Position numbers and translations under genes: made by a program. A stretch of 63,982 nucleotides of DNA, the filler included, from Raillietiella orientalis (lineage: Eukaryota): the NCBI GenBank assembly GCA_036172245.1. It is 4 parts of 4 records of this genome, joined end to end, with 100 filler letters (N's around TTAATTAATTAA, not from the genome) between each part and the next. Parts side by side here need not be neighbours in the genome. Positions count along the whole stretch, not along the records: positions 1 to 20,403 come from JAYWIR010000235.1; 3 more parts are not named here. One strand, written 5' to 3'. Under the pieces are notes generated by a model. The model saw only the letters and a program-made list of their open reading frames with translations, searched no databases and was not told the origin of the DNA. Below, piece by piece: positions 1 to 63,982 of the stretch. The first letter of the stretch is position 1. Every line of letters starts with the position of its first letter.

Positions 1-199
1 CACATATAAAGTAGCGTTCCGCCCGCGCGCCGTCCGATTTCGGCAGCCTGCTCTTCGGAGATGCTGTGAATCCCCTGCAGGAGCGTCAAGTTGAAATCGC
101 GCAGAGCGTGAGCTATTAGTCGCCTCTTCTCGTCGTGTTGGAGCCGTTGACGTTCCAAGACGACACGGCAACACGACGAGAAGACGCGATTGCCCTCAT
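1..199 (-). pseudogene. A1 ORF2 N-terminus, apurinic-like endonuclease (frameshifted)
   Basis: Manual translation MRAIASSRRVAVSSWNVNG / QHDEKRRLIAHALRDFNLTLLQGIH aligns with A2 MRGIAYSGRLSVTSSNVNGLQNDEKRRLVANALRSFDLALLQEIH. There is a 1-nt frameshift after NVNG. Confidence 0.88.
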
Positions 200-204
200 C
201 ACGG

Positions 205-873
205 CTAAGAAAGCGAGGCCGTGGTGCTCGCTTCACCCGGCGATCGGGCAGTAAGCAGCACGACGGGCTGAAGGGCGGGGTCGCCACCGGCCTCCGCCGT
301 GCTGCGCGTAATCGACTGCTTCTCCCCTGGTGAAGAACCTGTGGGTTCCGGGGTGAGCAATCGTCGTTCCTCGGTGAGTGTGTCACGCCTCAGGGCTTCA
401 GCCCCGCGTGCGCTCGCTCTGGCGCGAGTAACTCGTCGTTCAGCGGCGTTATGGGATTCCTTTACGGAGTCTGATGCTCGTGCGATCGAGGTACGCTTGC
501 ATCCGTCCGACTGAACCGGAATGCTCTTCTCGGCGGTAACAGAAGCGGACTTGCACGCGTTCAAGGCGCTGGCTTTTTCCTGGAAAGAGGCAGAAGCCGC
601 GTGTGTTTTCGTATTCGCGCGACTGCTTTTTTCTTTAAAAGAGCTCAAGGATGGATGTTGCGAAGCTTTTTTTGGAGATTTTTCTTTCCTCCTCTCCACA
701 ACCTTCCATTCGCCTTCGCGATTTTCGGAGGCTTCCGCAACAGTGGTTGCGGAAATCTCCTGGATTTGTGCTGCGTTCCCTATGGACGTTGCTCTTCCTA
801 AGCCTTTAAATGGAGGCAGAGGAGTCACCTTCTTGACATTCGGGAGATTGCCCTTCACCTGCCGAGTCGGCGA
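205..873 (-). pseudogene. A1 ORF1 C-terminal low-complexity half
   Basis: ORF 205..858 joins in frame to ORF 5870..6181 (...LHAVAPSPTRQ|VKGNLPN...) once B and one TSD copy are removed. Confidence 0.85.
859..873 (+). repeat. Left copy of 15-bp target-site duplication CTGCCGAGTCGGCGA flanking element B
   Basis: Identical 15-mer at 5915-5929, immediately after B's terminal AAAA. Confidence 0.93.
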
Positions 874-1029
874 ATGTGCTCATGTGTGCCCGGAGAGGGG
901 AAGTTTCCAGACGAAACTACAAAAGAAGCGCCAAGGAGATCGCGGCGGAAGACCTGCAGTGGTCCCGTGCAGCAAGACCAGCTGCCAGGATGCAGGCACC
1001 TGGAGGAGAAGTGGAGAGACCGTCGTCTT

Positions 1030-2270
1030 CCATGGAAGCCATGGAGGTAACGTGAGGCAACGGCGAGGCGGTGGCAGGCATGCCGAGGATCGCGCCCGTG
1101 GCGGGCGTTGCGGCGAAGGCGGCGGCGATGCCAAGGGTCTTGCCCGCGGCAACGACGGCGGAGGTCGTGCCCGCGACGGCGACGCGAAGGTCGTGCCTGC
1201 GGCGGGGAAGGTCGCGCATGCGGCGGCGATGCCGAGGGTGCCGCCCGCGGTTGCAACGGCAGCGGGGTCCCGGGCAGGACCCGCGGGCGTCCACGCGGTT
1301 CAGGGCGAGACGCCATCTTGTTCGGCTGCGGAAACGCAGCCCTTTTCCTATGCGTCGGTGGCGGCTGGACAAGCAAGTGTCCACCCACCAAGAAAATTCG
1401 GGAAGCTGCTATGCGGCAAAGTCCAAAAGGTGGATCGGCCGATCGTGGAGTTAGGGCCGAATGGGAAGCCCATCATTTTCAAGACTGGGCTGATCAAGTT
1501 CAGTAATGTCAGGGAGGTGTATCTGTCCCTCGATAAAACCACTATCAATTTTTATGCAATACAGACGATCATACCGGCAAATAACGGTTCACAGTCTTCA
1601 CATACTGTGAAAACATTAGAGAACGATTCATCCAGAAGGGGATCAATATACAAGGGAGAATGGTTTGGGGTATTGGCGAAATGCCATACACAACCGTCTT
1701 TCTGAACGGCATCTCCATCCTCACACCGCAACTAACAATGTGAAACTTTTTCGAGCAGTATGGGGAAGTTCTGGACCTTGAATGACAGAACTTCTCTGGA
1801 AATATATTTTCTGGCGACATGATTGCCAAAATGAAGTTGAAAGAGGGAGCTGTGATCTCTGGATTACCCGTTCTTGACGAACAATCCCAGGGAGTGAACG
1901 TGCGTTACCGGCAACAACCGATATTCTGCACCGGGTTCAAGCCGTTCGGCCACAGGGCAGGCGCTTGCGCAACGTGTCGTTGTTTCCCCTGCGGCAAGGT
2001 AGGACATCATGTCCGAAACTGCCCGCAGCCGAAGGAGTGCTCCTTCTGCAAGAAACACGGACATGCCAAATGGAGCTGTCCGGAGTTTGCAAGCTACAAA
2101 AGGATTCGCGGTCTCTCTCCCGTGAGAGAGAGAAAGACTAAGGAAGCGGATCAGCCTCAGAAGTTGCAGAAAGGCCGAAGAAGGTGAAGGAAGCCGTCCA
2201 GGTATCGTCGGACGGCTTCATTGAGGTAGGAAAGAAAGAAAAGAGGAGGATGCTCGTCAAAGAGCAAGAA
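1030..2270 (+). pseudogene. B ORF1 (gag-like nucleic-acid-binding protein), disrupted
   Basis: Ala-rich repetitive N-terminus, SYASVAAG motif, and knuckles CTGFKPFGHRAGAC, CFPCGKVGHHVRNC and CSFCKKHGHAKWSC (ORF 1819..2187). Start position uncertain. Confidence 0.82.
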
Positions 2271-2289
2271 ACCCCTCTCATCCTATTCT

Positions 2290-5200
2290 AGGACATCGCC
2301 TCCTAGAATGTTAACGGTGTGGTCGACCAAAGAAAAAGAAAAAAGATTGTGCGGACCGTCGCACAACAAGACATAGTGTGCCTGCAGAAGACCCACAAGA
2401 AGGGTCTCGAGAATAGTCAGCACATGGAACGGCGATTCAACGTGCAGATGTTCGTCAGCGAGGGAGAACGGAACAAGCAGGGTGTGGCGATCCTATTCAA
2501 GAACCACTTGGCCTCCACTATTCTAGCAGTGTTCTGTCCTCAACCACGACGAATAATCGGCGTGCGACTGGCCTGGTCCGCTACCGTTCACCTCATCCTG
2601 GTAAACGTGTAAGGGCCGCACTGGCTGAAACAACGTTGTGCTTTGGCGCTGCATGCAGCCCTCCGTGAGAAGGTTGCATCCAAGGACGTCGTGATTCTTG
2701 CTGGTAATGTTGACCTATTGGATGGGATCACCCACTCCAAAGACGCCAGAGGAAGGACGGCGTATCGGCGACTATCCTAAGAGTTCGAACTGGTGTGGCG
2801 AACTGGTAGTCACAAGCTGACCGATCACGTCCTGCACAGCACCGAACTTTAGAATCGCATCCAGGGTTTTCGAGACATTATGACCAGGGTGTCCAATCAT
2901 CCCCTGATGCGGTTTCCCCTAAGAACGGAGAATCCTCAGCGGATTCAAGGCACCAGGGCGGCGCTCATCAGGATGCTCGCCTCGTTCGAAACCCATCCCG
3001 GACATCAGGCTGTCCTGGAGGCGATTCTGAGGGCAACAACAATCCGAAGAGTCGCATACTGGGACAGCCTGAAACACAGGATACATCTGTTTGCAAACAT
3101 GCAGTTCGGTGATAAGCTCTTGAGGCAGGAGGCGTACCGGGAGCTGAAAATCCAAGATCGCTCACTCTTAAAGTACTTCGATCATTACGAAAGTCGGTAC
3201 GTCTTCAAGAACAGAACAGGGGAAGTTGGAGTGCTGGAAAAGAGAAATCAGGCAACAGATATCTTCTGCATCCAGTACGACGGTCAAAAGCGACAGTCGT
3301 CTGAGGATATCGTCGATGCCTTTCGCAGGCATCACACGAAACACTTGAGGCGACAACATGTGTGTCGCTCTAGTCAGCAGGCCTTCTTGAGCTATCTCGA
3401 GAAGAGGACCGACGACCTCCAGCGAAACAGACTGGAGGAGGAATTCTCCGAAGACGAGGTGAAGACATCGTTTATTGAACTACGCAAGGGCGTGACAGCG
3501 GGCCCTGACAGCGTACCCATCACTCACTATCAGCGATACCTGCATGCCTACCTGCGTTTGTTCCACCAGTTGACCCACTGCATCCGCGAAGAAGGAAGAC
3601 TTCCACATTCCTCCTAGGAGAGAGGTATGAGATTGTTGCCAAAAGGGAGCGGCCTCGATCAGGTCGCTCAATGGAGGCCAATCTCGATCCAGAACTCGGA
3701 TGATAAGTGGTTGGCGAAGATCTGGACCAACCGCTTAGGCAAGGTCATGTGGACGCTCATCTCTCCGGTGAAAACGTGTGCAGTCTCTGGACGTCACATT
3801 TCGAACAATGTCAAGTGTGCCCAGGCCACCGTCGGTCTCAGCCGACACGTCGGCGAGAACCTGGGGCTGGTGTTCACTCACATGGAGAAGGCTTTCTACT
3901 CTATCGACCATGGGATGCTGCTGAAAATTCTGGAGAAGCTAGGCCTTTCGGAACGCTTCAGCAACTTCGAGAGAGTGGTACTCCAGATCCAGTACTGCCG
4001 AATCAAAAGCAACGGCCAGAAGACGGCAGCAATCCGGATGGAACGGGAGACCGGCACGGCGACTCGCTAAGTACGATGCTGTTCGTCTTCCACATGGAGG
4101 CGTTGTCGTCCTTTATCTAGAAGAACGGACGACTGCAAGGCATAACAATCGATGGTCAGCGTCTTACCAATCTGGCATACGCTGATGATCTACTCTTTTT
4201 TATCAAGGGAGAGAGAAATCAACCAGCGTTTCTGGATGTGGTAGACCTGATGGATCAAGGCCTGGGCCTGAAGATCGACGCCCAGAGAAGCCAGCTCTTG
4301 CTTGGTAGAATCCTTGATCTCACTGCTCTAGCGGGGACAGGATTCCGAACGGTGGACAAGGCCGAGTACCTGGGTGTCTACATTGGCGACGTTTCCGCGT
4401 CGAAGCTATTGTGGACCGAGATCCTAGGGAAAACGGCCATGGAAGCAGCCATGTACACCCGAACGGATCTTTCTATGAAGCGAAAGGCCAATATGTGGAA
4501 CGAAGTACTCCTTCCAAAAGTGCTCTTCAAAGCGGCCTTCGCGAGGATCAACACGGACAGCACGAGGAAGTTCGAAAAGCTGCAACGCAAAACACTGTGG
4601 AACCACTACCGCCCAAGAGTATGTCTCAAACCCCTGTGTCGTCCCAGGGAAGAAGGCGGTTCCGGGATGAAGTCGCTTGAACACTGCATGGAAATCATGG
4701 ATTCGCGACACTTCCTGGACATGGCCACTCACTGGGATGACTAACCGTACGCGGCGCACAGAGCCTACGCGTTGTTGTTAAACAACTCAAAAGGCCTGAT
4801 GACTGCGCTGCTAGGCCGGGCAGGCGAATGGAAAAAAATCGACCCAACCTGGACGAGGAAGCAACGGCTAAAGGGAAAGCACCAAATCAAAATCGTGCCG
4901 AGAAGTAGGGAACTCTGGCAGGACGAGTCCATCCTGGTGATACCTTGGATGCTTCCTGTCCCGCCTGACACGAGAAGCTCGATCCACCAGCGGTGCAGAG
5001 TTACCGTTCAACGAATCCAGGAGTGGAGGCGAGGAGGCTACCTACATCACACTCGTATACTTCAATATATAAAGATGATATCAGCAAAGTTTACCTATAT
5101 GACTCGCGAAGTGTGTTTCAACCTCAACTACTTTGCGTGGTCCATGGTAACAAAAACAAACCTCCGAAGACTAATTCAAGAAGAAAACCGTGATATCAGT

Positions 5201-5720
5201 GCTCTCCAGGAAGCCGTTGATCGCTACGGGAGTGACCGGATCAACCTGTTAGCGATCGGAACTACGCTCTGGAGGAGGGACCTTCCGCCGGGCACCCAGG
5301 ATGACCTCCTGATGTTTTATCATGGTGGAATCCAGAGAGGGTCCCGATTGCAGCACTACACCGGAAGAAGGTAAGATCGAGACTGCACAGCATGTGGATA
5401 CATCGACACGAGTGTTCACGTCTTGACGTGTCCCACATTGCTGCATAACTGGCTGATCCTGAAAAGGATCATCGGACTTACGAACAGTTCCGCAATGGAG
5501 ATCCTCGCCGGGATGTTTCAGGGGGGTGGTAATGTTCCCTGTTACAATCCCGTGGTGAGGACGACCATCGCCCTCTTCATCACCGCCATACTCGTGCGGT
5601 GGTAAAGTATGAGGAAAGGCAGGAAAGCCGCACCATTGATGGAGATCCTACAAGGGCTTCTGAAGAGGGAAATTGGCATTAGAAACTGTGGGAAAATCCA
5701 TGACTGGACGTACCGATTCA
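2290..5720 (+). pseudogene. B ORF2 (APE endonuclease - reverse transcriptase - zinc finger), disrupted
   Basis: S*NVNG (~2301), DIVCLQKTH, GVAILFK, AGPDSVP, LLPKG..WRPISIQNSDDK, MEKAFYSIDH, GDSLS, YADD (4178-4189), YLGVYI, LCRPREEGGSG, and CTAC near 5385. Confidence 0.92.
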
Positions 5721-5914
5721 TCCTGAAGAGGATAGAAGACGACGCCCGGGGCCAAACAGCAGGAAACCCACCATGAGTGCATAACTTGGGAACTCATGAA
5801 ATTCAGAGTGGTAAAAACAGTGCAAATGGTATGAATGAGACTGTAGTGTGAATGTTTTTGTAGAGAAATTTAACAAAAATAAATTAACCCCACCCCTCGT
5901 GGGACTAGGGAAAA

Positions 5915-5929
5915 CTGCCGAGTCGGCGA
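5915..5929 (+). repeat. Right copy of the 15-bp TSD of element B
   Basis: CTGCCGAGTCGGCGA, identical to 859-873. Confidence 0.93.
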
Positions 5930-7157
5930 TGGGGCGACTGCATGCAGCGTGGTTTTGCTCTTCGCGACTCTGCTTTTTAAGGCTTTCGTAGCCTTTGCAG
6001 AGGGGCCTGCGCTGCAGTGGGGCTGTCCGAAACTCGGAAGGGAGAACGGAACGGGGCAAGAAGTCTTCGCACTGTTGCGATCTTCCTGTTTTCCTACCTT
6101 TCCCTGCAGGTTGTTACGGAGATTTCCTTGTTCCTGGCTCAAGAGGTGCCTGCGAGTTCGGCAGGAGGGAGGGCACGGCACGCGTCAAACCCTCGCGCCC
6201 CTTTTTAATTGGCTTCCCCGTTGTGACTTTCCCCTTTCGGGGCGTTGCGGGCGGGGATGCTTTCTTTTCATCCGCGGATCGCTCGTGGTTTTTTGGGAGT
6301 TTTTGCGGACGACGTTCTTTATTTGCCGCTGCGGCTTTTCGTGCAGTGGTCTCTTGAACCCGACGAATTTCCGCTGCGGCTCTTTTTCTTTCAAGTACCG
6401 GGCATTTTTTGATTTCGTTTCCGGAATCTTTGCAATAGCGGCATCTTGGAGAGGGGCACTCGTTAATTCGGTGCCCATCCTTGCCGCACTGCTCGCACGC
6501 GCGAGTCTGGCCTATGAACCACAGGTGAACGACCGTGCCGTTCACCTGCAGCTGCTCAGGCACAACACGCCTGTTCGCGACGGTGATCCGCGCGGAGGCT
6601 TGTCCAATGTGGACAGAGGGGAAATCCTTTAGAGGATTTGGCCTCCTCCACAGAGCGTGCACGGTGGCGAACTTCGCCAGCACACTTACGGCATCGCGGT
6701 CGGAGATTTCCGGTTCGATGTCGCACAATTGAACGACAAAAGAGTCGTCCATCGCGGTAGGTAGGACTTCCTTGCCATTGATGGTCAACGGCGTACGGAG
6801 AAGGCGCTGCACAAGTGCTGCGTTCTTGCACCGAATCTTCGTATATTCCATCCTGCCAGCAGGCATTATGGCAAGGAGTTCCTCCTCGCGAACGCCTATC
6901 CGGACGAGCTCATCATTGAGCTCACGACCGATTCTCCCGTTAAGTGGCCCACTGACCTTATAACGGAGTGCAGGCATGTATCCTGATGACACATATGCCT
7001 GGAACTCCGCATCGCAGGGTCCTGGTTTTTGGGAGGTAACGACGGCCTAACTCCTCACCGGGGGCGAGGCAACCATTACGGAGGATGCGGCCACTTCAAG
7101 TGCAGCTGAAGTGCATCCAGTGGCTTGCTCCTCCACACTATCCTGTGTACTGGCCAT
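5930..7157 (-). pseudogene. A1 ORF1 N-terminal half with two zinc knuckles
   Basis: ATG at 7157 (MASTQDSV...), one internal TAG, then ORF 6114..6992 with CEQCGKDGHRINEC and CRYCKDSGNEIKKC. A frameshift lies near 6150. Confidence 0.88.
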
Positions 7158-7270
7158 GTTGCACTATGCTACTTGGCAGATTGCACAGGAACACACAAGT
7201 GCGAGCAAAAACGCAGGCACAAAGTTGCCCGATCGTTGGCGCGGATAGACGCGGAAACACGTCTGCACTG

Positions 7271-10200
7271 TACGAGCGCGGGAGATCAAACGCATCTCCG
7301 GAGGGCGGCTGTGGTATCGGTGTGGAACATCGAGAAAATGTGGTGTCGCCTACCTGCTAGGGTCCGCAATCGAGGCCGCCGCCCATTAAGTGCGGTACGA
7401 CGATCACGGTCGTTTCGGCTAGCTTACTCTCAGCTGGTCCGTCTCGATCGTCCTGATCGTTACGAACCTTTATGCAACGAGCGGAGCGGACCTGACAAAC
7501 AGGGGTTCCAGGAAAGAATTTTTCCTTGCCCTCCATCGCGACTGGTTGACCGAGGCAGGCGTGCGGAATGCCCATCTGTTTCCAGGCGATTTTAACGTTC
7601 GTCTGAAACCGGATGGGCCGAATCACGAGCGTGACCTGGTCAACTAGGTGTGCGCGTCGGTGCACACTTGTAATTTGTTGGCCAGTGTACCAGGGATGGA
7701 GGACAACATCGATCACGTGTTCCTTGACGAGCACCTGTGCACTTGTGTGGGCAGGCGCTGCAAGTTGCCGTGCGAGTTGTCCCACCTTCGCCCAATCGTC
7801 TTTAAAATCCATCCGCGCGACAGGGGCCCCCCCCCGTTAACGTGGCGTTTGCCAGGGGACTGGCTGAAGCTCCCGGACGCGACGGAACATCTCCGAACGT
7901 TTATACGGAGCTTTAGGATGCAGACACTTCAGGATTGGGTCCGCTTTAAACGGTCGGTCCAGGAGTTCTTCGACCAGTTCCCTCTGCACCGCCTACCTGC
8001 GGGATTTGGGAACGGGGTACGTAACGAACGAGCCTATCTGCAGGCTCGCCGTTACGCCAGGACCCCCGACATCCGCAGGCTGGCGGAATACAAAGCGGGA
8101 GCCGAGAAGAAAGCCTGGCAGTCAGGATCGGCCAGATTGCTGGACGATCAGGGCCAGGAGCATTCGGCACCCGCTCAGATCCGCGGTCTGCTGCGGCGCT
8201 TTTACTCCTCCCTGTACGCAAGAACGCCTCCCGAGCGGGATTTCTCACGAATCCTGCTTCCGGAAGGCGCTCCTGCGGTCGGGGAAGAGGAGAAAAAGTC
8301 CCTCGACGAGTCTTTCACGATGGGCGAGATCATGTCGGCCATCGGAAAGCTCACGAGGCGAAAGGCTCCAGGGGAGGACGGCCTGTCCGCGGAGTTTTAT
8401 CAAAATTTCGCCGCTGAGCTAACCCCCCTGGTACATCAACTCACCTTGCTGATAAGCGAGACAGGTGACGTTCCCGCCTCGTTTCGTTCGGCAAAGGTGC
8501 GGCTTCTCCCTAAGGGAGGAGATCCGAGGAGCATGAACAACTGGCGTCCCATCACAATAGTGGATGCGGATGCCAAGTAAAAAGCTAAGGTTTGGGCTGA
8601 ACGCCTGCGACGGGTCGCAAACGCCTTCATCAGCCCGGAACAGACGCATGCTGTTCCGGAGCGAAGCATGAAGGCGAACCTGTTCCACGCTTCCACCTGG
8701 ATAGAGCTCCAACACGAAAGAAGCTTCATGCGCACCAAGAATCCCTGTGAGTCCGTGAGCCATGCGACGGATGGTCGGATGGGGTAGAGAGCACTTGCGG
8801 TCGCTGTCGACTTGGGTAAAGCATTCCACAGCGTTGACCAGAATCTCCTGCTGGAGCTTTTGGAACGCTTGGGCTTCCCGACCTCATTATTGGCCTATCT
8901 GCGCTCTAGCTGGCGCGATTCGCAAATCAATGTTACTTTCAGCGGGCATACTGTTCACGGCGTGCCAATGCGATGTGAGATCCGGCAGGGAGACAGCCTG
9001 AGACCCTTGCTTTTCAGTACCTACTTTGAGTTGGAGCGTACAGGGAAACTCTTGGCGCACCTGCCGCATGAATGCGCCGGAACGCTTGCGGTTTCAGCAT
9101 ATGCGGACGACCTCCTGCTACTGCTCCCTATGTCCATCCAGGCTTCTGCGGTCGAGAAGTTCTTAAACCTGCTGAATCGAGCAACCGGGCTTACGGTGAA
9201 CAAGGCGAAGTCGTCCGTGATGCCAGTTGGTGCGGCGTAGGCTGGGCAGCAGGACTGGGTACGATTGGGGATCCCCACGGTGAGGTACTTCAAGTACCTT
9301 GGTGTGCCGTAGGAGGACTACTCCACTGCGGAAGCGTGGTCCGGCTGCCTTCAAAAAGTAGAGACGGCTATCGGCCCGTTCCGAGGCGTCTGGTTTTTCC
9401 TGCCTGAACGGGCCGCGGTTTGGAACATGTTCGCGGCTCCTCTTCTCCACTCCCTGCTTTTTGTTTGCCCCCCCACAGAGAGGATCAAAAAGTAGACGAA
9501 GGACCTCCTCCGTATCGCCCTTTGGGGCAACAAGAGATCCCGACTCCACTTAAAGGACTTGTGCGCCCCAAGTCGGGACGGTGGTCTCGGCTTCCTGACA
9601 TTGAAGCGGCTTGTGCTGCAGCTCCAGTTCCGGATTTTGGCATTTGTGCCGAAGTTGTGGTGCACCTGTTGATGCGTCCCTGCACGTCTCCTCCTTCAAC
9701 AAGCCACCTGCAAGACGGGACTTACGTCGTTTCTTGCACTCCTTCGAAACCGCATCAACCGATGTAAGCTTCAGCTACGGAGGGTGGCTGCGCTGGCAAG
9801 GAAAAATCAAGGATGGATCACCTGTAACCCCGCGAACGGTAGTGCCTGGTTGCAGGAATCCGTTCGCAAGTGGAGACAGTTCGGCATGCAACCCTCTTAA
9901 CAGGAACGAAGGTCCCTGTTTGGGTGTCACAGAAGTTGCACGCTCCGTGAGATCCTTAAGGATCCTAAGAAGAGAGCGTGGTCAGGAAGAACCCCCCTCG
10001 CTGCTACGCTGGACTCCCTAGTGGAATATCAGGACAGCGACGTTGCGGCGAAGTGGGAAGTTACAATAAAAATCTCCGGGAAGGAGAAGAAGCAGAGAGA
10101 TTGGAATACGGGCCAGCTAACTGATGCTGCGACCCCGAGTACGCCTCCTAATGGACTTCTGCGCTGGAGAGAGCTGCAGGATGTTCCCATTGAACATCTG

Positions 10201-10919
10201 AATTGGCCCCCGATTCTTATGAACACTTCCATTCTCCCCCTAAAATGGCAGGAGTCGGCATTCCTGTTGCAGCACTGGGGACTCCCCTGCAACGCCCGTC
10301 GACACCACTGGACCTGGGGAGCGGTGGATCCCAATTGTATAAGGTGCGGGGAACGGGAGTCCCTCTCCTACCTCCTAGTGGATTGTGTTGCCCTTCAGCC
10401 CCTTTGGTTCCGCTTTGCCGCGGCCATCGGTATCCCTTGCAGTAACCCCAGGGACGCAGTAAAAGCTTTCTTCGTTGCCGACGCCCTGCGGCCAGCGTCC
10501 TCGATAGCAGCCTTGTGCTGCCTTCGTGGGATCGTCGCCGCCTGGAGCACAGCGACGGAAGGACCTAGCGATCAGGAAGCCATCCAGTGCGCCTCCGAAT
10601 TCCAGAGGAGGGAGTCGCGATGGACCCACCTGAATGTTCACAACAAACAAGAGCTTGCCAGCATCCTGAGAGGGATGATGCGGCCCCAGCAGCAACAGTG
10701 ATCCCTTCCCGTTTCCTCCCACCCTTTGTTTTTTTTTGTTTAGTTTTTTTGTTTTTCTTCTTTCCCCTGCTGCCTTGGTGGACCGTACCGGTCTAGAAAC
10801 CGGTGAATTGGCAGGCGCCGTGGTTCTTAGCTTCTGGCTGGAGCATTACTACAGCCATTAATAATTTGTTTACAAAGTTTATTTTTTTAATAAACGACCC
10901 GGAAAAATCCGGGTAAAAA
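7271..10919 (+). mobile_element. Non-LTR retrotransposon copy C: ORF2 from within APE through RT and zinc finger, plus 3'UTR and A-tail; disrupted
   Basis: CGVAYLL, VTNLYA, GDFNV, IDHVF, KAPGEDG, LLPKGGDPRSMNNWRPITI, DLGKAFHSVD, IRQGDSL, YADD (9100-9111), FKYLG, CIRCGERESLSYLLVDC. Stop at 10701, T-rich UTR, AATAAA at 10889, AAAAA at 10915-10919. Confidence 0.93.
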
Positions 10920-12636
10920 TCGAACGCCTTGTGGAGATCGACCGCGACCGCCAAGGCACCTGGCGTTCCCTCCTGCCGTCGGCGGCTGTTCTTCTTGCCT
11001 GCGGCAGTGACTTTCTCAGCAGCCTGGCTTTCCTGCGCCACAACTTCCTGCAGCCGCATCCATGTACGCGCGAAAAGGATGTTCGCCTCCATGGGTCGTC
11101 CCGGAATCGCGTAGGTTTGTTCCGGGGTCACCACAGATTCCGCGATACTTCCTAACCGCGCGACCAACAGCTTGGAAAACAACTTGACGTCCGAGTTCAC
11201 CAAGGTGATCGGAAGCCAGTTGTTAAGTTGACGCAAGTCTCCGCCTTTCGGCAGGAGACGCACCTTCGCTGAGCGGAAGGAATCAGGGACATTCCCGGAT
11301 TCACTCATCAGCGTCGCGAGTTTCAGCATCAAGGGAATGAGCTCCACTGCAAAGCACTGATAAAACTCTCCAGGGAGCCCACCCTCGCCTGGCGCCTTTC
11401 GTGTCCTAAGCCCAGCGATAGCGGACGAAAATTCATCCGCCGTGAAGGGCTCGTTGAGACGTTAGCGTTCCTCCTCGCCGACAACACGAGCATCCTGAAA
11501 CAGGAGTATCTCAGAGAGATTATCCTCCGTCGGAGATTCCGCGTATAGCGAGGAGTAGTAGCGTCTCACAATGCGGCGTACTTCGGCTGGGGCCGAAAAT
11601 TCCTGGCCCTTGTCGTCCAACAGGAATGCTGCTCCGGACTGCCAGACCTGGCGCTCGGCCCTCGCCTTGTACTCGACGAGACGCCCGACATCCGCGCGTC
11701 TTGAAAACGTGCAGCCTGCAGAAAGTCTCTACTGTTGGCTACGCCCTCTCCGAAACCGCGTTAAAGTCGGTGCAAGGGGATTTGGCAGCAGAACTCGCGG
11801 ACAGATCTTTTGAGATCGTCCCAGTCCGCAAGTTCTTAAATGGAGAAGCCTAGGAGGTGTCCACGTAGATGCTCCGCAGCCTCCGGTTGGCTAAGCCAAT
11901 CCGCCTGCATCCTCCAGTTTTGCAACGGAGGTTCCATGCCTGGCGGAAGGATCTCAAACTCCAACCTCTGGTGGTCAGAAAGCCTAGTCAACAATCTTCC
12001 TCTCCTACCCACACGCGAATGCAGGTTTCCATCGAGGAAAACGTGATCGAGCGATCTTTCCATTCCAGGTTCGCTGACCATCAAGTTGGCGGCGTGCACG
12101 GACGCGCACATCTCGATGGGCAGCGCGCGCTCCCTCGAGCGGCTCCAATCGTCGGAGAGCAGGCGGACGTTGAAGTCCCCAGCGACGAGGTGCGCTACTT
12201 GGAAACCGGAGTTGTTAAGCCAGTGGCTCTGCACCCCACCAAAGAAGGCTACTCTTTCTTCGAATAAGGGAGAGCCACTCGGCGCATAGACGTTCGTAAC
12301 GACGAGATCGATGGACTCGGACCACTTGATGACAAGCTGGCCTATCCGTCCGTCGTCATCGAAACGAACACTACGCACCGCTTCCGCCATTTTTCCTCTT
12401 ACGAGGAACGCGACGCCGCACGTGTGTGCGCCGCCGCACCGCCAATGTAGCGTTCCGCCTGCGCGCTCCTCGATTTCGGCTGCCTGCTCGTCGGAGATTA
12501 CGTGAATCTCCTGCAGGAGCGCGAGGTCGAAGGAGCGCAGGGCGTTGGCCACTAATCGCCTCTTCTCGTCGTTCTGTAGTCCGTTCACGTTCGAAGACGT
12601 TACGGACAGACGACCAGAATACGCGATTCCCCGCAT
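10920..12636 (-). pseudogene. A2 ORF2 (APE + N-terminal part of RT), truncated
   Basis: NVNG, LLQEIH, CGVAF, NVYAP, AGDFN, LDHVF, LSDH; then LLPKGGDLRQLNNWLPITLVNSD, EQTYAIPGR, DLHKAFD. Confidence 0.92.
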
Positions 12637-14557
12637 TACTGCTGGGAAGGTGGCGGCTGTTTGCTCGCTTTATGCGGCGAGCAGACGGCGAGCAGCACGA
12701 CTGGCTGGAGGGGACGGGCGCCACCGTCCTCCCTCGTGCTGCATGCATGTAATGCATCCACGCCAGGCTTAACCCCATCGGGTTTCGTGGAGACTTCGCG
12801 TTGCTTCGCTGCGAGCGTTGCCTGGCTGCCTACTTTTGATCGGCGCGCACACGCTTTTGAACGAGCTGTCCTCGTCTCGGTGATCGGAACGGCATCCATT
12901 TCGGAGGCCGACCGGCGCATGATCGATCGGGTTTCGGCCTTCCGCGAAGCAGTGACAGGTTCTGCTGGATTGACAGCTGTCCTGTTTTCGTTTTCCGTCA
13001 CCAGAGCATCGCTTTTGGTGACGGCTGCTTTCCCGGCGCGCGCGTTTTCAGCGTGCTCATGCGCAGTTGCACCAGGGACCTTTGCTGAAGTCTTCTTTAC
13101 TTAATTACGGTTCTTCACTTCACGTGGCGCCGTAAATGAAGATTGCCCTAAATTGCTGTCTTTGAAGCCATCCACGTCTTTGGACGGGAGCACTTCCGAT
13201 GGCTTCGACACCCTCGTCATGGGCGCTGCCTTCGTAAGGGCTTTCAATCCCTTCGTTGGCATGGCATCCGCGCCATTCGAGAGCTTGCTCTCCGACTGCG
13301 ACGGCGTGAGATTTTTCTCCGCTTGCGCGGTGTTGGATCGGGACGCGGATTTTTTTTTGCCGACTTCCGGAGTCGACACGGCACAACGCTTCTTACCCGA
13401 TTTGGGCTTCTCAGCCACTGCAGGAGGTAAAGGAATGGATCTTACGGTAATGGAAGTGTCGATACCGCCGTTGTCCATTGGCGTCCCCGCCGGTTGCACG
13501 AACTCCGAGAGAGCCGGGCGTGCTTGGGTAGGACAGCTATTGCGCCTAGGGGGACTCACCATTGCCCCGGATTTCCCGCATTCTTTCTTTTGCGGCTTCC
13601 TTGCCGCGAGAAGGAACGCGCAGGGCTTCGCCTGCGAGTTTTACTGCTGCTTTGGTGCGACATTCCGCTTCGCGTTCTTACGGAATTTCTGCCGTGCGGT
13701 CTCCAGGTTTTTTGCAGATTTTTCCTTTTTATCCGCGTTTTTTTTTTAAGATGGAACTTCGCGGCTGCCTTTTTTCGCAAAAGATCCGGGCAATTTTTTA
13801 ATTGGTGCCCGGATAGTTTGCAATAACGGCATTTTCCAGAGGGGCATTTATCCAAACAATGCCCCTTCTTCCCGCATTGCTCGCACGTTCTAACTTTGCC
13901 CACGAACCACAGGTGAACGACCGTGTCTTTCACCTGTAGTTTGGTGAGCAGCAGACGGCGGTCCGGTATTGTAAGCCGGACTCCAGCGACTCCGCTGTGT
14001 ATGGACAGGAAGTCTTTGAGGTTGCTACGCACTCTCCAAAGCGCATGGACCGTTCCGAATTTCGCCAACGCGTTCCGAATATCAATATCCGAGATTTCCG
14101 ACTCGATGTCGAAAATCTCCGCCACAAATGAGTCGTCCATGGCGGCCGGGAAGACCTTCTGGCCACGGATCGACAACGGGGTGCGCAGCAAGCTTTGCAC
14201 AAGTGCAGCGTCTTTGCAACGCACCTTGATATAGCCCATATCCTTCACAAGCATAATGGCGAGGAGGTCCTCCTCTTGCACGCCAACACGGGTCAGTTCA
14301 ACGTTGAACTGACTCCCGTCGCGCGCAGAAAGAAACCCACTCACCTTGTATCGGAGAGCAGGTCTATAGCCTTGGGCTACGTATGCCCGGAACTTTGACT
14401 CGTCGAGTGGTTACCCTTTGACTGCTTCTGTGGCAGCAACGTCAGCAAAACTCCTCTCCATTGTCGAGAAAGACAAAGAGGAAGCGGCCGTCGGTTCCGC
14501 GATTGCAGATCCGAATGCTGTTCCTACAGCTTGGGTAGCTTCGGGTTGGGTCGACAT
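12636..14557 (-). pseudogene. A2 ORF1, disrupted by stops and frameshifts
   Basis: MSTQPEATQ...YRPALRYKVSG, followed by ORFs 13556..14344, 13101..13562 and 12636..13001. Paralogous to A1 ORF1. Confidence 0.88.
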
Positions 14558-14635
14558 CGTCGTCAAAATGTACGACGCCAAGATGAAGCGGATGAAAGCA
14601 CAGAGACGAGAGCGAAGAAAAACACGTGCGCACTC

Positions 14636-17075
14636 GATTGAAATCTCCCGCTATCAGGTGAGCCTTTCGCACATTGGCATCTGCCAGCCAGTCGCGCTTC
14701 AGGGTTTCCAGCAGCCTGGTGCGGTCGCGGTAACCCTGTTTGCCGCTGGGGCCATACACGTTTGTGACGATTAGGTCGATCGAGTCGGACCAGCTGAGAA
14801 TCAGCTGACCGATCCGACCGTCGTCATCAAAGCGCACGCCCTTTACGGCAGCGCCGATGAACGGCTTCACGAAGAACGCGACCCCGCAGGTGTTGCGGAG
14901 GCCGCATCGCCAATACGACCAACCCCCCGCGATCGTCTCGATCTCCCGGGCGTCTGCCGCGGTGATCACGTGGATCTCCTGCTGCACCGCCAGGTCGAGC
15001 TCACGCAGGGTGTCGGCCGTATCTCGCCTGTTGCCGTCGTCGCGCAGCCCGTTGACGTTCCAGCAGGCCGCGCTAATCCGACGGCGACTAGCGAGCCCAG
15101 GTGTTATTCCTGGGAAAACGGCGATGCGGCGTCCGCCACCTGCTGGGGCGGGACGTTAGGTGGAGGGGGAGGGGGGACAGGTACTGAAGGCACCTGTTCC
15201 TCCTCCTCCATCGGTGCAGGCGCGAAGGCCGGATCACCCGCAGGTGGAGTCGCGCTTACCTGTTCGCCCTCCTCCATGGGTTCGGGCTGCTCAGGTTTCG
15301 CGACTGCAGGGAGGACTTGATCCCCCTGCTCACCCTCCTCCATGGGGGTGGCCGGCTCGACGGCTTCCGAGCGTGGGTGTTCCCCCTCCGGGATTTCCAC
15401 GCTGCCGCTTCCTTCCGGCTTCTCCTCCTCGCTGGTGGAGGGGAGACGCCTCCTGGGTTTCTGGGACTCGCGTCCCGAATTCCTGGGGGGTGCCTCCGAG
15501 GAGGAGGATCCGCTTTCGGCCCCCAGGTCGCACTCACCTGCGGGGGCCTTCTCCGTCGGAGCCGACCTGCGTACGCCCTTGCGCGACGGGGTTTCGCGCT
15601 CGGCGAGCGTTGCTCCGAGCTCTTCCGCCGCTTTCTCGAAGGTCGCGTCTTCGCCAGCGGCGACCGTTGCCGCGGGCTGCTCCGCAACCTTATCGAGCGC
15701 GGAGTCATCGCTGACGGCGAACGTTGCCGCGGGCTCCTTCGCGACTTTATCCACCGCGGCGACCTGTCTGTCGGCGCGCGAGTCTCCCGTCTCACCCTCT
15801 AAACGTAGAATGGGCTCGTCCACGCGAGTATTCATCGCGTCCGCATCAGCTGCTCCGGGAACATTGCCGCGGGCGGACTCGGCAGAAACGGCTAAGCGTT
15901 GCTGTGCCACCGAGCATTGGCGGAGTTGTTTTTTTTTTGAAAGCGGCGCGGCTTTTTTTTTGTTGCCGGCAGTTTACTTCTCCGTCTTTTCTTCTAGCAT
16001 CAATTTCTGGCCTGAACCAGCTACCAGGCCTCTTCCTTTTCCGCGTTATCGGGAGCTCTTTCCTCCGACGTCTGTACGGGAAGAAGAGAGGCTGGCAGTT
16101 GGGAACAGCCATTTTCGCGAGCTGGTCTTTTTACCAGTTTTCCACGTTTTTCCTGCGCCTTTTTGGCGGCAGGGGGCACCGGGGTTGGGCGCTTGGGGCA
16201 CACGCGCCGATAGTGACCCTTTTCGCCGCATAGGTGGCACACAATGTTTGGGCACCTTTTTCGTAGATGCCCTACTGCATTGAAGTAGCCACAAAATTGG
16301 CGTTTCCCCACGTACCAGAGATCCACCGCTTCTTGGCAGACCTCCAGCTTATGGGGAAGCGCACCACCCTCTTTTACCGTGATACGCGCCGCAGCTTGAC
16401 CTCCGAAAAGGCTATTGTAGCCTTGGAAAATCGTGGACTTCGGCCTCAACGCGTGCACTTCTGCGTGCTTTTGCTACTGTTCACGAACCGCTGACCTAGT
16501 CATGCGACTGGAGATCCCAGTGAGATGGACCACCACCGAGCAATCCATGGTATCCGGCGAGATCATCCGACCATCAACGATCAGCGAATCGGTGATCACG
16601 CGTCGGGCCAAGGTGATATCTTTGCATACCACCTCGACCCGCTGCCCGCAGCTTAGAACGGAGACACCGTCAAGATCTTTTTCTAAGATATTGGCTTTCC
16701 AAAGCTCCTTCGTAAAGGCGCGTGCAGTTCGCCCATCAAAAAGGTTGCCTACCTTGTAGACTAGCGAGGGTCTATACTTCGCTTTCTTGTAGGCTTCCAT
16801 CTCGGCCATGGCTACGACGCTAGGCGCGGCCACAATGGCGCTCCATGACCTGGGCGTCGCCGGGGACGATTCCGGGACGGATGCTCCTGAGCCAGTAGGC
16901 TGTGGGGACGAACAAGCATCCCCCACGCCTACTTGCACCGCGGTGTACTCTGGCAACGCTGCCATCGGGCACCGACGATGTGCACGCACAAACCACTCAG
17001 CAAATAACCACTCGCCTTGCCACGCAGGCGGAGCGCAGGAAAAGCACGTCCTCACTCCACAGCGAGGTTTCAGCG
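14636..17075 (-). mobile_element. Non-LTR retrotransposon copy D: 5'UTR, ORF1 and APE up to GDFN, interrupted by A2
   Basis: ORF1 ATG at 16965 (MAALPEY...YRPSLVYKVG, homologous to A ORF1), knuckles CGYFNAVGHLRKRC and CHLCGEKGHYRRVC, stop at 15104. APE motifs CWNVNG, QQEIH, NVYGP and IAGDFN, then an abrupt switch to the A2 5'UTR. Confidence 0.9.
15190..15765 (-). repeat. Coding tandem repeats in D ORF1 C-terminus: 3 x 19 aa (DKVAxxPAAT) and 3 x 22 aa (PMEEGEQ)
   Basis: Read directly in ORF 15104..15910. Confidence 0.8.
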
Positions 17076-17076
17076 T

Positions 17077-20000
17077 TGTCAACCGGGTACGCCCGAAGCG
17101 TTTATTTGTAAACTCTACATGCGTGGTACGAGGCCCCACCACGGCCTTAAGCACAGGTCCTGTCGAGACACCGGGACGCAGCCCGGCGTGGCACTCCCCG
17201 ACAGCGAAGGAGGATGGGGATAAGACAAAAAGAAAAATAAAAAGAAACAAACAAAAAGAAGTTGGAGGACGGGAAAGGGATCACTGGTCCCTGTGGGGAG
17301 GGCCCATTTGTCGAAAGAAGCCCTCGAGGTCAGTCTGCATATTCCCCAGTTGGGGCCATCCGGCAGCTCTTCGCAAGAAGCGTTGGGCATATAGGATAAC
17401 ATCCCTTGCATGTGGACCCACTCCTTCGTTGTTGGCGTCGCTCCATGCCGCCACGATGCCACGGACGCAGCACAAGGCTGCGATGGCTACGGCTGGATGC
17501 AGTGCGCCCTTCACGAAGAGGGGCCGAAGAAAGTCTCTGGGGGTGCTGCCTGTAGGGAGCACGAGGGTCGTCCCGAACCGTTCCCAAAGGGGTCGGAGGG
17601 CAGCACAATCCACAATAAGGTGGGGATGCGGCTACCGCTCCCCGCACCTGGCACACACAGGATCCACAGCTCCCCTCGTCCAGTGGAAGAGGCGCGCGTT
17701 GCAGGGTAGACCCAGTGCAACAAAAGCAACGCCGACTCTTGCCACTTGAGGGGCAGGATCCTGGATTCTTTCATCACCGGGGGCCACTTCAGCTCATCCC
17801 TGGGGATGGCGAGCAGCTCGCCCCATCTAAATAATCCTCGCGGCTGGACGCTCGGGGTCGTGGCGTCGGCCAGTTCTCCTGCTGTCCAGCCGCTCATCAA
17901 CTTCTCGCGTCCCTAGATGCAGCAGGAGACTTGCCACCTTGGCGTCCGGCTGCTGTGAAGTGCCCTCTTCAGGAAGGGCAGCGCCGTAGCTAGACAGGTC
18001 GTCTCTGCCCACGTGCATCTTGCTGGACTCTCCAGGAGATTCCGCAGAGTGCAGCGGGCGTAGGGGCTGCATTGGAGACGATTTCACGTCTCGTGGCTTG
18101 TCTTGTTGACCACTGCCCACGTTCCTATATTTTCCTCCAGCCAGGCGGGGGAGTTGGCGGGGCAGCAAACCATCCAGCTGTTCTCCTTGGCCAATGTTGC
18201 CATGCTCCCGAGCAGTAAAACGCATCTTCGCATCTTTCGGCCACGGCTCAGAAGAAAAGACGCGAGTCCATCGCACCGGGACACACGGCTGGCCAGGAAG
18301 CGGGCCGGAGTGCACCAAGGGGTGCTTCACATCTTCGCTGCGATGGCGAGGGTTCGCCACCGCAGCTGCTTCTCCACGCGCTACAGCGTCAGAAGGCCAA
18401 GGCCGCCGTCCCGACGCGGAGAGCACAAGTCCTTCAGAGGGACTCGGGGCCTACCCTTGCCCCAAAGGGCGATACGGAGGAGGTCATTTGTCCTCTTCTT
18501 GGATTCCACGGTGGGAGGGCAAACAAAAAGCAAGGGGCGGAGGATGGGGGCCGCGAAGGCGTTCCTAAACGCGGCACGTTCCGGCAAGTGAAACTTGCCT
18601 TTTAGGAACGGGCCGATCGCCGTCACGACTTTTTGGAGGCAGCTGGACCAAGCTTCCGCAGGGGAGTAGTCCCCCAACGGCACCCCAAGGTACTTGAAGC
18701 ACCTCGCCGTGAGGATCCCCAGACGGACGCAGTCCTGCTGCCCTGCCCACGCCGCACCTATTGGCACAACAGACGACTTCGCCCTGTTAACCTGCAGTCC
18801 GGTCCCGCGGCTGAGCAGATCGAAGAAGTCTCCGACCGCCTTTGCCGGGGTGGACATTGGCAACAAGAGCAGAAGATCGTCGGCGTACGCTGCTACGTCG
18901 GGCGTGCCGGGGCACGAGCTCGGCAAGGGGGCCAAAGTCACCCTGTACGCTCTCGGCACCAACTCAAAGTAGGTGCTTAAGAGCAGGGGGCTGAGGCTAT
19001 CGCCCTGCCTTATGCCCCGCCGCAGCGGCACGCCATACACCTCCTGTCCATGGAAACAGACGGTAATCATCGCATTCCGCCAGCAAGAGCGCAGGTAGGA
19101 AATCAGGGAGGGTGGGAAGCTAATGCGACCCAGGAGCTCCAATAGGAGTTCCTGGTCTACACAGTCAAACGCCTTGTGGAGATCGAATGCGAGCGCTAGG
19201 GCCCCTTCCCTGCCCGGGGTTCCCTTCCCAGCCCGGCTGGCGGCCCCAAGGTGAGCTTGCCGACTTTCCCTATCCCTTTCTTTTCTCTACTCTGCATGTG
19301 AACCCATGTGCTTGCGAAGAAGAGGTTGGCATCCATACTTCGCCCGGGAGCAGCATAAGTCTGCTCCGGGCTAATTACGGATTCTGCCACCTGCCCCAGA
19401 CGCGAAGCCCATAGCCCTGCTATCAACTTGGCGTCCGTATTCACGATCGTGATCGGACGCCAGTCCTTTAAATCCCTGAGGTCTCCCCCTTTCGGAAGGA
19501 GCCTCACTCTGTTTGACCGAAACGAGGCGGGAACATCGCCTTCGTCTCGGATCAGCCTGATCAACTTAAGCAGCAGGGGTGCCAGCTCTTCCGCGAAGCT
19601 CTGAAACAACTCCGCGGGCAAGCCGTCTTCCCCTAGAGCTTTACGCCTCTTGAGCCTTTTGATACCGGCGAGAATTTCGCCGGTGGTAAAAGGCTCGTCG
19701 AGGCTTTCCATCTCCTCCTCCCCTATTGCCGGGGTGCCATTCGGAAGCAAGCGTCGAGAGGCGTTTCGATCCGGGGGCTCCCTGGCGTAAAGGGAGGAAT
19801 AAAAACTCAGCACGAGATGCCGTACCGACGCCGGGGACGAACATTCCCGGCCCTGGTCGTCCAGCAAGCTTGCCGACCCGGATTGCCAGGCTTCGCGTTC
19901 GGCCCCGGCGCGGTACTCGGCGATGCGACGGACATTAGAAGTTCTCTCGTACCTACGAGCCTGTAAATAGGCCCGATGGTTGCGAGCACCCTCGCCGAAT

Positions 20001-20403
20001 CCGGGTGGCAGGCCATCCAGGGGGAACTGCTCACAGAACTCGCGGACCGATTCCTTAAAAAGGTCCCACTCCTGGAGATTCCGGAGCGTGACGCCTCTCA
20101 GGTATTCGCGAAGGTGTTCCTTCGCACCTGAGAGTCGCGTCCAGTCCCCCGGCAGACCCCAATCCCTGGATGGCGGTCCCTTGACACGAGGCCGCATCTC
20201 GAAAATTCACCGGGAATGGTCCGACAACGTCGACGCAACCCTTCCCCGTTTGCCGAACCGTGAACACAGGTCAGCGTCGAGGAAGACGTGGTCGATGCTG
20301 CGGACCATTCGCCTCTCACCCGCGAACAAGTTGCGCGCACTCATGGCGGCGCACAACTCGTTCATCGCGTTCTCTTGTGTTTCTGGCTCACCTGTTAGCA
20401 GAC
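17077..20403 (-). mobile_element. Non-LTR retrotransposon copy E: ORF2 from distal APE through RT and zinc finger, plus 3'UTR; close relative of C; cut by the gap
   Basis: SIDHVF, LSDH, KALGEDG, WRPITIVNTD, DLHKAFD, GIRQGDSLSP, YADD (18876-18887), FKYLG, LCSPRRDGGLG, CARCGE. Stop at 17281, T-rich UTR, AATAAA at ~17106-17101. Confidence 0.93.
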
Positions 20404-20503
20404 NNNNNNNNNNNNNNNNNNNNNNNNNNNNNNNNNNNNNNNNNNNNTTAATTAATTAANNNNNNNNNNNNNNNNNNNNNNNNNNNNNNNNNNNNNNNNN
20501 NNN
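20404..20503. other. Artificial assembly spacer (44 N + TTAATTAATTAA + 44 N)
   Basis: 100-bp linker with stop codons in all six frames; identical at three sites. Confidence 0.98.
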
Positions 20504-23500
20504 CAACTTTTAGGGGGTTGTAATCACTTCGAAGTCAGCAGATTTCACCATTGCACTTTTGCGCCTCTTCACGAAGTATCTATTTGCAGTGAGCTGCAAA
20601 TTACGTTCATGGACACCCGCACAACCTTCCAATTTCCTTGGTTCAGAAGAACATTGAGATGACTTCGAAGTTTCATTAGGGTGTGCCACTTTGGTCTCTG
20701 TGTGGTTTTCATGGTAACCAGTGTCGGAGTTAGAAAGAGAATGATTCCCTAGGCTCTGATTAATTATATGGTCCAAATTTGCAACTTTTATGGGGTTGTA
20801 ATCACTTCGAAGTCAGCAGATTTCACCATTGCACTTTTGCGCCTCTTCACGAAGCATCTATTTGCAGTGAGCTGCAAATTACCTTCATGGACACCCGCAC
20901 AACCTTCCAATTTCCTTGGTTCAGAAGAACATTGAGATGACTTCGAAGTTTCAATAGGGTGTGCCACTTTGGTCTCTGTGAGGTTTTCATAGTAACCAGT
21001 GTCGGATTTAGAAAGAGAATGTTTCCTTACGCTCTGATTCATTATATGGTCCAAATTTGCAACTTTTAGGGGGTTGTAATCACATCGAAGTAAGCAGATT
21101 TCACCATTGCAGTTTAGAGTCTCATCCGGGAGCATCCATTTAGTGTGAGTGGCAAATTCCATTCATGGACACCCGCAGAAGCTTTCGATTTCCTTGGTTC
21201 AGGAGAACATGGAGATTAGTTCGAAGTTTCATCAGGGTGGAGCACTTTGGCCTCTGTGTGGTTCTTATGACAACCAGTGTCGGAGGTAGAAAGAGAATGT
21301 TTTTCTTTGCTCTGATTCATTATATGGTCTAAATTTGCAAGTTTTTCGGGGTTGGAACCACTTCGAAATCATCAGATTTCACCATTGCAATTTGACGCCT
21401 ATTCACGAAGCATCCATTTGCAGTGAGTGGCAAATTCCCTTCAAGGACACCCGCACAAACTTCCAATTTCCTTGATTCAGAAGAACATTGAAATGAGTTC
21501 AAAGTTTCATTAGGGTGTGGCACTTTGGCCTCTGTGTGGTTTTCATGGTAACCAGTGTGGGAGGTAGAAAGAGAATGTTTCCCTTTGCTCCGATTCATTA
21601 TGTGTTCGAAATATGCAACTTTTTGGGTTTTGTAAACACTTCGAAGTCAGCAGATTTCACCATTGCACTTTTTCGCCACTTCACGAAGCATCTATTTGCA
21701 GTGAGTGGCAATTTGCCGACATGGAAACCCGCACCACCTTCCAATTTTTTTGATTCAGAAGAACATTGAGAGGATTTCGAAGTTTCATTAGAGTGGGGCA
21801 CTTTGGCTTCTGTCTGGTTTTCATAGTAACCGGTGTCGAAGTTATAAAGAGAATTTTTCTCTTTGCTCTGATTCATTATATGGTCTCAATTTCCAAGTTC
21901 TTGGGGGTTGTAACCACATCGAACTCATCAGATTTCACCATTGCACTTTGACGCCTCTTCACCAAGCATCCATTTGCAGTGAGTGGGAAATTCCCTTCAA
22001 GGACACCCGCACAAACTTCTCATTTCCTTTATTCCGAAGAACATTGAGATGAGTTCGAAGTTTCATTAGGGTGTGGCACTTAGGCCTCTGTGTAGTTTTC
22101 ACGGTAACCAGTGTCGGAGTTAGAAAGACAATGTTTCCATTCGCTCTGATTCATTATATTGTCCAAATTTGCAACTTTTATGGGGTTGTAATCACACTGA
22201 AGTCAGCAGATTTCACCATTGCAATTTTGCGTCTCTTTACGAAGCATCTATTTGCAATGAGCTGCAAATTCCCTTTATGGACACCCGCACAACCTTCCAA
22301 TTTCCTTGGTTCATTAGAACCTTGAGATCAGGTCGAGGTTTCATTAGGGTGTGGCACTTTGGCCTCTGTGTGGTTTTCATGGTAACCAGTGTGGGAGGTA
22401 GAAAGAGAATGTTTCCCTTTGCTCCGATTCATTATGTGTTCGAAATATGCAACTTTTTGGGTTTTGTAAACACTTCGAAGTCAGCAGATTTCACCATTGC
22501 ACTTTTGCGCCTCTTCACCAAGCATCTATTTGCAGTGAGTGGCAAATTCCCGTCATGGAGACCCGCACAACCTTCCAATTTTCTTGGTTCAGAAGAACAT
22601 TGAGATGATTTCGAAGTTTCATTAGGGTGGGGCACTTTGGCCTCTGTGTGGTTTTCATGGTAACCAGTGTCGGAATTAGAAAGAGAATGTTTGTCTTCGC
22701 TCTGATTCATCATGTGGTCCAAATATGCAACTTTTAAGGGTTTGTAATCAATACGAAATCAGCAGATATCACCATTGCACTTTTGCGCCTCTTCGCGAAG
22801 CATCTATTTGCTGTGAGTGGCAAATTCCCTTCATGGAGAACCGCACAACCTTCCAAATTCCTTTTTTTAGAAGAACATTGAGATGATTCCGACGTTTCAT
22901 TAGGGTGGGGCACATTGTCCTCTGTGTGGTTTTCATGGTAACCAGTGTCCGAAGAAGGAAGAGAATGTTTCCCTTCGCTCTTATTCATCATGTGGTCCAA
23001 ATATGCAACTTATTTGGGTTTGTAATCAATACGAAATCAGCAGATATCTCCATTGCACTTTTGCGCCTGTTGAGGTAGCTTCCATTTGAAGTGAGTGGCA
23101 ATTTCCCGTTATGGAGAATCGCAAAACCTTCCAATTTCCTTGGTTCAGAAGCTCATTGAGATGAGTTCGAAGTTTCATTAGGGTGGGCCACTTTGGCCTC
23201 TCTGTGGTTTTCATGGTAACCAGTGTCGGAGATAGAAAGAGATTGTTTGCCTCCGCTCTGATTCATTATATGGTCCAAATTTCCAACTTTTTGGGCGTTG
23301 TAATCACTTCGAACTCAGGAGATTTCACCATTGTACTTTTGCGCCCGTTAACGAAGCATTCATTTGCAGTGAGTAGTAATTTCCCGTTAAGGAAACCAGC
23401 ACATACTTGCAATTTCGTTGCTTTAGAAGCTCATTGAGATGAGTTCGATGTTTCTTTAGGGTGGGGCACTTTGGCCTTTGTGCGCTTTTCATGGTAACCA

Positions 23501-26500
23501 GTGTCGGAGTTAGAAAGAGATTGTTTGCCTTCGCTCTGATTCATTATATTGTCCAAATTTCCAACTTTTTGGGGGTTGTAATTACTTCGAACTCAAAAGA
23601 TTTCATCATTGTACTTTTGCGCTTGTTCACGAAGCATTCATTTGAAGTGAGTGCCAATTTCCCATTAAGGAGACCCGCACATCCTTGCAATTTCCTTGCT
23701 TTAGAAGCTCATTGAGATGAGTTCGAAGTTTCATTAGGGTAGGGCACTTTGGCCTCTGTGTGGTTTTCATGGCAACTAGTGTCGGAGTTAGAAAGAGAAT
23801 AGTTATCTTAGCTCTGATTCATTATGTGTTCCAAATGAGCAACTTTTTGGGGTTTGTAAACACTTCGAAATCAGCAGATTTCACCATTGCACTTTTACGC
23901 CTCTTCACGAAGCATCCAATTGCAATGAGTGGCAATTTCCCGTTAAGAAGACCTGCACATCCTTGCAATTTCCTTGCTTCAGAAGCTCATTGAGATAAGT
24001 TCGAAGTTTCGTTACGGTGGGGCACTTTTGCCTCTGTGTGGTTTTCATAATAACCAGTGTCGGAGTGAGGAAGAAATTGTTTCCCTTCGCTCTTATTCAT
24101 TTCATGGTCCAAATATGCAACTTACTCGAGTTTGTAATCAATACGATATCAGCAGATATCACCATTGCACTTTTGCGCCTCTTCGCGAAGCATCCATTTG
24201 CTGTGAGTGGCAAATTCCCTTCATGGAGACCCGCACAACCTTCCCAATTTTTTTGGTTGAGAAGAACATTGAGATGATTCCGACGTTTCATTAGGGTGGG
24301 GCACTTTGGCCTCTGTGTGGTTTTCATGGTAACCAGTGTCGTACTAAGAAAGAGAATGTTTCCCTTCGCTCTTATTCATCATGTGGTCCAAATATGCAAC
24401 TTATTCGGGTTTGTAATCAATACGAAATCATCAGATTTCTCCATTGCACTTTTGCGCCTCTTCGCGAAGCATCCATTTGCTGTGAGTTGCAAATTCCCGT
24501 CATGGAGACCCTCACAACCTTCCAATTTTCTTGGTTTAGAAGAACATTGAGATGACTCCGAGGTTTCATTAGGGTGGGGCACATTGGCCTCTGTGTGGTT
24601 TTCATGGTAACCAGTGTCCGAAGAAGGAAGAGAATGTTTCAATTCGCTCTTATTCATCATGTGGTCCAAATATGCAACTTATTGGGGTTTGTAATCAATT
24701 CGAAGTAAGCAGATTTCACCATTGTACTTTTGCGCCTGTACAAGTAGCTTCCATTTGCAGTGAGTGGCAACTTCCCGTTAAGGAGACCTGCACATCCTTG
24801 CAATCTGCTAGCTTCAGAAGCTCATTGAGATGAGTTCGAAGTTTCATTAGGGTGGGGCACTTTGTCCTCTGTGTGGTTTTCATGGTATCCAGTGTCGGAG
24901 TTAGAAAGAGATTGTTTCCCTTAGCTCTAATTCATTGTGTGTTCCAAACGAGCAACTTTTTGGGGTTTGAAAGCACTTCAAAGTAAGCAGATTTCACCAT
25001 TGTACTTCTGCGCTTGTTCAAGTAGCTTTCATTTGCAGTGAGTGGCAATTTCCCGTTATGGAGAATCGCACAACCTTCCAATTTCCTTGGTTCAGAAGCA
25101 GATTGAGATGTGTTCGAGGTTTTATTAGGGTGGGGCATTTTAGCCTCTGTATGATTTTCATTTTAACCCGTGTGTGCGATAGAAAGAGATTGTTTGCCTT
25201 CCCTCTGATTCCTTATATGTTCCAAATTTCCAACTTTTTGGGGGTTGTAATTACTTCGAACTCAGGAAATTTAACCATTGTACTTTTGCGCATGTTCACG
25301 AAGCATTCATTTGCATTCAGTGGCAATTTACCGTTAAGGAGACCCGCACAACCTTGCAATTTCCTTGCTTTAGAAGCTCATTGAGATGAGTTCGAAGTTT
25401 CATTAGGGTGGGGCACTTTGGCCTCTGTGTGGTTTTCACGGTAACCAGTGTCGGAGTGAGAAAGCGAATGTTTCCATTCGCTCTGATTCATGTTATGGTA
25501 CAAATATGCTACTCTCTGGGGTTTTTAATCAAATCGAAGACAGCTGATTTCACCATTGCGCTTTTGCGCCTCTTCACGAAGCATCCATATGCAGTGAGTG
25601 GCAAATTCCTTTCATGTACACCCGCACAACCTTCCTATTTCCTGGGTTTAGAAGAACATTGACACGATTTCGACGTTTAATAAGGGCGTGACAATTTGGC
25701 CGCTAAGTGGTTTTCACGGTAACCAGTGTCGGAATTAGAAAGAGAATGTTTCCCTTCGTTCTGATTCATCATGTGGTCCTAATATGCTACTATGTGGGAT
25801 TAGTAATGCCTTCGAGGACAGCTGATTCCACCATTGCACTTTTGCGCCTCTTCACGAAGCATCCATTTGCAGCAAGTGGCAAATTCACTCCATGGACACC
25901 CGCACAACCTTTCTGTTTCCTGGGTTTAGAAGAACATTGATAAGAGTCCGACGTTTCATTAGGGCGTGGCAATTTGGCCGCAGAGTAGTTTTCATGGTAA
26001 CCAGTGTCGGAGATAGAAAGAGAATGTTTCCCTCCCCTCTTATTCATCATGTGGTCCAAATATGCAACTTAAGGGTTTGTAATCAATACGAAATCATCAG
26101 ATTTCTCCATTGCACTTTTGCGCCTCTTCGCAAAGCATCCATTTGCTGTGAGATGCAAATTCCCGTCATGGAGACCCGCACAACCTTCCAATTTCCTTGG
26201 TATAGAAGAACATTGAGATGATTCCGACGTTTCATTAGGGTGGGGCACTTTGGCCTCTGTGTGGTTTTCATGGTAACCAGTGTCGGAAGAAGGAAGAGAA
26301 TGTTTCCCTTCGCTCTTATTCATCATGTGGTCCAAATATGCAACTTATTCGGGTTTGTAATCAATACGAAATCATCAGATTTCTCCATTGCACTTTTGCG
26401 CCTCTTCGCGAAGCATCCATTTGCTGTGAGTTGCAAATTCCCGTCATGGAGACCCGCACAACCTTCCAATTTCCTTGGTTTAGAAGAACATTGAGATGAG

Positions 26501-29500
26501 TCCGACGTTTCATTAGGGTGGGGCACATTGGCCTCTGTGTGGTTTTCATGGTAACCAGTGTCCGAAGAAGGAAGAGAATGTTTCCCTTCGCTCTTATTCA
26601 TCATGTGGTCCAAATATGCAACTTATTCGGGTTTGTAATCAATACGATATCAGCAGATATCACTTGCACTTTTGCGCCTCTTCGCGAAGCATCCATTTGC
26701 TGTGAGTTGCAAATTCCCGTCATGGAGACCCGCACAACCTTCCAATTTCTTGGTTTAGAAGAACATTGAGATGAGTCCGACGTTTCATTAGGGTGGGGCA
26801 CTTTGGCCTCTGTGTGGTTTTCATGGTAACCAGTGTCCGAAGAAGGAAGAGAATGTTTCCCTTCGCTCTTATTCATCATGTGGTCCAAATATGCAACTTA
26901 TTCGGGTTTGTAATCAATACGAAATCATCAGATTTCTCCATTGCACTTTTGCGCCTCTTCGCGAAGCATCCATTTGCTGTGAGTTGCAAATTCCCGTCAT
27001 GGAGACCCGCACAACCTTCCAATTTCCTTGGTTTAGAAGAACATTGAGATGACTCCGAGGTTTCATTAGGGTGGGGCACATTGGCCTCTGTGTGGTTTTC
27101 ATGGTAACCAGTGTCCGAAGAAGGAAGAGAATGTTTCGCTTCGCTCTTATTCATCATGTGGTCCAAATATGCAACTTATTCGGGTTTGTAATCAATACGA
27201 AATCTTCAGATTTGTCATTTGAACTTTTGCGTCTGTGACCGAAGCATCCATTTGCAGTGATTGGCTTATTCATGTCATGCAGAACCGGAGATCCTGCGAA
27301 TTTCTTGGTTTCAGAGGAACATTGAGATGAGTCCGACGTTTCATTACGGTAGGGCACTTTGGCCTCTGTGTGGATTTCATGGTAACCAGTGTCGCAGTTG
27401 CAAAGAGATTGTTTCCCTTCGCTCTGATTCATGTTATGGTCCAAATATGCTACTCTCTGGGGTTTGTAATCAATTCGAAGACAGCTGATTTCACCATTCC
27501 GCTTTTGCGCTTCTTCGCAAAGCATCCATTTGCAGTGAGTGGCAAATTCCCTCCATGGAGACCGGCACAACTGTTCAATTTCCTTGGTTCAGAAGAACAT
27601 TGAGACGAGTCCGACGTTTCATAAGGGCGTGGCAACTTGACCTCTGAGTGGTTTTCATGCTAACTAGTGTCGGAGTTAGGAAGAGATTGTTTCCCTTCGC
27701 TCTGATTCATTATATGGTCCAAATATGCTACTTTGTGGGGTTTGAAATCACTTCGTGGACAGCTGATATCACCATTGCACTTTTGCGCCTCTTCGCGAAG
27801 CATCCATTTGCTGTGAGTTGCAAATTCCCGTCATGGAGACCCGCACAACCTTCCAATTTCCTTGGTTTAGAAGAACATTGAGATGACTCCGAGGTTTCAT
27901 TAGGGTGGGGCACATTGGCCTCTGTGTGGTTTTCATGGTAACCAGTGTCCGAAGAAGGAAGAGAATGTTTCGCTTCGCTCTTATTCATCATGTGGTCCAA
28001 ATATGCAACTTATTCGGGTTTGTAATCAATACGATATCAGCAGATATCACCATTGCACTTTTGCGCCTCTTCGCGAAGCATCCATTTGCTGTGAGTTGCA
28101 AATTCCCGTCATGGAGACCCTCACAACCTTCCAATTTCCTTGGTTTAGAAGAACATTGAGATGAGTCCGACGTTTCCTTAGGGTGGGGCACTTTGGCCTC
28201 TGTGTGGTTTTCATGGTAACCAGTGTCGTACTAAGAAACCGAATGTTTCCCTTCCCTCTTATTCATCATGTGGTCCAAATATGCAACTTATTCGGGTTTG
28301 TAATCAATACGATATCAGCAGATATCACCATTGCACTTTTGCGCCTCTTCGCGAAGCATCCATTTGCTGTGAGTTGCAAATTCCCGTCATGGAGACCCGC
28401 ACAACCTTCCAATTTCCTTGGTTTAGAAGAACATTGAGATGACTCCGACGTTTCATTAGGGTGGGGCACATTGGCCTCTGTGTGGTTTTCATGGTAACCA
28501 GTGTCGGAAGAAGGAAGAGAATGTTTCCCTTCGCTCTTATTCATCATGTGGTCCAAATATGCAACTTATTCGGGTTTGTAATCAATACGAAATCATCAGA
28601 TTTCTCCATTGCACTTTTGCGCCTCTTCGCGAAGCATCCATTTGCTGTGAGTTGCAAATTCCCGTCATGGAGACCCGCACAACCTTCCATTTTTTTTGGT
28701 TCAGAAGAACATTGAGATGAGTCCGACGTTTCATTAGGGTGGGGCACTTTGGCCTCTGTGTGGTTTTCATGGTAACCAGTGTCGTACTAAGAAACCGAAT
28801 GTTTCCCTTCCCTCTTATTCATCATGTGGTCCAAATATGCAACTTATTCGGGTTTGTAATCAATACGAAATCATCAGATTTCTCCATTGCACTTTTGCGC
28901 CTTTTCGCGAAGCATCCATTTGCTGTGAGTAGCAGATTTCCGTCATGGATAGAAGCACAACCTTCCAATGTTTTTGGTACAGAAGAACATTGAGATGAAT
29001 CCGACGTATCATTAGGGAGGATCACTTTGGACTCTGTGGGGATTTCCTAGTAACCAGTGTCGGTATAAGAAAGGGAATGCTTGCCTTCGCTCTGATTCAT
29101 CATGTGGTCCAAATATACAATCTTAAGGGTTTGTTATCAATACGAAATCATCAGATTTCTCTTTGCACTTTTGCGCCTCTTCGCGAAGCATCCATTTGCT
29201 GTGAGTTGCAAATTCCCGTCATGGAGACCCGCACAACCTTCCAATTTACTTGGTTTAGAAGAACATTGAGATGAGTCCGACGTTTCATTAGGGTGGGGCA
29301 CTTTGGCCTCTGTGTGGTTTTCATGGTAACCAGTGTCGTACTAAGAAACCGAATGTTTCCCTTCCCTCTTATTCATCATGTGGTCCAAATATGCAACTTA
29401 TTCGGGTTTGTAATCAATACGAAATCATCAGATTTCTCCATTGCACTTTTGCGCCTCTTCGCGAAGCATCCATTTGCTGTGAGTTGCAAATTCCCGTCAT

Positions 29501-32500
29501 GGAGACCCGCACAACCTTCCAATTTCCTTGGTTTAGAAGAACATTGAGATGACTCCGAGGTTTCATTAGGGTGGGGCACATTGGCCTCTGTGTGGTTTTC
29601 ATGGTAACCAGTGTCGTACTAAGAAACCGAATGTTTCCCTTCCCTCTTATTCATCATGTGGTCCAAATATGCAACTTATTCGGGTTTGTAATCAATACGA
29701 AATCATCAGATTTCTCCATTGCACTTTTGCGCCTCTTCGCGAAGCATCCATTTGCTGTGAGTTGCAAATTCCCGTCATGGAGACCCGCACAACCTTCCAA
29801 TTTCCTTGGTTCAGAAGAACATTGAGATGAGTCCGACGTTTCATTAGGGTGGGGCACTTTGGCCTCTGTGTGGTTTTCATGGTAACCAGTGTCGGAAGAA
29901 GGAAGAGAATGTTTCCCTTCGCTCTTATTCATCATGTGGTCCAAATATGCAACTTATTCGGGTTTGTAATCAATACGAAATCATCAGATTTCTCCATTGC
30001 ACTTTTGCGCCTCTTCGCGAAGCATCCATTTGCTGTGAGTTGCAAATTCCCGTCATGGAGACCCGCACAACCTTCCAATTTCCTTGGTTTAGAAGAACAT
30101 TGGGATGATTCCGAGGTTTCATTAGGGTGGGGCACATTGGCCTCTGTGTGGTTTTCATGGTAACCAGTGTCCGATGAAGGAAGAGAATGTTTCGCTTCGC
30201 TCTTATTCATCATGTGGTCCAAATATGCAACTTATTCGGGTTTGTAATCAATACGATATCAGCAGATATCACCATTGCACTTTTGCGCCTCTTCGCGAAG
30301 CATCCATTTGCTGTGAGTTGCAAATTCCCGTCATGGAGACCCGCACAACCTTCCATTTTTTTTTGTTCAGAAGAACATTGAGATGAGTCCGACGTTTCAT
30401 TAGGGTGGGGCACTTTGGCCTCTGTGTGGTTTTCATGGTAACCAGTGTCGGAATACAAAAGCGAATGTTTCCCTTCGTTCCGATTCATGAAGTAGTCAAA
30501 ATTTGCAATTTTGAATTTTTCTTATCATTGCGAATTCATCAGATTTCATCTTTGCACTTTTCCGCCTCTTTATGAAGCATCTGTTTGCAGTGAGTGGCTA
30601 ATTCCCTTCATGGAGACCCGTACAACTGTTCAATTTCCTTGGTTCAGAAGAACATTGAGATGAGTCCGACGTATCATAAGGGCGTGGCAATTTGGCCTCT
30701 GTGTGGTTTTCATGGTAACCAGTGTCGGAGTAAGAAAAAGAATGTTTCGCTTCGCTCTTATTCATCATGTGGTCCAAATATGCAACTTATTCAAGTTTGT
30801 AATCAATACGAAATCATCAGATTTCTCCATTGCACTTTTGCGCCTCTTCGCGAAGCATCCATTTGCTGTGAGTTGCAAATTCCCGTCATGGAGACCCGCA
30901 CAACCTTCCAATTTCTTGGTTTAGAAGAACATTGAGATGATTCCGACGTTTCATTAGGGTGGGGCACATTGGCCTCTGTGTGGTTTTCATGGTAACCAGT
31001 GTCCGAAGAAGGAAGAGAATGTTTCCCTTCGCTCTTATTCATCATGTGGTCCAAATATGCAACTTATTCGGGTTTGTAATCAATACGATATCAGCAGATA
31101 TCACCATTGCACTTTTGCGCCTCTTCGCGAAGCATCCATTTGCTGTGAGTTGCAAATTCCCGTCATGGAGACCCTCACAACCTTCCAATTTCCTTGGTTT
31201 AGAAGAACATTGAGATGACTCCGAGGTTTCATTAGGGTGGGGCAATTGGCCTCTGTGTGGTTTTCATGGTAACCAGTGTCGTACTAAGAAAGAGAATGTT
31301 TCCCTTCGCTCTTATTCATCATGTGGTCCAAATATGCAACTTATTCGGGTTTGTAATCAATACGAAATCATCAGATTTCTCCATTGCACTTTTGCGCCTC
31401 TTCGCGAAGCATCCATTTGCTGTGAGTTGCAAATTCCCGTCATGGAGACCCGCACAACCTTCCAATTTCCTTGGTTTAGAAGAACATTGAGATGACTCCG
31501 AGGTTTCATTAGAGTGTGGCAATTTGGTTGCTGTGTGGTTTTCATGGTAACCAGTGTCGGAGTGAGAAAGTGAATGTTTATGTTCGCTCTGATTCATCAT
31601 GTGGTTCACATATGCAACTTTAAGGGTTTGTAATCAATTCGAAATCATCAGATTTCTAGATTGCACTTTTGCGTCTGTTACCGAAGCATCGATTTGCTCT
31701 GAGTGGCTAATCCCCGTCATGGAGAACCGGAGATCCTTCAAATTTCTTGGTTTCAGAGGAACATTCAGATGACTCCGACGTTTCATTAGGGTAGGACACT
31801 TTGGCCTTTGTGTGGTTTTCATGGTAAGCAGTGTCGGAATAAGAAAGGCAATGCTTCCCTTCGCTGAGATTTTATCATGTGTTCCAAATTTCCAACATTC
31901 AAGGGTTTGTAATCAATACCAAATCATCAGATTTCTTCTTTGCTCTTTTGCGACTCTTCGCGAAGCATCCATTTGCTGTGAGTTCAAATTCCCCTCATGG
32001 AGACCCACACAGCTGTCCAAATTCCTTGGTTCAGAAGAACATTGAGATGAGTACGAAATTTTATAAAAGCGTGGCAATTTGTCTGCTGAGTGGTTTTCAT
32101 GGTAACCAGTGTCGTACTAAGAAAGAGAATGTTTCCCTTCGCTCTTATTCATCATGTGGTCCAAATATGCAACTTATTCGAGTTTGTAATCAATACGAAA
32201 TCATCAGATTTCTCCATTGCACTTTTGCGCCTCTTCGCGAAGCATCCATTTGCTGTGAGTTGCAAATTCCCATCATGGAGACCCGCACAACCTTCCAATT
32301 TGCTTGTTTCAGAAGAACATTGAGATGAGTCCGACGTTTCATTAGGGTGGGGCACATTGGCCTCTGTGTGGTTTTCATGGTAACCAGTGTCGTAATAAGA
32401 AAGAGAATGTTTCGCTTCGCTCTTATTCATCATGTGGTCCAAATATGCAACTTATTCGGGTTTGTAATCAATACGAAATCATCAGATTTCACCATTGCAC

Positions 32501-32724
32501 TTTTGCGCCTCTTCGCGAAGCATCCATTTGCTGTGAGTTGCAAATTCCCGTCATGGAGACCCGCACAACCTTCCAATTTCCTTGGTTTAGAAGAACATTG
32601 AGATGATTCCGACGTTTCATTAGGGTGGGGCACTTTGGACTCCGTGATGTTTTCATGGTAACCAGTGTCGGATGAAAAAAGGGAATGTTTCCCTTCGCAC
32701 TGTTTTATCATACAATCCAAATTT
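20504..32724 (-). repeat. 278-bp tandem satellite array, about 44 monomers (reverse orientation relative to 39823-58450)
   Basis: Motifs such as GTGGTTTTCATGGTAACCAGTGTC recur every 278 bp (ORF starts at 27905, 28183, 28461, 28739). Confidence 0.98.
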
Positions 32725-33011
32725 GTAGGAGATCATCAGCTCCCTGCGGAGGATGTTCTCCAGAGAAATCAGAGAAGAATCAAGAGCGGACGATGGAATT
32801 CGAAATATTGAAGAAAAAAGCAAAGTGAAATACTGAAAATATAACATGAAATGGTGCTGTTTTTTTTTCAAGCTTACGATGTAAAAATTTCGAAGTGAGT
32901 AAGACGACTATTTTTTGCAATATTTAATGGAGAAAACAAACATTTTCAGATCGTTAAAGTGAACGAAAAGTTTCCATAGGTAATAACAAACAATCAAGTA
33001 TAAGTTGCTAT

Positions 33012-33102
33012 ATCCTGCCAACTGCTGGCGTTCCAGTCTTTATTCAATTTCTTTGCTAAATCCTGCTAACTGTTTGTGTGTCAGTCTTTAATCAATTTCT
33101 TT
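33012..33102 (+). repeat. Diverged 48-bp tandem duplication
   Basis: ATCCTGCYAACTG...CAGTCTTTAWTCAATTTCTTT starts at 33012 and at 33060. Confidence 0.75.
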
Positions 33103-34699
33103 AATTAATAAGCAAAAATGATTTCGGAAGAATTCGAAGTTTTTATAATGTTGCTCTTGCATGTATGTTTTCCTAGGTGTTGCAAACCTCAACATAAGCA
33201 CACTAAACTTTTAGCATGGTCTGTAATTTTCTTCAAAAGATAGAAAGGTATGTTCACTTATTTCCAAGTTTGCATCAATTGCTAGCGAATCCTTTTTTCA
33301 CTCGAATTCCGGACTGAACCCAAAGTTTCCTTCACTGTGGGTTATATGCTTGAACATTTTTCTTGGTTGGACGTTATGTTAGGACGGTTTCCTTAGTGAG
33401 AGTACAATCCTAGTTGATCATACATGACTTTTGTCTGAAAAATAGCCGTGTGTTATTATTTTTCATTGTCTTCTTCGGTGATGTTGTAAACTAATTACCT
33501 GTGATTATTTCTTTTCCTGTGTATTTTGTATTTCTTTTTATGGCTGTTTTGGCCGACTAGTTGTATTGTTAATTAATGGCTATGATTCTCTGAATTTCTT
33601 TCATTATCCCTGTTTTTTTTCTTTTTTCATTATGATTCTTTATTTTTTCATTACTGTGTTGAAAACACTTCGAGGAACATTATTTTTTGAAACCAACATG
33701 TCATCAATAAATTCTACAAAACATGCACGAATTAGTGGTTTCGTGTCAACTACAGGTCGCTTGCGTAAACGTGATCATGATTTGATTCAGAGCATACGAA
33801 GTATAGTTTGGAAAGATTTTCAGCTTTTGAATTGAATTTCGCACCAATTTCTTAGCTGAGTAATGTATGTCCTCTTTTTTTTTTTTAATGTTTTCAATCA
33901 GTCTGATCGAGCTCCAATTGCAACAGCGATCTAGCAAGATCATGGTTTCCAGCCAGAAAGAGCCATATAGAATCTGCTTGACCCGCAGATGAATTGTAGT
34001 TGGCCAGAAAATAGGAATGTTCATCAAAACCAATGAGGTAGGGGGAAAGTTTGTGCTTCGTCTGCTGCGCTGCCACCTCGTACGTTTCCTCACCTCTTTC
34101 CTTCCTCTTCGTTGCCTTGCCGTTAATGTGAGACGACACCAGAATGGGCATCTAAAACACTTCGTTTCAAGCATGTACAATACAGAACAAATATTAAGCA
34201 TCACTAATTTCTTCCTAGTAGCAGTCTGCAGCAGCGATCCCCAGTCAGCACAGCAGCAACACAGCTGCTAATATTTTCCACAAGGCTGCTAGTAAAAATC
34301 GCTGCGCCAAAAGTTTGTTGGCTGGATGAGAGAGCTCGATGAGTGATAGTGCTTGCGTTCTACCAAGAAACCGTTGCGATTTCCAAGCAGAGGTGGTGTC
34401 GCCTCCAGCGTCGCTCTCGTGTTCTCTGAGGTAGGTGAAGCCAGTCTCCTCGACCTGTTGAGACCACGTTCCGAGACTCACCACCGCACGGAATTCGGAC
34501 TTCAAGACCACCAATTCGCTCTCCAGCTTGTTGCACTGGGGGACTTCTACCACGATTGTAGTAATGTTCTGGACACCGCAGATGCAGCGCCGGAGATGCT
34601 CATGTTTCTCACTCGTCGTTCCAATTCAAACTTCATCACGTAGCTGAGCCAGTTCCTCGACTATCTGCAAGGTTTCCTGCCTCTCCGGTGTGGGCTCTA

Positions 34700-35800
34700 C
34701 CACTTTCATTTTGGGGTTCTCGGCGGTTTTCACCTTTATCCGGAGGATTGCTGCCCTTGGAGGTGCATTCTCCTTTTTCTCTTCTTCTGCCTGATTTCCT
34801 GGAAGCCGTCTTCCGGAATCGGTGCGGCTTCCTTTACACACTCCGCCTTCTCCGCCAGCTTCTTCGGCTCTTCAGCCTCCTTGCGTGTTCCCCCTGCAAG
34901 CGAGAGAGCCCAGATATTCCGCACCAGAACGCGTATGTTTTACAAGTCCACTTGAGGCGAGAGAGCTTGCTGAAGAATATGATTTCGGCTGAGGGTACTC
35001 TCGGACCAGGTGTCCCTGTTTGCGGCATCGGTGGCTACATGCTATGGAACGCATCGCCACACGATGCCTGAAACTCTTACATTCGGTGCAGAAGGCTCCG
35101 TACAGGCGATTGGCTCTACCGAACGAGAACTTCCTGCGACTGAACATCAATGACGGGAACTCAGGGAAGTTGGGCACCTTCCGCTAGAGTCATTTTGGCG
35201 ACGCCCTTGCCGGAGGAAACTTTGCCTAGAAGGTTGCGAAATGCTACTTGTTAAATTTCGCCGAACTTGGCAAGATATCTCCATACATCTTGTTGAGCTC
35301 AGTCCGATATTCCCGCGACGTGCGCAATAGTGATAGATACCTGGCAACATTCTGCTCTTAAGGTTGATGACCCTCTCGATCAGGGCATCCGCGCGGATTT
35401 CGTGTGGATGCTGAAACCACTGGCACAGGGAATTATCTCCTGAGCTGTGTCTGAGTTTACGTTCGCCTCATAGAAGGCGAAGAAAACGAAGAGGATGTTG
35501 TGGACGCGGAGCAGTCCCGTCCTAAACCTGATTATTCGGACGTCTACTTTTAATGGAGCCATCAGATTGGGCACTTCGAGGAGAACCATTGACTCCGCCT
35601 TTCCGTATATCTTAAGTGGCTGGATGTTGCTATTTAGAGCTGCCACCGCCGCGAACGGAAACGCCTGCGCCACTGAAGCCAAGAAAAATGCTGGAGCGGT
35701 CGTTACCTTCCACGCCACGTGGGGGTTGGTAGGCTGCGACGAAAGCACTGCAGCCTACAACACGTGCGGAGAAGCTGTAATCTCACCCGCCGTTATCTTT
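34700..35800 (-). pseudogene. Relic of a B-family LINE ORF1
   Basis: IIRFRTGLLRVHN ~ B IIFKTGLIKFSN; FCTECKSFRH..CRKQGHLVREYPQPK ~ B FCTGFKPFGH..CGKVGHHVRNCPQPK; EDGFQEIRQKKRKRRM ~ B SDGFIEVGKKEKRRM. Confidence 0.8.
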
Positions 35801-36399
35801 ATCTGTTGATGTGACGCCGGCCAGGGCTTCATCTCTTCCCGCATCCTTCCGGCGGACAAAGAGTTCTCCGCTGCTAGGGGATTACGGGTCCTCCACCGTG
35901 GTGCTGCTAAACTCAATGCACTAGATAAAGGTTGATGGAGTCACTTTGTTGATCACTGTCACGTATCTGTTTATCGCTGAGTTTTTGACCACTCGACGAA
36001 CACAAAAATTGAATCGGAAGCGGTATTGGAAGCTCTTCAGGCGGGATATTCGGTAGAGCTTCCTCCTGCCATTAATGGCTCCTCACAGGACTTCCTCGGC
36101 GGCGATACTGCTCATGCGCAAAGTACATCCGCAATTCTGCGTAAAATGCCTGCATGCTTCGATTGGGCTATCTCTTAGTCAGTGATTCCTTTATAATCGC
36201 ACATTGCAGAAGCTTATACTGTGAGTAGAAGCACAGTATTTCGATGGCAAATGCAACAGTAAGTCCGCCAATGCAGCGAACAAAACATACGCTGCAAACA
36301 CTTCAGGATGGCGGCATTGAAGAACAGCTCAGCAATGCGGATGCGATGGAAGCGGAAGCCTGTGCACAGCACCACTGCTCGCGTGCACCAGCACGCGTG

Positions 36400-37500
36400 A
36401 GCGCTGAATCCTCCGATGCAGTCTTCATTCCCTGCCAGCACCCATTGCGCTATCGGAAGCGATTGTTCTTTCGGGAATGCAGTCGAGACGGTATGCGGGA
36501 ACGCATTGCTGCAACGCTATCTTCGAGTAGTGGGGCAAGCATGCTCATCCCATGGATCAACATGGAATTGGTGCGAAGAAGGAGATGGCGATCTCTTAAT
36601 TTTCTCGTTGGTGCTTCCAATCCTTCGGCGCATGCCAACGCATATCGCGTTATGGTTGTGCCAGAGAGCAGCTGGAGAGCACATACGGTTTCGAAGCACT
36701 TCACAAGCTTCGTGGGAGTAAGCTTCTTCACACTCTCCAGCATGAGTGAGCCTTCAGAGGAGGCAGAACATAAAGCAAAAGACAAGGAGACGTAACAGTG
36801 GACATTGGGAAGAGCGAACCAATAATCGATTTCGAATCCACTGCCTTAGCTCTTTTTCCGGGGTGGAACAAAAAAAGTGTACTTGTCTCTCGTGTTGCCG
36901 AAATGGCAGGGACGGTGTAGAATTCGACAGAACAACGGCTGTATCAAGTTTGTATTTCCGAGGCGCTGAAAAGTCCCTGCGTTTCCACACATTCAGCCGA
37001 AACGGAATTCCCGCGATGCCATTGAGCGAACTCGCAAGCAGAGGAAAGAGAGTGCATGTCGTCGGTCTTGGAATGTGGCTATTGCTACCATCAAGAAAGA
37101 AGAATTTGCGTAAAGTGCTAAGGGTGTACATGCTCAGTGTGCTGAGGAGTAGGCAACCTCTTGTCTACTCGAAGGGCGACCATACGACTGGAGAAACGTG
37201 CCAGCATTGCCTGAACTCACAACTGGAAATGAAAATGGAAGAAGGAAGGGAAGAGAGGAAATGGAAACAGCGGGAAAAGCGGATAGACATCCGCAGGGTT
37301 GCGTGGTCACCTTACTCTATCCATTGGTTTCCAGAATGGCCTGTGGCGTTCGGAAAGCGACTATGAAGCAAGGGCAGAGCGAGTTCAAGACTCCAAGTGC
37401 AGAAGCAGAAGAGCCATGTGATAACCATTCACAGAGTGACAAACATATCGGAAAGATACAAATGTAGGAAATGAGCGCCCTTTGACGCGACAACAACAAG
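36400..37500 (+). pseudogene. Possible very decayed ORF2 upstream of fragment F
   Basis: Only faint echoes (AYRV; CRNGRDGVEF ~ SPRRDGGLG) at plausible spacing; no YADD recognisable. Confidence 0.3.
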
Positions 37501-38245
37501 AACCGTCTCCGAAGAACTAGAACTTCGATCGAACTCTTCCCCTTTCAGCCAGAAGAGTTGAAAGTGCCTCCCCCTCGCCACTCCACCTCCCCTGTTTATG
37601 GATGGAAGGGCTTTTCCCCTCCTGTGGCAGCGATCGGCGCTACTGGTACAGCACTGGGGTCTTCCGTGCAATGCGCGCCAGCAACACTGGACGAGGGAAA
37701 GCGCATCGCCGAACTGTACCAGGTGTGGAGAGAAGGACACATTCCCCCACCTCGTAGTGCGGTGTGTCGCCCTCCAGGAAGTGTGGGCACGTTTCTCCGC
37801 GCTACTTCTGCACCCCGAGGACGATTCCAGAGGCTCTTTGAGGCCTCTCTTCGTGCGATACGCCGTGACGCCCGCAATCGCGGCGCTGTGACGTGAGCGC
37901 AGTGTCGCCGAGGCAAAGTGCGACACCGAGAGAGGCCGTAGCGATTGGGGGGCTGCCTTGCACGACACGCCAGCAGCTTCCTGCAGATAGTCTTGAGGTG
38001 GCCCCACCTTCAAAGGGAGAAGTAGGAGCTCGCCGGCAACCTTCTACGGATGCACAGGATTTATCCATCGTGAAAAGTGATCCCTTCCCTTCCCCCGAAT
38101 TATTCTTTTTGTTTGAGCGATTTGTGTTGCTGTTGTTGTTTTGTTCATTTTCGCTGTTTGTGGTTGCTTTCGCTTTTGTTGGAATTTTGACTCATCCTCC
38201 TTCCCCTTCGTGTACGTGATGGATATCGCCGGCTCCCCCTCTTTT
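37500..38245 (+). mobile_element. Fragment F: 3' end of a C/E-family LINE (zinc-finger region + 3'UTR)
   Basis: PLLWQRSALLVQHWGLPCNARQQHWT...CTRCGEKDTFPHLVVRC matches C (HWGLPCNARRHHWT...CIRCGE). AGTGATCCCTTCCC at ~38076 is followed by a T-rich tract. Confidence 0.88.
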
Positions 38246-38249
38246 TTTC

Positions 38250-38950
38250 CTAATGGGATAATGGGAATTATTATCTCCTTCGATTCCTGCAAGAGGAACA
38301 AACGATCCGGCGCATCCGGGTGCCCTTTTTGAGTGCGGCTTCGCTCAAGAAGCGCAGCAGCAGGTTGATAGCAGTGTGTTGGCGGTGACGGAGAGCCGTG
38401 GCGAGTCTCCGGCACAAATCATGCAGCTCACTGCAATCGAAAGGTAGGAGCGGAAGCGATTCCATCACCCTGCACCCGAACCGGCTTGGGGACGCCGCTC
38501 CCCCAGAATCCAGGTGTCTTCTCTGATTGCACTGGAATCCCCAGTGCGAAAACCGCAGAACTTCATGTATCCAACGAAGCGGGTGCACGAAGGTGTCCAT
38601 CCAGAGAGAAGAGACCACAAGCTCTTCGGGGGCCACTCCGAGAAGCTCACTCCACCGAAGCAATCCATTTGACCGGGATCCAGGAGTGGACGCGTTCACC
38701 AGCTCGCTCGTTTTCAGCCATTGAAGAGTTGTTCGACTCTAGCAAGGTTGGAGGAGAACATTCACCCAGTCGGTTGGACACTGTCGTTGTTGGACCTGAG
38801 GGCAGACGGCGCTACAGTCGGGCGTGAGACGGCTAACCGGGACCACTGCGACCAGTGCTGCAGCGTATTTCCCAGCGGTTTGCGGAGCAGTTGCTCTTCC
38901 AAGGTAGCGATTCAGAGCTCCAAAGGTTTCTGCTGACAGCCATTCCAAAC
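38250..38950 (-). mobile_element. Fragment G: decayed 3' end of a C/E-family LINE, tail-to-tail with F
   Basis: TPGSRSNGLLRWSELLGV..HPLRW..HWGFQCNQRRH matches C TPSTPPNGLLRWRELQDV..LPLKW..HWGLPCNARRH. Upstream limit uncertain. Confidence 0.8.
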
Positions 38951-39722
38951 GATGGGACGGAAAGGAGGTGTACGCATGGGCTAGCAGCAAGGAGAAGCAG
39001 GCGTACATGCGAGCGAAACCGATGCCCTCACACGCGCTCTCCCATCTTCCTCTTCCTCTCTCAAACCATGCTCCCTGCACGTCTTTCGTGGCCACCATTG
39101 CCGCTTGGTGGACCCGTGCAAACGTCGCGCCGTGGACCGACGCTCCTGTTGAAGCGAAATTTCCATTGATTGTATTGTATCCAGAAATCGTTCATGTTCA
39201 ACAATTCGAGATGTACATAGCATGCCGGGAATAGTAATGCGAATGCATGCACTATGCAAGTGCGTGCACAAGCGCATCTTTTCATACGAATCTGAAGATG
39301 CACGGCATACAGGTTGAGCAGCTTGCGAGGATACGTGCATTCCTGCTCGGGATTCGAGTGCAAGTCAAACAGGTTGTTATGTCTTCATGTGTACATTGAT
39401 GGTAGTTGACTCACATCAGGCGAACTGTACGGCACTCACTTTGCCACGTCCCTATTGGAACATCAGATTGCAGTTTCACTGAAACTGCAATCTTCTCTCT
39501 ATTGCGATGCCCACCGTAATTCGAGCGCGGGGATGCTCACGCTCACGCACACATGGGCGTACTTCCTGCGGATTGCGAACAACGCATACATACATTTATG
39601 CATGGATGCATGCATTGTGTCTGTTGTTCCGTTTCCATATCCAGATCAGTGCACCCCCAAGTTCCCATTCCGTTCTGAAAACGTGTGCATGCTGATGTTC
39701 AATACATAGGTGAGTGTGTATA

Positions 39723-39822
39723 NNNNNNNNNNNNNNNNNNNNNNNNNNNNNNNNNNNNNNNNNNNNTTAATTAATTAANNNNNNNNNNNNNNNNNNNNNN
39801 NNNNNNNNNNNNNNNNNNNNNN
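39723..39822. other. Artificial assembly spacer
   Basis: 44 N + TTAATTAATTAA + 44 N. Confidence 0.98.
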
Positions 39823-42800
39823 CAACCTTATGAGAAGTCGACCTCATCTCAATGTTCTTCTGAACCCAGTCAACTGGACGTTTGTGGGGCTATCCATGAC
39901 GGGAATTTGCAACTCACTGCAAATGGACGCTTCGGGAAGAGACGCAAAAGTGCAAAGGTGTAATCTTCTGATTGCGAATTGATTACAAACCCCCAAACGT
40001 TGCAACTTCGGTCCACATAATGAATCAATAGGAAGGAAAACATTTCCTTTCTATTTCCGATCAGTTTCTGAAAACAAACAAGTCCAAAGTGCCCTACCCA
40101 AATGAAAAGTCGGTCTCATCTCAATATTCTTCTGTACCCAGTCAAATGGACGTTTGTGCGGCTATCCATGACGGGAATTTGCAACTCACTGCAAATGGAC
40201 GCTTCGGGAAGATGCGCAAAAGTGCAAAGGTGTAATCTTCTGATTTCGAATTGATTACAAACCCCCAAACGTTGCAAATCCGGACCACATAATGAATTAA
40301 AGTTAAGGAAAACATTTCCTTTCTATTTCCGACAGTGGTTACCATGAAAACGAAACAGAGTCCAAAGTGCCCCATTCATATGAGAAGTCAATCTCATCTC
40401 AATGTTCTTCTGAACCCAGTCAACTGGACGTTTGTGGGGCTATCCATGACGGGAATTTGCAACTCACTGCAAATGGACGCTCCGGGGAGAGGTGCAAAAG
40501 TGCAAAGGTGTAATCTTCTGATTGCGAATTGATTACAAACCCCCAAACGTTGCAAATTCGGACCACATAATGAATCAAAGGGAAGGAAAACATTTCCTTT
40601 CTATTTCCGACAGTCGTTACCATGAAAACGAAACAGAGTCCAAAGTGCCCCACCCTAATGAAAAGTCGGTCTCATCTCAATGTTCTTCTGTACCCAGTCA
40701 AATGGACGTTTGTGCGGCTATCCATGACGGGAATTTGCAACTCACTGCAAATGGACGCTTCGGGAAGAGGCGCAAAAGTGCAAAGGTGTAATCTTCTTAT
40801 TGCGAATTGATTACAAACCCCCAAACGTTGCAACTTCGGTCCACATAATGAATCAATAGGAAGGAAAACATTTCCTTTCTATTTCCGACAGTCGTTACCA
40901 TGAAAACGAAACAGAGTCCAAAGTGCCCTACCCAAATGAAAAGTCGGTCTCATCTCAATGTTCTTCTGAACCCAGTCAAATGTACGTATGTGCGGCTATC
41001 CATGACGGGAATTTGCAACTAGCTGCAAATGGACGCTTCAGGAAGAGGCGCAAAAGTGCAAAGGTGTAATCTTCTGATTGCGAATTGATTACAAACCCCC
41101 AAACGTTGCAAATCCGGACCACATAATGAATCAAAGGGAAGGAAAACATTTCCTTTCTATTTCCGACAGTGGTTACCATGAAAACGAAACAGAGTCCAAA
41201 GTGCCCCACACTAATGAAAAGTCGGTCTCATCTCAGTGTTCTTCTGAACTCAGTCAAATGGACGATTGTGCGGCTATCCATGACGGGAATTTGCAACTCA
41301 CTGCAAATGGACGCTTCGGAAAGATGCGCAAAAGTGCAAAGGTGTAATCTTCTGATTGCGAATTGATTACAAACCCCCAAACGTTGCAAATCCGGACCAC
41401 ATAATGAATTACAGGGAAGGAAAACATTTCCTTTCTATTTCCGACAGTGGTTACCATGAAAACGAAACAGAGTCCAAAGTGCCCCACCCATATGAGAAGT
41501 CGACCTCATCTCAATGTTCTTCTGAACCCAGTCAACTGGACGTTTGTGGTGCTATCCATGACGGGAATTTGCAACTCACTGCAAATGGACGCTCCGGGGA
41601 GAGGTGCAAAAGTGCAAAGGTGTAATCATCTGATTTCGAATTGATTACAAACCCCCAAACGTTACAAATCCGGACCACATAATGAATTAAAGTTAAGGAA
41701 AACATTTCCTTTCTATTTCCGACAGTGGTTACCATGAAAACGAAACAGAGTCCAAAGTGCCCCATTCATATGAGAAGTCAATCTCATCTCAATGTACTTC
41801 TGAACCCAGTCAACTGGACGTTTGTGGGGCTATCCATGACGGGAATTTGCAACTCACTGCAAATGGACCCTACGGGGAGAGGTGCAAAAGTGCAAAGGTG
41901 TAATCTTCTGATTGCGAATTGATTACAAACCCCCAAACGTTGCAAATCCGGATCACATAAAGAAATAAAGGGAAGGAAAACATTTCCTTTCTATTTCCGA
42001 CAGTCGTTACCATGAAAACGAAACAGAGTCCAAAGTGCCCCACACTAATGAAAAGTCGGTCTCATCTCAGTGTTCTTCTGAACACAGTCAACTGGACGTT
42101 TGTGGGGCTATCCATGACAGGAATTTGCAACTCACTGCAAATGGACGCTCCGGGGAGAGGTGCAAAAGTGCAAAGGTGTAATCTTCTGATTTCGAATTGA
42201 TTAGAAACCCCCAAACGTTACAAATTCGGACCACATAATGAATTAAAGGGAAGGAAAACATTTCCTTTCTATTTCCGACAGTGGTTACCATTCAAACGAA
42301 ACAGAGTCCAAAGTGCCCAACCTTATGAGAAGTCGACCTCATCTCAATGTTCTTCTGAACCCAGTCAACTGGACGTTTGTGGGGCTATCCATGACGGGAA
42401 TTTGCAACTCACTGCAAATGGACGCTTCGGGAAGAGACGCAAAAGTGCAAAGGTGTAATCTTCTGATTGCGAATTGATTACAAACCCCCAAACGTTGCAA
42501 CTTCGGTCCACATAATGAATCAATAGGAAGGAAAACATTTCCTTTCTATTTCCGACAGTCGTTTCCATGAAAACGAAACAGAGTCCAAAGTGCCCTACCC
42601 AAATGAAAAGTCGGTCTCATCTCAATGTTCTTCTGTACCCAGTCAAATGGACGTTTGTGCGGCTATCCATGACGGGAATTTGCAACTCACTGCAAATGGA
42701 CGCTTCGGGAAGATGCGCAAAAGTGCAAAGGTGTAATCTTCTGATTGCGAATTGATTACAAACCCCCAAACGTTGCAAATCCGGACCACATAATGAATTA

Positions 42801-45800
42801 AAGGGAAGGAAAACATTTCCTTTCTATTTCCGACAGTGGTTACCATGAAAACGAAACAGAGTCCAAAGTGCCCAACCTTATGAGAAGTCGACCTCATCTC
42901 AATGTTCTTCTGAACCCAGTCAACTGGACGTTTGTGGGGCTATCCATGACGGGAATTTGCAACTCACTGCAAATGGACGCTTCGGGAAGAGGCGCAAAAG
43001 TGCAAAGGTGTAATCTTCTGATTGCGAATTGATTACAAACCCCCAAACGTTGCAAATTCGGACCACATAATGAATCAATGGGAAGGAAAACATTTCCTTT
43101 CTATTTCCGACAGTCGTTACCATGAAAACGAAACAGAGTCCAAAGTGCCCTACCCAAATGAAAAGTCGGTCTCATCTCAATGTTCTTCTGTACCCAGTCA
43201 AATGGACGTTTGTGCGGCTATCCATGACGGGAATTTGCAACTCACTGCAAATGGACGCTTCGGGAAGATGCGCAAAAGTGCAAAGGTGTAATCTTCTGAT
43301 TGCGAATTGATTACAAACCCCCAAACGTTGCAAATCCGGACCACATAATGAATCAATAGGAAGGAAAACATTTCCTTTCTATTTCCGACAGTCGTTTCCA
43401 TGAAAACGAAACAGAGTCCAAAGTGCCCTACCCAAATGAAAAGTCGGTCTCATCTCAATATTCTTCTGTACCCAGTCAAATGGACGTTTGTGCGGCTATC
43501 CATGACGGGAATTTGCAACTCACTGCAAATGGACGCTTCGGGAAGATGCGCAAAAGTGCAAAGGTGTAATCTTCTGATTTCGAATTGATTACAAACCCCC
43601 AAACGTTGCAAATCCGGACCACATAATGAATTAAAGTTAAGGAAAACATTTCCTTTCTATTTCCGACAGTGGTTACCATGAAAACGAAACACAGTCCAAA
43701 GTGCCCCATTCATATGAGAAGTCAATCTCATCTCAATGTTCTTCTGAACCCAGTCAACTGGACGTTTGTGGGGCTATCCATGACGGGAATTTGCAACTCA
43801 CTGCAAATGGACCCTCCGGGGAGAGGTGCAAAAGTGCAAAGGTGTAATCTTCTGATTGCGAATTGATTACAAACCCCCAAACGTTGCAAATCCGGATCAC
43901 ATAATGAATTAAAGGGAAGGAAAACATTTCCTTTCTATTTCCGACAGTCGTTACCATGAAAACGAAACAGAGTCCAAAGTGCCCCACACTAATGAAAAGT
44001 CGGTCTCATCTCAGTGTTCTTCTGAACCCAGTCAAATGGACGATTGTGCGGCTATCCATGACGGGAATTTGCAACTCACTGCAAATGGACGCTTCGGAAA
44101 GATGCGCAAAAGTGCAAAGGTGTAATCTTCTGATTGCGAATTGATTACAAACCCCCAAACGTTTAAATTCGGACAACATAATGAATCAAAGAGAAGGAAA
44201 ACATTCCCTTTGTATTTCCGACTCTAGTAACCGTGAAAACGAAACAGTGTCCATAGTGCCCCACACTAATGAAAAGTCGGTCTCATCTCAGTGTTCTTCT
44301 GAACCCAGTTAAATGGACGTTTGTGCGGCTATCCATGACGGGAATTTGCAACTCACTGCAAATGGACGCTTCGGGAAGAGGCGCAAAAGTGCAAAGGTGT
44401 AATCTTCTGATTGCGAATTGACTACAAACCCCCAAACGTTGCAAATACGGACCACATAATGAATTAAAGGGAAGGAAAACATTTCTTTTCTATTTCCGAC
44501 AGTGGTTACCATGAAAACGAAACAGAGTCCAAAGTGCCCCACCCATATGAGAAGTCAATCTCATCTCAATGTTCTTCTGAACCCAGTCAACTGGACGTTT
44601 GTGGGGCTATCCATGACGGGAATTTGCAACTTACTGCAAATGGACGCTCCGGGGAGAGATGCAAAAGTGCAAAGGTGTAATCTTCTGATTTCGAATTGAT
44701 TACAAACCCCCAAACGTTGCAACTTCGGTCCACATAATGAATCAATAGGAAGGAAAACATTTCCTTTCTATTTCCGACAGTCGTTACCATGAAAACGAAA
44801 CAGAGTCCAAAGTGCTCTACCCAAATGAAAAGTCGGTCTTATCTCAATGTTCTTCTGAATCCAGTCAAATGGACGTTTTTTGCGGCTATCCATGACGGGA
44901 ATTTGCAACTCACTGCAAATGGACGCTTCTCGAAGAGGCGCAAAAGTGCAAAGGTGTAATCTTCTGATTGCGAATTGATTACAAACCCCCAAAGGTTTAA
45001 ATTCGGACAACATAATGAATCAAAGAGAAGGAAAACATTCCCTTTCTATTTCCGACACTAGTAACCATGAAAACGAAACAGAGTCCAAAGTACCCCACCC
45101 TAATGAAAAGTCAGTCTCATCTCAATGTTCTTCTGAACCCAGTCAACTGGACGTTTGTGGTGCTATCCATGACGGGAATTTGCAACTCACTGCAAATGGA
45201 CGCTCCGGGGAGAGGTGCAAAAGTGCAAAGGTGTAATCTTCTGATTTCGAATTGATTACAAACCCCCAAACGTTGCAACTTCGGTCCACATAATGAATCA
45301 ATAGGAAGGAAAACATTTCCTTTCTATTTCCGACAGTCGTTACCATGAAAACGAAACAGAGTCCAAAGTGCTCTACCCAAATGAAAAGTCGGTCTTATCT
45401 CAATGTTCTTCTGAATCCAGTCAAATGGACGTTTTTTGCGGCTATCCATGACGGGAATTTGCAACTCACTGCAAATGGACGCTTCTCGAAGAGGCGCAAA
45501 AGTGCAAAGGTGTAATCTTCTGATTGCGAATTGATTACAAACCCCCAAAGGTTTAAATTCGGACAACATAATGAATCAAAGAGAAGGAAAACATTCCCTT
45601 TCTATTTCCGACACTAGTAACCATGAAAACGAAACAGAGTCCAAAGTACCCCACCCTAATGAAAAGTCAGTCTCATCTCAATGTTCTTCTGAACCCAGTC
45701 AACTGGACGTTTGTGGTGCTATCCATGACGGGAATTTGCAACTCACTGCAAATGGACGCTCCGGGGAGAGGTGCAAAAGTGCAAAGGTGTAATCTTCTGA

Positions 45801-48800
45801 TTTCGAATTGATTACAAACCCCCAAACGTTGCAACTTCGGTCCACATAATGAATCAATAGGAAGGAAAACATTTCCTTTCTATTTCCGACAGTCGTTACC
45901 ATGAAAACGAAACAGAGTCCAAAGTGCTCTACCCAAATGAAAAGTCGGTCTTATCTCAATGTTCTTCTGAATCCAGTCAAATGGACGTTTTTTGCGGCTA
46001 TCCATGACGGGAATTTGCAACTCACTGCAAATGGACGCTTCTCGAAGAGGCGCAAAAGTGCAAAGGTGTAATCTTCTGATTGCGAATTGATTACAAACCC
46101 CCAAACGTTGCAACTTCGGTCCACATAATGAATCAATAGGAAGGAAAACATTTCCTTTCTATTTCCGACAGTCGTTTCCATGAAAACGAAACAGAGTCCA
46201 AAGTGCCCTACCCAAATGAAAAGTCGGTCTCATCTCAATGTTCTTCTGAATCCAGTCAAATGGACGTTTGTGCGGCTATCCATGACGGGAATTTGCAACT
46301 CACTGCAAATAGACGCTTCAGAAAGAGGCTCAAAAGTGCAAAGGGGTCATCTGCAGATTTCGAATTGATTACAAACCCTTAAACGTCCAAATTCGGTCCA
46401 CATAATGAATCAAATTGACGGAAAGCATTCCCTTTCTAATTCCGACACTGGTAACCATCAAAACGAAACAGAGTCCAAAGTGCCCCACCCTAAGGAAAGG
46501 ACGGACTCATCTCAATGTTCTTCTGAATCCAGTCAAATGCACGTTTGTGCGGGTATCCATGACGGTAATTTTCAACTCACTGCAAATGGACGCTTCAGGG
46601 GGAGGCGCAAAAGTGCAAAGGTGTCATCTGCTGATTTCGAATTGATAAAAACCCTTAAACGTCCTAATTCGGTCCACATAATGAATCAAAGTGAAGAAAA
46701 ACCTTCCCTTTCTAATTCCGACACTGGTACCCATGAAAACGAAACAGAGTCCAAAGTGCCCCACCCTAAGGAAAGGACGGGCTCATCTCAATGTTCCTCT
46801 GAAGCCAGTCAAATGTACGTATGTGCAGCTATCCATGCCACGAATTTCCCGCTCGCTGCAAATGGACGCTTCGGGGAGAGGCGCAAAAGTGCAAAGGTGT
46901 CATCTGCTGATTTCGAATTGATTACAAACCTTCAAACGTCCAAATTCGGTCCACATAATGAATCAAATTTACGGAAAACATTCCCTTTCTAATTCCGACA
47001 CTGGTAGCCATGAAAACGAAACAGAGACCAAAGTGCCCCACCCTAAGGAAAGGACGCGCTCATCTCAATGTTCTTCTGAAGCCAGTCAAATGTACGTATG
47101 TGGAGCTATCCATGCCACGAATTTGCCGTTCGCTGCAAATGGACGCTTCGGGGAGAGGCGCAAAAGTGCGAAGGTGTCATGTGCTGATTTCGAATTGATC
47201 ACAAACCCTTAAACGTCCAAATTTGGTCCATATAATGAATCAAAGTGAAGGAAAACCTTCCCTTTCTGATTGCGACACTGGTGACCATGAAAACGAAACA
47301 GAGACCAAAGTGCTCCACCCTAAGGAAAGGACGCACTCATCTCAATGTTCTTCTGAACCCAGTCAAATGGACGTATGTGCAGCTATCCATGCCACGAATT
47401 TCCCGCTCGCTGCAAATCGGAGGCTTCGGGGAGAGGCGCAAAAGTGCAAAGGTGTCATCTGCTGATTTCGAATTGATTACAAACCTTCAAACGTCCAAAT
47501 TCGGTCCACATAATGAATCAAATTTACGGAAAACATTCCCTTTCTAATTCCGACACTGGTAGCCATGAAAACGAAACAGAGACCAAAGTGCCCCACCCTA
47601 AGCAAAGGACGCACTCATCTCAATGTTCTTCTGAATCCAGTCAAATGGAAGTTTGTGCGGGTATCCATGACGCTAATTTGCATCTCACTGCAAATGGACG
47701 CTTCGGGGAGAGGCGCAAAGGTGCAAGGGTGTCATCTGCTGATTTCGAATTGATTACAAACCCTGAAATGTCCAAATTCGGTCCATATAATGAATCAAAT
47801 TGAAAGAATACCTTCCCTTTCTAATTCCGACACTGGTGACCATGAAAACGAAACAGAGTCCAAAGTGCCCCACCCTAAGGAAAGCACGCACTCATCTCAA
47901 TGTTCTTCTGAACCCAATCAACTGGACGTATGTGCGGCTATCCATGACGCTAATTTGCAACTCACTGCAAATGGACGCTTCGGTTAGAGGCTCAAAAGTG
48001 CAAAGGGGTCATCCGCTGATTTCAAATTGATTACAAACCCTTAAACGTCCAAATTCGGTCCATATAATGAATCAAAGTGAAGGAAAACCTTCCCTTTCTA
48101 ATTCCGACACTGGTGACCATGAAAACGAAGCAGAGTCTAAAGTGCCCCACCCTAAGGAAAGGACGCACTCATCTCAATGTTCTTCTGAATCCAGTCAAAT
48201 GCACGTTTGTGCGTTTATCCATGACGGTAATTTTCAACTCACTGTAAATGGACGCTTCAGGGGGGGGCGCAAAAGTGCAAAGGTGTCATCTGCTGATTTC
48301 GAATTGATTACAAACCCTTAAACGTCCAAATTCGGTCCACATAATGAATCAAAGTGAAGAAAAACCTTCCCTTTCTAATTCCGACACTGCTACCCATGAA
48401 AACGAAACAGAGTCCAAAGTGCCCCACCCTAAGGAAAGGACGCGCTCATCTCAATGTTCTTCTGAAGCCAGTCAAATGTACGTATGTGCAGCTATTCATG
48501 CCACGAATTTCCCGCTCGCTGCAAATGGACGCTTCGTGGAGAAGCGCAAAAGTCCAAAGGTGTCATCTGCTGATTTCGAATTGATTACAAACCCTTAAAC
48601 GCCCAAATTCGGTACACATAATCAACCAAAGTGAAGGAAAACCTTCCCTTTCTAATTCCGACACTGGTAGCCATGAAAACGAAACAGAGTCCAAAGTGCC
48701 CCACCCTAAGCAAAGGACGCACTCATCTCAATGTTCTTCTGAATCCGGTCAAATGGACGTTTGTGCGGCTATCCATGACGGGAATTTGCAACTCACTGCA

Positions 48801-51800
48801 AATGGACGCTTCGGGAAGATGCGCAAAAGTGCAAAGGTGTCATCTGCTGATTTCGAATTGATTACAAACCCTTAAACGTCCAAATTCGGTCCACATAATG
48901 AATCAAATTTACGGAAAACATTCCCTTTCTAATTCCGACACTGGTAGCCATGAAAACGAAACAGAGACCAAAGTGCCCCACCCTAAGCAAAGGACGCACT
49001 CATCTCAATGTTCTTCTGAATCCGGTCAAATGGACGTTTGTGCGGGTATCCATGACGGTAGTTTTCAACTCACTGCAAATGGACGCTTCGGGGAAGGGCG
49101 CAAAAGTGCAAAGGTGTCATCTGCTGATTTCGAATTGATTACAAACCCTTAAACCTCCAAATTCGGTTCACATAATGAATCAAATTGACGGAAAACATTC
49201 CCTTTCTAATTCCGACACTTGTAACCATGAAAACGAAACAGAGACCAAAGTGCCCCACCTTAAGGAAAGGACGCACTCATCTCAATGTTCTTCTGAATCC
49301 AGTCAAATGGACGTTTGTGCGGGTATCCATGACGGGAATTTGCAACTCACTGCAAATGGACGCTTCGGGAAGAGGCGCAAAAGTGCAAAGGTGTCATCTG
49401 CAGATTTCGAATTGATTACAAACCTTCAAACGTTTAAATTCGGTCCACATAATGAATCAAATTGACATAAAAAAAACATTCCCTTTCTAATTCCGACACT
49501 GGTAACCATGAAAACGAAACAGAGTCCAAAGAGCCCTACCCTAAGGAAAGGACGCACTCATCTCAATGTTCTTCTAACCCAGTCAAATGTACGTATGTGC
49601 GGCTATCCATGACGGGAATTTGCAACTCACTGCAAATGGACCCTCCGGGGAGAGGTGCAAAAGTGCAAAGGTGTAATCTTCTGATTGCGAATTGATTACA
49701 AACCCCCAAACGTTGCAAATCCGGACCACATAATGAATTAAAGTTAAGGAAAACATTTCCTTTCTATTTCCGACAGTGGTTACCATGAACACGAAACAGA
49801 GTCCAAAGTGCCCCATTCATATGAGAAGTCAATCTCATCTCAATGTTCTTCTGAACCCAGTCAACTGGACGTTTGTGGGGCTATCCATGACGGGAATTTG
49901 CAACTCACTGCAAATGGACCCTCCGGGGAGAGGTGCAAAAGTGCAAAGGTGTAATCTTCTGATTGCGAATTGATTACAAACCCCCAAACGTTGCAAATCC
50001 GGATCACATAAAGAAATAAAGGAAAGGAAAACATTTCCTTTCTATTTCCGACAGTCGTTACCATGAAAACGAAACAGAGTCCAAAGAGCCCCACACTAAT
50101 GAAAAGTCGGTCTCATCTCAGTGTTCTTCTGAACCCAGTTAAATGGACGTTTGTGCGGCTATCCATGACGGGAATTTGCAACTCACTGCAAATGGACGCT
50201 TCGGGAAGAGGCGCAAAAGTGCAAAGGTGTAATCTTCTGATTGCGAATTGATTACAAACCCCCAAACGTTGCAAATCCGGACCACATAATGAATTAAAGT
50301 TAAGGAAAACATTTCCTTTCTATTTCCGACAGTGGTTACCATGAACACGAAACAGAGTCCAAAGTGCCCAACCTTATGAGAAGTCGACCTCATCTCAATG
50401 TTCTTCTGAACCCAGTCAACTGGACGTTTGTGGGGCTATCCATGACGGGAATTTACAACTCACTGCAAATGGACGCTCCGGGGAGAGGTGCAAAAGTGCA
50501 AAGGTGTAATCTTCTGATTTCGAATTGATTACAAACCCCCAAACGTTACAAATTCGGACCACATAATGAATTAAAGGGAAGGAAAACATTTCCTTTCTAT
50601 TTCCGACAGTGGTTACCATTAAAACGAAACAGAGTCCAAAGTGCCCAACCTTATGAGAAGTCGACCTCATCTCAATGTTCTTCTGAACCCAGTCAACTGG
50701 ACGTTTGTGGGGCTATCCATGACGGGAATTTGCAACTCACTGCAAATGGACGCTCCGGGGAGAGGTGCAAAAGTGCAAAGGTGTAATCTTCTGATTGCGA
50801 ATTGATTACAAACCCCCAAACGTTGCAAATCCGGACCACATAATGAATCAATAGGAAGGAAAACATTTCCTTTCTATTTCCGACAGTCGTTACCATGAAA
50901 ACGAAACAGAGTCCAAAGTGCCCTACCCTAATGAAAAGTCGGTCTCATCTCAATGTTCTTCTGAACCCAGTCAAATGTACGTATGTGCGGCTATCCATAA
51001 CGGGAATTTGCAACTCACTGCAAATGGACGCTTCGGGAAGATGCGCAAAAGTGCAAAGGTGTAATCTTCTGATTGCGAATTGATTACAAACCCCCAAACG
51101 TTGCAAATCCGGACCACATAATGAATCAATAGGAAGGAAAACATTTCCTTTCTATTTCCGACAGTCGTTACCATGAAAACGAAGCAGAGTCCAAAGTGCC
51201 CTACCCTAATGAAAAGTCGGTCTCATCTCAATGTTCTTCTGAACCCAGTCAACTGGACGTTTGTGGGGCTATCCATGACGGGAATTTACAACTCACTGCA
51301 AATGGACGCTCCGGGGAGAGGTGCAAAAGTGCAAAGGTGTAATCTTCTGATTTCGAATTGATTACAAACCCCCAAACGTTACAAATTCGGACCACATAAT
51401 GAATTAAAGGGAAGGAAAACATTTCCTTTCTATTTCCGACAGTGGTTACCATGAAAACGAAACAGAGTCCAAAGTGCCCCACACTAATGAAAAGTCGGTC
51501 TCATCTCAGTGTTCTTCTGAACCCAGTCAAATGGACGATTGTGCGGCTATCCATGACGGGAATTTGCAACTCACTGCAAATGGACGCTTCGGGAAGAGGC
51601 GCAAAAGTGCAAAGGTGTAATCTTCTGATTGCGAATTGATTACAAACCCCCAAACGTTGCAAATCCGGACCACATAATGAATTAAAGGGAAGGAAAACAT
51701 TTCCTTTCTATTTCCGACAGTGGTTACCATGAAAACGAAACAGAGTCCAAAGTGCCCCACACTAATGAAAAAACGGTCTCATCTCAATGTTCTTCTGTAC

Positions 51801-54800
51801 CCAGTCAAATGGACGTTTGTGCGGCTCTCCATGACGGGAATTTGCAACTCACTGCAAATGGACGCTTCGGGAAGATGCGCAAAAGTGCAAAGGTGTAATC
51901 TTCTGATTGCGAATTGATTACAAACCCCCAAACGTTGCAAATCCGGACCACATAATGAATCAATAGGAAGGAAAACATTTCCTTTCTATTTCCGACAGTC
52001 GTTACCATGAAAACGAAACAGAGTCCAAAGTTCCCCACACTAATGAAAAGTCGGTCTCATCTCAGTGTTCTTCTGAACCCAGTCAAATGTACGTATGTGC
52101 GGCTATCCATGACGGGAATTTGCAACTAGCTGCAAATGGACGCTTCAGGAAGAAGCGCAAAAGTGCAAAGGTGTAATCTTCTGATTGCGAATTGATTACA
52201 AACCCCCAAAGGTTGCAAATCCGGACCACATAAAGAATTAAAGGGAAGGAAAACATTTCCTTTCTATTTCCGACAGTGGTTACCATGAAAACGAAACAGA
52301 GTCCAAAGTGCCCAACCTTATGAGAAGTCGACCTCATCTCAATGTTCTTCTGAACCCAGTCAACTGGACGTTTGTGGGGCTATCCATGACGGGAATTTAC
52401 AACTCACTGCAAATGGACGCTCCGGGGAGAGGTGCAAAAGTGCAAAGGTGTAATCTTCTGATTGCGAATTGATTACATACCCCCAAACGTTGCAAATCCG
52501 GACCACATAATGAATCAATAGGAAGGAAAACATTTCCTTTCTATTTCCGACAGTCGTTACCATGAAAACGAAGCAGAGTCCAAAGTGCCCTACCCTAATG
52601 AAAAGTCGGTCTCATCTCAATGTTCTTCTGAACCCAGTCAACTGGACGTTTGTGGGGCTATCCATGACGGGAATTTACAACTCACTGCAAATGGACGCTC
52701 CGGGGAGAGGTGCAAAAGTGCAAAGGTGTAATCTTCTGATTTCGAATTGATTACAAACCCCCAAACGTTACAAATTCGGACCACATAATGAATTTAAGGG
52801 AAGGAAAACATTTCCTTTCTATTTCCGACAGTGGTTACCATGAAAACGAAACAGAGTCCAAAGTGCCCCACACTAATGAAAAGTCGGTCTCATCTCAGTG
52901 TTCTTCTGAACCCAGTCAAATGGACGATTGTGCGGCTATCCATGACGGGAATTTGCAACTCACTGCAAATGGACGCTTCGGGAAGAGGCGCAAAAGTGCA
53001 AAGGTGTAATCTTCTCATTGCGAATTGATTACAAACCCCCAAACATTGCAAGTTCGGACCACATAATGAATCAAAGAGAAGGAAAACATTCCCTTTCTAT
53101 TTCCGACACTAGTAACCATGAAAACGAAACAGAGTCCAAAGTGCCTCACCCTAATGAAAAGTCGGTCTCATCTCAATGTTCTTCTAAACCCAGTCAAATG
53201 GACGTTTGTGCGGCTATCCATGACGGGAATTTGCAACTCACTGCAAATGGAAGCTTCGGGAAGAGGTGCAAAAGTGCAAAGGTGTAATCTTCTCATTGCG
53301 AATTGATTACAAACCCCCAAACGTTGCAAGTTCGGACCACATAATGAATCAAAGAGAAGGAAAACATTCCCTTTCTATTTCCGACACTAGTAACCATGAA
53401 AACGAAACAGAGTCCAAAGTGCCCCACCCTAATGAAAAGTCGGTCTCATCTCAATGTTCTTCTAAACCCAGTCAAATGGACGTTTGTGCGGCTATCCATG
53501 ACGGGAATTTGCAACTCACTGCAAATGGACGCTTCGGAAAGAGGCGCAAAAGTGCAAAGGTGTAATCTTCTGATTGCGAATTGATTACAAACCCCCAAAC
53601 GTTGCAAATCCGGACCACATAATGAATTAAAGGGAAGGAAAACATTTCCTTTCTATTTCCGACAGTGGTTACCATGAAAACGAAACAGAGTCCAAAGTGC
53701 CCCACACTAATGAAAAGTCGGTCTCATCTCAGTGTTCTTCTGAACCCAGTCAAATGGACGATTGTGCGGCTATCCATGACGGGAATTTGCAACTCACTGC
53801 AAATGGACGCTTCGGGAAGAGGCGCAAAAGTGCAAAGGTGTAATCTTCTGATTGCGAATTGATTACAAACCCCCAAACGTTGCAAATCCGGACCACATAA
53901 TGAATTAAAGGGAAGGAAAACATTTCCTTTCTATTTCCGACAGTGGTTACCATGAAAACGAAACAGAGTCCAAAGTGCCCCACACTAATGAAAAGTCGGT
54001 CTCATCTCAGTGTTCTTCTGAACCCAGTCAAATGGACGATTGTGCGGCTATCCATGACGGGAATTTGCAACTCACTGCAAATGGACGCTTCGGGAAGAGG
54101 CGCAAAAGTGCAAAGGTGTAATCTTCTGATTGCGAATTGATTACAAACCCCCAAACGTTGCAAATCCGGACCACATAATGAATTAAAGGGAAGGAAAACA
54201 TTTCCTTTCTATTTCCGACAGTGGTTACCATGAAAACGAAACAGAGTCCAAAGTGCCCAACCTTATGAGAAGTCGACCTCATCTCAATGTTCTTCTGAAC
54301 CCAGTCAACTGGACGTTTGTGGGGCTATCCATGACGGGAATTTGCAACTCACTGCAAATGGACGCTTCGGGAAGAGACGCAAAAGTGCAAAGGTGTAATC
54401 TTCTGATTGCGAATTGATTACAAACCCCCAAACGTTGCAAATCCGGACCACATAATGAATCAATAGGAAGGAAAACATTTCCTTTCTATTTCCGACAGTC
54501 GTTACCATGAAAACGAAACAGAGTCCAAAGTGCCCTACCCAAATGAAAAGTCGGTCTCATCTCAATGTTCTTCTGTACCCAGTCAAATGGACGTTTGTGC
54601 GGCTATCCATGACGGGAATTTGCAACTCACTGCAAATGGACGCTCCGGGGAGAGGTGCAAAAGTGCAAAGGTGTAATCTTCTGATTTCGAATTGATTACA
54701 AACCCCCAAACGTTACAAATTCGGACCACATAATGAATTAAAGGGAAGGAAAACATTTCCGCTCTATTTCCGACAGTGGTTACCATGAAAACGAAACAGA

Positions 54801-57800
54801 GTCCAAAGTGCCCCACACTAATGGAAAGTCGGTCTCATCTCAGTGTTCTTCTGAACCCAGTTAAATGGACGTTTGTGCGGCTATCCATGACGGGAATTTG
54901 CAACTCACTGCAAATGGACGCTTCGGGAAGAGGCGCAAAAGTGCAAAGGTGTAATCTTCTGATTGCGAATTGATTACAAACCCCCAAACGTTGCAAATCC
55001 GGACCACATAATGAATTAAAGGGAAGGAAAACATTTCCTTTCTATTTCCGACAGTGGTTACCATGAAAACGAAACAGAGTCCAAAGTGCCCAACCTTATG
55101 AGAAGTCGACCTCATCTCAATGTTCTTCTGAACCCAGTCAACTGGACGTTTGTGCGGCTATCCATGACGGGAATTTGCAACTCACTGCAAATGGACGCTT
55201 CGGGAAGAGACGCAAAAGTGCAAAGGTGTAATCTTCTGATTGCGAATTGATTACAAACCCCCAAACGTTGCAACTTCGGTCCACATAATGAATCAATAGG
55301 AAGCAAAACATTTCCTTTCTATTTCCGACAGTCGCTACCATGAAAGCTAAGCAGAGTCCAAAGTGCCCAACCTTATGAGAAGTCGACCTCATCTCAATGT
55401 TTTTCTGAACCCAGTCGACTGGACGTTTGTGGGGCTATCCATGACCGGAATTTGCAACTCACTGCAAATGGACCCTCCGGGGAGAGGTGCAAAAGTGCAA
55501 AGGTGTAATCTTCTGATTGCGAATTGATTACAAACCCTCAAACGTTGCAAATCCGGACCACATAATGAATTAAAGGGAAGGAAAACATTTCCTTTCTATT
55601 TCCGACAGTCGTTACCATGAAAACGAAGCAGAGTCCAAAGTGCCCTACCCTAATGAAAAGTCGGTCTCATCTCAATGTTCTTCTGAACCCAGTCAAATGG
55701 ACGATTGTGCGGCTATCCATGACGGGAATTTGCAACTCACTGCAAATGGACGCTTCGGAAAGATGCGCAAAAGTGCAAAGGTGTAATCTTCTGATTGCGA
55801 ATTGATTACAAACCCCCAAACGTTGCAAATTCGGACCACATAATGAATCAAAGGGAAGGAAAACATTTCCTTTCTATTTCCGACAGTCGTTACCATGAAA
55901 ACGAAACAGAGTCCAAAGTGCCCTACCCAAATGAAAAGTCGGTCTCATCTCAATGTTCTTCTGAACCCAGTCAAATGGACGTTTGTGCGGCTATCCATGA
56001 CGGGAATTTGCAACTCACTGCAAATGGACGCTTCGGGAAGAGGCGCAAAAGTGCAAAGGTGTAATCTTCTGATTGCGAATTGATTACAAACCCCCAAACG
56101 TTGCAAATCCGGACCACATAATGAATTACAGGGAAGGAAAACATTTCCTTTCTATTTCCGACAGTGGTTACCATGAAAACGAAACAGAGTCCAAAGTGCC
56201 CTACCCAAATGAAAAGTCGGTCTCATCTCAATGTTCTTCTGAACCCAGTCAAATGGACGATTGTGCGGCTATCCATGACGGGAATTTGCAACTCACTGCA
56301 AATGGACGCTTCGGGAAGAGGCGCAAAAGTGCAAAGGTGTAATCTTCTGATTGCGAATTGATTACAAACCCCCAAACGTTGCAACTGCGGTCCACATAAT
56401 GAATCAATAGGAAGGAAAACATTTCCTTTCTATTTCCGACAGTCGTTACCATGAAAACGAAACAGAGTCCAAAGTGCCCTACCCTAATGAAAAGTCGGTC
56501 TCATCTCAATGTTCTTCTGAACCCAGTCAAATGTACGTATGTGCGGCTATCCATAACGGGAATTTGCAACTCACTGCAAATGGACGCTTCGGGAAGATGC
56601 GCAAAAGTGCAAAGGTGTAATCTTCTGATTGCGAATTGATTACAAACCCCCAAACGTTGCAAATCCGGACCACATAATGAATCAAAAGGAAGGAAAACAT
56701 TTCCTTTCTATTTCCGACAGTGGTTACCATGAAAACGAAACAGAGTCCAAAGTGCCCAACCTTATGAGAAGTCGACCTCATCTCAATGTTCTTCTGAACC
56801 CAGTCAACTGGACGTTTGTGGGGCTATCCATGACGGGAATTTGCAACTCACTGCAAATGGACGCTCCGGGGAGAGGTGCAAAAGTGCAAAGGTGTAATCT
56901 TCTGATTTCGAATTGATTACAAACCCCCAAACGTTACAAATTCGGACCACATAATGAATTAAAGGGAAGGAAAACATTTCCTTTCTATTTCCGACAGTGG
57001 TTACCATGAAAACGAAACAGAGTCCAAAGTGCCCCACACTAATGAAAAGTCGGTCTCCTCTCAGTGTTCTTCTGAACCCAGTCAAATGGACGATTGTGCG
57101 GCTATCCATGACGGGAATTTGCAACTCACTGCAAATGGACGCTTCGGGAAGGGGCGCAAAAGTGCAAAGGTGTAATCTTCTGATTGCGAATTGATTACAA
57201 ACCCCCAAACGTTGCAAATCCGGACCACATAATGAATTAAAGGGAAGGAAAACATTTCCTTTCTATTTCCGACAGTGGTTACCATGAAAACGAAACAGAG
57301 TCCAAAGTGCCCCACACTAATGAAAAAACGGTCTCATCTCAATGTTCTTCTGTACCCAGTCAAATGGACGTTTGTGCGGCTCTCCATGACGGGAATTTGC
57401 AACTCACTGCAAATGGACGCTTCGGGAAGATGCGCAAAAGTGCAAAGGTGTAATCTTCTGATTGCGAATTGATTACAAACCCCCAAACGTTGCAAATCCG
57501 GACCACATAATGAATCAATAGGAAGGAAAACATTTCCTTTCTATTTCCGACAGTCGTTACCATGAAAACGAAACAGAGTCCAAAGTTCCCCACACTAATG
57601 AAAAGTCGGTCTCATCTCAGTGTTCTTCTGAACCCAGTCAAATGTACGTATGTGCGGCTATCCATGACGGGAATTTGCAACTAGCTGCAAATGGACGCTT
57701 CAGGAAGAAGCGCAAAAGTGCAAAGGTGTAATCTTCTGATTGCGAATTGATTACAAACCCCCAAAGGTTGCAAATCCGGACCACATAAAGAATTAAAGGG

Positions 57801-58450
57801 AAGGAAAACATTTCCTTTCTATTTCCGACAGTGGTTACCATGAAAACGAAACAGAGTCCAAAGTGCCCAACCTTATGAGAAGTCGACCTCATCTCAATGT
57901 TCTTCTGAACCCAGTCAACTGGACGTTTGTGGGGCTATCCATGACGGGAATTTGCAACTCACTGCAAATGGACGCTCCGGGGAGAGGTGCAAAAGTGCAA
58001 AGGTGTAATCTTCTGATTGCGAATTGATTACAAACCCCCAAACGTTGCAAATTCGGACCACATAATGAATCAATAGGAAGGAAAACATTTCCTTTCTATT
58101 TCCGACAGTCGTTACCATGAAAACGAAACAGAGTCCAAAGTGCCCCACCCTAATGAAAAGTCGGTCTCATCTCAATGTTCTTCTGAACCCAGTCAAATGG
58201 ACGTTTGTGCGGCTATCCATGACGGGAATTTGCAACTCACTGCAAATGGACGCTCCGGGGAGAGGTGCAAAAGTGCAAAGGTGTAATCTTCTCATTGCGA
58301 ATTGATTACAAACCCCCAAACGTTGCAAATTCGGACCACAAAATAAATCAAAGGGAAGGAAAACATTTACTTTCTATTTCCGACAGTGGTTACCATGAAA
58401 ACGAAACAGAGTCCAAAGTGCCCCACCCTAATGAAAAGTCGGTCTCATCT
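39823..58450 (+). repeat. 278/277-bp tandem satellite array, about 67 monomers; same family as 20504-32724 but a different subfamily
   Basis: CCATGAAAACGAAACAGAGTCCAAAGTGCCC recurs every 277-278 bp; the reverse complement is colinear with the first array. Confidence 0.98.
46340..49575 (+). repeat. Embedded 277-bp subfamily block (~11-12 monomers)
   Basis: Diagnostic GTCATCTGCTGATTTC, AAACCCTTAAACGTCCAAATTCGG and CCTAAGGAAAGGACG; period 277 (47513, 47790, 48067, 48344). Confidence 0.92.
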
Positions 58451-58550
58451 NNNNNNNNNNNNNNNNNNNNNNNNNNNNNNNNNNNNNNNNNNNNTTAATT
58501 AATTAANNNNNNNNNNNNNNNNNNNNNNNNNNNNNNNNNNNNNNNNNNNN
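58451..58550. other. Artificial assembly spacer
   Basis: 44 N + TTAATTAATTAA + 44 N. Confidence 0.98.
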
Positions 58551-61500
58551 TCGACCGAATTCATCGGGAACCGGCCATGGTCGTTTTGGTGCAAGTGCGG
58601 AGATTTGGACGGAAAATACCACATTGGAAATAGAAAAGATAGAGGAATTTCTTTGATGCATTTTGAAGATTCTATTTCTATGCTGAAAGTGGAAGTAGAC
58701 AGCTTCCAACCATTTTGAGGTCTCAGGATTTCGACCGAATTCTTCGGGAACCGGCCATGGTCGTTTTCGTGCAAGTGCGGAGATTTGGACGGAAAACATC
58801 ACATTGGAAATAGAAAAGATAGAGGAATTTCTTTGATGCATTTTGAAGATTCTATTTCTATGCTGGAAGTGGAAGTAGACAGCTTCCAACCATTTTCATG
58901 TCTCAGGCATGCGACCGAATTCATCCGGAACCGGCCATGGTCGTTTTGGTGCAAGTGCGGAGATTTGGAAGGAAAACACCACATTGGAAATAGAAAACAT
59001 AGAGGAATTTTTGTGATGCATTTTGAAGATTCTATTTCTATGCTGGAAGACGAAGTAGATTGCTTCCAACCATTGTGATGTCTCAGGATTGCTTCCGAAT
59101 TCTTCGGGAAACGGTCATGGTCGTTTTGGTGCAAGTGCGGAGATTTGGACGGAAAACACCACATTGGAAATAGAAAAGATAGAGGAATTTCTTCGATGCA
59201 TTTTGAAGATTGTATTTCTATGCTGGAAGTGGAAGTAGACAGCTTCCAACCATTTTGAGGTCTCAAGATTTCGACCGAATTCTTCGGGAAGCGGCCATGG
59301 TCGTTTACATGCAAGCGCGAAGATTTGGACGGAAAACACCACATTGGAAATAGAAAACATAGAGGAATTTTTTTGATGCATTTTGAAGATTCTATTTCTA
59401 TGCTGGAAGACGAAGTAGATTGCTTCCAACCATTTTGATGTCTCAGGATTGCTTCCGAATTCATCGGGAACCGGCCATGGTCGTTTTGGTGCAAGTGCGG
59501 AGATTTGGACGGAAAACACAACATTGGAAATAGAAAAGATAGAGGAATGTCTTTGATGCATTTTGAAGATTCTATTTCTATGCTGGAAGTGGAAGTAGAC
59601 AGCTTCCAACCATTTTCATGTCTCAGGCATGCGACCGAATTCATCCGGAACCGGCCATGGTCGTTTTGGTGCAAGTGCGGAGATTTGGACGGAAAATACC
59701 ACAATGGAAATAGAAAAGATAGAGGAATGTCTTTGATGCATTTTGAAGATTCTATTTCTATGCTGGAAGTGGAAGTAGACAGCTTCCAACCATTTTGAGG
59801 TCTCAAGATTTCGACCGAATTTTTCGGGAACCGGCCATGGTCGTTTTGGTGCAAGTGCGGAGATTTGGACGGAAAATACCACAATGGAAATAGAAAAGAT
59901 AGAGGAATTTCTTTGATGCATTTTGAAGATTCTATTTCTATGCTGGAAGTGGAAGTAGACAGCTTCCAACCATTTTGAGGTCTCAAGATTTCGACCGAAT
60001 TCTTCGGGAACCGGCCATGGTCGTTTTGGTTCAAGTGCGGAGATTTGGACGGACAATACCACATTGGAAATAGAAAAGATAGAGGAATTTCTTTGATGCA
60101 TTTTGAAGATTCTATTTCTATGCTGAAAGTGGAAGTAGACAGCTTCCAACCATTTTGAGGTCTCAGGATTTCGACCGAATTCTTCGGGAACCGGCCATGG
60201 TCGTTTTCGTGCAAGTGCGGAGATTTGGACGGAAAACATCACATTGGAAATAGAAAAGATAGAGGAATTTCTTTGATGCATTTTGAAGATTCTATTTCTA
60301 TGCTCGAAGTGGAAGTAGACAGCTTCCAACCATTTTCATGTCTCAGGATTGCGACCGAATTCATCCGGAAACGGCCATGGTCGTGTTGGTGCAAGTGCGA
60401 AGATTTGGACGGAAAACACCACATTAAAAATAGAAAACATAGAGGAATTTTTGTGATGCATTTTGATGATTCTTTTTTTGTGCTGGAAGACGAAGTAGAT
60501 TGATTCCAACCATTTCGATGTCTCAGGATTGCGACCGAATTCATCGGGAACCGGCCATGGTCGTTTTGGTTCAAGTGCGGAGATTTGGACGGACAATACC
60601 ACATTGGAAATAGAAAAGATAGAGGAATTTCTTTGATGCATTTTGAAGATTCTATTTCTATGCTGAAAGTGGAAGTAGACAGCTTCCAACCATTTTGATG
60701 TCTCAGGATTTCGACCGAATTCTTCGGGAACCGGCCATGGTCGTTTTCGTGCAAGTGCGGAGATTTGGACGGAAAACACCATAATGGAAATAGAAAACAT
60801 AGAGGAATTTGTTTGATGCACTTTGATGATTTTATCTCTATGCTGGGAGTGGAAGTAGATGGCTTCCAACCATTTTGAGGTCTCAGGATTGCGAGCGAAT
60901 TCATCGAGAAGCGGCCATGGTCGTTTTGGTGCAAGTGCGAAGATTTGGACGGAAAACATCACATTGGAAATAGAAAACATAGAGCAATTTCTGTGATGCA
61001 TTTTGAAGATTCTATTTCTATGCTGGAAGACGAAGTAGATTGATTCCAACCATTTCGATGTCTCAGGATTGCGACCGAATTCATCGGGAACCGGCCATGG
61101 TCGTTTTGGTGCAAGTGCGAAGATTTGGACGGAAAACACCATAATGGAAATAGAAAACATAGAGGAATTTTTGTGATGCACTTTCAAGATTCTATTTCTG
61201 TGCTGGAAGTCGAAGTGGATTGATTCCAACCATTTTGATGTCTAAGGATTGCGACCGAAATTATCGGGAACCGGCCATGGTCGTTTAGGTACAAGTGCGG
61301 AGATTTGGACGGAAAACACCACATTGGAAATAGAAAAGATAGAGGAATTTTTTGGATGCACTTTAAAGATTCTATTTCTATGCTGGGAGTGGAAGTAGAT
61401 TGCTTGCAGCCATTTTGAGGTCTCACGATTGCGGCCGAATTCATCGGGAAGCGACCATGGTCGTTTTGGTGCAAGTGCGAAGATTTAAACGGAACACACC

Positions 61501-63982
61501 ACATTGGAAATAGAGAAGATAGAGGAATTCATTTGATGCATTTTGAAGATTCTATTTCTGTGCTGGAGGACGAAGTGGATTGATTCCAACCATTTTGATG
61601 TCTCAGGATTGCGACCGAATTCATCGGGAAGCGACCATGGTCGTTTTGGTGCAAGTGCGGAGATTTGGACGGAAAACACCACATTGGAAACAGAAAAGAT
61701 AGTTGAATTTTTTTTATGCATTTTGGGGATTCTATTTCTATCCTGGAAGAGGAAGTTGATTGATTCCAACCATTTTGATGTCTCAGGATTGCGACCGAAT
61801 TCATCGGGAAGCGGCCATGGTCGTTTACATGCAAGTGCGGAGATTTGGACGGAAAACACCACATTGGAAATAGAAAACATAGAGGAATTTTTTTGATGCA
61901 TTTTGAAGATTCTATTTCTATGCTGGAAGACGAAGTAGATTGCTTCCAACCATTTTGATGTCTCAGGATTGCTTCCGAATTCATCGGGAACCGGCCATGG
62001 TCGTTTTGGTGCAAGTGCGGAGATTTGGACGGAAAACACCACATTGGAAATAGAAAAGATAGAGGAATCTGTTCGATGCACTTTGAAGATTCTATTTCTA
62101 TGCTGGAAGTGGAAGTAGACAGCTTCCAACCATTTTGAGGTCTCAAGATTTCGACCGAATTTTTCGGGAACCGGCCATGGTCGTTTTGGTGCAAGTGCGG
62201 AGATTTGGACGGAAAATACCACAATGGAAGTAGAAAAGATAGAGGAATTTCTTTGATGCATTTTGAAGATTCTATTTCTATGCTGGAAGTGGAAGTAGAC
62301 AGCTTCCAACCATTTTGAGGTCTCATGATTTCGACCGAATTCTTCGGGAACCGGCCATGGTCGTTTTCGTGCAAGTGCGGAGATTTGGACGGAAAGCATC
62401 ACATTGGAAATAGAAAAGATAGAGGAATTTCTTTGATGCATTTTGAAGATTCTATTTCTATGCTGGAAGTGGAAGTAGACAGCTTCCAACCATTTTCATG
62501 TCTCAGGATTGCGACCGAATTCATCCGGAAACGGCCATGGTCGTGTTGGTGCAAGTGCGAAGATTTGGACGGAAAACACCACATTAAAAATAGAAAACAT
62601 AGAGGAATTTTTGTGATGCATTTTGATGATTCTTTTTTTGTGCTGGAAGACGAAGTAGATTGATTCCAACCATTTTGATGTCTCAGGATATCGACCGAAT
62701 TCATCGGGAACCGACCATGGTCGTTTTGGTGCTAGTGCGAAGATTTGGAAGGAAAACCCCACATTAGAAATAGAAAAGATAGAGGAATTTTTTGGATGCA
62801 CTTTGAAGATTCTATTTCTCTGCTGGAAGTGGAAGTAGATTGCTTCCAACCATTTTGAGGTCTCAGGATTGCGACCGAATTCATCGGGAAGCGGCCATGG
62901 TCGTTTACATGCAAGTGCGGAGATTTGAACGGAAAACACCACATTGGAATTAGAAAACACAGAGGAATTTGTTTGATGCACTTTGATGATTTTATCTCTA
63001 TGCTGGGAGTGGAAGTAGATGGCTTCCAACCATTTTGAGGTCTCAGGATTGCGAGCGAATTCATCGAGAAGCGGCCATGGTCGTTTTGGTGCAAGTGCGA
63101 AGATTTGGACGGAAAACACCACATTGGAAATAGAAAACATAGAGGAATTTCTGTGATGCATTTTGAAGATTCTATTTCTATGCTGGAAGACGAAGTAGAT
63201 TGATTCCAACCATTTCGATGTCTCAGGATTGCGACCGAATTCATCGGGAACCGGCCATGGTCGTTTTGGTGCAAGTGCGAAGATTTGGACGGAAAACACC
63301 ATAATGGAAATAGAAAACATAGAGGAATTTTTGTGATGCACTTTCAAGATTCTATTTCTGTGCTGGAAGTCGAAGTGGATTGATTCCAACCATTTTGATG
63401 TCTCAGGATTGCGACCGAAATTATCGGGAACCGGCCATGGTCGTTTAGGTACAAGTGCGGAGATTTGGACGGAAAACACCACATTGGAAATAGAAAAGAT
63501 AGAGGAATTTTTTGGATGAACTTTAAAGATTCTATTTCTATGCTGGGAGTGGAAGTAGATTGCTTGCAGCCATTTTGAGGTCTCACGATTGCGGCCGAAT
63601 TCATCGGGAAGCGACCATGGTCGTTTTGGTGCAAGTGCGAAGATTTAAACGGAACACACCACATTGGAAATAGAGAAGATAGAGGAATTCATTTGATGCA
63701 TTTTGAAGATTCTATTTCTGTGCTGGAGGACGAAGTGGATTGATTCCAACCATTTTGATGTCTCAGGATTGCGACCGAATTCATCGGGAAGCGACCATGG
63801 TCGTTTTGGTGCAAGTGCGGAGATTTGGACGGAAAACACCACATTGGAAACAGAAAAGATAGTTGAATTTTTTTTATGCATTTTGGGGATTCTATTTCTA
63901 TGCTGGAAGAGGAAGTTGATTGATTCCAACCATTTTGATGTCTCAGGATTGCGACCGAATTCATCGGGAAGCGGCCATGGTC
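58551..63982. repeat. 180-bp tandem satellite, about 30 monomers, continuing past the window end
   Basis: The sequence stays in exact register every three 60-nt lines throughout. Confidence 0.99.

Follow-up and report, generated by a model that had tools for sequence, protein, structure and literature searches.

Positions 1–20403 of the window (the whole 63,982-nt stretch of Raillietiella orientalis DNA that was analysed) are one entire contig, JAYWIR010000235.1, made only of L1-group LINEs. Copies of five families, here A1, A2, B, C and DE, cover all 20,403 bp, so that the contig contains no host DNA, just as the original prediction had it for ∼20 kb. From the inside outwards the nest runs B, A1, C, A2, D, each element lying in the next, with E attached head-to-tail to D. 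The contig ends immediately left of position 1, and the distal halves of the interrupted elements fall beyond the contig end; to the right of 20503 lie other contigs, joined by N-linkers. Satellites in the remaining window sit on those other contigs, and a tie between them and the LINE stack was rejected.

The nested elements

All LINE junctions fall at the positions first proposed for them, with small refinements, and the orientations hold: three insertions are antisense to their target and one (A2) is sense. The downstream part of A1 (1–858, minus strand; the end of ORF1 and the start of ORF2, with its APE domain) is cut by the contig start and is 89.5% identical to an intact A1. B (874–5914, plus strand) is a decayed element with a CCHC ORF1 and an APE-RT ORF2; it had been placed inside A1 ORF1 with a target-site duplication, and it does lie there, antisense, between perfect 15-bp repeats at 859–873 and 5915–5929 (both plus strand), the right-hand copy being the B family site in A1 ORF1. 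B is 5′-truncated by ∼55 nt, lacks ∼0.5 kb internally and ends in a poly(A) signal, a hairpin and four A. The 5′ part of A1 (5915–7274, minus strand) comprises the 5′ end and an ORF1 that encodes two CCHC knuckles. Its junction with C in mid-APE stands, but the position once given as ∼7270 becomes 7274, followed by a 12-bp spacer (7275–7286, minus strand) that represents the duplicated A1 family site of the host APE and whose final bases are likely element-derived.

The 3′ part of C (7287–10919, plus strand; mid-APE, RT, zf-RVT and 3′ end) is antisense in the A2 RT. It meets A2 at DLHKAF|D (10919/10920) as predicted, except that the supposed A-tail is a hairpin and four A, preceded by a poly(A) signal at 10889. 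The 5′ part of A2 (10920–14635, minus strand; 5′ end, ORF1, APE, and RT up to DLHKAFD; 93.6% identical to a full-length A2) is sense in D, at GDFN. Its 5′ end (14635) abuts D directly after that motif, again as predicted, and 14636–14644 (minus strand) is the 9-bp A2 target duplication, covering the DFN codons of the D APE. D (14636–17075, minus strand) is a DE-family 5′ part consisting of a target-type spacer, 5′ end, ORF1, and APE to GDFN (90.4% identical to DE 1–2458). E (17076–20403, minus strand; 92.8% identical to DE 2462–5790) is the 3′ part of another copy, joined to D at a regenerated DE site; the contig breaks off 4 nt before E reaches its own GDFN site. That D and E are a head-to-tail pair of one family is a point absent from the original prediction.

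Matches to Exo_endo_phos, RVT_1, zf-RVT and zf-CCHC were found (the zf matches below curated cut-offs), and the combination of ORF1 with an ORF2 carrying APE, RT and a C-terminal zinc-binding domain is that of L1-group, APE-type LINEs. The RT is nearer to L1 than to R2 (human L1 ORF2p in the PDB, E 1.4e-37, versus E 1e-12 or weaker for R2 proteins). The elements show a fixed 3′ end, 5′ truncation and target-site duplication, the hallmarks of target-primed insertion, but the long poly(A) tail and T-rich nicks of mammalian-type L1 are replaced by a hairpin plus 2–4 A and by GC-containing targets. In a phylogenetic tree the LINE families of this genome form one clade; their APE domains are 46–72% identical.

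Family-specific sites across the genome

Element 3′ ends were gathered by flank-free searches, in each of which the best 40 of 228–1072 candidates were scored, a procedure that favours young copies. By rule, 146 of these 160 3′ ends lay at the family site in a sister LINE, or in tandem there; classified by eye, the figure among the best 40 per search was 153 of 159. The original prediction had left two possibilities, a lineage aiming at its own kin or one aiming at a chromatin domain, and the counts favour the former: within the same best-40 samples the flanks were LINEs of the same lineage in 157 of 159 instances, not unique DNA.

Each family has its own site. A1 inserts antisense in the host APE, and A2 enters DE in sense orientation at GDFN. 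The other three are antisense to their targets: C at KAF|D of the RT, B within A1 ORF1, and DE in a GFG codon stretch of ORF2; in total at least eight sites in ORF2 and one in ORF1 were seen. The host flanks among the best 40 candidates per search formed five clusters for A1, 15 for C and six for DE; those of A2 formed a single cluster (30/30 site flanks, likewise among the best 40). Tandem self arrays account for 7–15 of the 40 best-scoring ends per family, and DE was twice found antisense in DE. Off-target copies are nearly absent from the best 40 candidates of each search. A2 was found at GDFN of DE; of the C-type GDFN sites listed, whose last bases are different from those in DE, it occupied none. 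The proposal that the best-conserved codons are the families' usual targets was not supported in general: across four ORF2 sequences the mean conservation percentile of eight sites was 0.46 (p 0.64), with high percentiles only at KAFD (0.87), GDFN and GFG (0.71).

The copies are also strongly clustered, 89 of the 160 matches (best 40 per search) having another within 50 kb. Two islands are internal to contig C5 and several lie on C13 and C26, in an assembly that is not chromosome-level; one stack, A1{B{C{A1{B}}}}, forms a physical loop. Such clustering is what would be expected if the elements simply preferred a chromatin domain (heterochromatin islands) without sequence specificity, with selection removing copies elsewhere. 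This model predicts scatter within the 6-kb hosts, however, whereas the ends of each family converge on a single base. Judged on these junctions, a chromatin domain may contribute, but as the sole cause it is refuted, and we hold it to be extremely improbable.

Repeated insertion, duplication and recombination

Complete insertions with both ends are present for A2 in DE and for A1 in C, and an intact C is flanked by both halves of an A2 that itself lies in DE; the distal halves expected from the nest in the window are thus found at other loci. Target duplications across families measure 9–15 bp. Two off-target insertions, of C and A1 copies, carry true target-site duplications of 13–15 bp at near-consensus motifs. 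A search of truncated C copies in A2 (L013, L014 and L018) returned no clean duplication. Both 5′-truncated copies and head-to-tail repeats at the regenerated site occur. Empty sites are evident as well: at least eight empty B sites in A1 among the matches listed (in one empty A1 copy a 523-codon ORF1 runs across the site), together with empty KAFD and GDFN sites. A regular-expression scan for empty A1 sites found none; one is present in an uninterrupted C on C5. Other copies have open ORF2s of 1205–1312 codons; APE domains of A1, A2, DE and a family F are available from open copies at C129:19076–23011, C167:19118–22732, C129:61211–64144 and C13:2499796–2503446.

Recurrent junctions could in principle have arisen once each, the composite then multiplying through segmental duplication, through unequal crossing-over or because host and guest retrotransposed together. 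Duplicated and recombined blocks do exist (one A1/host pair is identical on C33 and C209, and junctions are common to C13 and C129), the A2 site flanks form their one cluster, and the order B-A1-C-A2-D-E of the window recurs on contig C167. But of the rare letters that mark C, A2, D and E in the window, C167 shares only 1–4%, and it was rejected as a duplicate of the window. Moreover, numerous divergent hosts carry the same family at the homologous base, and truncated and off-target copies carry duplications of their own. For A1 (26 of 32 junctions) guest p-distance is 0.039 versus 0.153 for the host, and the two are uncorrelated (Mantel r −0.07, p 0.72). A single origin followed by duplication is, on these comparisons, largely refuted for A1, C and DE, and as a general account we think it very unlikely. 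Co-amplification is less firmly excluded for A2 alone, because of its single host cluster and a weakly positive guest–host correlation (r 0.17, p 0.17; 23 of 26 junctions).

Private substitutions amount to 4.3% in D, 3.8% in A2, 4.1% in C and 6.3% in B, while in A1 they fall from 8.0% in the left part to 3.2% at 5915–6514 and 0.5% at the 5′ end (6515–7274). By this gradient the A1 of the window is a recombinant mosaic in which a young 5′ end is joined to an older copy that carries B. Read error is an unlikely source of the high divergence of positions 1–6500, which consists of substitutions with almost no indels. The proposed order D < A2 < C < A1 < B survives as topology but not as a time order: B has its 6.3% of private substitutions, and since A1 is a mosaic B is not demonstrably the youngest. 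Some nests, with A1 in the window among them, were scrambled afterwards when copies recombined or underwent conversion.

Site choice and known systems

We consider it very probable that the window holds a stack of five LINE families, each recurring at a base-exact site in a sister LINE, likely by way of an APE endonuclease that nicks a family-specific sequence. Target-primed reverse transcription would start at the nick; the endonuclease would set site specificity, the 3′ hairpin may recruit ORF2p, and the element's 5′ end, where its own sequence resembles the target, may aid 5′ joining and tandem formation. Every new insert would supply fresh sites to other families, so that the same stack could be rebuilt independently and retroelement islands could grow from within. 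Tx1L-EN provides a precedent for specificity set by the endonuclease (PMC1950540, PMC4494074). By simple arithmetic, 210 Mb should contain hundreds of chance occurrences of a motif of ∼10 bp, and therefore longer recognition, chromatin or the purging of solo insertions must contribute to the near absence of off-target copies.

Specificity might instead be set by RNA–DNA pairing, with a weakly selective endonuclease and a target-like element-end sequence, self-encoded or co-transcribed from the host, that pairs with the nicked target. In keeping with this, an antisense motif resembling KAFD is present at C 5′ ends even where the A2 or B host itself has a different sequence (one such case has a 15-nt host deletion, joined at 4-nt microhomology), A1 5′ spacers in one host type are unlike the 3′ flank of the same host, and there is no poly(A) tail that could pair with T-rich nicks. 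Yet 3′ junctions pass from the hairpin and 2–4 A straight into host-specific letters, and truncated copies that lack the 5′ mimic still sit at near-consensus sites; we regard pairing as a very unlikely determinant.

We lean, if only slightly, towards a self-contained guild of LINEs: a single lineage would have given rise to at least ten families, each with an endonuclease that evolved its own target in sister-family genes. The families would link up in chains and in closed loops (A1 into C, C into B, B into A1), and identical stacks of several layers would reassemble without a host target. Every insertion would then kill a relative and offer new landing sites. If endonucleases do set the sites, the genome contains a ready-made set of related APE domains that are aimed at eight or more different targets and, in young copies, have open ORFs. 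Two questions would then become testable: by what route an APE endonuclease acquires and changes its sequence specificity, and whether mutual insertion is a form of competition among transposons. Recurrent junctions also risk being mis-annotated as composite elements or duplications.

Site-specific LINEs, a few of them targeting other transposons, are already known. Tx1L targets Tx1D, and Tx1-Mar, Tx1-9_AMi, Tx1-8_Crp and Tx1-4_AMi target Mariner, Harbinger and LTR elements (PMC4494074, PMC6719617, PMC1950540); supplements of the Tx1 papers may list further targets. The present families resemble these in APE-RT organization, a fixed site in another mobile element, fixed orientation and short duplications, and their tandem copies sandwich a duplication, as is reported for SINEU-3. 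Target specificity in Tx1 is taken as over 20% of flanks of one kind (PMC4494074); here 31–40 of the best 40 candidates per family are so by rule. Unlike the Tx1 elements described in those sources, however, the targets are ORFs of sister families that arose in the same radiation (eight or more ORF2 sites and the one in ORF1), guests serve as hosts in their turn, so that chains and one loop result, and there is no poly(A) tail. No named Tx1 protein was among the 45 and 120 homologues listed.

Zepp and ZeppL of green algae are L1-type LINEs that build clusters by nested insertion into existing copies (PMC3446292, PMC8226300). Self-built nests, GC-rich islands, head-to-tail arrays and DE in DE recall them. 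As described in those texts, though, Zepp is a lone family whose copies insert into each other and form one cluster on each chromosome, whereas here many families mostly target one another. Their sites are distinct, the orientation is mostly antisense, and one contig carries two or more islands. R1 (R1Bm in PMC1950540) and R2 are rDNA-specific elements; co-transcription is mentioned in PMC4494074. A base-exact target in multicopy sequence and target-like sequence at the element 5′ end are shared with R1/R2; unlike those, the target here is not a host gene, and the R2 match is far weaker (E 1e-12 versus 1e-37 for L1). R2 has a restriction-like endonuclease and target homology at its 5′ end.

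The open full-text literature yielded no report of sister LINE families that divide up sites inside each other's ORFs. Among metagenomes the best loci were at most 30% identical (80 of 171 listed), no RNA data set was among the sequencing runs listed as holding them, and one protein relative, without context, is 65% identical.

Structure and age of the nest

Positions 1–20403 comprise an entire contig (C235, beginning at position 1) of a 210-Mb genome in 491 contigs; beyond 20403 the window consists of separate contigs joined by N linkers. Translation and Pfam searches identify in C235 five LINE families with a CCHC ORF1 and an APE-RT-zf-RVT ORF2, and copies of these families from elsewhere in the genome tile the contig end to end. 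Alignment to those copies places A1 (minus) at 1–873 and 5915–7274, B (plus) at 874–5914, C (plus) at 7287–10919 and A2 (minus) at 10920–14635, followed by two copies of the DE family: a 5′ part, D (14636–17075), and a 3′ part, E (17076–20403). B lies within A1 ORF1, with a perfect 15-bp repeat on both sides. By translation, Pfam and tiling, the junction positions and orientations of the original prediction are correct. The contig ends (20403) 4 nt before E's own GDFN site, and several other small contigs (C119, C425, C336 and C137) likewise stop no more than tens of bases from a junction; such branch points seem to interrupt the assembly.

Private substitutions amount to 4.3% in D, 3.8% in A2, 4.1% in C and 2.9% in E. 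Along A1 they are unequal (0.5% at the 5′ end, 3.2% at 5915–6514 and 8.0% at 1–873), so this A1 is a mosaic of a young 5′ end and an older copy that bears B; five further A1 copies show similar divergence on both sides. B had been proposed as the youngest insertion, but its 6.3%, a value possibly inflated by thin sampling of B subfamilies, against that of the A1 5′ end in a mosaic element does not bear this out. Open ORF2s are present for A1, A2 and a further family, F, and empty A1 copies are ∼99% alike, indicating that parts of the system are young.

The remaining contigs of the window carry satellites at 20514–32698, 39826–58450 and 58552–63982 (two 278-bp arrays, one of 44 and one of 67 copies, and a 180-bp array of 30 copies, each on its own contig) and, in mixed DNA around 37597–37800 (+), a decayed piece of this LINE lineage, 70–73% to the 3′ parts of C and E.

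Insertion sites across the genome

Queries spanning the junctions recovered, self match counted, the A1/C and A2/D junctions in 40 of 40 matches listed each, D/E in 33 of 40 and C/A2 in 11 of 40. Because such queries are biased toward junctions, the search was repeated with element 3′ ends alone, and flanks were read for the best 40 per family out of 228, 320, 525 and 1072 candidates, a tally that includes the copy queried. By rule, 3′ ends at the family site (one base-exact position inside a sister LINE) plus those in head-to-tail repeats numbered 31+7 for A1, 30+10 for A2, 22+9 for C and 22+15 for DE, that is, 146/160, which upholds the suggestion that the lineage targets its own relatives. 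Reading by eye added seven, so that 153 of the 159 ends with a readable flank fit; the six exceptions are two C in sense at the same RT motif, two C in B, a solo C and an A1 in non-LINE DNA. Of 41 B ends, read by eye in retrieved DNA only (a biased sample), 38 are either in tandem or at the site in A1 ORF1.

Each family has its own site. A1, B, C and DE insert antisense: A1 in APE, directly after the QE motif; B in A1 ORF1; C at KAF|D of RT; and DE in a GFG stretch that lies between APE and RT. A2 inserts in sense at GDFN of DE and duplicates 9 bp. Further families in retrieved DNA have their sites elsewhere, ORF2 alone containing at least eight (residues 77, 86, 176, 290, 317, 373, 508 and 594 of one reference), some with one or two sightings. 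Above-average conservation of the insertion sites as a set was not found. All 3′ ends have a poly(A) signal, a GC hairpin and 2–4 A.

The predicted distal halves were recovered at other loci. A2 occurs with both ends within DE and 9 bp duplicated, in four pairs among those listed, to which three tandems are added. Among ten 5′/3′ pairs of A1 in C-type hosts, four match exactly over 12 bp, after which the host continues, one has a single mismatch, two are two-copy tandems (exact) and three are off by one or two bases. Contig C5 holds an uninterrupted C between both halves of an A2 that itself lies within DE. A five-layer nest, A1{B{C{A1{B}}}}, with every junction present (G000:C13:2537248-2562327), closes the loop: here C sits at a KAFD-like motif of B's 5′ end.

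Two near-DE ends (G000:C13:2509852 and 2533076) differ in last bases and flanks, and possibly mark a target-switched subfamily. Within their first ∼25 nt, the 5′ ends of A1, A2, C and DE, but not of B, share an ACGTG motif and then a T-rich run, which may serve as an internal promoter. An open A1 ORF2 (G000:C129:19076-23011) has GDLN as APE catalytic motif, versus GDFN in its sisters, and its frame continues across the 3′ UTR up to the poly(A) signal.

Insertion and co-duplication

The same junctions could also have been multiplied by copying instead of repeated insertion. Family-site flanks of A2 form a single cluster, as copying would have it, but those of A1, C and DE fall into 5, 15 and 6. 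At 26 of 32 A1 junctions (tandems, other hosts and interrupted hosts account for the six left out) the median difference is 3.9% among A1 copies versus 15.3% among their hosts, and the two are uncorrelated (Mantel r −0.07, p 0.72), which argues against joint copying; A2 gives 5.0% versus 8.7% (r 0.17, p 0.17; 23/26 junctions). Empty sites are seen for B, C and A2. Contig C167 repeats the order in C235, plus a second A2 in tandem, yet across C, A2, D and E it has only 1–4% of the rare letters of the window, no more than other copies do; the same stack was thus built twice.

True insertion is settled by two truncated off-target copies with duplications. One is a C of 940 bp, the sole LINE match in 9 kb, whose 13–15-bp duplication lies at a near-consensus motif; the other is an A1 of 2.2 kb, where 14–15 bp are duplicated. 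Duplication and recombination are active besides insertion: one A1/host pair is identical across two contigs, and C13 and C129 have junctions in common letter for letter, yet with the C 3′ end in different hosts. The solo C (locus L319, G000:C24:859933-860873), which lies in non-LINE DNA with an EGF-like frame (weak Pfam match) ∼5.6 kb away, is possibly the seed of a new island.

Relatives, target choice and genomic setting

Among solved structures the closest RT is human L1 ORF2p. In a 29-row tree (six rows from this genome, one family row dropped, and 23 of 45 homologues, those with both motifs) the families group with one unnamed protein in a single clade (99/97). Their target-specific way of inserting resembles that of Tx1 LINEs, a likeness of behaviour, and they are not classed as Tx1. 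Tx1 families are described in DNA and LTR transposons (PMC4494074, PMC6719617), transposons are listed among LINE targets (PMC4640811), and Zepp is described as nesting within itself (PMC3446292, PMC8226300). Site-specific LINEs in transposons and self-nesting Zepp were thus known beforehand; no account of sister LINE families that insert into one another's ORFs was found in the literature searched, mostly outside subscription journals.

Base-exact sites, fixed orientation, duplications, truncation and tandems are observed for the LINE families, and a nested, site-specific LINE system is well supported by these sequence comparisons; its mechanism is a proposal. In APE LINEs the endonuclease is described as mainly setting target choice (PMC4494074), and Tx1L-EN as nicking nearly its own site alone in vitro (PMC1950540). 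Each family's APE probably has its own sequence specificity; across the four families compared, APE domains are 46–72% identical and RT 62–81%. The start of C is a KAFD-like motif in antisense, also where the A2 or B host has a different sequence (one case with a 15-nt host deletion), and because this start persists in differing hosts, elements may carry a target-like stretch of their own at the 5′ end, which would help to join that end and would restore sites for tandems.

Among the best 40 per family, 89 of 160 matches lie within 50 kb of another. Contigs below 0.7 Mb hold 73 of the 160, and 18 are without usable contig size; on larger contigs 49 of 69 are within 400 kb of a contig end, against 23.6 expected. 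Two internal islands lie on contig C5, and most spot samples taken between them are non-family DNA; one island edge adjoins AT-richer DNA. Near 2.318 Mb of C5 (L321:7356-7751, minus), a Viral_Rep match (PF02407, E 2e-10) that borders a LINE island on its left marks, by sequence similarity, a CRESS-type replication gene remnant.
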